Shown: one piece after another, positions 1-58,378 of the stretch
How the letters are laid out: each line of letters starts with the position of its first letter
How positions within the stretch are numbered: the first letter of the stretch is position 1
From: an uncultured Planctomycetia bacterium
GTDB lineage: Bacteria > Omnitrophota > Gorgyraeia > 2-02-FULL-51-18
Direction: 5' to 3'
Assembly: GCA_964374005.1 (NCBI GenBank)
Contig: CAYJXB010000001.1
Span: 1-58,378, forward strand
Length of the DNA stretch: 58,378 bases
The notes under the pieces: model-generated
The model's database searches: none
The model's input: only the letters and a program-made list of their open reading frames with translations
What the model was told of the DNA's origin: nothing
Translations under genes and position numbers: made by a program

Positions 1-307
1 CCGTGATCGTGAGCCACGCCGGAATATGCATCCACACGGGCAGATGCCCCATAAAAGAAAGCGACAGAAAGCCGCTTAATATCAGCAGCTTATCGGCAAT
101 CGGGTCAATATAACTTCCCAGGATGGTTTTCTGACGTAATTTCCTCGCCAGATATCCGTCAACCCCGTCGGTCGCGCACGCCAGAAGAAAAACGGTTAAA
201 ATCAAAGGGTAGCAAAAATTCCGGTCGGGAGAATAATAGAAAAGCGAGCCGATGAAAACAGGCACCAACGTCATGCGAAGCACGCTCAGTTGATTGGCGA
301 TATTCAT
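1..307 (-). CDS. CDP-alcohol phosphatidyltransferase family protein (PgsA-like), C-terminal part cut by window edge
   Basis: Own minus-strand translation from ATG 307..305: MNIANQLSVLRMTLVPVF...CATDGVDGYLARKLRQKTILGSYIDPIADK, which carries the DGx2ARx8Gx3Dx3D motif. Absent from the ORF track because there is no stop codon inside the window. Confidence 0.7.
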   Translation of the reverse strand, partial: MNIANQLSVLRMTLVPVFIGSLFYYSPDRNFCYPLILTVFLLACATDGVDGYLARKLRQKTILGSYIDPIADKLLILSGFLSLSFMGHLPVWMHIPAWLTIT

Positions 308-310
308 CGC

Positions 311-856
311 TTATTTGACGGAACCGATGCGCTTGGGAGGCCACCATCTAAAAATGGCCTTGCCCAAAATATTTTTTTTCGGAATAAAACCCCAAAACCG
401 GCTGTCTGTGGAATTGGCGCTATTGTCACCCAGCACATAATAAGAGCCCTTGGGAACATGGATTTTCTCATTGGGTCCGCCAAACGGGTCATGATTGTAA
501 TAGTAGAAATTCCCGAAAGTTTCCGGATCGTTCAGGACTTTTCCGTTCACGTAAATCTTTCCGTCCTTGATCTCGACGACCTCGTCCTCAAGCGCGACCA
601 TTCTTTTGATGAAGTCTTTTTTGAGGTCGACCGGGTACTTGAACACGACGATGTCCCCGCGCTCGGGTGGTTTGAACCGGTAGATGAATTTATTCACGAA
701 CAACTTGTCCCCTTCCGCCAAGGTCGGCCGCATTGACCCGGAGGGGATCTTAAACGCTTGGACCACATACGTTCTGATAATCAGCGTGAGGATGAGTGCG
801 ATAAAAATCGACTGCCCCCACTCTTTGACCTCCCGTACTAAAGTTTCTTTTTTCAC
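311..856 (-). CDS. lepB: signal peptidase I
   Basis: S26 motifs PSGSMRPTL and GDNSANSTDSR. GTG start 856..854 lies at the edge of element F2a-1. Confidence 0.93.
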   Translation of the reverse strand: MKKETLVREVKEWGQSIFIALILTLIIRTYVVQAFKIPSGSMRPTLAEGDKLFVNKFIYRFKPPERGDIVVFKYPVDLKKDFIKRMVALEDEVVEIKDGKIYVNGKVLNDPETFGNFYYYNHDPFGGPNEKIHVPKGSYYVLGDNSANSTDSRFWGFIPKKNILGKAIFRWWPPKRIGSVK

Positions 857-942
857 CCCGTTAGAAATCTCCTTAATTTGCGATGCATTATATTATTATT
901 TCATGAACCCCGTTGAAATTATAATTTCTAACGGGGTGAATC
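856..942. repeat. F2a-1: palindromic element between lepA stop and lepB start
   Basis: CCCCGTTAGAAAT (from 856) and ATTTCTAACGGGG (924-936), plus an internal same-sense copy AACCCCGTTGAAAT (905-919). TCA at 853-855 and 943-945. Confidence 0.85.
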
Positions 943-2742
943 TCATTCCGCCTTGAGAGCCGCCAAGAAGGCCTCTTGGGGGATCTCCACTTTCCCGAAT
1001 TGTTTCATTCTTTTTTTTCCTTCTTTCTGTTTTTCCCAGAGCTTGCGCTTGCGCGTGATGTCGCCGCCGTAGCATTTACCGGTCACATTTTTCCCCAACG
1101 GTTTCACGGATTCCCGCGCGATGACTTTCCCACCGATGGCCGCTTGGATCACGACTTCGAATAGTTGCCTTGGAATCAGCTCTTTTAATTTCTCACACAG
1201 TGCCCGGCCCTTGGCTTGAGCTTTTTCGCGATGGACGACCGAACTGAAAGAATCACAGATTTCAGCGTTGATCAAGATGTCCAGCTTCACGAGATCGCTT
1301 TCCCGATGGCCTTTTAGCTCGTAATCCAGCGAGCCATACCCTTTTGAAATTGACTTAACGCGGTCGTAAAAGTCAACAATGATCTCGGATAACGGGAAAT
1401 CATAAATCACTTTGACCCGCTCCTCACTGATGTACTCCGTGGCCTTGTAGACGCCGCGGCGTTGTTCACAGAGTTCGAGGACCGCCCCCAGGCTGCTCGA
1501 GGGGGTCATGATCGTGGCGTCCACGAACGGCTCCAAGATCGCGGCGATCTGGCTGGGATTGGGCATCTTGGACGGGTTCTCGATCTCAACGAGCTCACCG
1601 CTGTTTTTCTTTATTTGATAGACGACGCTTGGCGTCGTGATCACAAGATTCAAATCGTATTCGCGCTCAAGCCGTTCCTGGACGATTTCCATGTGGAGCA
1701 ACCCCAGAAAACCGCAGCGGAAACCGAACCCCGTCGAGGCCGAACTCTCCACCTCATAAACAAAAGAGGCGTCACTTAATTGCAGCTTTTCCATCGCATC
1801 TTTAAGCGCCTGGAAGTCTTTCGAATTCACCGGGTAAATTCCCGCAAACACCAGCGGGCGGATCTTTTTATAACCAGGCAATGAAAGTGCGCAAGGGTTT
1901 TCCGCGTCCGTGATCGTGTCGCCGTTTTCCACCTCTTTTGCGGAGCGGATGTTGCAGGTAATATAACCGACCTCCCCGCAGGATAAAGAAGCGCATTCGA
2001 CCGGTTTCGGGCGTAAAACGCCTACTTCCATGACGTCAAACGTGAGGCCGCTTCCCATCATTTTAATCTTCATGCCGCGCCGCAAAACCCCGTTAAAAAG
2101 ACGCACATAGACGATCACGCCTTTGTAGATGTCAAAGTTCGAGTCAAAGATGAGGGCTTGAAGGGGTTTTTTCGGATCCCCCTTCGGCGGCGGGATATTT
2201 GTCACGATTCGTTCAAGGAGTTCGCCGATACCAATGCCCATTTTAGCGGAGGCCAAGATGATTTCTTTTTCTTCGATCCCGAGGATGTGGTGGATCTGTT
2301 TTTTGACCTTGTCGGGTTCGGCCGTGCCCAAATCAATTTTATTGACGACCGGAATGATCTCGAGGTTGTGTTCCATCGCCAGATACAGGTTCGCGACGGT
2401 CTGCGCCTCCACCCCCTGGCTGGCGTCCACGAGGAGAACCGCCCCTTCGCAGGCGCGCAAGCTCTTCGACACCTCATAAGTAAAATCCACGTGTCCCGGC
2501 GTATCGATGAGGTTTAAAGTAAATTCCTCCCCCGTTTTTCGCCGGTAGAGTATCTTGACAGCGGAGGCCTTGATCGTGATGCCGCGCTCTTGCTCCAGGT
2601 CCATGTCATCCAGCATTTGGTTATGAAAAGTGCGGCTGTCGATGGCGCCGACGAATTCCAGGATCCGGTCCGCGAGGGTGGATTTCCCATGATCGATATG
2701 AGCGATGATTGAGAAGTTTCTTATGTGCGATTGTTGATTCAT
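943..2742 (-). CDS. lepA: translation elongation factor 4 (LepA)
   Basis: 599 aa. GTPase N-terminus [32 protein letters not shown]. LepA-type C-terminus. Sits next to lepB. Confidence 0.97.
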
Positions 2743-2750
2743 TTCTTCGG

Positions 2751-4193
2751 TCAGCTTAAGGGGGCCGAAGGCGCAAGACCAAAGGCGAGCTCTTTGCCTC
2801 CTTTGACCAACGCCTCAGCGAGTGCGAGCGAAGTGGCCTCGGAGTAGATTCTTAAAACGGGCTCGGTTCCGGAAAGCCGGAAAAGAAGCCAACTGTCGTC
2901 TTCCAATATGAATTTCATCCCATCCTGGTTTTTGATGTCCTTTATGTTCTGTTTCTCCAGTTCCCCTGGAGGGTTCTGGGACAATGTTTGGAAAAGTTTT
3001 GATTTGAGCTCATTCGGATAATTGACATCGCTGCGGACATAATAAAGTTTCCCAAACTCTTTTTCCACCCCACTCAAAATTTCTTCAAAACTTTCCCCGC
3101 GCATCGCCATCATCTCCATCACCAAAAGCCCGGAGAGAAGTCCGTCCCGTTCGTACAGGTAATCCTGGAAACCGATGCCGCCCGATTCCTCCCCGCCGAT
3201 CAACACGTTCTCGCGGCGCATGATTTCGCAGATGTATTTGAATCCTATCGGAGTCTCATGGATCTTGAGACCCAATTTGCGCGCGACCTTATAGATCAAG
3301 ACCGTGTTGGAGATCGTCGTGACAACGCTCCCTTTTCTTTTCAGGTCCTCCACAAAATGAATCATGATGAGCGACAGGAGAATTCCCGGAGAAATAAATT
3401 CCCCGCCCGGGCGAATGGCTCCGATACGGTCCGCGTCCCCATCGGTCACAATGCCCAGATCAAAGCCGCCCTTCTTCATCAGCTCAGTGGATCGCGCGAT
3501 GTTTTTAGGAATAGGCTCGGGGTTGATTCCCTCAAACGTGATATCCCGCTCGCTGCGGATCGTCGTCACTTTGATCTTTCCGCCTGAAAGTATCTCTTCG
3601 ATGTGTTTGGCGCCTGTGCCGTGCATGGAATCTACTAAAATATGATAAGGCGCCTGTTTGATCCGGTCCAATCGCAGGTATTTTTTTAAAAACGCGATGT
3701 ATTTTTCACTTAAGTTCACGATCTTGAGCTCAGAAGAGGAGGATTTTTTTTGAACGGGGTTCTTACCGATCAGCTTTTCAATTCCATCGGTGATGTTCTT
3801 ATCGGCGGAACCCCCGAAATCCGTTTTAATCTTGATCCCGTTGTAATCCGGAGAATTATGGCTTGCCGTCACGACAATTCCCGAGTCACATTTTTCATGA
3901 ACGATCGTGAAACTGACCGCCGGCGTCGGGCAAGCTTGATCCGCGAGAATGACTTGAAGACCGTTCGCGATCAGGATCTCTGAAATAGCCTTCGCGAAGT
4001 TTTCCGAATTTTTTCGGGTGTCATAACCGACGACCACTTTTGGCGAGCGTCTCTCGGGCCGCTTTTTAAATTCTTGATGGAGGTAATCACTAAACGCCTG
4101 GGCGACAAGCTCCACATTCGGGAATGTGAACTCCTTATTCATGATCGCCCGCCAACCGTCGGTGCCGAATTTGATAGTCGTTACCCCTGACAT
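2751..4193 (-). CDS. phosphoglucomutase/phosphomannomutase family protein
   Basis: FGTDGWRA N-terminus, active-site loop [11 protein letters not shown], metal site DGDADR. Confidence 0.9.
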
Positions 4194-4840
4194 CGCAAAT
4201 CCTCTATGGCTTTTCTGACATCCGCCTTGCCAAAAATAGCCGTTCCCGCCACCAAAATATTGGCGCCCGCCTTTACCGCCTCTTTTGAGGTTTCTTTATT
4301 GATACCGCCGTCCACTTCGATGTCCCTGTCAAAGCGGCTCCGAAGTTCCTGGATTTTCGTCAAGACTTCCGGCATAAACGCCTGCCCTCCAAAACCTGGA
4401 TTGACCGTCATCAACAGCACCAGGTCCACGTCTTTTAAGTGATCCTCAATCCGGGTCAAAGGCGTTGCCGGTTTTAGCGAGACTCCGCAGGTAATGGCGT
4501 GAGAATGAATGATTTCGATGCATTCTCCGAGGTTTCCATGGCAGGCTTCGGCATGAATCGTGATATGATCGGCCCCGGCTTGGGCAAAACTTTCAATGCT
4601 GCGTTCGGGCCTTTCAATCATGAGATGGACGTCCAGAGGGAGCTTGGTGATACGACGAATGGCTTTGACGATGAAGGACCCCACCGTGAGGTTGGGGACA
4701 AAATGGCCGTCCATCACGTCAATGTGAAGCCAATCGCAGCCCGCCTTTTCCACTGTCTCAATTTCGGACGCCAAATGCGTAAAATCGGCGGCTAACAAGG
4801 ACGGCGCAATTTTGATTGGTCGATTCATGCTTGAGATCAA
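4181..4840 (-). CDS. rpe: ribulose-phosphate 3-epimerase
   Basis: IAPSLLAADF, HIDVMDGHFVPN, MTVNPGFGGQ. Confidence 0.93.
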   Translation of the reverse strand: MISSMNRPIKIAPSLLAADFTHLASEIETVEKAGCDWLHIDVMDGHFVPNLTVGSFIVKAIRRITKLPLDVHLMIERPERSIESFAQAGADHITIHAEACHGNLGECIEIIHSHAITCGVSLKPATPLTRIEDHLKDVDLVLLMTVNPGFGGQAFMPEVLTKIQELRSRFDRDIEVDGGINKETSKEAVKAGANILVAGTAIFGKADVRKAIEDLRCQG

Positions 4841-5553
4841 CCCTCCCCTTCTTTTACTAAGTGCTTACCGCAGACCTGATGATATTCAAGAGAGGCTGAA
4901 TGATAAACAAAAAAAGCGATCAAAATAAGCATCCAATGCCTCTTCCATAACCCTATGAGAACAAATAGTATAGCAAAAATATATCCTAAATAAACAGAAA
5001 TTCGCGTCGCTTGGACAAAATTCATCCGGTGCGCCAATAAGGATCTTAAGATTCTTCCCCCATCCATGGGAAAAGCGGGCGCAAGGTTGAAGATCCCGAG
5101 GATGATATTTGCCCAAAAAAGATTGGTGAACGTTTGAGGCCATGACTCTAGGGAAGGGGCGAAGAGATTTTCTTTTCCGAATAGAAAATAGAACGGGACC
5201 AGAAGCATTAGCGCCAACGCGAAATTGAATAGCGGCCCTACAACGGAAATGGCTAATTCCAGCCGGGGATTTCGGGGAATACGCTGCATGTTCGCCACGC
5301 CCCCAATCGCGTAAAGCGTAATATCGGCGACGTGGATTCCGTAGCTCTTCGCTTTTAAGCTATGGGAAAATTCATGAGCCAGCACGCAGGCAAATACCAT
5401 GAATACCAAGGTGACGGCCCGTAGTCCGGTCCAAGGCCCGTAGGCATGGGTGTACAGAAAACCAATGGCGATCGGGAGAATAAAAAAGCTAAAATGGATT
5501 TTAACGTCGATTCCGAAAAGCCGGAACAGTCGAAATGCGGCTTTTGGATTCAA
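4837..5553 (-). CDS. M50 family (site-2 protease-like) membrane metalloprotease
   Basis: HEFSHSL zinc motif inside a polytopic hydrophobic protein. Second motif region FNLAPAFPMDGG. Confidence 0.8.
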   Translation of the reverse strand: MNPKAAFRLFRLFGIDVKIHFSFFILPIAIGFLYTHAYGPWTGLRAVTLVFMVFACVLAHEFSHSLKAKSYGIHVADITLYAIGGVANMQRIPRNPRLELAISVVGPLFNFALALMLLVPFYFLFGKENLFAPSLESWPQTFTNLFWANIILGIFNLAPAFPMDGGRILRSLLAHRMNFVQATRISVYLGYIFAILFVLIGLWKRHWMLILIAFFVYHSASLEYHQVCGKHLVKEGEG

Positions 5554-6851
5554 TGGGAAAACGTGAGGATCTTACGGAGATCATTTTCCAGTTCGTTGAT
5601 CTTCGGGCCGATCGCGGCCAGGTGCAAGGATTCGGACTTGAATATCATCTTCGCGACGCGCCGGAGATCCGGCGCCGTTATTTTGCTCACTTGTTGAATG
5701 ATTTCTTGAAGGGTTTTGCACCGGTTGATTGAGACGACGTTCTCCCCCACCCAAAGCATGCGGTTCATGCTGCTCTCGAGGCCGAGCTCGAGCTGCCCGA
5801 CGTAAAATTCCTTTGTTCTTTCCAGCTCTTTCGGCGGCACAAGCTCTTGGCAGGTTTTCGCCAGTTCCGTCAAGATGACGCGGAGCGCTTCTTTCACTTT
5901 ATTATTATCAACACCGGCGGAGACGATAAAGGCGCCTGTTTCGTGATACTGCTTTTCGGAAGAGCCGATTTCATAGGCGAGCCCTCGTTCCTCCCTCACC
6001 TCATTAAAAAGTCGTGAAGACATGTTGCCTCCAAGAAGAATGTTGAGCACATCCAAAACATACTGATCGGGGTGATTTTTTTTAAAAGCGGAAATGCCCA
6101 GCGCCAGATGTGTTTGCTCGACGGCTTTTGAATAGAGCCGGAGGCTGGGTTCGTTTTTCGGACGGCTGAATAAATCCACCGTTTTCGTCGTTTGCGGCCC
6201 TCTCGAAAGAAACCGAGATTGGGTGGCTTGCAAAAGCTGGCCTTGTGTCATGTCCCCGGCGGCCACGACGCTGATCCTATTCGGCGCATAAAAACGATTT
6301 CTAAACTTCGCCATGTCTTCGCGGGTAAGATTTCCAACGCTTTCGAGCGTCCCTGCGATGGGTCTCCCCAGCGCGTGCTTCGGCCATAAAATTTCGGATA
6401 AAAGCTCTTCCACGTATTGGGACGGCTGATCTTGGGTCATTTTTATTTCTTCCATCACGACCGTCCGCTCTTTCCGAATATCGTCTTCATTCAAAGAAGC
6501 GTCCAGCACCATGTCCGAGAGCACGTCAAAGACCTCTTCGAAATGGCGTCGGGTGGTTTTCGCCAAAAAGCAGGTGTACTCTTCTCCGGTGAATGCGTTG
6601 AGACTGCCTCCGACGCCCTCCACCGCTTCCTTGATTTGTTTGGCGGTACGTCTGGAAGTTCCTTTGAATACCAAATGCTCTAAAAAATGAGAAATTCCGC
6701 TGATCCGCGGCTCCTCGTCCCTACCCCCTACCTGAACCCATAGGCCGATCGAAATCGAAGCTCTCCCCTTCATGGGCGCGGCGACAACGCGTACGCCATT
6801 GGCGAGCTTGACAATCTCAGGGTTCATCGGATGATTTCCTTTTTGATTCAA
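5550..6851 (-). CDS. M16 family zinc peptidase (pitrilysin-like)
   Basis: Inverted zinc motif HFLEHLVFKGT (HxxEH). 433 aa. The start may be the internal ATG at 6827. Confidence 0.85.
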   Translation of the reverse strand: MNQKGNHPMNPEIVKLANGVRVVAAPMKGRASISIGLWVQVGGRDEEPRISGISHFLEHLVFKGTSRRTAKQIKEAVEGVGGSLNAFTGEEYTCFLAKTTRRHFEEVFDVLSDMVLDASLNEDDIRKERTVVMEEIKMTQDQPSQYVEELLSEILWPKHALGRPIAGTLESVGNLTREDMAKFRNRFYAPNRISVVAAGDMTQGQLLQATQSRFLSRGPQTTKTVDLFSRPKNEPSLRLYSKAVEQTHLALGISAFKKNHPDQYVLDVLNILLGGNMSSRLFNEVREERGLAYEIGSSEKQYHETGAFIVSAGVDNNKVKEALRVILTELAKTCQELVPPKELERTKEFYVGQLELGLESSMNRMLWVGENVVSINRCKTLQEIIQQVSKITAPDLRRVAKMIFKSESLHLAAIGPKINELENDLRKILTFSH

Positions 6852-7245
6852 GATAATTTTGAAGTAAAATTGTCGCCGCGAGACGGTCGCCCTTTTCTTT
6901 CTGTTTTTTTCTCGAAAGACCCTCTTGGATCATTAAACGCCCCGCTTGACGGCTCGTCAAACGCTCGTCCCATGTCTTCACCGGTAAACGTAATTTTTCC
7001 TCCAGGGCCGGGACGAGTTGCAGTATTTCCTGCGCTTTCGGCCCCATGCTTCCGTTCATGTTGATCGGAAGGCCGATCACGATCTCTTGGATTTTATGTT
7101 CAGCGCAAATCTGAGACAAATCGCCTAACAGCTGTTCCCTGTTTTGAACTCGGAGCGTCTCGAGCCCCTGGGCTGTCAGCCCGAGAAGGTCTGAAACCGC
7201 CAGGCCTATTCTTTTTTCGCCAAAATCAATTCCGAGGATTCGCAT
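6817..7245 (-). CDS. ruvX: Holliday junction resolvase-like / pre-16S rRNA nuclease RuvX (YqgF)
   Basis: MRILGIDFGEKRIGLAVSD N-terminus. 142 aa. Confidence 0.9.
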   Translation of the reverse strand: MRILGIDFGEKRIGLAVSDLLGLTAQGLETLRVQNREQLLGDLSQICAEHKIQEIVIGLPINMNGSMGPKAQEILQLVPALEEKLRLPVKTWDERLTSRQAGRLMIQEGLSRKKQKEKGDRLAATILLQNYLESKRKSSDEP

Positions 7246-7249
7246 CGGA

Positions 7250-8302
7250 TTAATAGGGGACAGCGCCCTTTTTTTTCGAAAAAGGGCGCTGTCCCCTTTT
7301 TAAAATCAAGGCCGCTTCTTCCGAACGGCTTCGGTCGCAGATCAAAGTTCCCTGGCTTGTTTGGACCACCACGAGCTCCTGCGCTCCAAGAACCACTAAG
7401 GGTCTCTGATGGTAATTGACAAGAAGCGAGCGTTTTGTTTCTCGGTGGAAGGTTTGACCTTCAACAAAATTTTGGTTTCTGTCTTTGGAGGCCCTCTCCA
7501 AGAACATGCCCCAGCTCCCCATGTCGCACCAATCCATGCTCGTTTTCATCACAACGATATTATCCGCTTTCTCCAAGAGCGCGTAATCAATGGAGAGGTT
7601 GGGGAGATTTTTATAGCTATGGGCCGACCTACGGACCTCAAACCGGCGATAGACCCTCGACGCGAATTTTTGCATCGTGTCCAGAAAAACGCCGATTCTC
7701 CAAGTAAAAATTCCGGCATTCCACAAAAAATTACCCTGCCGAAGATAACGAGCCGCCAGACCAAAACCTGGTTTTTCCTTGAAACGCTTGACTTGATAGC
7801 CAAGCCCGGCGCTTTTGATTTTCCGGCCGCACTCAATGTATCCCAAGCCCATCGCCGGGAAAGTCGGCCGGATGCCGATCACGACGAGCGATCGGCTTTT
7901 TTGAGCAACCTCAATCGCGGCGCGCATCGTCTTTTTGAAAAGAACCTCATTTTTAATCAGATGATCCGCTGGAAAAAATGAAACGACTTCTTCCTTGCCG
8001 CACGCGTCGCTTAAGGCAAGACAGGAAAAGAGGATCGCGGAGGCGGTGTTGTTGCGGAAAGGTTCGACCAGGATATTGGAGGGCGCAAGGCGCGGAAGCT
8101 CCGCTTTGATAAGAGGGACATGCTCCTTGGTTGTGATCACATGGATTTTTTTTTGATCATAAACTTTCAAGAGCCGCCGGTAAGTTTTTTGCAAAAGAGA
8201 CGCCTTGCCGTCAAACTGGATACGGTATTTTGGAAATTGGCCGTGCGTGAGCGGCCAGAATCTCTCGCCTTGGCCGCCGGCCATGATGATTGCCTGTGCC
8301 AT
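7250..8302 (-). CDS. mannose-1-phosphate guanylyltransferase (nucleotidyltransferase family)
   Basis: IIMAGGQGERFWPLT sugar-nucleotidyltransferase N-terminus. 350 aa. Confidence 0.75.
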   Translation of the reverse strand: MAQAIIMAGGQGERFWPLTHGQFPKYRIQFDGKASLLQKTYRRLLKVYDQKKIHVITTKEHVPLIKAELPRLAPSNILVEPFRNNTASAILFSCLALSDACGKEEVVSFFPADHLIKNEVLFKKTMRAAIEVAQKSRSLVVIGIRPTFPAMGLGYIECGRKIKSAGLGYQVKRFKEKPGFGLAARYLRQGNFLWNAGIFTWRIGVFLDTMQKFASRVYRRFEVRRSAHSYKNLPNLSIDYALLEKADNIVVMKTSMDWCDMGSWGMFLERASKDRNQNFVEGQTFHRETKRSLLVNYHQRPLVVLGAQELVVVQTSQGTLICDRSRSEEAALILKRGQRPFSKKKGAVPY

Positions 8303-8303
8303 C

Positions 8304-9110
8304 TTATACCTTTACCTTTTTTCCTAACGCCTTTGCGAACGGGCGGATAAACTCTTTGGAAAATTTCGTCGCGCTGATCCCTGGGTGAGCCATGAGGGCG
8401 CGAACAACCACGCTTCCGATGATCACTCCGTCGGCCATTTGAGAAAGGGTCTTTGCCTGCGCCGGAGTGGAAACGCCGAAGCCCACGCAGACCGGAAGTC
8501 TCGTCTGACGGCGAATGGCCTTAAGATTACGGCGAACGTCCGACGCGAGGGTTTTCCTCGCCCCGGTGACGCCGGTCAACGAGACATAATAAACAAACCC
8601 ACGCGTGGCGCGGGTCACCTTCTTTTGTCTGGCGCGATCGCTTGTCGGGGCCAAAAGATAGATTAAATTGATTTTGTGGCATTCGAGGACAGGACTGATT
8701 TCCAGCCCCTCTTCCGGAGGCAGATCAGAAACGATCACGCCGTCCACTCCGGCGCGCGCTGCGTCTTTCGCAAAACGCTGAATCCCATAATGAAAAATCG
8801 GATTGAAATAGCTCATCAAAAGAATGGGGGCCTGGCTCTTTTTCCTTACGCGCGCCACTAATTTTATGATTTTCGCAAGGGTCGTTCCGTTTTTGAGCGC
8901 TCGTTGGGAAGATGCCTGAATGACGGGCCCGTCGGCAATCGGGTCGGAGAACGGGACACCCAATTCAACCAGATCCACGCCGTTTTTCTCAAAGGCAAGG
9001 ATCAGCGCCTCAGTTTTTTTAAGGCCGGGGTCACCCGCCGTAATAAAAACGACGAGTGCTTTTTTCTTTTCTCTTTTCAGAAACTCAAATTTTTTTTGAA
9101 TCCGGTTCAC
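8304..9110 (-). CDS. trpA: tryptophan synthase alpha chain
   Basis: FITAGDP, ELGVPFSDPIADGP. I place the start at GTG 9110..9108 (VNRIQKKFEFLK...), 7 nt after AGGAGG. The ORF-track extension to 9140 (MVGWKKGGGG) lies inside repeat F1-a. Confidence 0.93.
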   Translation of the reverse strand: MNRIQKKFEFLKREKKKALVVFITAGDPGLKKTEALILAFEKNGVDLVELGVPFSDPIADGPVIQASSQRALKNGTTLAKIIKLVARVRKKSQAPILLMSYFNPIFHYGIQRFAKDAARAGVDGVIVSDLPPEEGLEISPVLECHKINLIYLLAPTSDRARQKKVTRATRGFVYYVSLTGVTGARKTLASDVRRNLKAIRRQTRLPVCVGFGVSTPAQAKTLSQMADGVIIGSVVVRALMAHPGISATKFSKEFIRPFAKALGKKVKV

Positions 9111-9258
9111 CCCACCACCTCCTTTTTTCCACCCCACCACTTATTTTTTACGATTGCGAAGCAATCGGTTCGCTTCGCGAACAAAATAAGTGGTGGGGTA
9201 GAAAGATTCGCTACAAGCGAATCTAAAGATTCTTCGAATCTAAAAGGAGGTGGTGGGG
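9110..9258. repeat. F1-a: MITE-like palindromic element between trpB stop and trpA start (composite, contains a 67-bp core at 9132..9198)
   Basis: Arms CCCCACCACCTCCTTTT (9110-9126) and AAAAGGAGGTGGTGGGG (9242-9258), 17/17 complementary. TCA at 9107-9109 and 9259-9261. Internal hairpins CGATTGC/GCAATCG, GTTCGC/GCGAAC, AGATTCGC/GCGAATCT, AGATTC/GAATCT. Confidence 0.9.
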
Positions 9259-9261
9259 TCA

Positions 9262-10443
9262 TCATAAATTCAGCGCTTTAGACGCCTGATCCATGTCCTT
9301 GTCTCCGCGTCCGGATAGGCAGAGAACCAACGTGTCATTTTTCTTAAATTGATTTTTATGTTTCGCGAGATACCCGATCGCATGGGAAGGCTCGAGAGCC
9401 GGAATGATGCCTTCGAGCGTGCTCAGCATCCTGAAACCCTTCAACGCTTCTTGATCCGTGACCGAGACATAGCGGACGCGTTTGGTGGATTTCAAATAGG
9501 CGTGCTCAGGGCCCACGCCCGGGTAATCTAACCCCGCCGAAATAGAATGTGCCAACAGAATCTGCCCGTCGGCGTCCTGCAACGCCTCGCTCTTGGATCC
9601 GTGAAGCACCGCGATTTGTCCCGAACTTAGGCTTGCCGCGTGTTTTCCGGTTTTGATCCCGAGCCCAGCCGCTTCGACGCCGATCATTTTTACGCGGGTG
9701 CCTAGATACGGATGAAAAAGCCCGAGGCTATTGGAACCCCCGCCGACGCAGGCCAAAAGATAATCGGGATCCTTTCGCCGAAGTTTTTTAAATTGGGATC
9801 GGGTCTCTTTTCCGATCACCGACTGAAAATCCCTCACCATCATCGGAAAAGGATGCGGCCCGATCACGGAGCCGATAATGTAGTGCGTGTCGCGCACGTG
9901 GGTCACCCAGTCGCGCAGCGCTTCATTGACCGCGTCTTTTAAAGTTTGAGAGCCCGTTTTGACCGGGATCACGCGCGCGCCTAAAAGTTTCATGCGAAAT
10001 ACATTGACCGCTTGCCGCTGAATATCCTCCTGCCCCATGTAAATATCACACGGAATCCCAAACAGGGCGCAAACGGTGGCCGTTGCCACGCCGTGTTGCC
10101 CGGCGCCGGTCTCGGCGATCACTCTCTTTTTTTTCATCCGCAGCGTCAGCAATACCTGGCCAAGCGTATTATTGATTTTATGAGCGCCCGTATGCAACAG
10201 GTCTTCTCTTTTTAAAAAAATTGTCTTGACGCCAATCGCTTTTGCCAATCGTTTGGCATCGGTGAGAGGCGTGGGTCTTCCCGCAAATTCTTTTAGATAA
10301 TAATTTAGTTCGTTCTTAAATCGACGGTCATTTCTGGCCTTCCGGTAGACGCCTTCAAGCTCTTCGAGAGCTGTCATCAACGTCTCGGGAACATAGCGGC
10401 CTCCGTAAGGGCCAAAATGGCCCCGGGTGTCAGGTTTTGGCAT
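9262..10443 (-). CDS. trpB: tryptophan synthase beta chain
   Basis: [19 protein letters not shown]-lysine region [17 protein letters not shown]. Confidence 0.97.
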
Positions 10444-11215
10444 TTCTTAAAAGTCTCCGCAGCGTGCTCTCGATATTCTTCGCCTTCATCAATCCTTCGC
10501 CGACCAATACCGCTTTAATCCCTAAAGAGCGTAAGTATATCAAATCTTGGCTCGTTTGAATGCCGCTTTCCGAAACGCATAAAACATTTTTAGGGATTCG
10601 GTGGGCCAGCTTTTCGGCGGTCTTCATATCCACCGAGAAATTATTCAGATTCCTGTTATTGATGCCGATCATTTTAGGTTTCGCGTACAAAATTTTTGAA
10701 AGATCGCGTCCGTCATGCGCCTCAAATAAAACGTCCATCCCCAACTTTTCGGCAAGCCTCCCAAGCGTTGCGAGGGCCTTTTTCGAGAGGATGCTGGCGA
10801 TTAAAAGCACCGCGTCGGCGCCCAAAAGACGCGATTCGTAGACTTGATATTCCTCGAGGATGAAGTCTTTTCTTAAGAGTGGAAGCGGGGTCGCCCGCCT
10901 CACCTTTTTCAGGATCTCAACGGAGCCGCCAAAGAACTTTCGGTCAGTCAATACGGATAAGGCCCTGGCCCCGCCTTTCCGATAGCTTTTGGCTATTCGC
11001 ACAGGGTCAAAATTTTCTCTTAAAATACCTTTGGACGGGGACTTCTGTTTTATTTCGGCGATCACCGCCATTCCTCGAACTTGTTTTAGCCGGTTCAAAA
11101 AAACCCGCTTTTTTTTCGGTAAGAGAGACACTTCCGCCTTCAGCCGACGTAATGATTTTTTATTTTTTGCCGATCGAATCTCAATTTTTTTATTTCTTAA
11201 AATATTTTTTAACAC
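10430..11215 (-). CDS. trpC: indole-3-glycerol phosphate synthase (monofunctional, no TrpF domain)
   Basis: 261 aa. [25 protein letters not shown]. Confidence 0.93.
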
Positions 11216-12186
11216 TGATTTATGGCTACAATTTTTTCAAGTTTTTTTAAGGCCGCCCCCTGTTCCAAGGTGGTTTGGCATCGCTCCAGGCCTTCTTGGA
11301 TAGAAGATACGAGGCCCGCGGCGTACAAGGCTGCGCCGGCGTTTAAACAAACAATATCGCTCGCGGCCCCCTTTTTCCCTTGCAGGACCTTAAGCGCTAT
11401 CTGCTTCGCCTCTTCTTTAGAGGCGCATTGAAGCGCCGCAGGATCTGACGCGGTCAAGCCAAAATGCTCGGGTTTTATTTCGTAGGTTTTAACCTTTCCC
11501 TGATGAAGCTCGGCCACGACGGTTTCGGCGGAAATACTGATCTCGTCCAGGCCGTCTTTTCCGTGAACCACAAGCGCTTTGACCGCGTCAAGTTCCAGCA
11601 AAACCTTCGCCACGATTTCAACCAAAGACTCCTCATAAACCCCGAGAAGCTGATAACAAGCCCCGGCGGGATTGGACAGGGGGCCTAAGATGTTAAAAAT
11701 AGTTTTGCCCTTTATTTTCTTTCTGGCCGGCATGGCAAACCGCGTGGCCGGGTGAAACGTTGGGGCGAAGAAAAACCCAAAACCGACCCCCTCAATGGAC
11801 CGCTCAATCGCCGCCGTCGGCAAGTCTATCTTCACGCCAAGCATTTCCAGTAAATCAGCGCTACCACAAGTACTTGATACTGAACGATTTCCGTGCTTCG
11901 CGACTTTCGCCCCGGCCGCGCAGGCAAGAATGGCGGCCACGGTTGAGACGTTGAATGTTTGACACCCATCGCCGCCGGTCCCGCAGGTGTCCAAGAGCGA
12001 AGGAAAGTTCTTTGAAAGTTGGAGACTGTGTTTTCTCATGACCTTCACGGCCGCGGCGATTTCGGCAACCGTTTCGCCTTTTTCACGCAAGCCCAGTAAG
12101 AATCGTTCGATCTCCTCATCGCTCATGCGGCCGGTCACAATGGCTTCCATGACTTGCGTCATTTCCGCCGGGCTCAAGTCCTTCAT
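11209..12186 (-). CDS. trpD: anthranilate phosphoribosyltransferase
   Basis: [18 protein letters not shown] motifs. Confidence 0.95.
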
Positions 12187-12755
12187 GGCCGGGTCAAGCT
12201 TAAGAAATTACGCAGGATCTCCTTGCCGCATTGCGTGAGAATGGATTCGGGGTGAAATTGCACGCCATAGATCGGCAACGTTTTATGCTGCAACCCCATA
12301 ATCTCCTTTTCTTTTGTCTCGGCCGTGATCGTCAAATCCTTCGGCAATGTTTTTCGCTCCACGAGGAGCGAATGATAACGCGTGGCGACAAAAGGGTTGT
12401 CGATGTTTTTGAACACCCCTTTGCCGTTGTGATAAATTTTAGAAGTTTTTCCGTGCATGAGCCGTTTGGCGCCCACGACCCTTCCTCCGAACACCTCGCC
12501 GATGCACTGATGCCCCAGGCAAACGCCCAAAATGGGTATCTTAGAGCCCAGTTGCTTGATCACCTCTTTCGAAACGCCCGCATCTTTCGGGCTTCCGGGA
12601 CCGGGCGAGATCACGATACGACTGGGTTTCGCTTTTTTTATTTCGCTGATGGTGATCGCGTCATTTCTCACCACTTTTAATTCTTGGCCCATTTCGCCCA
12701 AGTACTGCACGAGATTGTAGGTAAAAGAGTCGTAGTTATCAATCATCAGGATCAC
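12183..12755 (-). CDS. trpG: anthranilate synthase component II (glutamine amidotransferase)
   Basis: [30 protein letters not shown] start 12755..12753 at the edge of F1-b. Confidence 0.95.
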
Positions 12756-12903
12756 CCCACCACCTCCTTTTGAGACGACAACCCCACCACTTGTTTAGCC
12801 GCATAAGCGGCCGATTGCTCCGCAATCGTTGCAAATAAGTGGTGGGGCAAAGTCGTCTCGGCGCTACGCGCCTGAATTGAAAATTCTAAAGGAGGTGGTG
12901 GGG
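12755..12903. repeat. F1-b: palindromic element between trpE stop and trpG start (contains a core-like module at 12782..12847)
   Basis: Arms CCCCACCACCTCCTTT (from 12755) and AAAGGAGGTGGTGGGG (12888-12903). TCA at 12752-12754 and 12904-12906 (the latter is the trpE stop). Confidence 0.9.
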
Positions 12904-14406
12904 TCATGATGCGACACCATTCTCGGCAAACTCAATCGCCTTTATCAGGGCCTTTGCTTTATTCACGGTCTCCTGATATTCCTTTTCGGGTTTGGAGTCC
13001 GCCACGATCCCGGCGCCTGCCTGGACGTAAGCTGTCCCGTCTTTGATCAAGAGCGTGCGAATCGCGATGCAGGAATCAAGATTCTTGGAATAGCTGAAAT
13101 AGCCCACAATGCCGGAATAAAACGAACGCTTCTGGTTCTCCAATTCGTCAATGATCTCCATCGCGCGCACTTTCGGCGCGCCTGAGATCGTGCCTGCCGG
13201 AAACGTCGCACGCAAAACGTCAAAAATGGTCTTGCCTTTTCTTAAGCGGCCTTCCACGTTGCTCACCAGGTGCATGACATGGGAATACTTCTCGACCGTC
13301 ATGAATTCGGACACCCGCACACTTTTATAATCGCAGACGCGGCCCAAGTCATTTCGCCCCAGGTCCACCAGCATCAAGTGCTCGGCGCGTTCCTTCGGAT
13401 CGTTCAGCAGTTCTTTTTCCAGCCGCGAATCCTCGCGGGCGTCCTTCCCCCGGCGGCGGGTGCCGGCAATGGGCCTTAAAGTCGTCTTTTCATTCTCGCA
13501 GCGTACGTGCACTTCCGGCGAGGCCCCGACAAGATAAAAGCCATCGCAATTCAGATAAAACATGTAAGGCGAGGGATTGATGGACCGCAGGGCGCGGTAC
13601 ACATCCAGCGGCTGGGACTGGACTTTCGTGCGAAACGCCTGCGAAAGAACGACCTGAATGATCTCGCCCTGCTTGATATAATTTTTTGCCTTTTGCACCG
13701 CCTTCTCAAATCCTGCCTTCTTGAAATTAGAGTCGATTTGGTGCGCCAACGGTTTGGCTTGGGCGGTGGAGAACCGGCTCTCTACCGGCATCGATCTCAA
13801 ACGCCGGATCTCCTGATCGATCTTTTGGACCGCGTGTTCATAAGCCTCTCCCGGATTTTTGAAATCATCCAACACGACATTGGAGACGACTTTGATCTTT
13901 TTGTCGAGATGATCAAAAATAAAAAGCGTGTCCGTGAAGATGAAAAGCGAATCCGGGATAGCTGCGGCCTCTTTATTTTTATCGGGGATTTTTTCGATGA
14001 ATCGCACCGTATCGTAACCCAGATAACCCACGGCACCGCCGGAAAAAGACGGAAGGCCTTTCACGGGCGCCTGTTTAAAGGGACTTAAAATCCGTTCCAG
14101 TTCGTATAAAGGGTCTTTCTTCGTGATAAAAATGTTTTCTTTTTTTCCGGGACGCGTCAGTGTGATTTGAAGTCCCTTACTTTTAAAAATAAGTGAGGGG
14201 GCCCCGCCGATAACGGAAAATCGAGCGATCTTCTCCCCTCCCTCGACCGACTCCAAAAGGTAGCTGTAAGGGTTGTCGCCCATCTTGATAAAGCAAGAAA
14301 CCGGTGTCTCAAGATCCGCGAGGATCTCGCGATAGACCGGGATCAGATTGGATCGCTTGGCCAATTTCAAAAACTCTTTTTTAGTCGGGCAACAATCATC
14401 CATCAA
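12904..14406 (-). CDS. trpE: anthranilate synthase component I
   Basis: 500 aa. LLESVEGGE, GAGIVADS, chorismate-binding C-terminal half. Confidence 0.96.
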   Translation of the reverse strand: MMDDCCPTKKEFLKLAKRSNLIPVYREILADLETPVSCFIKMGDNPYSYLLESVEGGEKIARFSVIGGAPSLIFKSKGLQITLTRPGKKENIFITKKDPLYELERILSPFKQAPVKGLPSFSGGAVGYLGYDTVRFIEKIPDKNKEAAAIPDSLFIFTDTLFIFDHLDKKIKVVSNVVLDDFKNPGEAYEHAVQKIDQEIRRLRSMPVESRFSTAQAKPLAHQIDSNFKKAGFEKAVQKAKNYIKQGEIIQVVLSQAFRTKVQSQPLDVYRALRSINPSPYMFYLNCDGFYLVGASPEVHVRCENEKTTLRPIAGTRRRGKDAREDSRLEKELLNDPKERAEHLMLVDLGRNDLGRVCDYKSVRVSEFMTVEKYSHVMHLVSNVEGRLRKGKTIFDVLRATFPAGTISGAPKVRAMEIIDELENQKRSFYSGIVGYFSYSKNLDSCIAIRTLLIKDGTAYVQAGAGIVADSKPEKEYQETVNKAKALIKAIEFAENGVAS

Positions 14407-14798
14407 TATACCTTTTCCGGATCAAACACTCGTGGGTCGGTGATTTTTTTCTTTCCGTCATCGCCGATCTTTTCAAAATAACAGCTCAAGTAGCCCTTGT
14501 GGCAGCCGGCGACCTTTTGATCCACCAAAAATAAAAGGGATTTCCCCTCGCAATCGACGCGAAACTCTTTCACGGCCTGCGTGTGCCCGGACGTTTCTCC
14601 TTTCCTCATCAGCTTATTTTGAGATCGCCTAAAAAGAGTGACGAACCCTTTTTCCAGCGTTGCTCTAAGCGCGGTCTCGTTCATGTAGCAAAGCGTCAAC
14701 ACTTTTTGCGTCTTCGCATCTTGAATGATCGCCGGGATCAGCCCCTGGGAATCAAATTTGAGCTCGCCTTTAATTTTCTCAAAATTTTCACTTGTCAT
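14403..14798 (-). CDS. hisI: phosphoribosyl-AMP cyclohydrolase (monofunctional HisI)
   Basis: 131 aa. [22 protein letters not shown] region. No HisE domain. Confidence 0.9.
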
Positions 14799-15553
14799 AA
14801 CCGCACCGCGACCCCTTTCTTTTTTAAATATTGCTTCACCTGTTTGATCGTCAATTCTCTAAAGTGAAAAATGCTGGCCGCCAATACCGCGTCCGCCTTT
14901 CCCTCGGTCAACCCTCGGGCCAAATGTTCAAGGCTCCCCGCGCCCCCTGAGGCGATCACCGGAACCCTCACCGTTTGCGAAACAAGCCGCAATAAGTCAA
15001 TATCGTATCCTTGGCGTGTCCCGTCGCGGTCCATGCTCGTCAGCAAAATCTCGCCGGCGCCGAGTATCTGAACTTTTTTTGCCCAGGCCAACGCATCTAG
15101 CGAGCTTTCTTCGCGCCCGCCATGGGTATAAACTTTCCATTTCTTTTTGGAAATCCGCTTCACATCCATCGCGACGACCGTGCATTGGGAACCGAATCTC
15201 TCGGCGGAGCGGCTCACGAGGCGAGGATTTTTGACCGCCGCCGTGTTGATCGACACCTTATCGGCTCCCGCTTTTAAAAGCTCACGAATGTCCTCTAAAC
15301 TACTGACTCCGCCGCCCACAGTGAGCGGCATAAACACCCGCTCGGCTGTCCGTCGCACCACCTCCAGTAAAATCTTTCTTTTCTCATGAGAGGCCGTGAT
15401 ATCGAGGAACACCAGCTCATCCGCGCCCTGTTTGTCATAATAAATCGCGCATTCAACGGGATCTCCCGCGTCTTTGAGGTCCAGAAATCGGGTGCCTTTG
15501 ACCACGCGGCCGTCCTTCACGTCCAGACAGGGAATTATCCTTTTTGCGAGCAT
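14795..15553 (-). CDS. hisF: imidazole glycerol phosphate synthase cyclase subunit
   Basis: [22 protein letters not shown]. Confidence 0.96.
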
Positions 15554-16266
15554 GTCCTCACCGCCTCCCGAAGCGTAAATTTATTTTCATAAAGCGCCGT
15601 GCCGATGATCACACCCTTAATATTTTCTTGTTTAAGGTCCATGATCCTGGTTAGATCGCCAAGAGAGCGGACGCCGCCGGAGGCGATCACATCCTTAGGG
15701 AACGCTTGGCTGAGATCCCGGATTTCTTTAAGATTGGGACCCTCCAAGGCGCCGTCTTTTGAAATATCCGTATAAATAATCGTTTGGCCGCCCAATGCCT
15801 GGACTGTTTTTGCCAAATCGGTGGCTTTCGTGTGCGTCAGCGTTGTCCAGCCATCCGTCGCGATGAACCCGTCAAGCGCGTCGATGCCTACGATCATCTT
15901 TTCACCCAATTCGGACAACGCCTCTTTGAGAAACCCTTGATCCAGGCACGCCTTCGTGCCTAAAGTCACCCACGCCGCTCCCATCTCGAGAATAGACGCG
16001 GCCGTCTCAATGCTTCGGATGCCGCCGCCGACTTCGAGCGGTGTGCGGACGGATTTCAATATTTTTTCGACCGAGCTGAGGTTCCTCGGCGTCCCGTGAA
16101 GCGCCCCGTCCAAATCCACGACATGGATCCTGGAAGCGCCCTCTTCCTCAAAGCGCTTGGCGATCTTTTCGGGACCGTCAAAGTAGACTTTCTCTTCTTT
16201 AAATTTTCCTTGGACCAGGCGGACTACCTTTCCGTCTTTCAAATCAATCGCGGGGATCGGGATCAC
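15535..16266 (-). CDS. hisA: ProFAR isomerase (HisA)
   Basis: [32 protein letters not shown] start 16266..16264 at the edge of F1-c. Confidence 0.94.
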
Positions 16267-16432
16267 CCCACCACCTCTTTTTTGGCTTCAGCCAAAGACG
16301 CGCATAGCGCGTCGAGGCGACGCTTTAAATCCGTCGTCCAACCTAAATAAAACTTTTTGTCTTCTAGACTGCGCATGAGATACACGTAAGCGCTATTTAC
16401 CGTGAGCGTCGCCTCAGAAAGAGGTGGTGGGG
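16266..16432. repeat. F1-c: palindromic element between hisH stop and hisA start
   Basis: Arms CCCCACCACCTCTTT (from 16266) and AAAGAGGTGGTGGGG (to 16432). TCA at 16263-16265 and 16433-16435. Internal 11-bp inverted repeat GAGGCGACGCT / AGCGTCGCCTC. Confidence 0.88.
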
Positions 16433-17053
16433 TCACCCCACCACCTCTTTTCGGTAATCAATAAAGTTTTTTATCACGCGAAGCCCCAACGTCTGGCTTT
16501 TTTCAGGATGAAACTGGGTGGCAAAAATATTTCCTTTCCAGACCGCGGAACAAAACGAAATCCCGTAGCTCGTGGTCGCCGCGACCCAGGACCGGTCCTC
16601 GGGATCCCCATAAAAAGAATGGACAAAATAAAAATGATCCCCATTTTTAACGCCTTTAAGAACGGGGCAATTTTTTTTAGCGAGTTTCAAAGTATTCCAG
16701 CCCATGTGGGGTATTTTGAATCGCCCTTGAAAGCGGCGCACGCGTCCATGGACGATATCGAAACCCTTGACTCTTTTTCCCTCTTCGCTTTCGCTGAAAA
16801 GCAGCTGAAGCCCCAGGCAAAGCCCCAGATACGGCGTGCCGCTGGTTATTTTTTCTTTAAGTGCTTCCACGAGGTTGAGGCGTTTGAGCTCTCTCATCGC
16901 ATGGGTAAAGGCCCCTACGCCCGGCAGGATGATTTTTTCCGCCTTTTTCACCTCGCTTTTCGCGGACGTGATCTTGACGCGCTCGCCGTGATGTTCAAAG
17001 GCTTTTTGCACGCTGCGCAAATTCCCCATACCGTAGTCTACGATGACAATCAC
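16433..17053 (-). CDS. hisH: imidazole glycerol phosphate synthase glutaminase subunit
   Basis: IVIVDYGMGNLRS, GLCLGLQ, QFHPEKS. The last codons (KEVVG-stop) are made of an F1-type arm. Confidence 0.94.
   Translation of the reverse strand: MIVIVDYGMGNLRSVQKAFEHHGERVKITSAKSEVKKAEKIILPGVGAFTHAMRELKRLNLVEALKEKITSGTPYLGLCLGLQLLFSESEEGKRVKGFDIVHGRVRRFQGRFKIPHMGWNTLKLAKKNCPVLKGVKNGDHFYFVHSFYGDPEDRSWVAATTSYGISFCSAVWKGNIFATQFHPEKSQTLGLRVIKNFIDYRKEVVG
16436..16451. repeat. Solo F1-type arm forming the last codons of hisH
   Basis: CCCCACCACCTCTTTT directly abuts the hisH stop, so 16421-16447 is the palindrome GAGGTGGTGGGG-TCA-CCCCACCACCTC. Confidence 0.8.
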
Positions 17054-17067
17054 CCATCACCCCCGTC

Positions 17068-17092
17068 GTCCGCCATCAAAACGCCGGCGGAC
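17068..17092 (-). other. Simple hairpin in the hisB-hisH spacer
   Basis: GTCCGCC (17068-17074) and GGCGGAC (17086-17092), 7-bp stem with an 11-nt loop. Followed in the transcript by GGGGGTGATGG-GTG, an F1-arm-like SD. Confidence 0.6.
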
Positions 17093-17107
17093 TACTCGCA
17101 TTGACGC

Positions 17108-17737
17108 TCATAACTTTCCTTTTGTAGAGGGGATTGATGTTACCCGAGCGTCAACGCTCGTAGCCCAATCCAGCGCCTTCGCGAGCGACTTAAAAGTCGC
17201 TTCAATGATGTGGTGGGGCTGTTCGCCCGATATAAAGTCCACATGCAGCGTCATTCCCAGGTGGTTGGCGAACGACTCAAGAAAATGTTTCGCGTCGGCC
17301 AGCGTGTAATCCCGATCATTTTTTTTAGCACGCATCGCGGGATGCTCGATCCATTTCGTTTTGGGATGTGTGTGCATGTGAAAAGACCCGCGGCCACCCA
17401 GGTCAATCGTCACGCGTGTACCGGACAGCGCTTCATCAAGCGGCGCCCGAATATCGGCAAAACGCCGGATGCCCCTTTTGTCTCCCAATGCCTTTTTAAA
17501 GGCCTCACCTAAAGCGATCCCGACATCTTCATTCGTGTGATGCGTGTCGATGTCCAAGTCTCCCTTGGCTTTCAGCCGAATATTGAACAGGCCGTGTTTG
17601 GCCAAGGTTTCAAGCATGTGGTCCAAAAACCGGATACCCGTCTTGACATTGGATTTGCCTTGTCCGTCAATGGCCACTTCCGCGAGGATCTGCGTTTCTT
17701 TCGTTTTTCGTTGGATCACGGCTGAACGTTTTCTCAT
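17108..17737 (-). CDS. hisB: imidazoleglycerol-phosphate dehydratase
   Basis: FLDHMLE, DTHHTNEDVGIALG, HHIIEATFK. Confidence 0.93.
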   Translation of the reverse strand: MRKRSAVIQRKTKETQILAEVAIDGQGKSNVKTGIRFLDHMLETLAKHGLFNIRLKAKGDLDIDTHHTNEDVGIALGEAFKKALGDKRGIRRFADIRAPLDEALSGTRVTIDLGGRGSFHMHTHPKTKWIEHPAMRAKKNDRDYTLADAKHFLESFANHLGMTLHVDFISGEQPHHIIEATFKSLAKALDWATSVDARVTSIPSTKGKL

Positions 17738-18962
17738 TTCAAGCTATCCCCAAAACGAATTTTAACCGATTCGACGTGTTTGACAAGTCCTTCGAGGTTC
17801 GCCAAGTATTCCAGCGGCCCCTTGACCTTTTCCAAAGCCCTTCGGCTGTAGGAAATAATATGCGAACTTTTAAGAAAGTCCTGAAGGCTGATCCCTGAAA
17901 AAAACCGGGCCGTGCCGTTCGTCGGCAAGACATGGCTCGGTCCCGCCACATAGTCCCCCACGACGGTCGGCGTAAACGAGCCCACGAAAATAGCGCCGGC
18001 ATGTTTCACGTCTTTGATGATCCTCTGCGGATTTTTCACCATGATCTGCAAATGCTCGGGCGCGATCTGATTGATGACATCCACTCCCTGTTTTAGATTT
18101 TTCACGACGACGATGTAGCCGCGCGCCGGCACCTTTTGTATGATCTTCGCCAGCCGCTTTGAGGTTGTGACAAGGATGGCCGTGCCCATGTGATGCTCGC
18201 TCTGCGCCAAAAGGTCCGCGGCCACAAAATCGGGATCAGAATAATCATTGGCAAACACGACGACTTCCGTCGGTCCCGCCACCATATCAATATCACAGTA
18301 CCCGAATACCTGACGCTTGGCTTCCGCCACATATGCGTTTCCGGGGCCGACGATTTTGTCCACTCGCGGGATCGAGCGGGTCCCAAAAGCAAAAGCACCG
18401 ATGGCCTGGGCTCCCCCCGCTTTGTAAACCCCGTCCACTTTCAACAAATTGGCCACGGCCAGAATATGCGGATCGACACTTTTAAATTTATTGGGAGGTG
18501 TGATCAGGTACACCTTTTCCACGCCGGCCAACTTCGCGGGAAGCACCGTCATGTAAACGGTTGATGGCAGTGGCACCGTCCCCGAAGGAATATAAATTCC
18601 CACCGACTCGAGCGGCCTGATTTTTTCGCCCAAGATGACCCCGTCCTCATTCATAATCTTCCACGAGCGCTTGCCCTGTTTTCGATAAAACCGGTTGACA
18701 TTTTCGATCGCGATCTTAAGGGCCGACACGAACTCCGGGCTGATATTTTGATAGGCGGCGTTGATCTCGCTTTCAGTGACTTTGAGCTCCCGTGGGCTCA
18801 ATTTCACTTTATCAAATTTCCGCGTGTAACGGATCACCGCCTCGTCGCCGTCGTTTTTAACGTCTTCTAGAATGCGGCTCACCTTTTCCTCGATGCGCCG
18901 GTTGCGATTCGCGAGACGGTGAAACAGCTTTAAGAATTTTTTGCTCGATGGTTTGATAATTT

Positions 18963-18966
<4 letters not shown>
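17734..18966 (-). CDS. hisD: histidinol dehydrogenase
   Basis: 410 aa. AQSEHH, GDYVAGPSHVLPT. Confidence 0.95.
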
Positions 18967-21573
<2,607 letters not shown>

Positions 21574-21587
<14 letters not shown>

Positions 21588-22059
21588 GAATCAGCTCAGC
21601 CATGGTCGCAAAGATCACGTCGTTGTCAAACCCACGGCGTTTTAAAAAACCGTAGATCCTGGATTTTTTCTTTTCACTCGAAACGCCGGTCATCTTTTGA
21701 ATGCGCGTATATGCCAAGTCCTTCGCCATTTTTTTCTCATCGTAATCTTGAAGATTTTTGATCGTCGCGTCAACCAACGGAGCCGCAAGCCCCTTTTTTT
21801 TCAAATCAAACTCCAATTGCTTTTTTCCGGTCGGGCGCGTGTACACCCGCGCATTAGCGAAAAGCCGCGCATATTTCTCGTCGTTCAGGAGCCCTTGGGC
21901 CTCGAGCAGATTTAAGACTTCTTGCACGATCTTAGGGGGATGCTTTTTTAGCGTTAATCTTGCCCGCATTTCCTCGACGCTTCGCGGCTTGAACGACAAA
22001 AGCCGGAGCGCGTCGCTTTTTGCCTTCAGCAAAAGCGACTCAAAATCGGTGGGATCCAT
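21574..22059 (-). CDS. recX: recombination regulator RecX
   Basis: 161 aa helical-repeat protein immediately downstream of recA. Called from context and size. Confidence 0.75.
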
Positions 22060-22098
22060 TTCGTTGGTAGCTGGTGCTCTTAGGAAGTTTTTTAAGAT

Positions 22099-23148
22099 TT
22101 ATTTATGGGAATTCGTCGTGCCGACTCTTTCCAAGATCAGTTTTTCAAGCTCGTTCAACACTTTCGGGTTTTCACGTAAAAACGATTTGGCGTTTTCACG
22201 CCCCTGGCCGAGCTTCTCTTCGCCGTATAGTAGCCAGCTGCCGCTTTGTTTGATCAATTCGAACGTTTCCGCGACGTCCAGGATGCTGCCGACGGCCGAC
22301 ACGCCTTCGTCATACATCAGGTCGAATTCGGCCTGTTTAAACGGCGGCGCGACCTTATTTTTCACGACCTTCACCCGCACCCGCCCGCCGACGATCTCCT
22401 CGCCACGCTTGATTTGCGCGATCCGGCGGATATCCAGCCGCACCGAAGAATAAAACTTAAGCGCGCGGCCTCCCGGCGTCGTCTCGGGATTTCCGAACAT
22501 GATGCCGAGTTTTTCACGAAGCTGATTGATAAAGATAACAGATGCTTTTGATTTGGAGATGGCGGCGGTAAGTTTTCTTAAGGCCTGGCTCATCAAACGC
22601 GCCTGAAGTCCCATGTGAGACGCGCCCATTTCACCTTCAATTTCGGCTTTGGGCACGAGCGCCGCGACCGAATCAATCACGATCACATCAATCGCATTGG
22701 ACCGGACGAGCATTTCGGTGATCTCAAGCGCCTGCTCTCCGGTGTCCGGCTGCGAAATCAAAAGATCGTCCAAATTTACTCCCAATTTCTTTGCATAAGT
22801 CGAATCAAACGCATGTTCCGCGTCAATAAAAGCGGCCGCCCCTTTTCTCTTCTGCGCCTGCGTGATCACGCTCAAGGTCAGCGTCGTTTTGCCGCTGGAT
22901 TCCGGGCCAAAGATTTCGGTCACGCGGCCCCGCGGAATTCCGCCAATCCCCAACGCCACATCCAACGCGATGGCGCCGGTCGGTATCGCCGGGACATCCA
23001 TTTTCACATTTTGACCCAGCATCATGATGGCGCCTTTACCAAAATGTTTCTCAATCTGCAACACGGTCTGCGTGATCGCTTTTTGCTTCTCTGATTCCGC
23101 CGGCTTTGCGTTTGTCTTCTCTTCTTTTTTCTCTTTCACACGTGACAT
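22099..23148 (-). CDS. recA: recombinase RecA
   Basis: [10 protein letters not shown] Walker [21 protein letters not shown] 8 nt upstream of the ATG. Confidence 0.98.
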
Positions 23149-23183
23149 GAAATGAACCTCCCAGATTGTTTTGACGGAAAAGC

Positions 23184-23189
23184 ATTATA
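23184..23189 (-). promoter_or_regulatory. Possible recA -10 box
   Basis: Minus-strand TATAAT about 35 nt upstream of the recA ATG. No convincing -35 box and no recognisable SOS box. Confidence 0.3.
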
Positions 23190-23259
23190 CCTTAAAACCT
23201 CTCATACCTCTACTTAAATAAGACGACGGACCCCCGTTTTTTCTTGCAAAAAAATTCGA

Positions 23260-23289
23260 TTGTCAGCAATACTCCTAAGGCCTTATAAT
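23260..23289 (+). promoter_or_regulatory. Candidate cinA promoter
   Basis: TTGTCA (23260-23265), 18 nt spacer, TATAAT (23284-23289). Followed by TAAGGAG and the ATG at 23310. Confidence 0.5.
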
Positions 23290-23309
23290 CAAAGAATTAA
23301 GGAGAAAAC

Positions 23310-24578
23310 ATGCGGGCGGAGATCATTTCCATAGGCACTGAAATTCTTATTGGGTCCATTTTAAACACCAATGCCCGATTTTTATCTCAAACACTTGCCC
23401 AAAACGGAATCGACGTTTACCACCACGTGACGGTTGGAGACAACCTGGGCCGCATTGTTGAATGTTTTGAAACGGCCGTCAAGCGTTCGGATATCGTGAT
23501 TTCCTCCGGAGGTCTCGGACCCACCGAGGATGATGTGACCATGCTCGCGCTCACCCGATTCTTGGGCAAAGGATCCTATTGCCACCGCCCTACCTATCGG
23601 GCCATTCTTCGGCGGCTTAAAAAAAGAAATCTCCCGATGACGCGCTTGATCTCCAAACAATGTTTTGTGCCGAAAGGTTCCACTATTTTCGTCAATGAAA
23701 ACGGGACCGCTCCCGGCGTCCTAAACCACCGGCGTGAGAATGGCCGGCAAAAATGGCTTCTGGTTCTTCCCGGGCCTCCGCGAGAACTGGAACCCCTATT
23801 TATCAAGAAGGCGCTGCCGTCTCTTATTCGGGCGGCAAAAATCAAACGGGAACATTTTGTCGTGCGTTCCGTCAAAATCTCGGGGCTGATCGAGGCCCAG
23901 GTGGCCCAAAAGGTGACGGACCTTCTCAAACGAAAACCCCCTTTAACCGTCGGGATCTATGCCAGGCCGGGCGAAGTGGAATTGAAAATCATGGCCAAGG
24001 ATTCCTCCAAACACGCTGCGGTAGCAAAAGCCGATAAAATCGAAAAAGTCATTAGAAGGCGCTTGAAAGAAAAAATCTTCGGGCTAGATCAAGAGTCGTT
24101 GGCGTCCTCGGTTGGAACGCTTTTGAAAAAGAAAAGATTATCATTGAGCGTGGCGGAATCCTGCACCGGCGGATTTCTTTCAAAGTGCGTCACGGAAATT
24201 CCCGGATGCTCCGATTATTACCGCGGGGGCATCATTGCTTATGATAATCAAATCAAGGTTCGCGAGCTTCGCATCCCTCGGCCGCTCATCCGGAAATACG
24301 GCGCTGTGAGCGGCACGATCGCGAAAAAAATGGCCCAAAATGTAAAAGTACTTTTTCAGACGGATATTGGAATCGGGATCACGGGAATCGCGGGCCCGAG
24401 CGGCGGCTCACGCCGGAAACCGGTAGGGCTTGTTTACATTGCGATCTCTCGAAGACGGGCCACGCCCTGTTCAAAACACCTCTTCTTGGGCAGCCGTCCG
24501 GAAATTCAGGAACGCGCCGCTCACGAGGCGCTCGACTTACTGAGGCTCGAGCTCCTCAAACCGGCACACCCAACGTGA
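23310..24578 (+). CDS. cinA: competence/damage-inducible protein CinA (MoCF-like domain plus nicotinamide-nucleotide amidase domain)
   Basis: MRAEIISIGTEIL..G...NTNA N-terminus. C-terminal SVAESCTGG domain. Only plus-strand gene in the window. AAGGAG 6 nt upstream of the ATG. Confidence 0.9.
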   Translation: MRAEIISIGTEILIGSILNTNARFLSQTLAQNGIDVYHHVTVGDNLGRIVECFETAVKRSDIVISSGGLGPTEDDVTMLALTRFLGKGSYCHRPTYRAILRRLKKRNLPMTRLISKQCFVPKGSTIFVNENGTAPGVLNHRRENGRQKWLLVLPGPPRELEPLFIKKALPSLIRAAKIKREHFVVRSVKISGLIEAQVAQKVTDLLKRKPPLTVGIYARPGEVELKIMAKDSSKHAAVAKADKIEKVIRRRLKEKIFGLDQESLASSVGTLLKKKRLSLSVAESCTGGFLSKCVTEIPGCSDYYRGGIIAYDNQIKVRELRIPRPLIRKYGAVSGTIAKKMAQNVKVLFQTDIGIGITGIAGPSGGSRRKPVGLVYIAISRRRATPCSKHLFLGSRPEIQERAAHEALDLLRLELLKPAHPT

Positions 24579-25062
24579 GGATCAACCCTTGCAGAATCAG
24601 GTTCACCAATGCCCCGGCCGCTAAATCATCCCATACGATACTCAAAGGATTTGCATTCTTTTGAATCCGGCTGATCGGCCACGGCTTTAAGGTATCCAGC
24701 AAACGAAATAAAATAAAAGCGACGAGAAAGACCGCCGGTGTTTTAGGCAGCCACAAGACACTGAGCATCATTCCGCAGACCTCATCCAAGACAAAAGGAG
24801 TCGGATCTCTGGAGGCTACGAGGCCATCCACTGCCTCGGCCGACGTGCCGCGAGAGGAAACTCGCGGCTTTGAAGAAAACACGATCGTCGCGGATTTGCA
24901 TATCGCAAAACCCACCACGCAAAGCACCAGGGTTAGATAAGGAATAGCTCCGTAAAAATACCACGCGATCAGAAGCCCGGCGAGACTCCCGAAAGTGCCG
25001 GGGGCGAAAGGCAGATAACCCACATAAAAAAAAGAAGCAGCCGCCTTGACCCAGGCGCTCAT
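24556..25062 (-). CDS. pgpA: phosphatidylglycerophosphatase A
   Basis: GYLPFAPGTFGSL, FVLDEV.G, FRLLDTLKPWPI, WDDLAAG. ATG 25062..25060 at the edge of F2b-1. Confidence 0.88.
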   Translation of the reverse strand: MSAWVKAAASFFYVGYLPFAPGTFGSLAGLLIAWYFYGAIPYLTLVLCVVGFAICKSATIVFSSKPRVSSRGTSAEAVDGLVASRDPTPFVLDEVCGMMLSVLWLPKTPAVFLVAFILFRLLDTLKPWPISRIQKNANPLSIVWDDLAAGALVNLILQGLILTLGVPV

Positions 25063-25167
25063 CCCGTTAGACTCCTTACCAACAATGCGTTACTATTACT
25101 TATGCGATTCGCGGTTCGCTTGAAAACTGTTGCGCCACCGATATTGAAATTTAGGAGTCTAACGGGA
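25062..25167. repeat. F2b-1: 106-bp palindromic element between pgsA stop and pgpA start
   Basis: TCCCGTTAGACTCCTTACCAAC ... TTGAAATTTAGGAGTCTAACGGGA. CTCA at 25058-25061 and 25168-25171. Confidence 0.88.
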
Positions 25168-25168
25168 C

Positions 25169-25729
25169 TCATTCAAGCGTCTCTAGATTTTTTATCACGT
25201 AGCGAATGCCGCTCCAAAGAGTGATCGCCACAATAAAAAATAGGCTGAAATAAATAAGCCGGGTGGCGCTCGGAGTCCATTCGGGCCGCCAGACACTGGT
25301 TTCCTTCACGGCGAGAAACAGCAATACCCCCACGATCGCGGCAAACTGTAATACCGTTTTTTGCTTACCGCTTCCGCGCGCGGACTGCGAGTCCCCCAAA
25401 GAAGGCGGGATAAGCCGCCAGCTCGTGATCAGAAAATCTCTCGTGATGATCAACACCACCATCCAGGCGGGCATGATGCCCATTTGCACAAATGCCAGGA
25501 ACGCGGAGAGCGTCAGAATTTTGTCCGCAATCGGATCCATGAGTTGCCCGAAGCGGCTGACCTGGCCCCTTTCGCGGGCGAACTTGCCGTCCCAGTAATC
25601 CGTAAAAACGGCCAGGATGAACGTCGCAAGCGCCAGCGCCTTAGACAGCGCCCCCTGAACGGAAAGAAGGAGTATGAAAACGACGGTGAGAAGAATGCGA
25701 TAAAACGTTAAACGATTGGGAAGCGTCAC
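25169..25729 (-). CDS. pgsA: CDP-diacylglycerol--glycerol-3-phosphate 3-phosphatidyltransferase
   Basis: DYWDGKFARERGQVSRFGQLMDPIADK motif. GTG start 25729..25727 at the edge of F1-d. Confidence 0.9.
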   Translation of the reverse strand: MTLPNRLTFYRILLTVVFILLLSVQGALSKALALATFILAVFTDYWDGKFARERGQVSRFGQLMDPIADKILTLSAFLAFVQMGIMPAWMVVLIITRDFLITSWRLIPPSLGDSQSARGSGKQKTVLQFAAIVGVLLFLAVKETSVWRPEWTPSATRLIYFSLFFIVAITLWSGIRYVIKNLETLE

Positions 25730-25847
25730 CCCACCACTCCTTTCGTCCCACCACTTGTTTTTTGCGATCCGAAGGATCGGCCGCCGATGGCGGCAAAACA
25801 GGTGGTGGGACCAATCGCCTTGCGATTGTAAGAAAGAAGTGGTGGGG
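25729..25847. repeat. F1-d: palindromic element between rimO stop and pgsA start (inner module 25747..25809)
   Basis: Arms CCCCACCACTCCTTTC and GAAAGAAGTGGTGGGG (one G-U position in the transcript). TCA at 25726-25728 and 25848-25850. Confidence 0.88.
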
Positions 25848-27185
25848 TCACTCCACGGTCCCGATCAGGTCGTACTCCAGCGCATCCTTGATTTTGACCC
25901 TCGTAAAATCCCCCGGCTTCAAATCGGACCGGCTATGAATAATCACCTGCCCGTCCACTTCCGGCGCGTCGCCTTCGGTACGCCCGTAAAACAATCCTTC
26001 TTCCTCAGCGTTTTTTTCATCCACCAAGACGCGCAACTCTTTCCCTACCAGAGCGCTATTGAGGCTCCGAGAAATTTCCTGCTGCTGTGCCATCACGGCG
26101 TTGAAGCGCTCTTCTTTGATTCTCTTTGGGATTTGATCCGGCCACCCGTAAGCGCGGGCGCCCTCTTCCTCTGAAAACATAAATGCGCCGAGCCGTTCAA
26201 ATCTCACCTCTTGCAAAAAACCCAGTAACTCTTGAAATTCCTCGTCGGTCTCCCCTGGAAACCCCACGATGACGGTTGTGCGGATGTGGACGCCCTTTAT
26301 TTTCTTTCGAAGCGCATGAATCCCCCACTCCATTTTGGCGCGCGTCACGCCGCGATTCATCCGTTTTAACATCTCCTCATGGCTGTGCTCGATCGGGAAA
26401 TCCACATACCGGCACACACTGGGGTTCTCGGCGATCGCGTCGATCAGTTCCTCGCTGACATGGCCGGGATGCGCATACAAAAATCGGACCCAAGGCACCA
26501 GATCAAGTTTCACGATTTTCCTTAAAAGCTCGGGTAGCTTGAACGTTTTATCCTGATCATAGCCATAGGCCGCCGTATCCTGTCCTATCAGATTGACCTC
26601 TGAAAGCTTTCTTGCGCCGGCAATGATTTTAATCTCGTTTAAAACAGATTCGATCGAGCGGGAACGATGAGGGCCTTTCATTTTTGGAATCACGCAATAA
26701 GAACACGCGTTGATGCACCCTTCGGATATTTTCACATAAGCGAAATGATCCGGCGTCAGGGAAACCCGCGGCGCGTTTTCATCGAGAAGAGTGCGGGGCT
26801 TGGGCTTCACCTCATAGATCTTTTCCTTTCTTTCGAGCGGTTTTAAAAGCCGCGCCAGATCCCCGTAATTATTAGTGCCGATAATCCCGTCCACCTCAAT
26901 TAACTCTTTCTCTAACTCCTGGCCAAAGCGCTGGGCCAAGCATCCGAGCACGACCACCGCAGACAGCTTCCCCTTCTTCTTCAATTCGCACAGCTTTAAA
27001 ATTGTCTCGATGGATTCCAATTTGGCCGATTCGATGAAACCGCAGGTATTCACGACTGCGACGTCCGCGAGCTCAATATCCGGAACAATCTCATGGCCGT
27101 GTTTTTCAAGACTGCCGAGGGCCACCTCGGAATCCACGAGAGTCCTTGAACAACCTAGGCTGATGAGTCCGATTTTCATAGGCAA
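25848..27185 (-). CDS. rimO: ribosomal protein S12 methylthiotransferase RimO
   Basis: UPF0004 N-domain (SLGCSRTLVDSE), radical-SAM CINACSYC, C-terminal TRAM domain. Confidence 0.9.
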   Translation of the reverse strand: MPMKIGLISLGCSRTLVDSEVALGSLEKHGHEIVPDIELADVAVVNTCGFIESAKLESIETILKLCELKKKGKLSAVVVLGCLAQRFGQELEKELIEVDGIIGTNNYGDLARLLKPLERKEKIYEVKPKPRTLLDENAPRVSLTPDHFAYVKISEGCINACSYCVIPKMKGPHRSRSIESVLNEIKIIAGARKLSEVNLIGQDTAAYGYDQDKTFKLPELLRKIVKLDLVPWVRFLYAHPGHVSEELIDAIAENPSVCRYVDFPIEHSHEEMLKRMNRGVTRAKMEWGIHALRKKIKGVHIRTTVIVGFPGETDEEFQELLGFLQEVRFERLGAFMFSEEEGARAYGWPDQIPKRIKEERFNAVMAQQQEISRSLNSALVGKELRVLVDEKNAEEEGLFYGRTEGDAPEVDGQVIIHSRSDLKPGDFTRVKIKDALEYDLIGTVE

Positions 27186-27197
27186 TGGGTGGAATCG

Positions 27198-27971
27198 CTA
27201 AGCGACGATTTTGATGCCTTCGTAGCTGACCAACATTTTTTTAACACCGACTTTGTTGGCGGAAGGTTTCAGGCTGGATCCGTTGATTGAAAGCCGCATA
27301 TTAGATGAATTTCCTGTCCATATTTCGATCGTTCTGTCCGCGGCCCAAGATTCCGCTGCGCCTTTTTTTAAGAGTGATTCAAAAAGCACCTTGCCGTCAC
27401 AAGTGATGCGAAGCCACACGTCGTTCAGCGCGCGGATTTTTAATTTGATCGGCGTATTTGAAGCGATTTTTGGAAAATCGTCTAGGGAAACATGGTACAG
27501 CCAACGCGGATCGATTGATTTCTGAGAGACGGCGGCAACAACCTTCGAAGAGCCTGAAGCGGGTGCTCTGAACCAGCCTCCGACCATCTTAATAGCGCCC
27601 ACGAGGACCCATAAGGCAAAAACCGCCACCACCAAGATCCCCGGCAGCAGCAGAAGATTTTTATTGAAATGAATTGAGCTCCCGACGCGTTGGACCCGCT
27701 GTTGGGGCGATTTAATAAACAAAACCTGCTCCGGTTCTTTTTTCTCCTCTTTTTCATAGGCTTGAATAAGTTCTTGCGAATCGACTTCGAGAAATTCTGC
27801 GTAGGTCTTTAAGAAACTTTTAACGAAAAGAGGGCCCGGCAATTTATCAAATTTCTCGTCTTCCAAGAGCTGCAGCACCCGTGGGTGGATTTTTGTCTTG
27901 GCATGGACGTCTTCAAGCGTCACCGCCTTTTTACTTCTGGCCTCTTTGAGCGTATTTCCAATGGAGTTCAC
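27198..27971 (-). CDS. rodZ: RodZ-like cytoskeleton protein (HTH, TM segment, DUF4115-like C-terminus)
   Basis: N-terminal HTH LKEARSKKAVTLEDVHAKTKI, one hydrophobic segment, C-terminal beta-rich domain. GTG start overlaps the ftsK stop (GTGA). Confidence 0.7.
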   Translation of the reverse strand: MNSIGNTLKEARSKKAVTLEDVHAKTKIHPRVLQLLEDEKFDKLPGPLFVKSFLKTYAEFLEVDSQELIQAYEKEEKKEPEQVLFIKSPQQRVQRVGSSIHFNKNLLLLPGILVVAVFALWVLVGAIKMVGGWFRAPASGSSKVVAAVSQKSIDPRWLYHVSLDDFPKIASNTPIKLKIRALNDVWLRITCDGKVLFESLLKKGAAESWAADRTIEIWTGNSSNMRLSINGSSLKPSANKVGVKKMLVSYEGIKIVA

Positions 27972-30109
27972 TTTTTGGGCCGCTCCGCTAAAATCTCTCT
28001 CGGCTTGGCCCCGCGGTAAGGCCCTACCACGCCATCTTCTTCCATCATATCGATCAGCCGCGCGGCCCGCGTGTACCCCAGCCCCAATCGCCGCTGCACC
28101 ATTGAAACGGACGCTTGGCCAGTCTCCAGCACGACGCGCTTGGCTTCGTCATAAATCTCGTCGCGTTTAAAATCTCCGAAGGCCTGTTTTTTTTCCTGAG
28201 AGTGAATGACCGCCTCGTAATACGCCGGTTTTCTTTGAGACTTGATAAAATCGGTCACCCGCTCTATCTCTTTTTCCTGCACCCAGGCGCCTTGCGCGCG
28301 AGTCAATTTTGATTTTCGTGGGTCCATGAAAAGCAGATCTCCCCTTCCGAGCAGTTTATCGGCGCCGTTTTCATCAAGGATGGTCCTCGAATCCACCTTC
28401 GAGGCGACCTGAAACGCGATCCGCGCCGGGAAATTGGCTTTAATCACGCCCGTGATCACGTCCACCGAAGGCCTTTGAGTCGCTAGAATCATGTGGATCC
28501 CCACGGCCCTCGCTAGCTGCGCGATCCGCGTGATTGCCGTCTCCACTTCCTGCTGGGAAGAAAGGATAAGATCCGCAAGCTCATCAATCACGATGACGAT
28601 GTAGGGCAGCTTGAGTAATTGCGGATCAATCTCTTTATTCTGGACTTTTTCATTAAATATCGTGATATTTTTAGCGCTCACCTCCGACAATACCTTGTAG
28701 CGACGCTCCATTTCCGCCACGAGCCACGCGAGCGCCCCTGGCGCCTTCGCCTTGTCCGTGATCACGGGGGCGATCAGATGCGGCAGGTCATTATAAAAAT
28801 GAAGCTCGACCATTTTCGGGTCAATCATCAAAAATCTTACCTCCTCGGGGCTCGACTTGTACAAAATGCTCACGATAATGCTGTTGATGCAGACGCTCTT
28901 TCCCGTATTGGTCGCGCCCGCGATCAAGAGATGCGGCATATCGCTAAGATTATAGACGATCGGAGCGCCCGCCGTATCTTTACCGATCACCATCGCAATT
29001 TTCGACGGCTCGTTCTGAAAATCGCTCGACGCGAGCACTTCCCTGAGAGAAACGATCGCAGCAGACCCGTTTGGCACCTCAATGCCTACGCGCGATTTTC
29101 CGGGAATCGGGGCGACAATGCGGACGCTCGTTGCCCTCATCGCGAGCGCAATGTCGTTCTCGAGCGACGTGATGCGTTGAACTTTCACTCCCGCCGCCGG
29201 CTGTAATTCATAGCGTGTGATCGTGGGGCCTTGTTCCACTTCCACCACTTTAGCTTCGATATTAAAATCCCGAAGCGTGTCTTCCAGGACCCGGGAGCTA
29301 GTTTCTAAATCGGCTCTGGCCTTATTTTGGTCGACCGCGGGAGACGGCAGTAGAAGATCCAGGTCCGGCAATCGATAACTGCCGGCTGGCTCTTGGGACA
29401 TCATGGGCCGCTCTTTCGGCTTGGGCGCCGGCCAAAGGCCGGCTGGCCTCGCGGCCGGACCCCGGGTCTCGGGTCTTGTAGTTTCCGGTTTTTGCGCTAT
29501 CGTTTCTTTTATTTCAGGAAACTTGGGATGAATAATGGTTGTGCTCACCTTTTTTTTCCTGAAATCAAACAACGACGGCCAAGAAATTTTAAACCGTTTG
29601 AACAAACTCCCCGTCATTTGCAGAATCAAAAGCTCGGTTGCCAGAAGAATGGATAAAAGAAATAACGAAAGCGCCACAAAAACGCCCGCGCGTCCGAATA
29701 GATGGGATAAAAACAGGGAGCTAAAATAGCCCAGGACGCCGCCGGCCTGAAATCGCCCGATTTTCGTGCCTTCATTCAGCAGCGAAAAAAGCGCGCAGGA
29801 TGAGGCAAAAAATATGACGGTCGCGAAAAGCTTGAGCCATAGTTTTTGGCTTTTTTGGCCGAACCACTGGGCTAGCGCCCAAAATAAAAAAAGCGGAACT
29901 AGAAAATAAGAAGTCGTGCCAAAGAGAAGAATGAGAACCCAGGCCGTATAAGCGCCGGCGATCCCGACAAAATTGCGAGCGGGTGAATTCACGGAGGAAA
30001 CTTCGAAGGCAATATCGTTAGGCGTGTAAGACAAGAGCGCGAGTAACGTGAGGATGGACGTGATAAACCAGAAAAAGGCCAACACTTCGCTTCGTTTTTG
30101 TTCGTTCAC
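27968..30109 (-). CDS. ftsK: DNA translocase FtsK
   Basis: N-terminal TM helices, Walker A GATNTGKS, C-terminal gamma wHTH (MVQRRLGLGYTRAARLID). GTG start at the edge of F2b-2. Confidence 0.95.
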   Translation of the reverse strand: MNEQKRSEVLAFFWFITSILTLLALLSYTPNDIAFEVSSVNSPARNFVGIAGAYTAWVLILLFGTTSYFLVPLFLFWALAQWFGQKSQKLWLKLFATVIFFASSCALFSLLNEGTKIGRFQAGGVLGYFSSLFLSHLFGRAGVFVALSLFLLSILLATELLILQMTGSLFKRFKISWPSLFDFRKKKVSTTIIHPKFPEIKETIAQKPETTRPETRGPAARPAGLWPAPKPKERPMMSQEPAGSYRLPDLDLLLPSPAVDQNKARADLETSSRVLEDTLRDFNIEAKVVEVEQGPTITRYELQPAAGVKVQRITSLENDIALAMRATSVRIVAPIPGKSRVGIEVPNGSAAIVSLREVLASSDFQNEPSKIAMVIGKDTAGAPIVYNLSDMPHLLIAGATNTGKSVCINSIIVSILYKSSPEEVRFLMIDPKMVELHFYNDLPHLIAPVITDKAKAPGALAWLVAEMERRYKVLSEVSAKNITIFNEKVQNKEIDPQLLKLPYIVIVIDELADLILSSQQEVETAITRIAQLARAVGIHMILATQRPSVDVITGVIKANFPARIAFQVASKVDSRTILDENGADKLLGRGDLLFMDPRKSKLTRAQGAWVQEKEIERVTDFIKSQRKPAYYEAVIHSQEKKQAFGDFKRDEIYDEAKRVVLETGQASVSMVQRRLGLGYTRAARLIDMMEEDGVVGPYRGAKPREILAERPKK

Positions 30110-30214
30110 CCCGTTAGACTCCTTACCAACATTGAGTTACCCTTATCGACACGATTCGTTGCGAGCCCAGAAACTTTTGCGTTGCCAATCTTGAAATTTA
30201 GGAGTCTAACGGGG
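30109..30214. repeat. F2b-2: 106-bp palindromic element between dut stop and ftsK start
   Basis: CCCCGTTAGACTCCTTACCAAC ... TTGAAATTTAGGAGTCTAACGGGG. TTCA at 30105-30108 and 30215-30218. Its ends match F2b-1 while the centre has diverged. Confidence 0.88.
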
Positions 30215-30215
30215 T

Positions 30216-30668
30216 TCATCTAGCCCCCGTGTGCCCAAAACCGCCGCTGGCTCTCGCCGTATGGGTCAAGTTATCCACCTCTTCAATTTCCGCCCGGATG
30301 ACTTCGTGAATAATCATCTGAGCCAGACGATCGCCGCGCCTGATGGGATATGGGTTCTTGCCAAGATTGGTCAATATGAGCGACACGACACCACGATAAT
30401 CGCTGTCGATCGTTCCGGGAGTATTGACAAGCGTGATGCCGTGCTTAAGCGCCAGGCCGCTGCGAGGACGAACTTCCGCCTCATAACCGGTCGGAATACT
30501 GATGGAAATGCCCGTGGGAACGAGCTTGATTTCGCCGGGCTGGAGCACGATCTCTCCTTCCACATCGGCTACCAGGTCCATGCCTGACGCCCCTTCGGAC
30601 ATATAAGCGGGAAGCGGAAGGTCGTTAGTCCCAGGGCTTCTTTTTATTAAAAGTTTTACTGTTCTCAC
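30216..30668 (-). CDS. dut: dUTP diphosphatase
   Basis: [25 protein letters not shown]. The GTG start lies 44 nt inside the pnp 3' end. Confidence 0.93.
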
Positions 30669-32781
30669 CGCGCTTTGTGACTACCGGAGGTCCTTCAGAA
30701 CTGGCTTGTTTTTTAGAAAGGTTGATGCGCCCTTGCGCGTCGATTTCTATGACTTTCACTTCAATTTGATCGCCTACTTTGACCACGCTCTCCACATGAT
30801 CCACAAAAGAGTTGGAGAGCTCCGAGACATGGACCAGCCCTTCCTTGCCGGGCAATATCTCGCAAAACGCGCCGAAGTTCATGATCCGCTTGACCGTGGC
30901 TTTGTAAACTTTTCCGACCTCCGCGTCTTCGGTGATTCCTTTGATGAGGTCAAGCGCCTTTTGCTTACTTTCCTCGTTGGTCGTGGCGATCCGGACCGTC
31001 CCGTCGTCCTCCACCTCGATCGTCGCGCCGGAATCGGCCTGAATTTTACGGATCATCTTGCCGCCCGGCCCGATGATCTCGCGTATTTTATCCGGATCTA
31101 TTTTGATGGTGGTAATTCGCGGCGCAAAAGAAGATAGTTCTTTTCTTGGAGTGCTGATGACGGCCTGCATCTTCTTAAGAATAAAAAGACGGCCTTCTTT
31201 CGCCTGCTGCAATGCTTTCCGAAGGGTCCCAATGTCCAGAGACTCCTTCAATTTTAAGTCCAACTGAACGGCGGTCACACCCTTTTCGGTGCCCGTCACT
31301 TTAAAATCCATATCCCCTAGATGATCTTCGACGCCGGCGATATCGGAAAGAACCGCCACTCTGGTTTTTTCTTTCACCAAACCCATGGCGATACCGCTCA
31401 CCGGCGCTTTGATCGGGACGCCGGCATCCATGAGCGCCAAGGTTCCAGAGCAGACACTGGCCATGCTGGAAGAGCCATTGGATTCCAAAATATCCGAAAC
31501 GAGCCGGATGGTGTAAGGAAACTCCTCTTTGGACGGGATGACGGGCCGAAGCCCGCGTTCCGCAAGCGCGCCGTGCCCGATCTCCCGCCGTCCGGGGCCG
31601 CGCATCGCTTTGATCTCGCCGACAGAAAAAGGCGGAAAATTATAATGCAGCATGAAATTCTTATAAATATCCCCTTCAATTTCAATCGCATCAATCCTCT
31701 GCTCGTCTTCGCTCGTGCCTAAGGTCGCCACGCCCAACGACTGGGTCTGGCCGCGGGTAAACAGCGCCGAACCGTGCGTGCGGGGCAGGACGCCTATCTC
31801 GCAGGTGATGGAACGGATCTCATCATATTTCCTGCCATCCGTACGCACGCCTTTTTCAAGGATAAATTTTCTCACCTCTTCTTTTTCCACTTCATGAAAT
31901 GTCTGATCCACTTGCGCCTGGGTAATTTCGGAGCCTTCCACGACGAGCGACTCAAGGACTTTTTTCAACAGGTTTTTGAGCGCTTCATCCCTTGATTCTT
32001 TCGTCTTTTCCTTTTGGTTAATGTGATCTATTTCTTTGACCGAAAGCCCCCGGACCTTGGAAAAAAGGTCTTCCGAGATCGTCTGCAAGACCGGCTCCAT
32101 CCGCGGTTTCGAGCAAGCCAGGGCCATCTCTTTCTGAAGTTTCAAAACAGGTTTAAGTTCTTCGACGGCAAATTCCAGCGCCTCGATGATCCGTTCTTCG
32201 GAGACAATATTCGCGCCGGCTTCAATCATGATGATCCCCTGCTCGGTCGTCGCGACGACGATATCCAAGGCGCTTTGTTCCATTTCCTTGAAGGTGGGGT
32301 TCAAAATAAATTTTCCGCCCACATCGCCCACGCGCACGGCCGCCACCGGGCCCAAAAACGGAATGCCCGAAATCATGAGCGCCGCGGAGGCGCCGTTGAT
32401 CGCTAAAATATCGGAATTGTATTCCTTATCGCTGGAAAGCACCGCTGAGGTCACTTGAACTTCGTGGTAAAATCCTTCGGGGAAAAGCGGGCGAATCGGA
32501 CGGTCTATCAGGCGAGACGTTAAAGTTTCTTTTTCCGTGGCTCGGCCTTCTCTCTTGAAAAAACCGCCGGGGATCTTACCTCCCGCGTAGCTTTTTTCCT
32601 GGTAGTCCACGGTTAAAGGAAAAAAATCGCTGCCTTCTTTGGGTTCTCTGGCCGCGCAGACCGTGACCAAAACCACCGTCTCGCCGTATTGGACCACGAC
32701 AGACCCGTCGGCCTGCTTGGCCACGCGACCTGTTTCAAATGTCATCTTTTGTTTGCCTTGCTTGATTTCAAATTTTTTCAT
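30625..32781 (-). CDS. pnp: polyribonucleotide nucleotidyltransferase (PNPase)
   Basis: 718 aa. Two RNase PH domains, then KH ([11 protein letters not shown]) and S1 C-terminal domains. Confidence 0.97.
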
Positions 32782-32788
32782 TGTCGAG

Positions 32789-33058
32789 TTATTTTCTTAA
32801 GTCGAGATCGCTGATGAGCTTATGATAGGCGGTTTGGTCTTCGCGTTTCAGGTAGTCCAAGAGTTTCCGGCGTTGCGATACCAGCTTTAAAAGCCCCCGG
32901 CGGGAATGATGGTCCTTGACATGCGCCTTAAAATGATCGCCCAGATTGTTGATCCGTTCGGTCAATACGGCAATTTGAACGAAGGAAGACCCGGTGTCTT
33001 TGTCATGAACCTTGAATTTTTTGATCAACTCTTCCTTTTTGACTTTATCGATAGACAT
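32789..33058 (-). CDS. rpsO: 30S ribosomal protein S15
   Basis: 89 aa. [15 protein letters not shown]...[12 protein letters not shown] pattern. Confidence 0.97.
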
Positions 33059-33076
33059 GCTCTAACTCTTTCTCCT

Positions 33077-34039
33077 TCATTTATTTGTGTACCGCCGATT
33101 ATACTTGTTTCCAGCGGCTTTGTAAAGGGCTTTTAAAGCCCTTTTAGAGTCGTCCCGGATGGCTTTCTTAAGGGCCTCTCGGGTAGGAAAGCGCCGGATG
33201 GATCGGAGCCGTTTAACAAAAATTAGCTCCAGCTCCTTGCCGTAGATCGTCCGGTGAAAATCGAAAAAATGGACCTCCAGCGATCTTTCCCGGTCCTGAA
33301 AAGTGGGCCTCTCCCCGATGTGAATCACTCCTCTTAACCGTTTTTTATTTAAGTAACCCCAGGCGGCGTAAACGCCGGAAGGCGGGAGCGTTTCGTGATG
33401 CGGGTTGAGATTGGCGGTGGGAAAACCCAACGCCTCTCCTCTTCCCCGCCCGTGGACCACCGTTCCATAAACCGAAACCGGACGGCCAAGCATTTGCGCC
33501 GCTTTTGCAAGCCTGCCTGATTCAATCAGGCGTCGGATAGAGGTGCTTGAAATAATCTTACGCTGGATCCGCACCGGCTTAAAAACCGACAATCTAAAAC
33601 CGATCATTTTGGATCGCTCGGCTAAATAGGCAGTCGTTCCCAGCCCTTGATGGCCGAAGCGAAAATCATGCCCCACGGAAAGAGAGAGCATCCCCAGCCG
33701 TTTGAAAAGCAGCGACTCAAGAAAAAATTCGTGCGTAATTTTTGAAAAACGCTTGCTGAATGGAATCACAAGCGTTTCTTGAAAACCCATTTTCTCAAAA
33801 AATCTTAAGCGGTGCGCCAGCGATATTAAAATAGGGTCAGCCGCTTTTGGCCTCAACACTTTCATGGGATGAGGCTCAAACGTGACGGCCATCGCGCTGG
33901 CGCGCGTTCGGCGGGCGTCGTGCACCACTTGTCTTAAAATTTTCTGATGGCCTCGATGAACGCCGTCAAAAACGCCGATCGCGATGCATCGCTTCTTTCG
34001 TTTCATCGCTTTATCATGAAGGCCGCGATAAATTTTCAC
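33077..34039 (-). CDS. ribF: bifunctional riboflavin kinase / FAD synthetase
   Basis: GVFDGVHRGHQ, PTAN, C-terminal kinase domain (E.H...F). Confidence 0.93.
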   Translation of the reverse strand: MKIYRGLHDKAMKRKKRCIAIGVFDGVHRGHQKILRQVVHDARRTRASAMAVTFEPHPMKVLRPKAADPILISLAHRLRFFEKMGFQETLVIPFSKRFSKITHEFFLESLLFKRLGMLSLSVGHDFRFGHQGLGTTAYLAERSKMIGFRLSVFKPVRIQRKIISSTSIRRLIESGRLAKAAQMLGRPVSVYGTVVHGRGRGEALGFPTANLNPHHETLPPSGVYAAWGYLNKKRLRGVIHIGERPTFQDRERSLEVHFFDFHRTIYGKELELIFVKRLRSIRRFPTREALKKAIRDDSKRALKALYKAAGNKYNRRYTNK

Positions 34040-34707
34040 TTGAAGCGGCTTTCAAGGCTCTCCAGGGGCATCGTTAGCAGCTCTTCCCTGGTCAACGCCT
34101 CGGTCAAAGCAAACATCCCCACACGCTCTCTCACGAGCGACGACAGCGTGGCGCCGCAGCCAAGTTTCCGTCCTGCCAGGCTGCAAACCGACCGCACATA
34201 AGTGCCTTTCGAGCAAGTGAGCGAGAAATATATTTCAGGAGATTCAAAACGGGTCAACTCCAGCTTAGAAATCGTAATGTATTTTTCTTTTCCTTCCATC
34301 AACACCCCTCGGCGAGCCCAATGATAGAGCCGGCGGCCTTGGTGACGTATCGCCGAATAGGCCGGGGGTTTTAGCTTCTGGGGACCGTGTAACGCTGAAA
34401 AAACATCCAGAATCAAGTCCTTTTGGACGGCTCCGTAATCCCGCTCCTCTAAAATCCGTCCTTCCAAATCCTCCGTATCCGTCACAAGTCCTAGCATCAT
34501 ACTGCCCGAATATTCTTTGTCAAAACCGCTGAATTCTTGCGACCATTTGGTCGCCTTTCCCACCAGAATCACCAAAAGCCCGGTGGCCAAAGGATCCAGT
34601 GTGCCCGCATGTCCGACGGCTCTCTGGTCGAGCCGTTGCCGTACAAAATCCACCGCGTCGTGGCTGGTCCATAACACGGGCTTGTTAAAAAGCAAGATCC
34701 CATCCAT
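34036..34707 (-). CDS. truB: tRNA pseudouridine(55) synthase
   Basis: GILLFNKP...TSHD, GHAGTLDPLATG catalytic Asp motif. Short (223 aa, little PUA region). Confidence 0.9.
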   Translation of the reverse strand: MDGILLFNKPVLWTSHDAVDFVRQRLDQRAVGHAGTLDPLATGLLVILVGKATKWSQEFSGFDKEYSGSMMLGLVTDTEDLEGRILEERDYGAVQKDLILDVFSALHGPQKLKPPAYSAIRHQGRRLYHWARRGVLMEGKEKYITISKLELTRFESPEIYFSLTCSKGTYVRSVCSLAGRKLGCGATLSSLVRERVGMFALTEALTREELLTMPLESLESRFK

Positions 34708-34711
34708 TTTC

Positions 34712-35053
34712 TTATTTATCTTTTAGTTTTCTTAGAATTTCATCTATCTTTTGTCCGTGTTCCAGCGCGTGGTCGGCTTGAAACTTCATTTCTATCGCGT
34801 ATTTCATGTTGATCCGCTCGATCGCGAGTCGCTTGATGAACCGCATGTTTTCCGCGAGCGCCTCTTCGGTCGAGCGTCTTTGTTCCTCGTTTCCCAATAC
34901 GCTGTAGAACACCTTGGCGAATCTCAAATCGTCCGTTAACTCGATACGGGTGATCGTGATAAAACCCATGCGGGGGTCGTTCAGATCATCAAGGAATACC
35001 ATGCTGATGATCTTTCTCAATTCTTCCGCCACCTGATTGGAACGTTGGGACAT
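34712..35053 (-). CDS. rbfA: ribosome-binding factor A
   Basis: 113 aa. DPR.GF.TIT.(V/I)E.(S/T)DL..A.V(F/Y) pattern. Operon with truB. GGAGG 5 nt upstream. Confidence 0.92.
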   Translation of the reverse strand: MSQRSNQVAEELRKIISMVFLDDLNDPRMGFITITRIELTDDLRFAKVFYSVLGNEEQRRSTEEALAENMRFIKRLAIERINMKYAIEMKFQADHALEHGQKIDEILRKLKDK

Positions 35054-35071
35054 AAATACCTCCGTTATCTT

Positions 35072-35187
35072 AACTCAAAACTTAAAAGGTAAAACGCAAA
35101 ACTTTTGGGTCACTCCGTGACCTGTAATCAACCCAGGTCGCGAAGCGACACAATAGTTTTACGTTTTTAGTTTTAAGTTTTACGTTT
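35072..35187. repeat. F3-A: long hairpin element between xerD and rbfA
   Basis: A/T-rich arms built of AAAACG/GTTTTA-type units (AACTCAAAACTTAAAAGGTAAAACGCAAAAC ... AGTTTTACGTTTTTAGTTTTAAGTTTTACGTT) around hairpins GGTCAC-TCC-GTGACC and GTCGC-GAA-GCGAC. Confidence 0.8.
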
Positions 35188-35191
35188 CTTT

Positions 35192-36079
35192 TCATGGTCG
35201 TGGATGAAATTTCTGATGGATGGATTTGAGTCGTGAGGCTTCCACATGCGTGTAGATTTGAGTCGTGGAAATGTCTGAGTGACCCAAGAGCTCCTGCACC
35301 ACGCGTAGATCCGCGCCATTCTCGAGCAAGTGCGTGGCAAAAGAATGCCTCAAAATATGCGGATAAATCTTTTTTTTCACTTTGACGAGCCGGGAATATT
35401 TTTTAAGAATACCCCAGACGGCCTGTCGCGACATTTTCCGGCCTAGGCGCGTGACAAATAAAGCGTCCTCCGGGCGCTCTTTGACCCATTGAGGCCTTAC
35501 TTGATTCAGGTATCTTTGGACGCTTTTTTTAGCCGCCGCGCCAACCGGGACAATCCTTTCCTTATCCCCCTTGCCGATCACTCGAATATAACCCAAGTCG
35601 AAATTTAAATGGCCCAGCTTGACTGTGGCCGCCTCGCTCGCCCGTATTCCAGTGGCGTAGAGAAGCTCAAGTAGTGCCTGGTCCCTGGCGCCTTGAGCCT
35701 TGTGGGCATTGGGCGCCTTCAAAAGCGCCTCTACCTCCATCACGCTTAAGGCTTCCGGGAGATGCTTCCAAAGCTTTGGGGCCTCCAACACGTCCGTCAC
35801 GTCTTCTTTGATCCGCCCTTCCTGGGCCAGAAACCGGTGCCATAGGCGGATCGCCACGAGCCCCCGCGAAACCGAGCTGGGAGACAGCCCACGATCCTTT
35901 TCCTTTAGCATGAATTCCATGATCTCTTTACGCGTCACCTCTTCCAGCGATGAAATCCTGGCTCGCTTTAAATAATCACTGTACCGTTTGAGATCCCGCG
36001 CGTAGGCAAGAAGCGTATTTTTAGAAAGGCCTTTTTCAATGGAGAGGTAATCCAGGAAAAGAGTGACTGAGTCACGCAT
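35192..36079 (-). CDS. xerD: tyrosine recombinase XerD/XerC family
   Basis: FLDYLSIEKGLSKNTLLAY, HILRHSFATHLLENGADLRVVQELLGHSDISTTQIYTHV. Confidence 0.85.
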   Translation of the reverse strand: MRDSVTLFLDYLSIEKGLSKNTLLAYARDLKRYSDYLKRARISSLEEVTRKEIMEFMLKEKDRGLSPSSVSRGLVAIRLWHRFLAQEGRIKEDVTDVLEAPKLWKHLPEALSVMEVEALLKAPNAHKAQGARDQALLELLYATGIRASEAATVKLGHLNFDLGYIRVIGKGDKERIVPVGAAAKKSVQRYLNQVRPQWVKERPEDALFVTRLGRKMSRQAVWGILKKYSRLVKVKKKIYPHILRHSFATHLLENGADLRVVQELLGHSDISTTQIYTHVEASRLKSIHQKFHPRP

Positions 36080-36590
36080 TCGTCGCGCCCAGATCGATCG
36101 TGTCAGGCAATAAGTCGTTTTTCACTTTGTCATAATAAAACTGATTTGAAACGAGGCGATGGATCTTTTCCAACTCCACACGGATGCCGCCCTGCTCCGA
36201 ATCCGAATAACCGCCGGACTTGATTCGCTGCGTGATCTTGGCCAGGGATTCCAGCTGAGACTTCAGCTCCTCCTGTTTGGCGGGGGCCAAATAGCGATTC
36301 ATTTCTTGCAGGTTGCCGAGCGCTTCCTCGGCGGCGCGCGAGATCTTCTTATGGTTTCCGCCGAGCTGATTGATCAATTCATCCTGCCAGCTCTTCCAGA
36401 AGGTGAAATGAGTTTTGTAATAATAATCGTTGGAGTATTTCTTCTGATAAGGCCCTTCCTGCAAATAGACAACGGCCGGAGTATGGTGCGGCACCTTTTT
36501 TTTGCGCGTAAATTTCTTTTGAACCGAGGCGCAACCGGCCGCATTCATCATCAAAATAAATACCAGAAAAAAACCAACCCATTTTCTCAT
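36072..36590 (-). CDS. hypothetical lipoprotein
   Basis: Signal peptide with lipobox MMNAAGC. No recognisable domain. Confidence 0.6.
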   Translation of the reverse strand: MRKWVGFFLVFILMMNAAGCASVQKKFTRKKKVPHHTPAVVYLQEGPYQKKYSNDYYYKTHFTFWKSWQDELINQLGGNHKKISRAAEEALGNLQEMNRYLAPAKQEELKSQLESLAKITQRIKSGGYSDSEQGGIRVELEKIHRLVSNQFYYDKVKNDLLPDTIDLGATNA

Positions 36591-36592
36591 CT

Positions 36593-38909
<2,317 letters not shown>

Positions 38910-39162
38910 TTTTTTCTCTTCTTACCTCCGGCATAGCCGCCGACGCTGCCGTCCGAGCGAATCACGCGGTGGCATGGAACCACGATCAGGAACTTATTCT
39001 TTCCGACGGCGTTTCCCACCGCCCGGACAGCGCGTGGATGACCGACGGCCCGCGCCAGTTTCGCGTAAGACCAGGTCTCGCCGTAAGGGATCTCACAAAT
39101 TTTGTCCCATACCTTGCGCTGAAACGCGGTGCCGTTCTGGTGAACGCGGAAAGAAAATTTCT

Positions 39163-39573
39163 TCAAAGCGAACTCAAAATACTTTTAAAAAAAAGCTTAT
39201 CTTTCTCATGCGTCAGAAGCTCGGCTACTTTTTCTTTCGCCACCCATCGCGCCTCGGGATTCTCAGGGTCCACTGGTTTGAGCGCGGTTTCATTGGTTTT
39301 GAACAAAAAAAGATGTATTTTTTTGAGCTCGCTCGTATCCTCCGGCTTTCCCAAGCCGATACGATGCCGCTCGTAAAAACCCAGTTCTTTCACGAACGTG
39401 AGGTCCTGTATCCCGGATTCCTCATAAACCTCACGCTTCGCGGCTGCGAGCGCGTCCTCGCCGGGATCGAGATGCCCTTTAGGCAAAGACCATGATTTTC
39501 CGTGCTGACTTACCACGAGAACTTCGCCTTTTGGATTGACGACGACCCCTCCGGCGCTTTCCGTCTTTTTCAT
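39163..39573 (-). CDS. NUDIX hydrolase
   Basis: Nudix box GHLDPGEDALAAAKREVYEESGI. AAGGA 6 nt upstream of the ATG. Confidence 0.88.
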   Translation of the reverse strand: MKKTESAGGVVVNPKGEVLVVSQHGKSWSLPKGHLDPGEDALAAAKREVYEESGIQDLTFVKELGFYERHRIGLGKPEDTSELKKIHLFLFKTNETALKPVDPENPEARWVAKEKVAELLTHEKDKLFFKSILSSL

Positions 39574-39600
39574 TGATTATCCTTAAATCCAATTAGCATA

Positions 39601-39620
39601 AAATATGGTCGGGATGCAGG
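39601..39620 (-). repeat. Duplicate of the tRNA-Pro 3' end plus 5 downstream nt (direct repeat of 39732..39751)
   Basis: AAATATGGTCGGGATGCAGG is identical 20/20 at both positions, 131 bp apart. Confidence 0.9.
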
Positions 39621-39684
39621 CCGAACCGCTCAAAAACTCCGCGGCATTCGTCCTCGCGATATTCTAAAAACCACGCTCGGCGAA

Positions 39685-39724
39685 GGATTTGAACTGGGAC
39701 GGGTTCAAATCCCCCAATCCCGAC
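39685..39724. repeat. Two further tRNA-Pro T-arm/acceptor fragments in opposite orientations, forming a 10-bp perfect inverted repeat
   Basis: GGATTTGAAC (39685-39694) and GTTCAAATCC (39703-39712). The plus-sense string GGGTTCAAATCCC-CCA-ATCCCGAC (39701-39724) matches the tRNA 3' half GGGTTCAAATCCC-TGC-ATCCCGAC. Confidence 0.75.
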
Positions 39725-39736
39725 TAATGTGAAATA

Positions 39737-39814
39737 TGGTCGGGATGCAGGGATTTGAACCCTGGACCTCCTGGTCCCGAACCAGGCGCGCTAGCCAAAC
39801 TGCGCTACATCCCG
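39737..39814 (-). tRNA. tRNA-Pro (anticodon CGG), CCA encoded
   Basis: Minus-strand read CGGGATG TA GCGC AGTTTGGCTA GCGC G CCTGG TTCGGGA CCAGG AGGTC CAGGG TTCAAAT CCCTG CATCCCG A CCA. This gives a complete cloverleaf with 7/4/5/5-bp stems and anticodon loop TTCGGGA. Confidence 0.95.
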
Positions 39815-40035
39815 ATTTAAACTCAAATAGTATACTTAAATTTATACGCGCCTGCCAGCGCTCGAAGCGAAGGCCCTCAAGGCCGAAGCGGAGTGCCGCA
39901 AGCAAGAGCTTGCGGCCTAGCCCCCGCCACAAAGCTCGTCGGGTCCGTCTCAAAAATCGCGGCGAGATTTGTGGACGGGTCCGCCGCGCTTTTTGGCGGA
40001 AAGCTGAGCCACGCCCCGTAATCTTGAACATTTAA

Positions 40036-40638
40036 TTATAGATGAGATGAGATGCGATGTAAACTCTGATGCTCTTCGCTCTGGAGGGCTTTATAAATGA
40101 GGATTTTGGTTTTTTGCGCTCGCTGGTCAACAATCCACTTGATCCCAAAAAGAAGCGCCGCCGCCAAATACTGAAAGAAATAACGCGGGATCAAAAACGA
40201 CAAAGCAAATGCCAGGATTCCCAGCGTCAGCCATAGACCATTCCAAAATCGTTGGCGCTTAAACGGCTGTTTGAATGGTGTGATCGGCTTGCCGCAGTGA
40301 GGGCATTGGAGTGTCGGGACGTGCCCCATGAGGCCTTGCGCGCGGCGGACAGACGCGGCAGGCGCTTTTTCTGACTCCGCTTCCTGCAGGCGGCTTGAAA
40401 GCTCTCTGGCTTGTGTCACAAGAATCTCATCTTCTGGATGCGTCTTCAAATGATTTAACATGCGCTCCAATTCAATCGTCTCAAGCTCGTCACGGATAAA
40501 ACGGCAAAGATCCTCCGTAGAGGGATATTCCACTGACGCCGACGCGCGGTTCGGAGCGGCGGAGCCGCGGAGATCCGCCGAAGCTTTGATAGCGGATTCC
40601 AAGAAATCCTTTAACGCGAGGTCTATTTTATCCATCAT
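40036..40638 (-). CDS. putative anti-sigma factor (zinc-ribbon CPHCG motif, C-terminal TM segments)
   Basis: Adjacent to the ECF sigma gene stop with no gap. Contains CPHCGKPI and two hydrophobic helices. Function inferred from context only. Confidence 0.45.
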   Translation of the reverse strand: MMDKIDLALKDFLESAIKASADLRGSAAPNRASASVEYPSTEDLCRFIRDELETIELERMLNHLKTHPEDEILVTQARELSSRLQEAESEKAPAASVRRAQGLMGHVPTLQCPHCGKPITPFKQPFKRQRFWNGLWLTLGILAFALSFLIPRYFFQYLAAALLFGIKWIVDQRAQKTKILIYKALQSEEHQSLHRISSHL

Positions 40639-41256
40639 TTATTTTAGCCCTTTGCGCTGGAAACTCGTTTGCAGCTTTTCTTTGGTCCGCTGAATGATAC
40701 TGGAGACGGTCCCGACAGGCACCCCCAAGATCGCCGCGATGTCTTGATGGGCTTTTCCGTCCATGTAGTGCCATTCGACGCAGGTTCTTTCTTTGGGCGA
40801 CAGACGCTCGAGAATTTCGGAAATGGCGAGATCCCGCTCATCAGAAATGACGCGCGCCGAAGGGCCTTGCGAGCTATCTTCAAGAATATCAGCCAGAATG
40901 ACGGCTTCGCCGGTATCCTTTGGAAGAAACTCTTTTTCAAGGGAAACGTCCCTTGATTCCCGGCGTCTGAGAGACCTGATTTTATCCAGAGCCCCATGCA
41001 TCGCCATGACGACCAGAAACTGGCGCAGATGCCCGGTTTCACGAAGCTTTTCAAGCTCTCTATTTTCCAAGATCCGCCTAAAAATTTCCTGAAAAATGTC
41101 ATCACAGACGTCTTTTTTTAATCTGAGCGGGCTTTTTTCAAGCGCTTTTTGGATGCTCCAATAGATCAGATTGGAAAAGCGCCCCACAAAAAGGTCCCAG
41201 GCTTTTTTGTCCCCCGCCAAGCATCCTTGAATCAACTCGCGATCGCTCTCAGGCAA
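40639..41256 (-). CDS. RNA polymerase sigma-70 family, ECF-type sigma factor
   Basis: 205 aa. Region 2 (DDIFQEIFRRIL) and region 4 HTH (QDIAAILGVPVGTVSSIIQRTKEKL). Confidence 0.85.
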   Translation of the reverse strand: MPESDRELIQGCLAGDKKAWDLFVGRFSNLIYWSIQKALEKSPLRLKKDVCDDIFQEIFRRILENRELEKLRETGHLRQFLVVMAMHGALDKIRSLRRRESRDVSLEKEFLPKDTGEAVILADILEDSSQGPSARVISDERDLAISEILERLSPKERTCVEWHYMDGKAHQDIAAILGVPVGTVSSIIQRTKEKLQTSFQRKGLK

Positions 41257-41272
41257 CCAGGATCCCCAATCC

Positions 41273-42115
41273 TTATGTCCCTATTTTGACATTCCTCAAG
41301 ATCCGTTCCAGAGTCGCGACGGCCGAAAGGATGGCCAGATGACTGGTCTTGGGATTCTCCTCGGAAGGAAAATTTTCCGTCCGCGTATAGAAGGACCCGA
41401 AATCGCCTTGGACATAAACCTCATGGACATTCACCAGCATCTGAGGCGCCGCGATGATCCGGACTTTGGTCTTCTTGGCACCTAACCCCACGAGGCTTAA
41501 AGTAGCGGAAACATTGATATTTTTGGGAAAACCTTTGACCGCCTGGGCGGCATTCCCCTCAAACAATACCTTCTCTTCTTTCAATTTTTTTAAGTTTATC
41601 CCGTGCGTCACGACATAAGGGGCATCTTCAAATCCTTGAGGGGGTTTTCTCGTCGTGAGCGTGACGCGGTGAATCTTGCCGATCCGGGCGGCCTTTAAGC
41701 CGTCGATCCCCACGACTCCGCCGCTCGGCAAATAGAGACAGGAACGGTGAGCCCTGGCGAGATTAAAAATTTCCTTTTCTTTGCCGAGAAGCCCTCCGAC
41801 GCTCATGATCATCACGTCTTTTCCCAAAGAGATCGCTTTTTTCGCGACCTCATAAGCGGCCTGTTTGGAAGCGGCCTCGATCACGAGATCGCAACGCCTG
41901 ATCAACGCGTCGATCGAAACGATTTTGGGTTTGGCCTCCGGCCCTATGAGCCGTAAGGCCCGGAGGGGGCGAAGCTTGTTCTGGAGCTTTCGGGCTTTTG
42001 CCAGGTCCACATCGGCAATGGCCTCGAGCGTCACTTCGTCGCTGAATCTTTTAAGACAAGCCGACGCGAGCTCAGCCCCGATCGTGCCGCATCCGATAAT
42101 ACCAACCTTGATCAT
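41273..42115 (-). CDS. nadX: putative L-aspartate dehydrogenase (NadX family)
   Basis: Rossmann N-terminus [13 protein letters not shown], about 280 aa, NadX-like C-terminal region. Upstream of panD and panC. Confidence 0.6.
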
Positions 42116-42468
42116 ATTTTTGACTTTGCTCGATTCTTTTCATCGACAAATATCACCTGAGGCTTGTGTTTCTTGATTTCCTTCGAGCTAAGAATTGAGT
42201 AAGAGATAATGATGACCTTATCCCCTACTTCTGCCCAACGGGCGGCCGCGCCGTTCATACAGATCGTGCCGGAACCGGCTTGCCCTTCCAAAACATACGT
42301 TTCCACTCGGGTGCCATTATGCAAATTGACGATTTGCACACGCTCAAACGGACAAATATCGGACGCCTTCAGAAGATTTTTATCGATCGTGATGGAGCCC
42401 GTGTAACGCAGGTTTGCCTCCGTGACTGTGGCGCCGTGAATTTTTGATTTCATAAGGACTCGAAGCAT
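42112..42468 (-). CDS. panD: aspartate 1-decarboxylase
   Basis: [24 protein letters not shown] with the self-processing G-S site. NGAAAR. Confidence 0.94.
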
Positions 42469-42470
42469 GG

Positions 42471-43322
42471 TTACACCGTGATTAAGAAATTATCGATGAG
42501 CCTGACGTTTCCAAAGAAAACCGCGAGCGCTATCAGGATTTTCTGGCGGTTTTTCAATTCTACCACAGGTTCGAGCGTCTGGGCATCGACAATTTCAACA
42601 TAGTCGATTTTGAGATGCCGCGCGTTTTTTAGCACCTCTTTGACTCTCTTTTTGATCTTAGACGCATCGGCCACGCCGCTCTTGACTAAATCCGAGCCTC
42701 GTTGCAGCGCCCGGTACAAAAAAGGCGCCTCTTGCCGCTCGGGGGCCGACAACAAGACATTGCGTGAACTCATCGCGAGCCCATTGGGCTCTCGGACGAT
42801 GGGCGCCATTCTCACGCGGACCGGAAAATCCAGGTCCTTCACCATTTGCTCAATGAGTCGAAACTGCTGATAGTCCTTCTGGCCCAGATAAATCGTATCG
42901 GGCATGACAATATTTAAAAGTTTCAAAACGACAGTCGCCACGCCGACGAAATGGGACGGGCGTGAAACGCCGCACAACCCTTGAGCGAAGTTTTTGACCG
43001 AGACCGACGTTTGAAAATCTTCCGGATAAAACTCCCTCACACGCGGTGTAAAAAGAAAATTAATCTTTTCCTTTCGTAAAAGTTCGGTGTCTTTTCCCAG
43101 ATCTCTTGGGTATCGCCAAAAATCATCAAGGGGACCGAATTGCAATGGGTTCACAAAGATGCTGACCACGGTCGCCTTGTTCTCCTTCTTTGCCTGACGG
43201 ACAAGCGAGAGATGGCCTTCGTGAAGATACCCCATCGTCGGCACAAAACCAATCGCGCGGCGGCGTTTCCTTAAAGCCTGAAGCGCGTTTCTAAGCTCCT
43301 GAGAATGGCGTATAACTCTCAC
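42471..43322 (-). CDS. panC: pantoate--beta-alanine ligase
   Basis: [19 protein letters not shown] start 43322..43320 at the edge of F1-e. Confidence 0.94.
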
Positions 43323-43431
43323 CCCACCACCTTCTTTGTTTCACCGCGACGCCCAATGACACCAAGAGCGGTGAAAGGATTCGCCGCAGGCGAATCCAAG
43401 GATTCTTCGAATCTAAAAGAAGGTGGTGGGG
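43322..43431. repeat. F1-e: palindromic element between folK and panC
   Basis: Arms CCCCACCACCTTCTTT and AAAGAAGGTGGTGGGG (16/16). TCA at 43319-43321 and 43432-43434. Shares GATTCTTCGAATCTAAAAG with F1-a. Confidence 0.9.
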
Positions 43432-43898
43432 TCATGGCAAAGTTCTTCGTAAAGCTGCTTGATGGTTTTCTTAAGCTTTGGATGGACAAGGTCCGGCGCG
43501 ATCTCGAAGAGAGGTTGCAACACAAACTTCCTCTGTGCCAGCCGGGGATGCGGGATGCTTAAGGTTTTTCCCTCAAGGATCACCACATCCCCGTAAAATA
43601 AAATATCCAAATCCATGCTCCGCGGCGTGTTAGGCGGCGATTTTAAACGGCCAAGCCGGCGCTCGATCATCTTGAGTTGCGAAAGTAGTTCCAGCGGAAG
43701 AATGTCCGTGTCGATCTTGATCGCGCCGTTTAGGAATTTCCCTTGAAGCCCCCCCTCTACTTCCGGATCAGTTTCAATGAGGGCGGAGACGGCCTGAACC
43801 TGGATTTCCTTATTTTCTTTTAAAAGTGCCAAGGCTTTGTCGATGTTGGCTTGCCGGTCGCCAAGGTTGGATCCGATGCCTAGATAGACCAACGGCAT
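43413..43898 (-). CDS. folK: 2-amino-4-hydroxy-6-hydroxymethyldihydropteridine diphosphokinase
   Basis: VYLGIGSNLGDR, PRSMDLDIL, IPHPRL. The last 6 codons (DPTTFF) are read from the F1-e arm. Confidence 0.9.
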   Translation of the reverse strand: MPLVYLGIGSNLGDRQANIDKALALLKENKEIQVQAVSALIETDPEVEGGLQGKFLNGAIKIDTDILPLELLSQLKMIERRLGRLKSPPNTPRSMDLDILFYGDVVILEGKTLSIPHPRLAQRKFVLQPLFEIAPDLVHPKLKKTIKQLYEELCHDPTTFF

Positions 43899-45071
43899 TT
43901 AAAAACCCTTCCTCATCCGCGCGATCGCCTCACGAATTTCGGATTCGGCGACCGTCAAAGTAAATCGCACATACCCTTCGCCGGCGGGCCCAAATCCCAC
44001 GCCGGGGGTAGCGACAACCCCTGCGTTTTCCAGAAGCCGTTTGCAAAACAAGGTCGAATCCTTTTCTCCGCGAGGCAGGCGGCTAAAAATATAAAACGTG
44101 GCGGGATTCGGCTTGACAGGAAACCCAAGCTCTTTTAAGCCCGCGACTAAAAGATCCCGGCGCTTTCGATACATTTGATTTGTTTTTTTTGAGAATCGGA
44201 GGCTCTTTTTTAAGGCCTCCCCCGCCGTTTTTTGAATCGCCGTAAAAACACCCGAATCAAGATTTGACTTCACCCGCAAGAGTCCTGAAATGACTTCCGC
44301 TCGGCCTACCGCGAAACCGACGCGCCAACCGGTCATATTACAGGTCTTGGAAAGGGAATGATACTCAATCGCCACTTCCTTGGCGCCTCGAATCTCAAAA
44401 ATACTTAAGGGTTTCTCCTCGCCAAAGTAAACTTCCGAATACGCGAGGTCGGATACGATGAGAATCTTATGGAACAGCGCCCACTTCACCAGCTTCTCAT
44501 AAAAGCTGCGCGGCGCCACCGCTCCGGTCGGATTATTCGGATAATTGATAAAAATAATCTTCGAGCGTTTTAAAACTTCGGATGGAATCGAATCAAAATC
44601 GGGCAAAAACTCACGCGCTTCTTTGAGCGGCAAGAGATACGGCTCCCCTCCGGCAAAAAGTGTCCCGCTTTTGTAAGGAGGGTAACAAGGGTCGGGGACG
44701 AGCGCGACGTCCCCCGGATTGATAAACGCCAGCGGCAGATGCGCGATACCCTCTTTGGAGCCGATCAAAGGAAGAATTTCGGTGTCCGGATCGAAGCGGA
44801 TCGAGAAGCGTTTCTTAAGCCAACCGGAGGCCGCTTGGCGAAATTGTGGACTGCCGCGGAACAAAGGATAGTGATGCATCGCCGGGTCTTTGACGGCTTT
44901 CTGCATCGCGGTGATGATAAACCCTGGCGTGGGTTGGTCGGGATCCCCCGCGCCAAAATCAATCACTTGGACGCCTTTTTCGATTGCCTGTCTTTTCGCG
45001 CGGTCAATTTCTAGGAAAAGGTAAGGCGGGAGCGCTTTCAAACGGTCGGATTCTTCGATAAAGAATGCCAT
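43899..45071 (-). CDS. dapL: LL-diaminopimelate aminotransferase-like class I aminotransferase
   Basis: LPPYLFLEID, GAGDPDQPTP, LIGSKEGIAH, SLSKTCNMTGWRVGF. Lies in the dap cluster. Assignment rests on motifs and context. Confidence 0.72.
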   Translation of the reverse strand: MAFFIEESDRLKALPPYLFLEIDRAKRQAIEKGVQVIDFGAGDPDQPTPGFIITAMQKAVKDPAMHHYPLFRGSPQFRQAASGWLKKRFSIRFDPDTEILPLIGSKEGIAHLPLAFINPGDVALVPDPCYPPYKSGTLFAGGEPYLLPLKEAREFLPDFDSIPSEVLKRSKIIFINYPNNPTGAVAPRSFYEKLVKWALFHKILIVSDLAYSEVYFGEEKPLSIFEIRGAKEVAIEYHSLSKTCNMTGWRVGFAVGRAEVISGLLRVKSNLDSGVFTAIQKTAGEALKKSLRFSKKTNQMYRKRRDLLVAGLKELGFPVKPNPATFYIFSRLPRGEKDSTLFCKRLLENAGVVATPGVGFGPAGEGYVRFTLTVAESEIREAIARMRKGF

Positions 45072-45079
45072 CGCGTGTC

Positions 45080-45805
45080 TTATCTCTCTTTTTTTAAGAC
45101 GTCGGAAATGTTGTAGAAACCTGGTTTCTTGCCGGCTAAAAAAAGGGCTGCGTCGAGCGCGCCATTCGCAAATGCATCCCGAGACTCTGCATGATGAGAA
45201 AGCGTGAACGTCTCTCCGGGGCCACTAAAGATCACGGTATGATCGCCAACGATCTCATCTTGGCGAATGACGTGAACCTCGTTTTCCATTTCTGCGGCCC
45301 TGGCTGGATTCCAACCCTTTGCTTTTGCGATTGCCTGCACAATTTTTTTGGCTGTTCCGCTCGGTCTGTCCTTTTTATGTATATGATGGGCTTCGGCGAT
45401 CTTAATGCTATAGGACTTACCAAATTTTGTGGCGGCTAAGGCTGCCAGCTCGATAAGGGAATTGGCCCCACGACTCATGTTTGGTGACAAAAGGACTGGG
45501 ATTTTCTCCGAGGCTTTCTTTACTTCCGATTCGATTTTTTCACCAAGGCCTGTGGTTGCAATCACAATGGCTGTCTTGGCTTCGAGACACGCTTTGAGAG
45601 CTTCTCGGGTCCCTTCGGGCAGCGAAAAATCAATTAAAACATTAGCCCCTTTTAAAGCTTCGGCCGATGGTTTATCATTTTGATCAAACACGGCGACGAT
45701 CTTAAAATCCTTTGAATCGCGCGCCAATGAAAGGATCCGCGTCCCCATGCGCCCAAGCGCACCGTTCACCGCGATTTTTACCCCGTTAGAAATCTTCTTA
45801 TTCAT
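45080..45805 (-). CDS. dapB: 4-hydroxy-tetrahydrodipicolinate reductase
   Basis: KIAVNGALGRMG. I place the start at ATG 45805..45803, 7 nt after AGGAGA. The ORF-track GTG at 45829 lacks a comparable SD. Confidence 0.9.
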   Translation of the reverse strand: MNKKISNGVKIAVNGALGRMGTRILSLARDSKDFKIVAVFDQNDKPSAEALKGANVLIDFSLPEGTREALKACLEAKTAIVIATTGLGEKIESEVKKASEKIPVLLSPNMSRGANSLIELAALAATKFGKSYSIKIAEAHHIHKKDRPSGTAKKIVQAIAKAKGWNPARAAEMENEVHVIRQDEIVGDHTVIFSGPGETFTLSHHAESRDAFANGALDAALFLAGKKPGFYNISDVLKKER

Positions 45806-45862
45806 ACCATTATCTCCTGTTGTCACCACCCACCGTCAAAGCATGATTTCTAACGGGGTGAA
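45781..45862. repeat. F2a-2: palindromic element between dapA stop and the ancestral dapB start, now partly coding
   Basis: CCCCGTTAGAAATC (45781-45794) and GATTTCTAACGGGGTGAA (45845-45862). Flanks are TTA (45778-45780, degenerate) and TCA (45863-45865). Confidence 0.8.
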
Positions 45863-46747
45863 TCATGACCTTCCCTTGACTTTCAAGCCGTAAGTTTTCA
45901 TGGCCTGCGTCAAGATTTTTTGGTTTCGGGGCTGCATCGGCGAAAGCGGCAGACGAAGCTCCTCGCGGCAAAGCCCCATCAAACCCATGGCCTTCTTAAT
46001 CGGGATCGGATTTGTTTCAATAAATAGGGCGCGGCACAAAGGAAACATTTTATAATGAAGCTCCCGGGCTCTCTGGAAGCTCCCGGCAAAATAAGCGTCC
46101 ACCATTTCCGAAACCGCCTGTGGCACGATGTTGGCGATCACCGAAATGACCCCTTTGGCGCCCAAGGCCATTAAAGGTAAGGTCAGGGAATCATCGCCGC
46201 TTAAGACCGTGATATCGCATAAGGATAAAATGTGAGAGGTCTGGTCCATGCTGCCGGTCGCTTCTTTGATCCCCACGATATTTTTTATTTTTGACAATCG
46301 CGCGACCGTCTCAGGAATCAGCGTCACGCCCGTGCGACCGGGGACATTGTAAAGAATGATGGGAATATTCACTTTTCGGGCAACTTTTTCATAATGCCGG
46401 TAGAGCCCTTCCTGCGTCGGACGGTTGTAATACGGCGTGACCATCAACGCGCCGTCGGCGCCTGCTTTTTTCGCGAACTTCGTCAGCGAAATAGCCTCTT
46501 CCGTACTATTGGAACCCGTGCCCGCTATCACCGGGACTTCGTGGCTGGCCGCCTCGACCACCACCTTCATCACGCGTTCGTGTTCTTTGTGCGACAACGT
46601 GGGGCTCTCGCCTGTCGTGCCGGCCGGCACGATGCCGTCGGTGCCCGATCGAATATGAAACCGCACAAGCTTCGCCAAGGCCTTTTCATCCACTTTTCCG
46701 TTCCTAAACGGCGTCACAATGGCCACGATCGAACCATGAAATTTCAC
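45863..46747 (-). CDS. dapA: 4-hydroxy-tetrahydrodipicolinate synthase
   Basis: IVAIVTPF, GTTGES, IVGIKEATGS (Schiff-base Lys). GTG start at the edge of F1-f. Confidence 0.95.
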   Translation of the reverse strand: MKFHGSIVAIVTPFRNGKVDEKALAKLVRFHIRSGTDGIVPAGTTGESPTLSHKEHERVMKVVVEAASHEVPVIAGTGSNSTEEAISLTKFAKKAGADGALMVTPYYNRPTQEGLYRHYEKVARKVNIPIILYNVPGRTGVTLIPETVARLSKIKNIVGIKEATGSMDQTSHILSLCDITVLSGDDSLTLPLMALGAKGVISVIANIVPQAVSEMVDAYFAGSFQRARELHYKMFPLCRALFIETNPIPIKKAMGLMGLCREELRLPLSPMQPRNQKILTQAMKTYGLKVKGRS

Positions 46748-46862
46748 CCCACCACCTCCTTTTTTCCACTGCCCACTTTATCCTCCCACCACGCAAAGGC
46801 AGTGGAAGAATCCGCCAAAAGCGGATTCGTCAATCTAATAGATTGTAAAGGAGGTGGTGGGG
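46747..46862. repeat. F1-f: palindromic element between dapF stop and dapA start
   Basis: Arms CCCCACCACCTCCTTT and AAAGGAGGTGGTGGGG. TCA at 46744-46746 and 46863-46865 (the latter is the dapF stop). Confidence 0.9.
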
Positions 46863-47675
46863 TCATAACTTCACTCTCCCCTCAAACGTCGTTTGAACAG
46901 GACCTTCCAGACAGACGTCAGAAAACTTCCCACCCTTTCTTGAGAAATAAACCTTCAAGATCTCCCCACCTTTTGTGCGGACGAGCACAGGAGATTTCAA
47001 ACCCTTTAAAGCGGCCGCCACGAGCGCCGCAGCGGTAGATCCCGTGCCGCATGAAAGCGTCTCTCCCTCGACGCCGCGCTCATAAGTCCGTACCTCTATG
47101 GTATTCTGTGATCCCAGACAAACAAAATCAGCGTTGGTCCCTCTGGGGGCAAAATAAGGATGGCGCCGGATCTCGCGCCCAAACCGATCCACATCCACAC
47201 CCCTCAAAGAATCCACGAATTTCACGGCGTGCGGCACGCCGGTATCGATGAAATTCAATATTTCATTCCTCCCGTTGACCTGGAGGCTGAAATTCAACTT
47301 GAGGCTTTTGGGCTTCGCCAATTTGGCCGTGACGATATTTTTGCGGACCTCCGCCCCGATGATCCCCGCGAGCGTTTCGATGGACAACCGACCCTTTTTC
47401 ATCTTATGATCCGCCAAGAATTTTGCGGCACAGCGGACTCCATTGCCGCACATCTGGGCCTGGCTTCCGTCAGGGTTAAAAATCCGCATCTTGACGTCGG
47501 CCTTTTTTGATTTGTCTAAAAGGATCAGGCCGTCCGCTCCGATCGAATATTTGCGCTCCGACAATTTTTTGGCTATTTTTGCCGCGTCGTTCCCGATGAC
47601 TCCCGAACGATTATCCACGACGATAAAATCATTGCCCGCCGCCGCCATTTTCGTAAACGGACAGCCAGCCATCAA
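46863..47675 (-). CDS. dapF: diaminopimelate epimerase
   Basis: FTKMAAAGNDFIVVDN, MCGNG, SCGTGS. Confidence 0.94.
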   Translation of the reverse strand: MMAGCPFTKMAAAGNDFIVVDNRSGVIGNDAAKIAKKLSERKYSIGADGLILLDKSKKADVKMRIFNPDGSQAQMCGNGVRCAAKFLADHKMKKGRLSIETLAGIIGAEVRKNIVTAKLAKPKSLKLNFSLQVNGRNEILNFIDTGVPHAVKFVDSLRGVDVDRFGREIRRHPYFAPRGTNADFVCLGSQNTIEVRTYERGVEGETLSCGTGSTAAALVAAALKGLKSPVLVRTKGGEILKVYFSRKGGKFSDVCLEGPVQTTFEGRVKL

Positions 47676-48946
47676 ACCACTTCCCGGACAATGCGCTCCC
47701 GACGAACCAGGTCCTCATAGGTTTCGCGCTTCCTCGCCACAAAATAACGCCTCCCTCGCACGACGATCTCCGGAACCCGGGGCCTCGAATTGTAATTACT
47801 GGCCATCACAAACCCATACGCGCCGCAGGACATGACCGCCAACAAATCACCCACATGGACTGGGGCAAGTTTTCTGTCCTTGGCCAGAAAATCGCCGCTT
47901 TCACAGAGGGGGCCCACAATATCCACATGCGAGTCCCTTAGCTTCGTCTTCTTTTTCATCACCGGCACGATTTCATGATGGGCGCCGTAGAACGAAGGCC
48001 GGATCAAATCGTTCATGCCGCCGTCCACAATCACAAATGTTTTGGACGGCGTGCGTTTTACGTACAAAACTTTTGTCACAAGGATTCCGCTGTTTCCTGA
48101 AATAAAGCGGCCCGGCTCTAACACGATTTTTAACCCACGCTTCAGATCGTACTCTTTGAACAAAGGCAGAACCACCTTCGCGTAGGCCTGGGCCGTCTGC
48201 GGCTTTTCATCCGAATAGATGATGCCAAGCCCTCCGCCGATATTCAAATACTCGACAGGATTTCCTCCGAACCTGACGCTGTCAATAAACTGAAGCGCCT
48301 TCTTGATCGCCTTGACGAACGGCTTGGAGTGAGTGATCTGCGACCCAATGTGAATATGAACGCCGGCAAACCGCAAAAAAGGATACCGGTAAGATTCCAC
48401 AAAAAGCTTACTGGCCGTTTCCATATCGATCCCGAACTTGCTTTGCTTGATGCCTGTCGAAATATAATGATGCGCGCCGGACGTGACGTCGGGATTGAGC
48501 CGAATCGCGACTTTTTGTGTGGTCTTAAGCCGGCAGGCGACGTTATTGATCACGTCAAGCTCGGGGATCGATTCCACGTTGAACATCAGGATTCCCGCGC
48601 GGATCGCCGCCTCGATTTCGCCTTCCGTTTTGCCAACAGAGGCGAACACGATCTTTTTAGGATCCACCCCCACTTTTTTCGCCCGGTAGAGCTCGCCTCC
48701 CGAGACAATATCCAAACCCGACCCATGCGCCACGAGGGCCTTTAAAACGGTCAGGTTTGAATTGGCCTTCATCGAGAAACAGATGAGCGGCTCCGCCGGT
48801 TGAAAGGCCTTTTTTAGCTTCAAGAAATGGTCCAAAAAAGTGCCGATGCTATAAAGATAAAACGGCGTCCCCGTTTCTTTTGCGATCTTGGAGACTGGCG
48901 CGTCTTCACAATAAAACTCTTTATTTTTATATTCAAAACGATGCAT
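47672..48946 (-). CDS. lysA: diaminopimelate decarboxylase
   Basis: 424 aa. PLP-fold decarboxylase (FSMKANSN, HIHIGSQ, GGGLGI, CESGD). Confidence 0.93.
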   Translation of the reverse strand: MHRFEYKNKEFYCEDAPVSKIAKETGTPFYLYSIGTFLDHFLKLKKAFQPAEPLICFSMKANSNLTVLKALVAHGSGLDIVSGGELYRAKKVGVDPKKIVFASVGKTEGEIEAAIRAGILMFNVESIPELDVINNVACRLKTTQKVAIRLNPDVTSGAHHYISTGIKQSKFGIDMETASKLFVESYRYPFLRFAGVHIHIGSQITHSKPFVKAIKKALQFIDSVRFGGNPVEYLNIGGGLGIIYSDEKPQTAQAYAKVVLPLFKEYDLKRGLKIVLEPGRFISGNSGILVTKVLYVKRTPSKTFVIVDGGMNDLIRPSFYGAHHEIVPVMKKKTKLRDSHVDIVGPLCESGDFLAKDRKLAPVHVGDLLAVMSCGAYGFVMASNYNSRPRVPEIVVRGRRYFVARKRETYEDLVRRERIVREVV

Positions 48947-48949
48947 GAT

Positions 48950-48993
48950 TAGCGTATAGCGTATAGCGTATAGAGAAAAAACGCTATCCGCTA
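48950..48993. repeat. Tandem heptamer (TAGCGTA, 3 full copies plus a partial fourth) plus inverted partner ACGCTATCCGCTA between argH and lysA
   Basis: TAGCGTATAGCGTATAGCGTATAG at 48950-48973. Inverted 13-mer at 48981-48993 (12/13 complementary). Confidence 0.85.
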
Positions 48994-49006
48994 GAATCTC
49001 CTATTG

Positions 49007-50383
49007 TTATTTTAATCTTTTTTTCCATTTTCGAATCTGCTTCTTAACTTCTGAAGGATGCGTGCTGCCCTTTGTTTTTTTCATCCGGACCGAATGCTCA
49101 GGCGAAAAAATTTCATACACATCCCCTTCGACCTTTGTGGCGAAGCGTTTGAGAATATCCAACCCTATTTTTGAGATCGGCACACGGCGTTCCTCGGCGA
49201 AGCTTACGATTTTCCCGGCCTCCTCATGCGCGATTTTGAAAGGCGTCCCCTTCAAAACAAGATAATCGGCCAAATCAGTGGCATAAAGAGCGTCGTCCTT
49301 TAAGAACTCCGCGATCTTGTTTTTATCCCATTGAATCGTACGAAACAGTTTCGTGAAAATCTCGAGAATCGTTTCACAGGTTTCCACCGAATCAAAAATA
49401 TAACTCTTGTCCCACTGAAGATCGCGGTTGTAAGAGGTTGGCAAAGCTTTCAGCGTCACCAAGAAACCGGTGAGGTTTGAGATGAACACTCCCGAGGCGC
49501 CTCTCATAAGCTCCACAAAATCAGCGTTCTTTTTTTGCGGCATCATGGAACTCCCCGTGCAAAACGCCTCGTCTATATCGACAACGGCAAACCCCTTGGT
49601 TTGCGCAATCATCAGATCCTCGGAAATTCTGGAAAGATGAATGCTTAAAAAAGCGATCGTCGACAAAAGATGGAGCAAAAAATCCCGGTCGCCGGAAACA
49701 TCGTAACTATTATCCGTCACGCGGGACAGGCCAAGTTCCCTCGCCATCATTTTTTGGTCCAACGGATAGGCGGATCCGCCAAGCGCCCCGCTGCCAAGAA
49801 CACAGACATCGGCCAAATCAACCGCGAGACCAAAGCGTTGCTTCGAACGTCCCAACATCTCGGTATAAGCCAATAGAATGTGGGCTAGGGATAGAACTTG
49901 CGCGTTCTGAAGATGCGTCATCCCCGGCAGCCACAACGACTGAGTGGCTTCGGCCTTTTTCGCGATCTCTCTTTGAAGCCCGCCGATTAGCGAAATAATT
50001 TTCTGAGCGTGTTCCTTGCAGTAAAGCCGTGAACTTTGACTGACAAGATCATTCCTGGATCTCGCGGTATGAAGCTTGTAGGCCAAAGGCCCCGTCAACG
50101 CCTCCAGTTTTTCCTGAACGGCGGAATGAATGTCCTCGGATTTTTCATTGAGACGGATTGTGCCTTGTGCAAGCCTTTTTTCAAGCCAATGGACCGCTGC
50201 CGTGAGCTTTTTTGCTTCACCCGCGCTCAACACTCCACATTTCCTAAGCGCGTTGATGTGGACCGCGTCAATTTTTAGATCGTATGACAATAAGCGCTTG
50301 TCCCATCGGAAAGACGAGCTAAAACGCTCAAAATCCGGGTCGGTGACTTTTTTAAACCGCCCGCCCCATAGTTTTTTTGTCAT
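49007..50383 (-). CDS. argH: argininosuccinate lyase
   Basis: Start placed at ATG 50383 (MTKKLWGGRFKK). GSSMMPQKKNAD signature. The ORF-track extension to 50521 overlaps the argG 3' end. Confidence 0.94.
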   Translation of the reverse strand: MTKKLWGGRFKKVTDPDFERFSSSFRWDKRLLSYDLKIDAVHINALRKCGVLSAGEAKKLTAAVHWLEKRLAQGTIRLNEKSEDIHSAVQEKLEALTGPLAYKLHTARSRNDLVSQSSRLYCKEHAQKIISLIGGLQREIAKKAEATQSLWLPGMTHLQNAQVLSLAHILLAYTEMLGRSKQRFGLAVDLADVCVLGSGALGGSAYPLDQKMMARELGLSRVTDNSYDVSGDRDFLLHLLSTIAFLSIHLSRISEDLMIAQTKGFAVVDIDEAFCTGSSMMPQKKNADFVELMRGASGVFISNLTGFLVTLKALPTSYNRDLQWDKSYIFDSVETCETILEIFTKLFRTIQWDKNKIAEFLKDDALYATDLADYLVLKGTPFKIAHEEAGKIVSFAEERRVPISKIGLDILKRFATKVEGDVYEIFSPEHSVRMKKTKGSTHPSEVKKQIRKWKKRLK

Positions 50384-50390
50384 GGTCGCG

Positions 50391-51560
50391 TCATTTCTTA
50401 TATGGCAACGCCCAAAGGTCAATAAATCCCTTGGCGAGCTTCTGGTCAAATTGATCCCTCTCGCTATAAGTGGCGAGAGCGTCCTTGTATAAAGAAAAAG
50501 GCGATTTGCGCCCGATAACATGGGAAGAATATTTCCTCAACGCGACGCGCACGCGGCCGGTCACATGGGTTTGCGTCTCGTTCACAAACGCATCCAAGGC
50601 TTTTTTTAGCGGCGTAAACCACAATCCATAATAGACTAGCTCCGCATATTTTAAAGCGACGAGCTCTTTGTAATGCAGCAGTTCCCGGTCCAATACCAGA
50701 CCCTCCAAGTCCCTATGCGCCTGGAGTAAAATGGTGGCCGCCGGCGCTTCATAAGTCTCGCGAGACTTGATCCCCACCAAACGATTTTCGATCATGTCCA
50801 TACGGCCAATGCCGTATTGCGAGCCCAGCGCGTTGAGTTCCCCGATGAGTTTAAGCGGCTCTTTTTTCCTGCCATTCAAACCGACCGGCACGCCTTTCAG
50901 GAACTCAATCTCGACGACCCTTTCTTTTAAGCTTCTTTTTTCGGCCCCGCGCGTCCACTGGAAAGACTCAAACGGCGGTTGGACGTTCGGGTCTTCCAAA
51001 ACGCCGGCCTCCACGCTGACGCCCCAGATATTCTTATCGATGGAAAACGGGCTTTTTTTTGTGATATCGATCGGAATGCGATGCCTTTTAGCATAGGCGA
51101 TCTCTTCGTCTCTCGATTTAAATTCCCATTCTCTTACCGGCGCCAAAATTTCGAGGGAGCTGTCTAGCGCCTGAATCGTGACCTCAAAACGCACTTGATC
51201 GTTACCTTTGCCGGTGCAGCCGTGCGCGACTGCCGTGGCTTTTTCCGCATGCGCGACCGCCACTTGCTCGGCCGCGATCAAAGGTCTTGAGAGAGCCGTC
51301 GCCAAGGTATACCGGCCTTCATAAACCGCGCCTGCTTTCAGCGCCGGCCATAGATAATCCGTCACGAATTTTTTCTTAAGCTCTTTCACGACGACTTTGG
51401 AGGCGCCCGCCCGCTTGGCCCGCTCGATCGCAGGCCGAGTCGTTTTCTCCTGGCCCACGTCGGCCATATAAGCGACGACTTCGTACCCTCGGTCCTTCAG
51501 CCATTTGATCGCGACCGAAGTGTCCAGCCCGCCCGAATAAGCTAATACAACTTTTTTCAT
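50391..51560 (-). CDS. argG: argininosuccinate synthase
   Basis: VVLAYSGGLDTS, GCTGKGNDQVRF. Confidence 0.96.
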   Translation of the reverse strand: MKKVVLAYSGGLDTSVAIKWLKDRGYEVVAYMADVGQEKTTRPAIERAKRAGASKVVVKELKKKFVTDYLWPALKAGAVYEGRYTLATALSRPLIAAEQVAVAHAEKATAVAHGCTGKGNDQVRFEVTIQALDSSLEILAPVREWEFKSRDEEIAYAKRHRIPIDITKKSPFSIDKNIWGVSVEAGVLEDPNVQPPFESFQWTRGAEKRSLKERVVEIEFLKGVPVGLNGRKKEPLKLIGELNALGSQYGIGRMDMIENRLVGIKSRETYEAPAATILLQAHRDLEGLVLDRELLHYKELVALKYAELVYYGLWFTPLKKALDAFVNETQTHVTGRVRVALRKYSSHVIGRKSPFSLYKDALATYSERDQFDQKLAKGFIDLWALPYKK

Positions 51561-51569
51561 TCGTTCCTC

Positions 51570-52622
51570 TTATCTTTTTTTTCTTTTGGTGGTCAAAAGC
51601 AGATACATGAGCGCCTTCTGCGTATGCAAACGGTTCTCCGCCTGGTCAAAGATCGCCGAGCGGGAATGTTCAATCACTTCTTCGGTGATTTCCTCGCCAC
51701 GATGCGCCGGCAGGCAGTGCAAGATCATCGAATCTTTCGGCGCCTTGCCGATGATCGCGCCATTGACCTGAAAGGGCTGGAAATCACGCAGCCGTTGCTC
51801 CCGCTGCTTTTCCTGCCCCATGCTGACCCATACGTCGGTATAAATCACATGGGCATTTTTAATGGCCGTGAAAGGATTGTTCGATAGCGTTATCTTAGAA
51901 GCGCTCCCTTTCGCGATGAGCTTGATGTCTTTCAGGATCTCCTCGCCCGGTTCATAACCACGCGGCGTGGCAATGGCCAGATTCGCGCCCGCCTTGGCCG
52001 CCCCGTACAAGAGCGAGTTCAACACGTTGTTTCCGTCCCCGATATAAGCGATATTGATTTTATCAAGCGATTTGAATTTCTCCCGGATCGTAAAAAGATC
52101 CGCCAGCGTCTGGCAAGGATGAAACGAATCGCTCAAACCGTTGATCACCGGGACCGTCGCGTGTTTGGCGAACTCTTCCACATCCGAGTGCGTGTAAGTC
52201 CTCGTGACGACAATGTCGCAGTACCGTGACAAAACACGCGCGACGTCTTTAATGGATTCCCGCTCTCCGAGCGGCATCTCCTGAGGGTCCATATAAACCG
52301 CGCTTCCGCCAAGCTCGTTGATCCCCACCTGAAATGACACGCGCGTGCGGATCGAGGGCTTTTGGAAAAGAAGCGCCAGGGATCGCCCCTTTAGCTTGCT
52401 GAAAAACCCTTGCGGGTTCTTCTTCATCTTTTCTGCCATTTTAAAGAGGGCCTCGAAATCGCACCACTCCATCTCCTTGATGCTCAGCAAATCTTTGAAC
52501 TGAAACGGTGCGCCCGAAGGCCTTTTCAACTTCGTTCTTTTCTTTGATGCGGCTCGGCGACGTGCGGCGCGTTTTTTTCTTGTGCCCTTGGATCTTCTTT
52601 TACTCTTTTTGGATCTTTTCAT
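51570..52622 (-). CDS. argF: ornithine carbamoyltransferase with polybasic N-terminal extension
   Basis: SIRTRVSF, HPCQTLAD, HCLPAHRGEE. The first ~38 residues are a K/R-rich tail not typical of OTCases. Confidence 0.9.
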   Translation of the reverse strand: MKRSKKSKRRSKGTRKKRAARRRAASKKRTKLKRPSGAPFQFKDLLSIKEMEWCDFEALFKMAEKMKKNPQGFFSKLKGRSLALLFQKPSIRTRVSFQVGINELGGSAVYMDPQEMPLGERESIKDVARVLSRYCDIVVTRTYTHSDVEEFAKHATVPVINGLSDSFHPCQTLADLFTIREKFKSLDKINIAYIGDGNNVLNSLLYGAAKAGANLAIATPRGYEPGEEILKDIKLIAKGSASKITLSNNPFTAIKNAHVIYTDVWVSMGQEKQREQRLRDFQPFQVNGAIIGKAPKDSMILHCLPAHRGEEITEEVIEHSRSAIFDQAENRLHTQKALMYLLLTTKRKKR

Positions 52623-52647
52623 GCGGCCTTACTCCCTTCGTTGGTCA

Positions 52648-52716
52648 CCCCACCACCTGTTTTCTACGATTGCTACAAGCAATCGGTCTGCTTCGCGGAC
52701 AAAACAGGTGGTGGGG
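52648..52716. repeat. F1-g: 69-bp core-only F1 element inserted in the 3' end of argD
   Basis: CCCCACCACCTGTTTT ... AAAACAGGTGGTGGGG (16/16) enclosing hairpins CGATTGC-TACA-GCAATCG and GTCTGC/GCGGAC. TCA at 52645-52647 and 52717-52719. Collinear with 9132..9198. Confidence 0.9.
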
Positions 52717-53908
52717 TCAAGCGTCTTTCTTCTTCCGCCACCAGAACTTCGTCCAGTATCTGTATTGCGCGGTCAATCTCCTTTTCTCTTACCACCAAGG
52801 GTGGCATCAGTCTTAAAACATTCCCTTGCGTGCAGTTAATCAAGAGCTTGCGCTTTAGACATTCCTCATAAATATTCTTTCCTTCGATCGTTAATTCCAA
52901 TCCTGCCATTAAACACATGCCCCGAACCTCTTTAATCATCGGATGCTTCTTTTTAAGCTCATGAAGACGTTTAAATAAATGGGAGCCTGTGATCACCGCG
53001 TTGTTAATCAATTTTTCCTTATTGATCGCTTCAAACGTCGCCAGCGCCGCCGCACAAGCCAGCGGGCCGCCGCCAAACGTCGTGGCATGAGTTCCCGGCT
53101 CCAAAATATCAGCGATTTCTTTCTTCGCGATCATGGCCCCCATGGGAAATCCGCCGCCGATCGACTTGGCAAGCGTTAGGATGTCCGGTTCGAAACCGAA
53201 GTTTTTAAAACAAAACATGCGCCCGGTCCTACCCATCCCCGTTTGCACTTCGTCGAGAATTAAAAGAATCCTTTTATCGTTGCAAAGACGCCTCAAGGAA
53301 GATAAATACGCTTGGTCGGCCACATGGATGCCTCCTTCACCCTGAATGGGTTCCAAAATAACGGCGACTGTTTTTGGCGTCACCGCTTGTTCTAGGGCCT
53401 CCATATTATTGAAAGGGACCGTCGTAAAGCCCGGCACGAGCGGCTCAAAACCTTGTTGGTGCTTTTTTTGGCCGGTGGCCGTGATTGCGGTGATGGTCCT
53501 TCCGTGAAACGAGCGCTCCATCGAAATAATTTCGTTCCTCGAGGGGTTGCCAAATTTTCTGGCGAGTTTAAACGCCGCCTCGTTCGCCTCGGCTCCTGAG
53601 TTGCAAAAAAAGACTTTGCCCGGAAAGGAGTGACGGATTATTTCTTCCGCCAGCGTTCCCTGCAGTTCATGGTAATAATTATTGGACACGTGGATCAGCC
53701 GCTCGGCCTGCCGCTTGATCGCCTCCACGACACGGCGGTGGCAATGACCGATGCCACTGACACCCCAGCCCGGAAAGAAATCAAGGTATTCGTCCCCTTG
53801 CGTGTCCCACACTCGAGTCCCTCTGCCTCTCTCCAATACCAGAGGGGTTTTGGTATAACAGGGAACAACGTAGTCGTAATAGAGTCTAATCGTCTTGCGA
53901 TAATCCAT
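52673..53908 (-). CDS. argD: acetylornithine aminotransferase
   Basis: Class III aminotransferase (FFCNSGAEANE, LILDEVQTGMGRTG, TFGG). The last ~15 codons are read from element F1-g. Confidence 0.92.
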   Translation of the reverse strand: MDYRKTIRLYYDYVVPCYTKTPLVLERGRGTRVWDTQGDEYLDFFPGWGVSGIGHCHRRVVEAIKRQAERLIHVSNNYYHELQGTLAEEIIRHSFPGKVFFCNSGAEANEAAFKLARKFGNPSRNEIISMERSFHGRTITAITATGQKKHQQGFEPLVPGFTTVPFNNMEALEQAVTPKTVAVILEPIQGEGGIHVADQAYLSSLRRLCNDKRILLILDEVQTGMGRTGRMFCFKNFGFEPDILTLAKSIGGGFPMGAMIAKKEIADILEPGTHATTFGGGPLACAAALATFEAINKEKLINNAVITGSHLFKRLHELKKKHPMIKEVRGMCLMAGLELTIEGKNIYEECLKRKLLINCTQGNVLRLMPPLVVREKEIDRAIQILDEVLVAEEERRLTPPPVLSAKQTDCL

Positions 53909-53918
53909 ATAAAACCTC

Positions 53919-54030
53919 TAACTTAAAACGTAGAACGAAAAATGTAAAACTGTGGTGTCGCTTTCGCGACCTTGATTACAAGTCACGTCGTGACTCTAAA
54001 GTTTTTCGTTTTGCGTTTTTCGTTTTACGT
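53919..54030. repeat. F3-B: second copy of F3, inverted relative to F3-A, between argB and argD
   Basis: The reverse complement aligns with F3-A: ...CGCAAAAC..TTT.G.GTCAC...GTGAC.TGTAATCAA..GGTCGCGAA(A)GCGACAC..AGTTTTAC...TTTTAAGTT. Confidence 0.8.
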
Positions 54031-54893
54031 TATCTCTTAACAATCTCAGTGCCAATACCTTTGTCGGTAAATATTTCCAATAAGATTCCATGCGGGATCT
54101 TGCCGTCAATGATGTGAGTCTTCTTGACGCCTCGTTCCAGCGCTCGGATGCAGGCCTTGACTTTTGGGATCATGCCGCCGGTCAGCACTTTGGATTCGAT
54201 CAATGCGTCCAATTCCGAAACGTTGACATGCGAAATCAACGACTCAGGATTGCTCTGGTCTTTCAAGATTCCGCGCACATCAGTCAAAAGCACGAGCTTG
54301 AGTGCCCCGAGATTTCTGGCGATCTCGGCGGAAGATTGATCGGCGTTCACGTTATAAGTGAATCCGTCTTTTCCGATCCCGATCGGCGCGATCACAGGGA
54401 TAATGTCGCTGGTGATCATTTTCTGGATGACGTCCCCGTTGATTTTCGTAATCTCTCCCACAAAGCCGATATCCTCACCGTCAATATCCGCATGCTTTTT
54501 TACCTCGATCAAATGATCGTCCTTGCCGCTCAACGAAATGGCGCTCCCCCCAAGTGAAATAATTTCACGCACAATGTCACGGTTGATCTTGGTCAATTCT
54601 TCTTCCACGACCTCCATCGCCTCTTCATCCGTCACGCGAAACCCCTTGACGAACCTGACCTCCTTGCCGAGCTCCTCGATTCTTTTATTGATATAAGGCC
54701 CTCCGCCGTGCACCAAAATGGGCCGCATGCCGACGTAACTAGTGAAAACAATGTCTTCCAGCACATTCCTGCGGATCACGGGGTCCGTCATCGCCGCGCC
54801 GCCGTACTTAATCACGATGGTCTTATCGTAAAAACTCTGGATATAAGGCAGCGCCTCGATCAAGACGTCCGCTTTTTTGATCATTTCTTCCAT
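54030..54893 (-). CDS. argB: acetylglutamate kinase
   Basis: LIEALPYIQSFYDKTIVIKYGG, VHGGGP. Start placed at ATG 54893 (MEEMIKK). The ORF-track extension to 54971 runs through hairpin element F4. Confidence 0.92.
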   Translation of the reverse strand: MEEMIKKADVLIEALPYIQSFYDKTIVIKYGGAAMTDPVIRRNVLEDIVFTSYVGMRPILVHGGGPYINKRIEELGKEVRFVKGFRVTDEEAMEVVEEELTKINRDIVREIISLGGSAISLSGKDDHLIEVKKHADIDGEDIGFVGEITKINGDVIQKMITSDIIPVIAPIGIGKDGFTYNVNADQSSAEIARNLGALKLVLLTDVRGILKDQSNPESLISHVNVSELDALIESKVLTGGMIPKVKACIRALERGVKKTHIIDGKIPHGILLEIFTDKGIGTEIVKR

Positions 54894-54915
54894 GATTTCG
54901 CCTTTAGATCCTCTT

Positions 54916-55006
54916 TCAGAAGTCAGATGACAGAAGTCAGAAAGCAAAAAGCAGTTTCTGTCTTCTGTCATCTGTCCTCTGTTTTCTGATCATTGTCTTC
55001 TGACTT
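54916..55006. repeat. F4: long imperfect hairpin built of CAGAAG/TCTGAC-type short repeats between argJ and argB
   Basis: TCAGAAGTCAGATGACAGAAGTCAGAAAGC (54916-54945), AAAAA loop, GCAGTTTCTGTCTTCTGTCATCTGTCC (54951-54977), then further TCTGA/TTCTGAC units. Single copy in the window. Confidence 0.7.
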
Positions 55007-55010
55007 TTGT

Positions 55011-56213
55011 TCACGTTCTATACGCCGAGTTGATTCGCACATAATTGGTGGAAAAATCGCAGGTGTAGGCGGTCGCCCCGTATTTTCCCACGCCTAGATC
55101 CACAGCGATTTTAATATTCTTCTGCGCAAAAACACGGTTCAGGATCGCCGCTTTCTTTTTCACGCGTCCGCCGTTTTTCAGCACAAGCTCTTTCCCCAAA
55201 TAGATCATGAGCTTCCAAGGATCCACATGCGCGCCGGAATAGCCCACCGCCGCCACGATGCGACCCCAATTCGGGTCCGATCCAAATAGCGCGCATTTCA
55301 CGAGACTCGACCGCGCGACCGTCATGGCGACTTGCTTGGCTTCTTCGCGATTCAGCGCGTTTTTTACGGATATCTCGACAAACTTCGTGGCGCCTTCGGC
55401 GTCCCGGACCATTTGTTTCGCTAAAGATAAAAACAGGGCTTCAAGCGCCCGCGTAAAGAGCCGATGCTCTTTCGTTTTCTCCACGATCTTTTTATTCTGA
55501 GCCATGGCGTTGGCCAAAATTAACACCATGTCATTGGTGGACATGTCCCCGTCGATCGTGATCGTATTGAACGTTTTATTCACGGCCCGCGCCAGCGCAT
55601 CCCGAAGCGCGGCGGCCGTGATCACCGCGTCCGTCGTCACGAAACAAAGCATCGTCGCCATCTGCGGCCGAATCATGCCGGCCCCTTTTGCGATCGCGCC
55701 GATGCGCACCTTCTTTCTGCCGATCGGAAACTCCACGGCCATTTCCTTGATCACACGGTCCGTGGTTAGAATACCGGCCGCCGCGAACTCACTCCCCTTT
55801 GGGCTCAAGCCTTTCACGAGCTCCGGAACCGCTTTCACTATTTTCTTGATAGGAAGCGGTTTGCCGATCACGCCGGTGGAGGCGACGAGCACATTCTTTT
55901 TGCTAATCCTCAAAGCCCGCGCGATCGTAGCCGTCATGAGCCGTGAGTTCTCGAAACCGCTTTCGCCGGTCATGCAGTTGGCGTTTCCGGAATTCGCGAT
56001 GATCGCCTGCGCCTTGGAATCCCGCAAACGCTCCTTATTGATCACCACGCAAGAGGCCTGAACCTTATTCGCGGTAAAAACCCCCGCCGCCTCACAGACT
56101 TTCTCCGAAACAACCAACGTCAAGTCGCGTCGCTTGGATTTTTTGATTCCGCAATAAATGCCGTTGGCTTTGAACCCGAGAGGGGCCGTGATGCCCCTGT
56201 GAATGACCTTCAC
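55011..56213 (-). CDS. argJ: bifunctional ornithine acetyltransferase / N-acetylglutamate synthase
   Basis: Autoprocessing site MATMLCFVTTDA. 400 aa. Confidence 0.94.
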   Translation of the reverse strand: MKVIHRGITAPLGFKANGIYCGIKKSKRRDLTLVVSEKVCEAAGVFTANKVQASCVVINKERLRDSKAQAIIANSGNANCMTGESGFENSRLMTATIARALRISKKNVLVASTGVIGKPLPIKKIVKAVPELVKGLSPKGSEFAAAGILTTDRVIKEMAVEFPIGRKKVRIGAIAKGAGMIRPQMATMLCFVTTDAVITAAALRDALARAVNKTFNTITIDGDMSTNDMVLILANAMAQNKKIVEKTKEHRLFTRALEALFLSLAKQMVRDAEGATKFVEISVKNALNREEAKQVAMTVARSSLVKCALFGSDPNWGRIVAAVGYSGAHVDPWKLMIYLGKELVLKNGGRVKKKAAILNRVFAQKNIKIAVDLGVGKYGATAYTCDFSTNYVRINSAYRT

Positions 56214-57238
56214 TCAAGCCCTTCTCTCTCATCAAACCCACACATGATGTTCATGTTCTGCACAGCCTGCCCCGCGGCCCCTTTGTTCAGGTTATCGATG
56301 GCCGTGACAATGACCGCCAGCGATTTCTCCGGATGGACCCGAAGGCCAATGTCACAAAAATTAGTCCGGACCACGTTCTTTATCTCGGGAAGCGCCCCGT
56401 GCGTGTAGACTTTCACAAAAGGCTCTTTCGCGTAGCGCTTTTGGTAAATTCCGATGAGATCGTCCGTTGTCATATTTTTCTTTAACCGCACATAAATCGT
56501 GCTCAAAATCCCGCGATTGATCGGCAAAAGATGCGGCACAAATACGATCCTTATCTTTCTCTTCAGAGCCAGCTCGAGCTCTTGATCAATCTCCGGCACG
56601 TGCTGGTGCTCAAACAGCTTGTAAGGCTTAAAAGATTCATTGACTTCCGAAAAATTGAGAGATTTATCTGCCTTTCGGCCCGCCCCGGTGACTCCGCTTT
56701 TGGCGTCCACGACAAGGGTGTCCGCTCGAAACACATCCGCCGCCAACCCCGGCCACAGCCCGAGAATCGCTCCGGTCGAATAACAACCGGGGTTGGCCAC
56801 CAGCGCGGCCGACCGAATCTGTCTTCGATGGATTTCCGGAAGTCCGTACACCGCCTGCCTCAAGTTTTCGACATCCCGATGTGGTGTCTTATAAAATTTT
56901 TCGTAAACAGTCGCGTTTTCCAACCGGTAATCCGCGCTGATGTCTACGACTCTTTTTCTTGCTTTCAAAAAAAACGGCGCGTATTGCATCGACACCGTAT
57001 GAGGGAGCGATAAAAAGACAAAATCGCATTTTTCAATGGCCTCCTTGACCGATAGGGCTTTGCATTCAAGATCCAGACTATTTTTCAGATAAGGAAAAAT
57101 ATCCTGGATCCTGACTTCACGATCCTCTTTCCCCGACGTGTAGCGGATCGTGACGTGGGGATGACGCACGAGAAGCCGGACCAGTTCTTCGCCGGTGTAT
57201 CCAGTCGCTCCAACGATTCCGACATTTAATTTTTTCAT
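56210..57238 (-). CDS. argC: N-acetyl-gamma-glutamyl-phosphate reductase
   Basis: Start placed at ATG 57238 (MKKLNVGIVGATGYTG), just after GAGGAG. Active-site region NPGCYSTG. Confidence 0.93.
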   Translation of the reverse strand: MKKLNVGIVGATGYTGEELVRLLVRHPHVTIRYTSGKEDREVRIQDIFPYLKNSLDLECKALSVKEAIEKCDFVFLSLPHTVSMQYAPFFLKARKRVVDISADYRLENATVYEKFYKTPHRDVENLRQAVYGLPEIHRRQIRSAALVANPGCYSTGAILGLWPGLAADVFRADTLVVDAKSGVTGAGRKADKSLNFSEVNESFKPYKLFEHQHVPEIDQELELALKRKIRIVFVPHLLPINRGILSTIYVRLKKNMTTDDLIGIYQKRYAKEPFVKVYTHGALPEIKNVVRTNFCDIGLRVHPEKSLAVIVTAIDNLNKGAAGQAVQNMNIMCGFDEREGLE

Positions 57239-57279
57239 TTCTCCTCTAGTCCTTGTGATCAAAAGACTTAAAAAACTAC

Positions 57280-57308
57280 ATTATAGAGAGCTTTTCTCCG
57301 GATGTCAA
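57280..57308 (-). promoter_or_regulatory. Consensus sigma-70-type promoter for the arg-lys-dap-pan array
   Basis: Minus-strand TTGACA (57308..57303), 17 nt spacer, TATAAT (57285..57280). About 40 nt upstream of the argC ATG. The -35 box overlaps the terminator T-tract. Confidence 0.75.
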
Positions 57309-57343
57309 AAAATAAAAAATAAGGCCGAGCGTAAAGCTCGGCC
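57306..57343 (-). terminator. Rho-independent terminator of rplM-rpsI
   Basis: Minus-strand GGCCGAGC-TTTAC-GCTCGGCC (57343..57323) followed by TTATTTTTTATTTTTT. Confidence 0.85.
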
Positions 57344-57394
57344 AAATATGAAGTTACGAATATTCTAAATCGTCTTCTTGTCGCTATAATTCCG

Positions 57395-57811
57395 TTATCT
57401 CTTCGAGAATTGGAATCGGCGCCGAGCTCCCTTGCGACCGTACTTCTTTCGCTCTTTCATGCGAGGGTCGCGTGTTAAGTAACCGCCGCGGCGCAGCAAT
57501 GATTTCAAAGTTTCATCGTATTGAATGAGTGCCCTGGAAATGGCGTGACGGATCGCGCCCGCCTGGCCGGCGAGTCCTCCGCCCCGGACATTCGCAATGA
57601 TATTGATTTTATCGCTCAGACTCACCGCCTCAAGCGGCTGTTTCACGATCATCTGAAGTGTCGGCCTCCCGAAGTATTGGGACAGTCCCCTTTTATTGAT
57701 CTGAATGGTTCCGTTTCCTTTGTACAGCTGGACACGAGCCGTGGCTTCCTTTCTTCTGCCGGTGGCCATTTCCTTATTTTTGTCCGCTTTTAATAATTCC
57801 TTTTTTACCAT
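57395..57811 (-). CDS. rpsI: 30S ribosomal protein S9
   Basis: [13 protein letters not shown]-terminal [18 protein letters not shown]. Confidence 0.97.
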
Positions 57812-58258
57812 TTATCTGACATCCTTTAACGAATACGCTTTGGGTTTCTGCGCCTGGTGAGGGTGCTCGCCTCCGGCATACACCAAAAGCCGTGTGATCA
57901 TTCGTTTGCCGAGTCTTGACTTGGGAAGCATCCCCTTGACCGCATGTTTAATCACATAGGTCGGGTCCTCTTTCATAACCCTTTCAAAAGTTCTCTCTCT
58001 CTGTCCGCTGGGGAAACCCGAGAAGTTTTTATAAATTTTTTGCTTGGCCTTGTTTCCGGTCACCATGACTTGTGAGGCATTGATCACAATGACCCCATGC
58101 CCCGTTTCAATGTGAGGCGTGTAATCGGTCTCAAGTTTACCGCTCAATATTCTGGAAATCTTTGATGCCAAACGACCTACCACCTGCCCTTTGGCGTCAA
58201 CAATCTCCCATTTTTTATTCTGATAGTCTTTGTTGTCCGCAAAAAAAGTGCCCATCAT
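57812..58258 (-). CDS. rplM: 50S ribosomal protein L13
   Basis: KWEIVDAKGQVVGRLAS, GGEHPH. The start could be the second ATG at 58255. Confidence 0.95.
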   Translation of the reverse strand: MMGTFFADNKDYQNKKWEIVDAKGQVVGRLASKISRILSGKLETDYTPHIETGHGVIVINASQVMVTGNKAKQKIYKNFSGFPSGQRERTFERVMKEDPTYVIKHAVKGMLPKSRLGKRMITRLLVYAGGEHPHQAQKPKAYSLKDVR

Positions 58259-58280
58259 TCCCTCACATGAGAAAAGTAGA

Positions 58281-58309
58281 AGGGTAACACCCTATTCCTT
58301 ATTTGTCAA
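58281..58309 (-). promoter_or_regulatory. Candidate promoter of rplM-rpsI
   Basis: Minus-strand TTGACA (58309..58304), 17 nt spacer, TACCCT (58286..58281). Confidence 0.5.
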
Positions 58310-58332
58310 GGGGTTAAAGTGGTTTTGTACAG

Positions 58333-58376
58333 CCAAAATAGAAATGTCCTAGTTCCACCAAATTAGAAATGTCCTA
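58333..58376. repeat. Two 19-bp direct repeats upstream of the rplM promoter
   Basis: CCAAAATAGAAATGTCCTA (58333-58351) and CCAAATTAGAAATGTCCTA (58358-58376). 18/19 identical, 25-bp period. Touches the window edge. Confidence 0.8.
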
Positions 58377-58378
58377 AT

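Follow-up and report, generated by a model that had tools for sequence, protein, structure and literature searches.

The window, i.e., the whole stretch of DNA analysed here (58,378 nt of contig CAYJXB010000001.1, to which all coordinates below refer), harbors a dapF/dapA junction in which the two genes are separated by an element of 116 nt; all genes at this locus are encoded on the minus strand. The operon order argH–lysA–dapF–dapA–dapB is also found in relatives, and the closest homologues of the encoded DapA are those of Candidatus Omnitrophota. The features of the junction are as follows:

46863..47675, minus strand: dapF (diaminopimelate epimerase), the upstream gene; an ORF matching PF01678 (E = 2e-49)
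46864..46866, minus strand: displaced ancestral dapA start ATG, overlapping the dapF stop as ATGA and now the start of the relay ORF (comparison with relatives)
46863..46865, minus strand: left TGA of a 3-bp target-site duplication, which is the dapF stop (filled/empty comparison)
46744..46866, minus strand: relay ORF, 40 codons plus stop, MTPPPPLQSIRLTNPLLADSSTAFAWWEDKVGSGKKEVVG (translation; comparison of frame openness)
46747..46862, minus strand: the 116-nt element between dapF and dapA
46847..46862, minus strand: left terminal inverted repeat CCCCACCACCTCCTTT, the anti-SD-like arm, coding for relay residues 2–7 (TPPPPL) (motif and inverted-repeat search)
46831..46845, minus strand: internal hairpin 1, CAATCTATTAGATTG (MFE; compensatory changes in a seven-sequence subfamily alignment)
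46808..46828, minus strand: internal hairpin 2, GAATCCGC-TTTT-GGCGGATTC (MFE; the same alignment)
46764..46807, minus strand: internal hairpin 3, TTCCACTGCC...GGCAGTGGAA, with a variable loop (MFE; the same alignment)
46747..46762, minus strand: right terminal inverted repeat AAAGGAGGTGGTGGGG, holding the SD and coding for the relay end KEVVG (motif and inverted-repeat search)
46745..46747, minus strand: new dapA start GTG, made of the element's last G and the TG of the duplicated TGA (relatives compared)
46744..46746, minus strand: right TGA of the duplication, the stop of the relay ORF, overlapping the dapA GTG as GTGA (filled/empty comparison)
45863..46747, minus strand: dapA (4-hydroxy-tetrahydrodipicolinate synthase), the downstream gene, matching PF00701 (E = 7e-102)

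The 3' end of dapF reads ...GTT A/TGA, with the stop at 46865–46863 (minus strand). The sequence directly 3' of it, CCCCACCACCUCCUUU, is fully complementary to AAAGGAGGUGGUGGGG, and the last G of the latter opens the dapA GUG. The two arms (46862–46847 and 46762–46747) are 84 nt apart; the inverted repeat reaches 17 bp (46746–46762/46847–46863, 100% complementary), as one further pair forms between the A of the left TGA and the T of the right one. The element contributes the SD (core GGAGG at 46759–46755) as well as, through the last G of its right arm, the opening base of the dapA start codon, with a spacer of 7 nt, in agreement with the strong SD and spacing that had been described earlier. 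The GTG coincides in frame and position with the relatives' ATG (GGGG/TGAAATTTCATGG in the window vs. ATGAaatttcatgg in L158), and the PF00701 alignment of DapA begins at residue 2.

The earlier note had regarded the left arm as a mimic of the anti-SD tail of 16S rRNA. The likeness is genuine insofar as the 9-nt stretch AAGGAGGTG (46761–46753) is the full complement of the canonical tail CACCUCCUU; neither the window nor the loci examined contain the organism's own 16S gene, and the likeness is therefore judged against the canonical bacterial tail alone. As an independent observation, the mimicry did not hold: a sequence perfectly complementary to a 9-nt SD cannot but resemble the anti-SD, and, judged by the aligned copies of the element, conservation is better in the SD arm than in its partner (52 of 76 right arms retain GGAGG vs. 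38 of 76 left arms that retain CCTCC, and where the arms mismatch, the consensus base is that of the right arm in 17 cases and of the left arm in 4).

Folding of the RNA 46875..46735 (minus strand) in silico yielded an outer stem of 17 bp enclosing three hairpins, i.e., a four-way junction, with an MFE of −78.3 kcal/mol vs. −38.0 ± 4.0 kcal/mol for 200 shuffled sequences, none of which folded as well (z = −10.1). The probability that the dapA SD is unpaired in the free RNA was 0.00, and the stop of dapF and the start of dapA come to lie side by side at the base of the stem, as seen both from the positions of the inverted repeat and from the fold; the burial of the ribosome binding site and the stop–start juxtaposition proposed before were thus corroborated in silico. 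Compensatory changes occurred at nine pairs in the seven-sequence subfamily alignment, two of them in the SD/anti-SD segment. We infer from the model that the stem would form in vivo and gate dapA.

The origin of this structure becomes apparent from the same junction in four relatives, whose DapA proteins are 92, 81, 79, and 77% identical to that of the window. In these relatives, dapA starts exactly at the stop–start overlap, which is ATGA in L156, L158, and L159 and GTGA in L161, and the element is absent; the junction of the window differs from their empty site by an additional 116 nt and a second TGA, a duplicate of the first. A second filled/empty pair (L139 vs. L127) was found at a GTGA overlap, and a third at the folK/panC junction, which is empty in L156 and L161. 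Direct repeats TGA...TGA flank 87–88 of approximately 103 arm pairs, and TGA...TCA was never encountered; the distinct copies of the family invariably have this direct repeat at their flanks. Among the 76 copies, the base 5' of the left TGA is A 59 times, G 11 times, T 5 times, and C once, which fits old start codons, and copies at unrelated junctions have only NTGA in common. Comparison of these sites shows, at the sequence level, that the dapF/dapA hairpin represents a mobile insertion into an ATGA overlap accompanied by duplication of TGA.

Given its high degree of structure, its conserved look, and its place in an operon for amino-acid biosynthesis, the four-way junction could also be taken for a cis-regulatory RNA which the host evolved for its lysine/DAP operon (a riboswitch, thermometer, attenuator, or protein-binding site). 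Such an origin is extremely improbable: the structure is missing from the same junction in the four close relatives, and the same element lies between unrelated gene pairs. The Rfam 15 scan of the window gave a tRNA-Pro as the sole match, and a permissive scan of the element against Rfam 15 returned only plant miRNA-precursor noise (16.7 bits vs. 93) and no curated family; a terminator-like tail is likewise lacking at the element, and its interior is highly variable between copies.

The window contains seven copies of this element type, labeled F1, and the arm motif has 14 matches in it at ≤2 mismatches vs. 0.09 expected. The other copies are as follows:

9110..9258, minus strand: F1 sister copy, 149 nt, whose relay ORF is complete; downstream GTG at 9110–9108
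12755..12903, minus strand: F1 sister copy, 149 nt, at a trpE/trpG-like junction
16266..16432, minus strand: F1 sister copy between hisH and hisA, 167 nt; the relay ORF corresponds to the GIY-YIG gene with an internal segment deleted in frame (VTPPPLSEATLTVNSAYVYLMRSLEDKKFYLGWTTDLKRRLDA/...)
25729..25847, minus strand: F1 sister copy, 119 nt, in a GTGA overlap
43322..43431, minus strand: F1 sister copy between folK and panC, 110 nt, placed in the ATGA where panC started; a TAG within the element now terminates folK
52648..52716, minus strand: short F1-type element, 69 nt, devoid of an SD, its length not 2 mod 3, with TGA/TGA flanks; it sits in the 3' end of the upstream ORF, and the downstream gene retains its own SD and ATG

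Approximately ten junctions in the window carry F1- or F2-type elements vs. 12 of 57 with intact 4-nt overlaps, so the two are roughly equal in number. Beyond the window, Omnitrophota and “Planctomycetia” MAGs as well as groundwater metagenomes bring the number of distinct copies to 76; these are related by descent, so counts over them are not fully independent, although their spread over 30 length classes and several subfamilies points to many separate indel events. Junctions with copies include those of trp, his, folK/panC, pyruvate kinase, glycosyltransferases, nrdR, and an efflux pump. The 16-bp terminal inverted repeat is conserved across 75 copies, in about 70 of the 76, over 100 codons can be read without a stop in the downstream frame beginning with the G and TG, and the orientation of the interior follows the direction of the host genes in 127 of 132 long matches. 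At three junctions common to the window and L124 (81% nucleotide identity), the element lengths differ by 33, 36, and 36 nt. The dapF/dapA locus has no tandem repeat, the copies being single units bounded by their terminal inverted repeats. The 116-nt copy displays the terminal inverted repeats, the target-site duplication, and the small size, multiple copies, and lack of an own mobility enzyme by which MITEs are recognized; its relay peptide is devoid of the GIY-YIG core. The view that a mobile repeat supplies both halves of the stem was thus borne out by the family copies and the filled and empty sites.

Full-length versions of the element (317–323 nt) possess the same ends and encode an Slx1/UPF0213-like GIY-YIG nuclease (MTPPP...KEVVG), so that the 16-bp repeats of this parent also encode the N-terminus (M-TPPP) and the C-terminus (KEVVG and the stop) of the nuclease. 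Such ORFs are present in L049 (3507–3833), L111, L150, L151, and L154, each inside an operon, and where gene calls show it, most clearly in L155, the nuclease ORF shares a 4-nt overlap with each of its two neighbors. The parent ORF matches PF01541 (E = 2.6e-16); the closest solved structures to its product are the UPF0213 proteins 1zg2 and 1ywl, the match to SLX1 being weak, and the score against TIGR01453 (21.6 bits) falls below the cut-off of 56.05. About 54 homologues (47–94% identity) all begin with M[T/I]PPP and finish with [KRQN][EQ]VVG, and the catalytic residues Y19, Y30, G32, R40, H44, and E64 are invariant in 37 sequences of the parent protein, which comprises 104–120 aa and consists of the catalytic domain alone, with no linked DNA-binding domain (NUMOD, HTH, or Zn finger). 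Intermediate deletion derivatives of the parent occur at 16266–16432 in the window and in L124 and L140. Neither the relay ORF nor the GIY-YIG parent featured in the earlier note.

Overall, the partner with identical ends has as its sole ORF a predicted GIY-YIG nuclease and not a recognized transposase; we infer that this protein would be the mobilizing enzyme, for which no precedent was found in the form of a 108-aa GIY-YIG protein lacking a DNA-binding domain and mobilizing an element with terminal inverted repeats and target-site duplication. Minimal GIY-YIG proteins of the UPF0213/Slx1-like type were earlier seen as vertically inherited repair enzymes (PMC1564403). An affiliation with the hairpin elements of the IS200/IS605-PATE or REP/RAYT kind was considered and rejected: the inverted repeats are terminal and not subterminal, a TGA repeat is present, and the parent ORF is GIY-YIG and not HUH (Y1).

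From the old dapA start, a reading frame (MTPPPP...KEVVG) now extends across the element without interruption as far as the right TGA, where it overlaps the new GUG. This relay ORF is complete in 67 of the 76 copies. Element lengths of 2 mod 3 are seen in 67 of the 76 copies and in 24 of the 30 length classes (binomial p = 2e-7). In 72 of 76 copies the relay frame is free of stops, compared with 25–54% for each of the five remaining frames and 31% when the interiors are shuffled; in the nine copies devoid of a complete relay ORF, the downstream genes seem intact. Such conservation of the reading frame argues for selection on translation through the element, and the relay ORF is probably translated. 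The ORF is bordered by ATGA at its 5' end and GTGA at its 3' end, 4-nt overlaps of the kind known as the classical reinitiation signal, with ATGA overlaps giving strict termination–reinitiation coupling (Huber 2019, PMC6728339).

The completeness of the ORF in 67 of 76 copies, along with the annotation of some of them by gene callers, would also suit a functional micro-protein, with the frame kept for the sake of the peptide. This is very improbable: the peptides range from 12 to 56 aa and, outside the arm-coded ends MTPPPP and KEVVG, are very diverse and fall into unrelated subfamilies, and the conserved nucleotides are those of the hairpin stems with their compensatory changes.

With the dapA SD sequestered in the model, the question is which ribosome would release it. 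The earlier note had proposed a gate in which the ribosome terminating at the dapF TGA melts the anti-SD arm; on this scheme, that ribosome suffices, and the reading frame through the two-part element is irrelevant. The position of the stop, which abuts the arm, and the stop and start at the base of a perfect 17-bp stem suit this scheme, and constrained folding gave a probability of 0.48 for the SD to be unpaired once a ribosome at the dapF stop shields 12 nt. With 9 nt shielded beyond the TGA, however, the SD stays paired (0.04); the anti-SD core lies 10–14 nt beyond the stop. The helicase point of the ribosome is at about +11 and the edge of its footprint at about +15, counted from the P site. 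The scheme also leaves unexplained the 24 of 30 length classes at 2 mod 3, the open relay frame (72 of 76), and the fixed orientation, and in the copy at 43322–43431, the upstream gene is in another frame and its stop is away from the base of the stem, yet the design is unchanged. Hence, the sequestration half of the gate was upheld in silico, and its opening by the terminating dapF ribosome, found only with 12 nt covered, is unlikely. A ribosome placed on relay codons 3–6 raised the probability of an unpaired SD to 0.68–0.75, which suggests, within the limits of the folding model, that the relay ribosome rather than the one terminating at dapF is the opener.

It is also conceivable that the inverted repeat matters at the DNA level only, as transposon ends or a nuclease-recognized cruciform, the mRNA stem playing no regulatory role and dapA being initiated de novo on its very strong SD each time the stem breathes or a passing ribosome, whichever it may be, opens it. 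Terminal inverted repeats, target-site duplication, and an autonomous partner are, after all, the hallmark of a transposable element, and the arms covary even where the SD is absent: in L087, a member of the same subfamily, the right-arm GGAGG is lost and the left arm has changed to match, so the SD appears dispensable in some places. A strand asymmetry pointing to selection at the RNA level was not detected either, the MFE of sense and antisense being −58.8 vs. −57.9 kcal/mol (p = 0.06) and G·U vs. A·C mismatches at arm positions 10–16 numbering 19 vs. 16; therefore, the inverted repeat may serve mobility, with the RNA stem as a side-effect that translation must overcome. A purely DNA-level role is nonetheless quite unlikely. 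With 16–17 G+C-rich bp closing a fold of −78 kcal/mol and an SD with an unpaired probability of 0.00, unassisted initiation of dapA should be very poor, and essential biosynthetic genes (dapA, trpG, hisA, and panC) sit behind such stems; the conservation of the reading frame speaks for selection on translation through the element as well.

Taken together, we consider it likely that 46747–46862 is a non-autonomous derivative (MITE) of a GIY-YIG mobile element, which inserts at ATGA and keeps the operon working through a donated SD and start and through the relay ORF. Upon insertion into the 4-nt overlap and duplication of TGA, dapF retained its stop, and the old dapA start, along with its former coupling or SD, now begins an ORF spanning the element; the right end provides a perfect 9-nt SD, a 7-nt spacer, and the G by which a GTG is rebuilt in the original dapA frame. 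Because the ends are inverted repeats, this SD and start would be locked in a 17-bp stem with the segment 3' of the dapF stop. Ribosomes finishing dapF would then reinitiate at ATGA and translate the relay ORF, melting the stem as they pass over codons 2–7, and would terminate at GTGA beside the freed strong SD, where dapA would be initiated; the translational coupling of the operon would thus be carried through the insertion. With the stop and start juxtaposed at the stem base and the SD fully sequestered in silico, dependence of downstream translation on upstream translation appears to be the most reasonable reading of the model, and the SD is probably opened by such upstream-dependent translation. 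In full-length copies, the same layout may express the nuclease parasitically.

A further, more tentative proposal, to which we give somewhat less than even chances, is that the 317–323-bp unit represents a new class of autonomous prokaryotic transposable element, the smallest known by far, in which a structure-specific, Slx1-like GIY-YIG nuclease of roughly 108 aa acts on the end hairpin or cruciform and on TGA targets. It would live as a translational parasite, taking the start codon and the coupling of the host gene and repaying with an SD and a start locked until its own ORF is translated. On this view, the N-terminal PPPP, being EF-P-dependent, could stall the ribosome on the anti-SD arm and render downstream expression sensitive to EF-P.

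Single traits of the element are familiar from other systems. The Rickettsia palindromic elements (RPEs; Ogata et al. 2000, cited in PMC3184786) are reportedly selfish palindromes surviving because they are compatible with translation and stay open frames. Those are in-frame inside coding genes and become part of the host protein, whereas here a separate cistron is formed and the inserted length (element plus target-site duplication) is not a multiple of 3. Locking of a downstream SD in a stem which is opened by translation of the other strand is known from MS2 coat/replicase, rpmI–rplT, and ermC-type leaders. These devices evolved in hosts or phages at single loci, whereas the present one, comprising sequestering arm, SD, start-codon base, and relay ORF, would be delivered ready-made at many loci by a transposable element; the sequestering arm here corresponds to relay codons 2–7, the likeness being one seen in silico.

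A comparable setting is that of the mycobacterial MIRUs, 40–100-bp intercistronic, co-transcribed repeats (Supply et al. 1997, as summarized in Delihas 2011, PMC3184786). According to that summary, they share with the present element ORF ends overlapping the adjacent genes, filled and empty sites, and short flanking direct repeats, and their imperfect terminal inverted repeats and G+C-rich internal inverted repeats are comparable. The MIRUs of the summary often form tandem arrays (VNTRs) with units of 46–101 bp, whereas none is tandem here, and have no known autonomous partner or enzyme; an SD/anti-SD terminal stem, a TGA-specific duplication, or donation of a start codon has not been described for them. 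They belong to a different phylum, and the likeness is one of description.

Bacterial MITEs (Correia/NEMIS, ERIC/IRU, Nezha, RUP, and BOX) resemble the element in small size, terminal inverted repeats, target-site duplication, and multiple copies, as well as in long RNA stem-loops co-transcribed with the neighbors, and they are sometimes fused to host ORFs (Delihas 2008, 2011; PMC2229807, PMC3184786). Unlike it, known MITEs derive from DDE-type IS elements and lie mostly between operons or at TA-type targets; in the literature, no MITE was found that targets an NTGA overlap, rebuilds a start from its last base and the target-site duplication, or is kept as an in-frame cistron. Neisseria REP2 and Borrelia IR repeats are likewise comparable in part (Delihas 2011, PMC3184786). 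REP2 also carries a promoter, lacks terminal inverted repeats, and is not inserted where genes overlap; unlike here, no anti-SD copy within the element pairs with its RBS.

The parent is reminiscent of the free-standing GIY-YIG and HNH genes of T4-like phages (seg, mob), selfish nucleases wedged between conserved genes, several of which overlap the upstream ORF in a similar layout and are thought to be expressed via translational coupling (Edgell 2010, PMC2988022). The T4 hairpins sequester the RBS of the endonuclease itself, whereas here it is that of the downstream host gene (PMC2988022). The T4 enzymes possess DNA-binding domains and belong to the I-TevI/UvrC+ lineage (C-terminal Asn), unlike the parent protein; they home to one cognate site and have no terminal inverted repeats, target-site duplication, or MITE derivatives, whereas the present element occupies dozens of unrelated junctions. 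A description of MIRU-, REP2-, and T4-type traits combined in one element was not found in the literature.

If the proposed reading is true, selfish DNA can colonize 4-nt stop–start overlaps within essential operons, the part of bacterial genomes that is most compact and would seem closed to it, while avoiding polar damage, by means of a carried translational relay which combines an SD, one base of the start codon, and an uninterrupted reading frame, and the widespread minimal GIY-YIG (UPF0213/Slx1-like) family would be linked to mobility. For genome annotation, the elements mean that gene callers misplace starts beside them and that relay ORFs are annotated as hypothetical proteins; assemblies break at them as well, the only public contig with this DapA being 1,050 nt long and bounded by two such repeats. 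The element may also be viewed as a natural portable part for strictly coupled synthetic operons. In the genomes of the hosts themselves, its deletion scars leave “...KEVVG” tails on host proteins.

Every gene surrounding the element inserted between dapF and dapA lies on the minus strand, and the parts of this junction are as follows.

46863..47675, minus strand: dapF (PF01678), 3' end ...GTT-A-TGA
46862-46847, minus strand: left arm CCCCACCACCTCCTTT, directly 3' of the dapF TGA
46762-46747, minus strand: right arm AAAGGAGGTGGTGGGG, 84 nt beyond the left arm
46747-46745, minus strand: start codon GTG of dapA (PF00701)
46866..46744, minus strand: relay ORF, i.e., the frame opened by the displaced old start codon, encoding MTPPPPLQSIRLTNPLLADSSTAFAWWEDKVGSGKKEVVG*, its stop overlapping the new dapA start as GTGA

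Together, the arms make up an inverted repeat of 17 bp with 100% complementarity, with GGAGG placed 7 nt ahead of the dapA GTG; the arm pairing, Shine-Dalgarno sequence (SD), spacer and stop/start layout described in the earlier note were therefore correct to the base. The right arm contains AAGGAGGTG, complementary over its full 9 nt to the canonical 16S tail (the host's own 16S is absent from the window and the fetched loci), so the partner arm necessarily reads CACCUCCUU. Hence, the likeness of the left arm to the anti-SD tail, taken in the note for mimicry, holds for the canonical tail but is not independent of the complementarity to the SD. The predicted transcript fold comprises three hairpins closed by the 17-bp outer stem (-78.3 kcal/mol; z = -10.1, with 0/200 shuffles as good). 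The window holds 14 occurrences of the arm motif, vs 0.09 expected. No promoter, intrinsic terminator or tandem repeat was found at the element locus, and Rfam, searched at gathering and permissive thresholds, returned no known RNA family for it.

The nearest DapA homologues belong to Candidatus Omnitrophota, and the operon was compared with that of four relatives (DapA 92, 81, 79 and 77% identical). All four share the gene order argH-lysA-dapF-dapA-dapB-aminotransferase-folK-panC, with a 4-nt dapF/dapA overlap. The same junction reads gtgaagttATGAaatttcatgg in L158, a fetched locus, and GTGAAGTTATGA[116 nt]TGAAATTTCATGG in the window; judged against the element-free overlap, the window sequence is thus the ancestral ATGA overlap plus a 116-nt insertion and a duplicated TGA. 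The folK/panC junction, filled in the window (43322-43431), is a bare ATGA in relatives, and a further pair is made up of loci L139 (filled) and L127 (empty GTGA). At dapF/dapA, the insertion keeps the dapF stop and turns the former dapA start codon into that of an ORF running through the element, which itself provides a perfect SD, the 7-nt spacer and GTG(A) in the original dapA frame. The SD and the dapA start are paired, in a very stable predicted stem, with the first 16 nt beyond the dapF stop.

The insertion represents a repeat family (F1), for which GTDB genomes and JGI metagenomes were scanned with the arm, once each; in these two scans, paired arms turned up only in Omnitrophota, in “uncultured Planctomycetia” MAGs and in groundwater/sediment metagenomes. 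The IMG/VR search yielded no paired F1 arms, only six chance-like single-arm matches, and nothing for F2, the second repeat family; a phage origin was rejected on this search. A host riboswitch or attenuator as the source of the fold is excluded by the empty sites in relatives, the many unrelated host junctions that carry the element and the lack of both an Rfam match and a terminator tail.

The window and the fetched loci provided 76 distinct elements of 35-167 nt, besides full-length forms of 317-323 nt. Direct repeats TGA...TGA flank 87-88 of the approximately 103 arm pairs, and TGA...TCA never occurs, which is the signature of a target-site duplication, unbiased for the second flank. The base 5' of the left TGA (A in 59 copies, G in 11, T in 5 and C in 1) matches an NTGA overlap's former start codon. 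The frame starting from the last G of the element plus TG stays open for >100 codons in ~70 of the 76 copies, so the right end supplies the SD together with the initial base of the start codon that is rebuilt. Variants with T..A rather than C..G as the terminal pair rebuild ATG (L151; L124 at trpG; the window F2b copy ending at 25062). A TAG just past the left arm (third forward frame) was rejected as a general design: many copies have it, but inconsistently.

Reading the element as a gate alone left out the relay ORF, which is complete in 67/76 copies. Its frame starts from the old start codon (A-TG A.., i.e., ATG ACC CCA CCA CCT CCT ...), terminates exactly on the right-hand TGA and is stop-free in 72/76 copies, the corresponding figures being 25-54% in the five remaining frames and 31% in shuffled interiors. 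Element length equals 2 mod 3 in 67/76 copies and 24/30 length classes (binomial p = 2e-7); at three junctions filled in both the window and a relative, L124 (81% nt identity), the lengths differ by 33, 36 and 36 nt. The orientation of the interior follows the host gene direction in 127/132 long matches. No conservation of the relay peptides was seen across copies beyond their arm-encoded ends, and this diversity makes a functional micro-protein unlikely. The selected property seems to be that of being translated through, not the peptide itself.

The earlier note had proposed an SD-burying stem opened by the ribosome terminating at the upstream TGA. Constraint folding gave the following probabilities of the SD being unpaired.

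Free RNA: 0.00
Terminating ribosome at dapF, covering 9 nt beyond the TGA: 0.04
Terminating ribosome at dapF, covering 12 nt: 0.48
Relay codons 3-6 occupied by a ribosome: 0.68-0.75

The sequestered SD is thus borne out by the fold, but the terminating ribosome fares worse as its opener than one on the relay codons, and the modelled values support relay translation as the stem-opening step. Ribosomes terminating at dapF would reinitiate at the ATGA overlap, 4-nt overlaps of this kind being known to give strict coupling (Huber 2019, PMC6728339). They would then translate the relay ORF, unzipping the stem within the first few codons, and, on reaching the GTGA overlap, terminate next to the now accessible SD, allowing dapA to be initiated there. 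Opening by the terminating ribosome alone leaves the constraints on frame, stop codon and orientation unexplained. The same is true of a purely DNA-level terminal inverted repeat (TIR) with an irrelevant RNA stem, which, in addition, would put essential genes behind a stem without a free SD.

GGAGG is retained in 52/76 right arms and CCTCC in 38/76 left arms, and in mismatched pairs the consensus stands on the right arm 17 times and on the left 4 times; since the SD is better conserved than the anti-SD arm, selection on the SD as such is suggested. Both arms are altered alike in 11 copies, and the subfamily alignment displays compensatory changes at nine pairs, two of them within the SD/anti-SD segment. 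The sense and antisense strands of 75 copies fold to -58.8 vs -57.9 kcal/mol (p = 0.06), and arm positions 10-16 hold 19 G.U and 16 A.C mismatches. Arm pairing may be maintained either for RNA gating or for DNA-level mobility.

The F2 family, hallmarked by CCCCGTTAGA ends, was absent from all fetched loci, and no F2 parent was found. Its copies in the window are of two types.

25062-25168 and 30108-30215, minus strand: F2b copies of F1-like design, ends (C/T)CCCGTTAGACTCCT / AGGAGTCTAACGGG(G/A)
852-940 and 45777-45862, minus strand: F2a, a third variant, TTCACCCCGTTAGAAAT / ATTTCTAACGGGGTGAA, at two junctions including dapA/dapB

The F2b copies have ATGA as left and TGA as right flank, with AAGGAG 9 nt ahead of the rebuilt start, and their relay ORFs are complete (MNPVRLLNF...LVRSLTG* and MSPVRLLNF...LVRSLTG*). 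In the 25062 copy, the terminal pair is a compensated T..A, and the start is therefore rebuilt as ATG, not GTG. In F2a, an early stop lies in frame from the old ATG; at dapA/dapB (a gap of only 0-5 nt in relatives), the rebuilt GTG is now GTA; the apparent dapB start is an ATG within the element (45805), which adds MNKKISNGV to the dapB product.

Solo right arms were listed over all loci; the list includes chance matches in unrelated phyla, and orthology or context backs only two.

16433-16450 (16436-16450 in the scar list), window, minus strand: solo right arm fused in the relay frame to hisH, ...NFIDYRKEVVG*
About 1319-1343, locus L101: solo right arm in the orthologue of a filled site, ending ...SREVVG*

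Both look like deletion scars restoring a GTGA overlap, and the restored hisH overlap has been hit again by a GIY-YIG copy (16266-16432). Host C-termini are altered by the insertions at 52648-52716 and 43322-43431: the former, a 69-nt element lacking an SD, takes the place of the upstream ORF's end (...EEERRL-TPPPVLSAKQTDCL*), and in the latter folK is cut short at a TAG six codons into the element (the folK/panC overlap of relatives being 32 nt). Longer copies (9110-9258, 12755-12903, 25729-25847) harbor an outer-arm-like inner inverted repeat, CCCCACCACTTATTTT...AAAATAAGTGGTGGGG, without TGA flanks, which may represent either a nested insertion or duplicated protein-binding sites.

One strand holds almost all genes of the 58-kb window, whose 57 junctions include 12 4-nt overlaps and ~10 F1/F2 elements. 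The same three junctions are occupied in L124 by elements of other length or subfamily, which suggests element turnover or repeated hits on the same sites. The only public contig encoding the exact DapA, L001 (Logan ERR4904390, 1,050 nt; window 45723-46772), has one end within the F1 arm and the other just beyond the F2a element, and most full-length GIY-YIG homologues are on contigs <2 kb; these repeats seem to fragment short-read assemblies.

Repeats of other kinds are present as well.

39701-39762: inverted 24-nt copy of the 3' part of tRNA-Pro (GGGTTCAAATCCCC...), immediately downstream of tRNA-Pro 39737-39814 and overlapping a small ORF, 39705-40031

This copy could be an integration-site remnant. 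Intergenic inverted repeats outside F1/F2 lie at 35072-35186, 54917-54981 and 7252-7300, and comprise an A/T-rich, imperfect palindrome of 53 nt, a 27-nt CAGAAGTCAGATGACAGAAGTCAGAAA palindrome and a G+C hairpin with a perfect stem of 22 bp; the hairpin, situated at a gene boundary with flanking T and A runs, is terminator-like on both strands.

In the window copy 16266-16432, the relay frame codes for the N-terminal half of a GIY-YIG domain, and a full-length element was found in a fetched locus.

3507-3833, locus L049: full-length element, ATGA, then CCCCACCACCTCTTTC...GAAAGAGGTGGTGGGG, then TGA, with the same ends as F1 copies

It consists of a single 108-aa ORF from the captured ATG to the right TGA, matching PF01541 with E = 2.6e-16. 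All of the ~54 homologues (47-94% identity) begin with M[T/I]PPP and finish with [KRQN][EQ]VVG, and homologues without arms (84-90 aa) are devoid of either terminal extension; the catalytic Y, Y, G, R, H and E are invariant. Three full-length copies seen in context reside within unrelated operons (glycosyltransferases; glyA/nrdR; an efflux pump). The 4-nt overlaps of the nuclease ORF with its neighbours are clearest in L155, the gene finder calling one junction otherwise in L150, L151 and L154; in full-length copies, the layout seen at dapF/dapA would express the nuclease via the host's own coupling signal. In-frame deletion derivatives of the gene are visible among the short copies (L124, L140, L060), and together with the shared ends they identify the F1 repeats, by sequence, as probable non-autonomous copies (MITEs) of a GIY-YIG-encoding element. 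Three annotated GIY-YIG proteins (P0029, P0034, P0052) read ...EVVGDPTTS...KEVVG, as though a full-length element had fused with a MITE in tandem behind it through the loss of one G at the GGGG-TGA-CCCC boundary; this would point to tandem insertions into the regenerated GTGA site.

The nearest solved structures to the parent protein are the UPF0213 proteins 1zg2 and 1ywl and, weakly, SLX1, so the protein is assigned on sequence likeness to the “minimal, Slx1-like” bacterial GIY-YIG group. That group has been seen as vertically inherited, the selfish GIY-YIG enzymes coming from the UvrC+ lineage (Dunin-Horkawicz et al., PMC1564403). The element is akin to known kinds, i.e., the MITE, the intercistronic repeat and the selfish nuclease gene.

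Palindromic repeats compatible with translation are exemplified by RPEs. MIRUs are the closest precedent for intercistronic repeats whose ORFs overlap both neighbours, and an RBS together with an ATG is contributed by the Neisseria REP2 and Borrelia IR repeats (PMC3184786). The T4 seg and mob nuclease genes are wedged between other genes and expressed by overlap or coupling, with RBS-sequestering hairpins regulating them (PMC2988022). None of these, RPEs included, unites all features of the F1 element: TIRs, TGA duplication at NTGA overlaps, start-codon reconstruction, the SD/anti-SD terminal stem, a conserved relay cistron and a GIY-YIG parent. Searching the full-text literature within reach (most subscription journals lying outside it) turned up partial precedents, and no account of an element like this. 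The parent itself stands a substantial chance of belonging to a new class of autonomous mobile elements of very small size.
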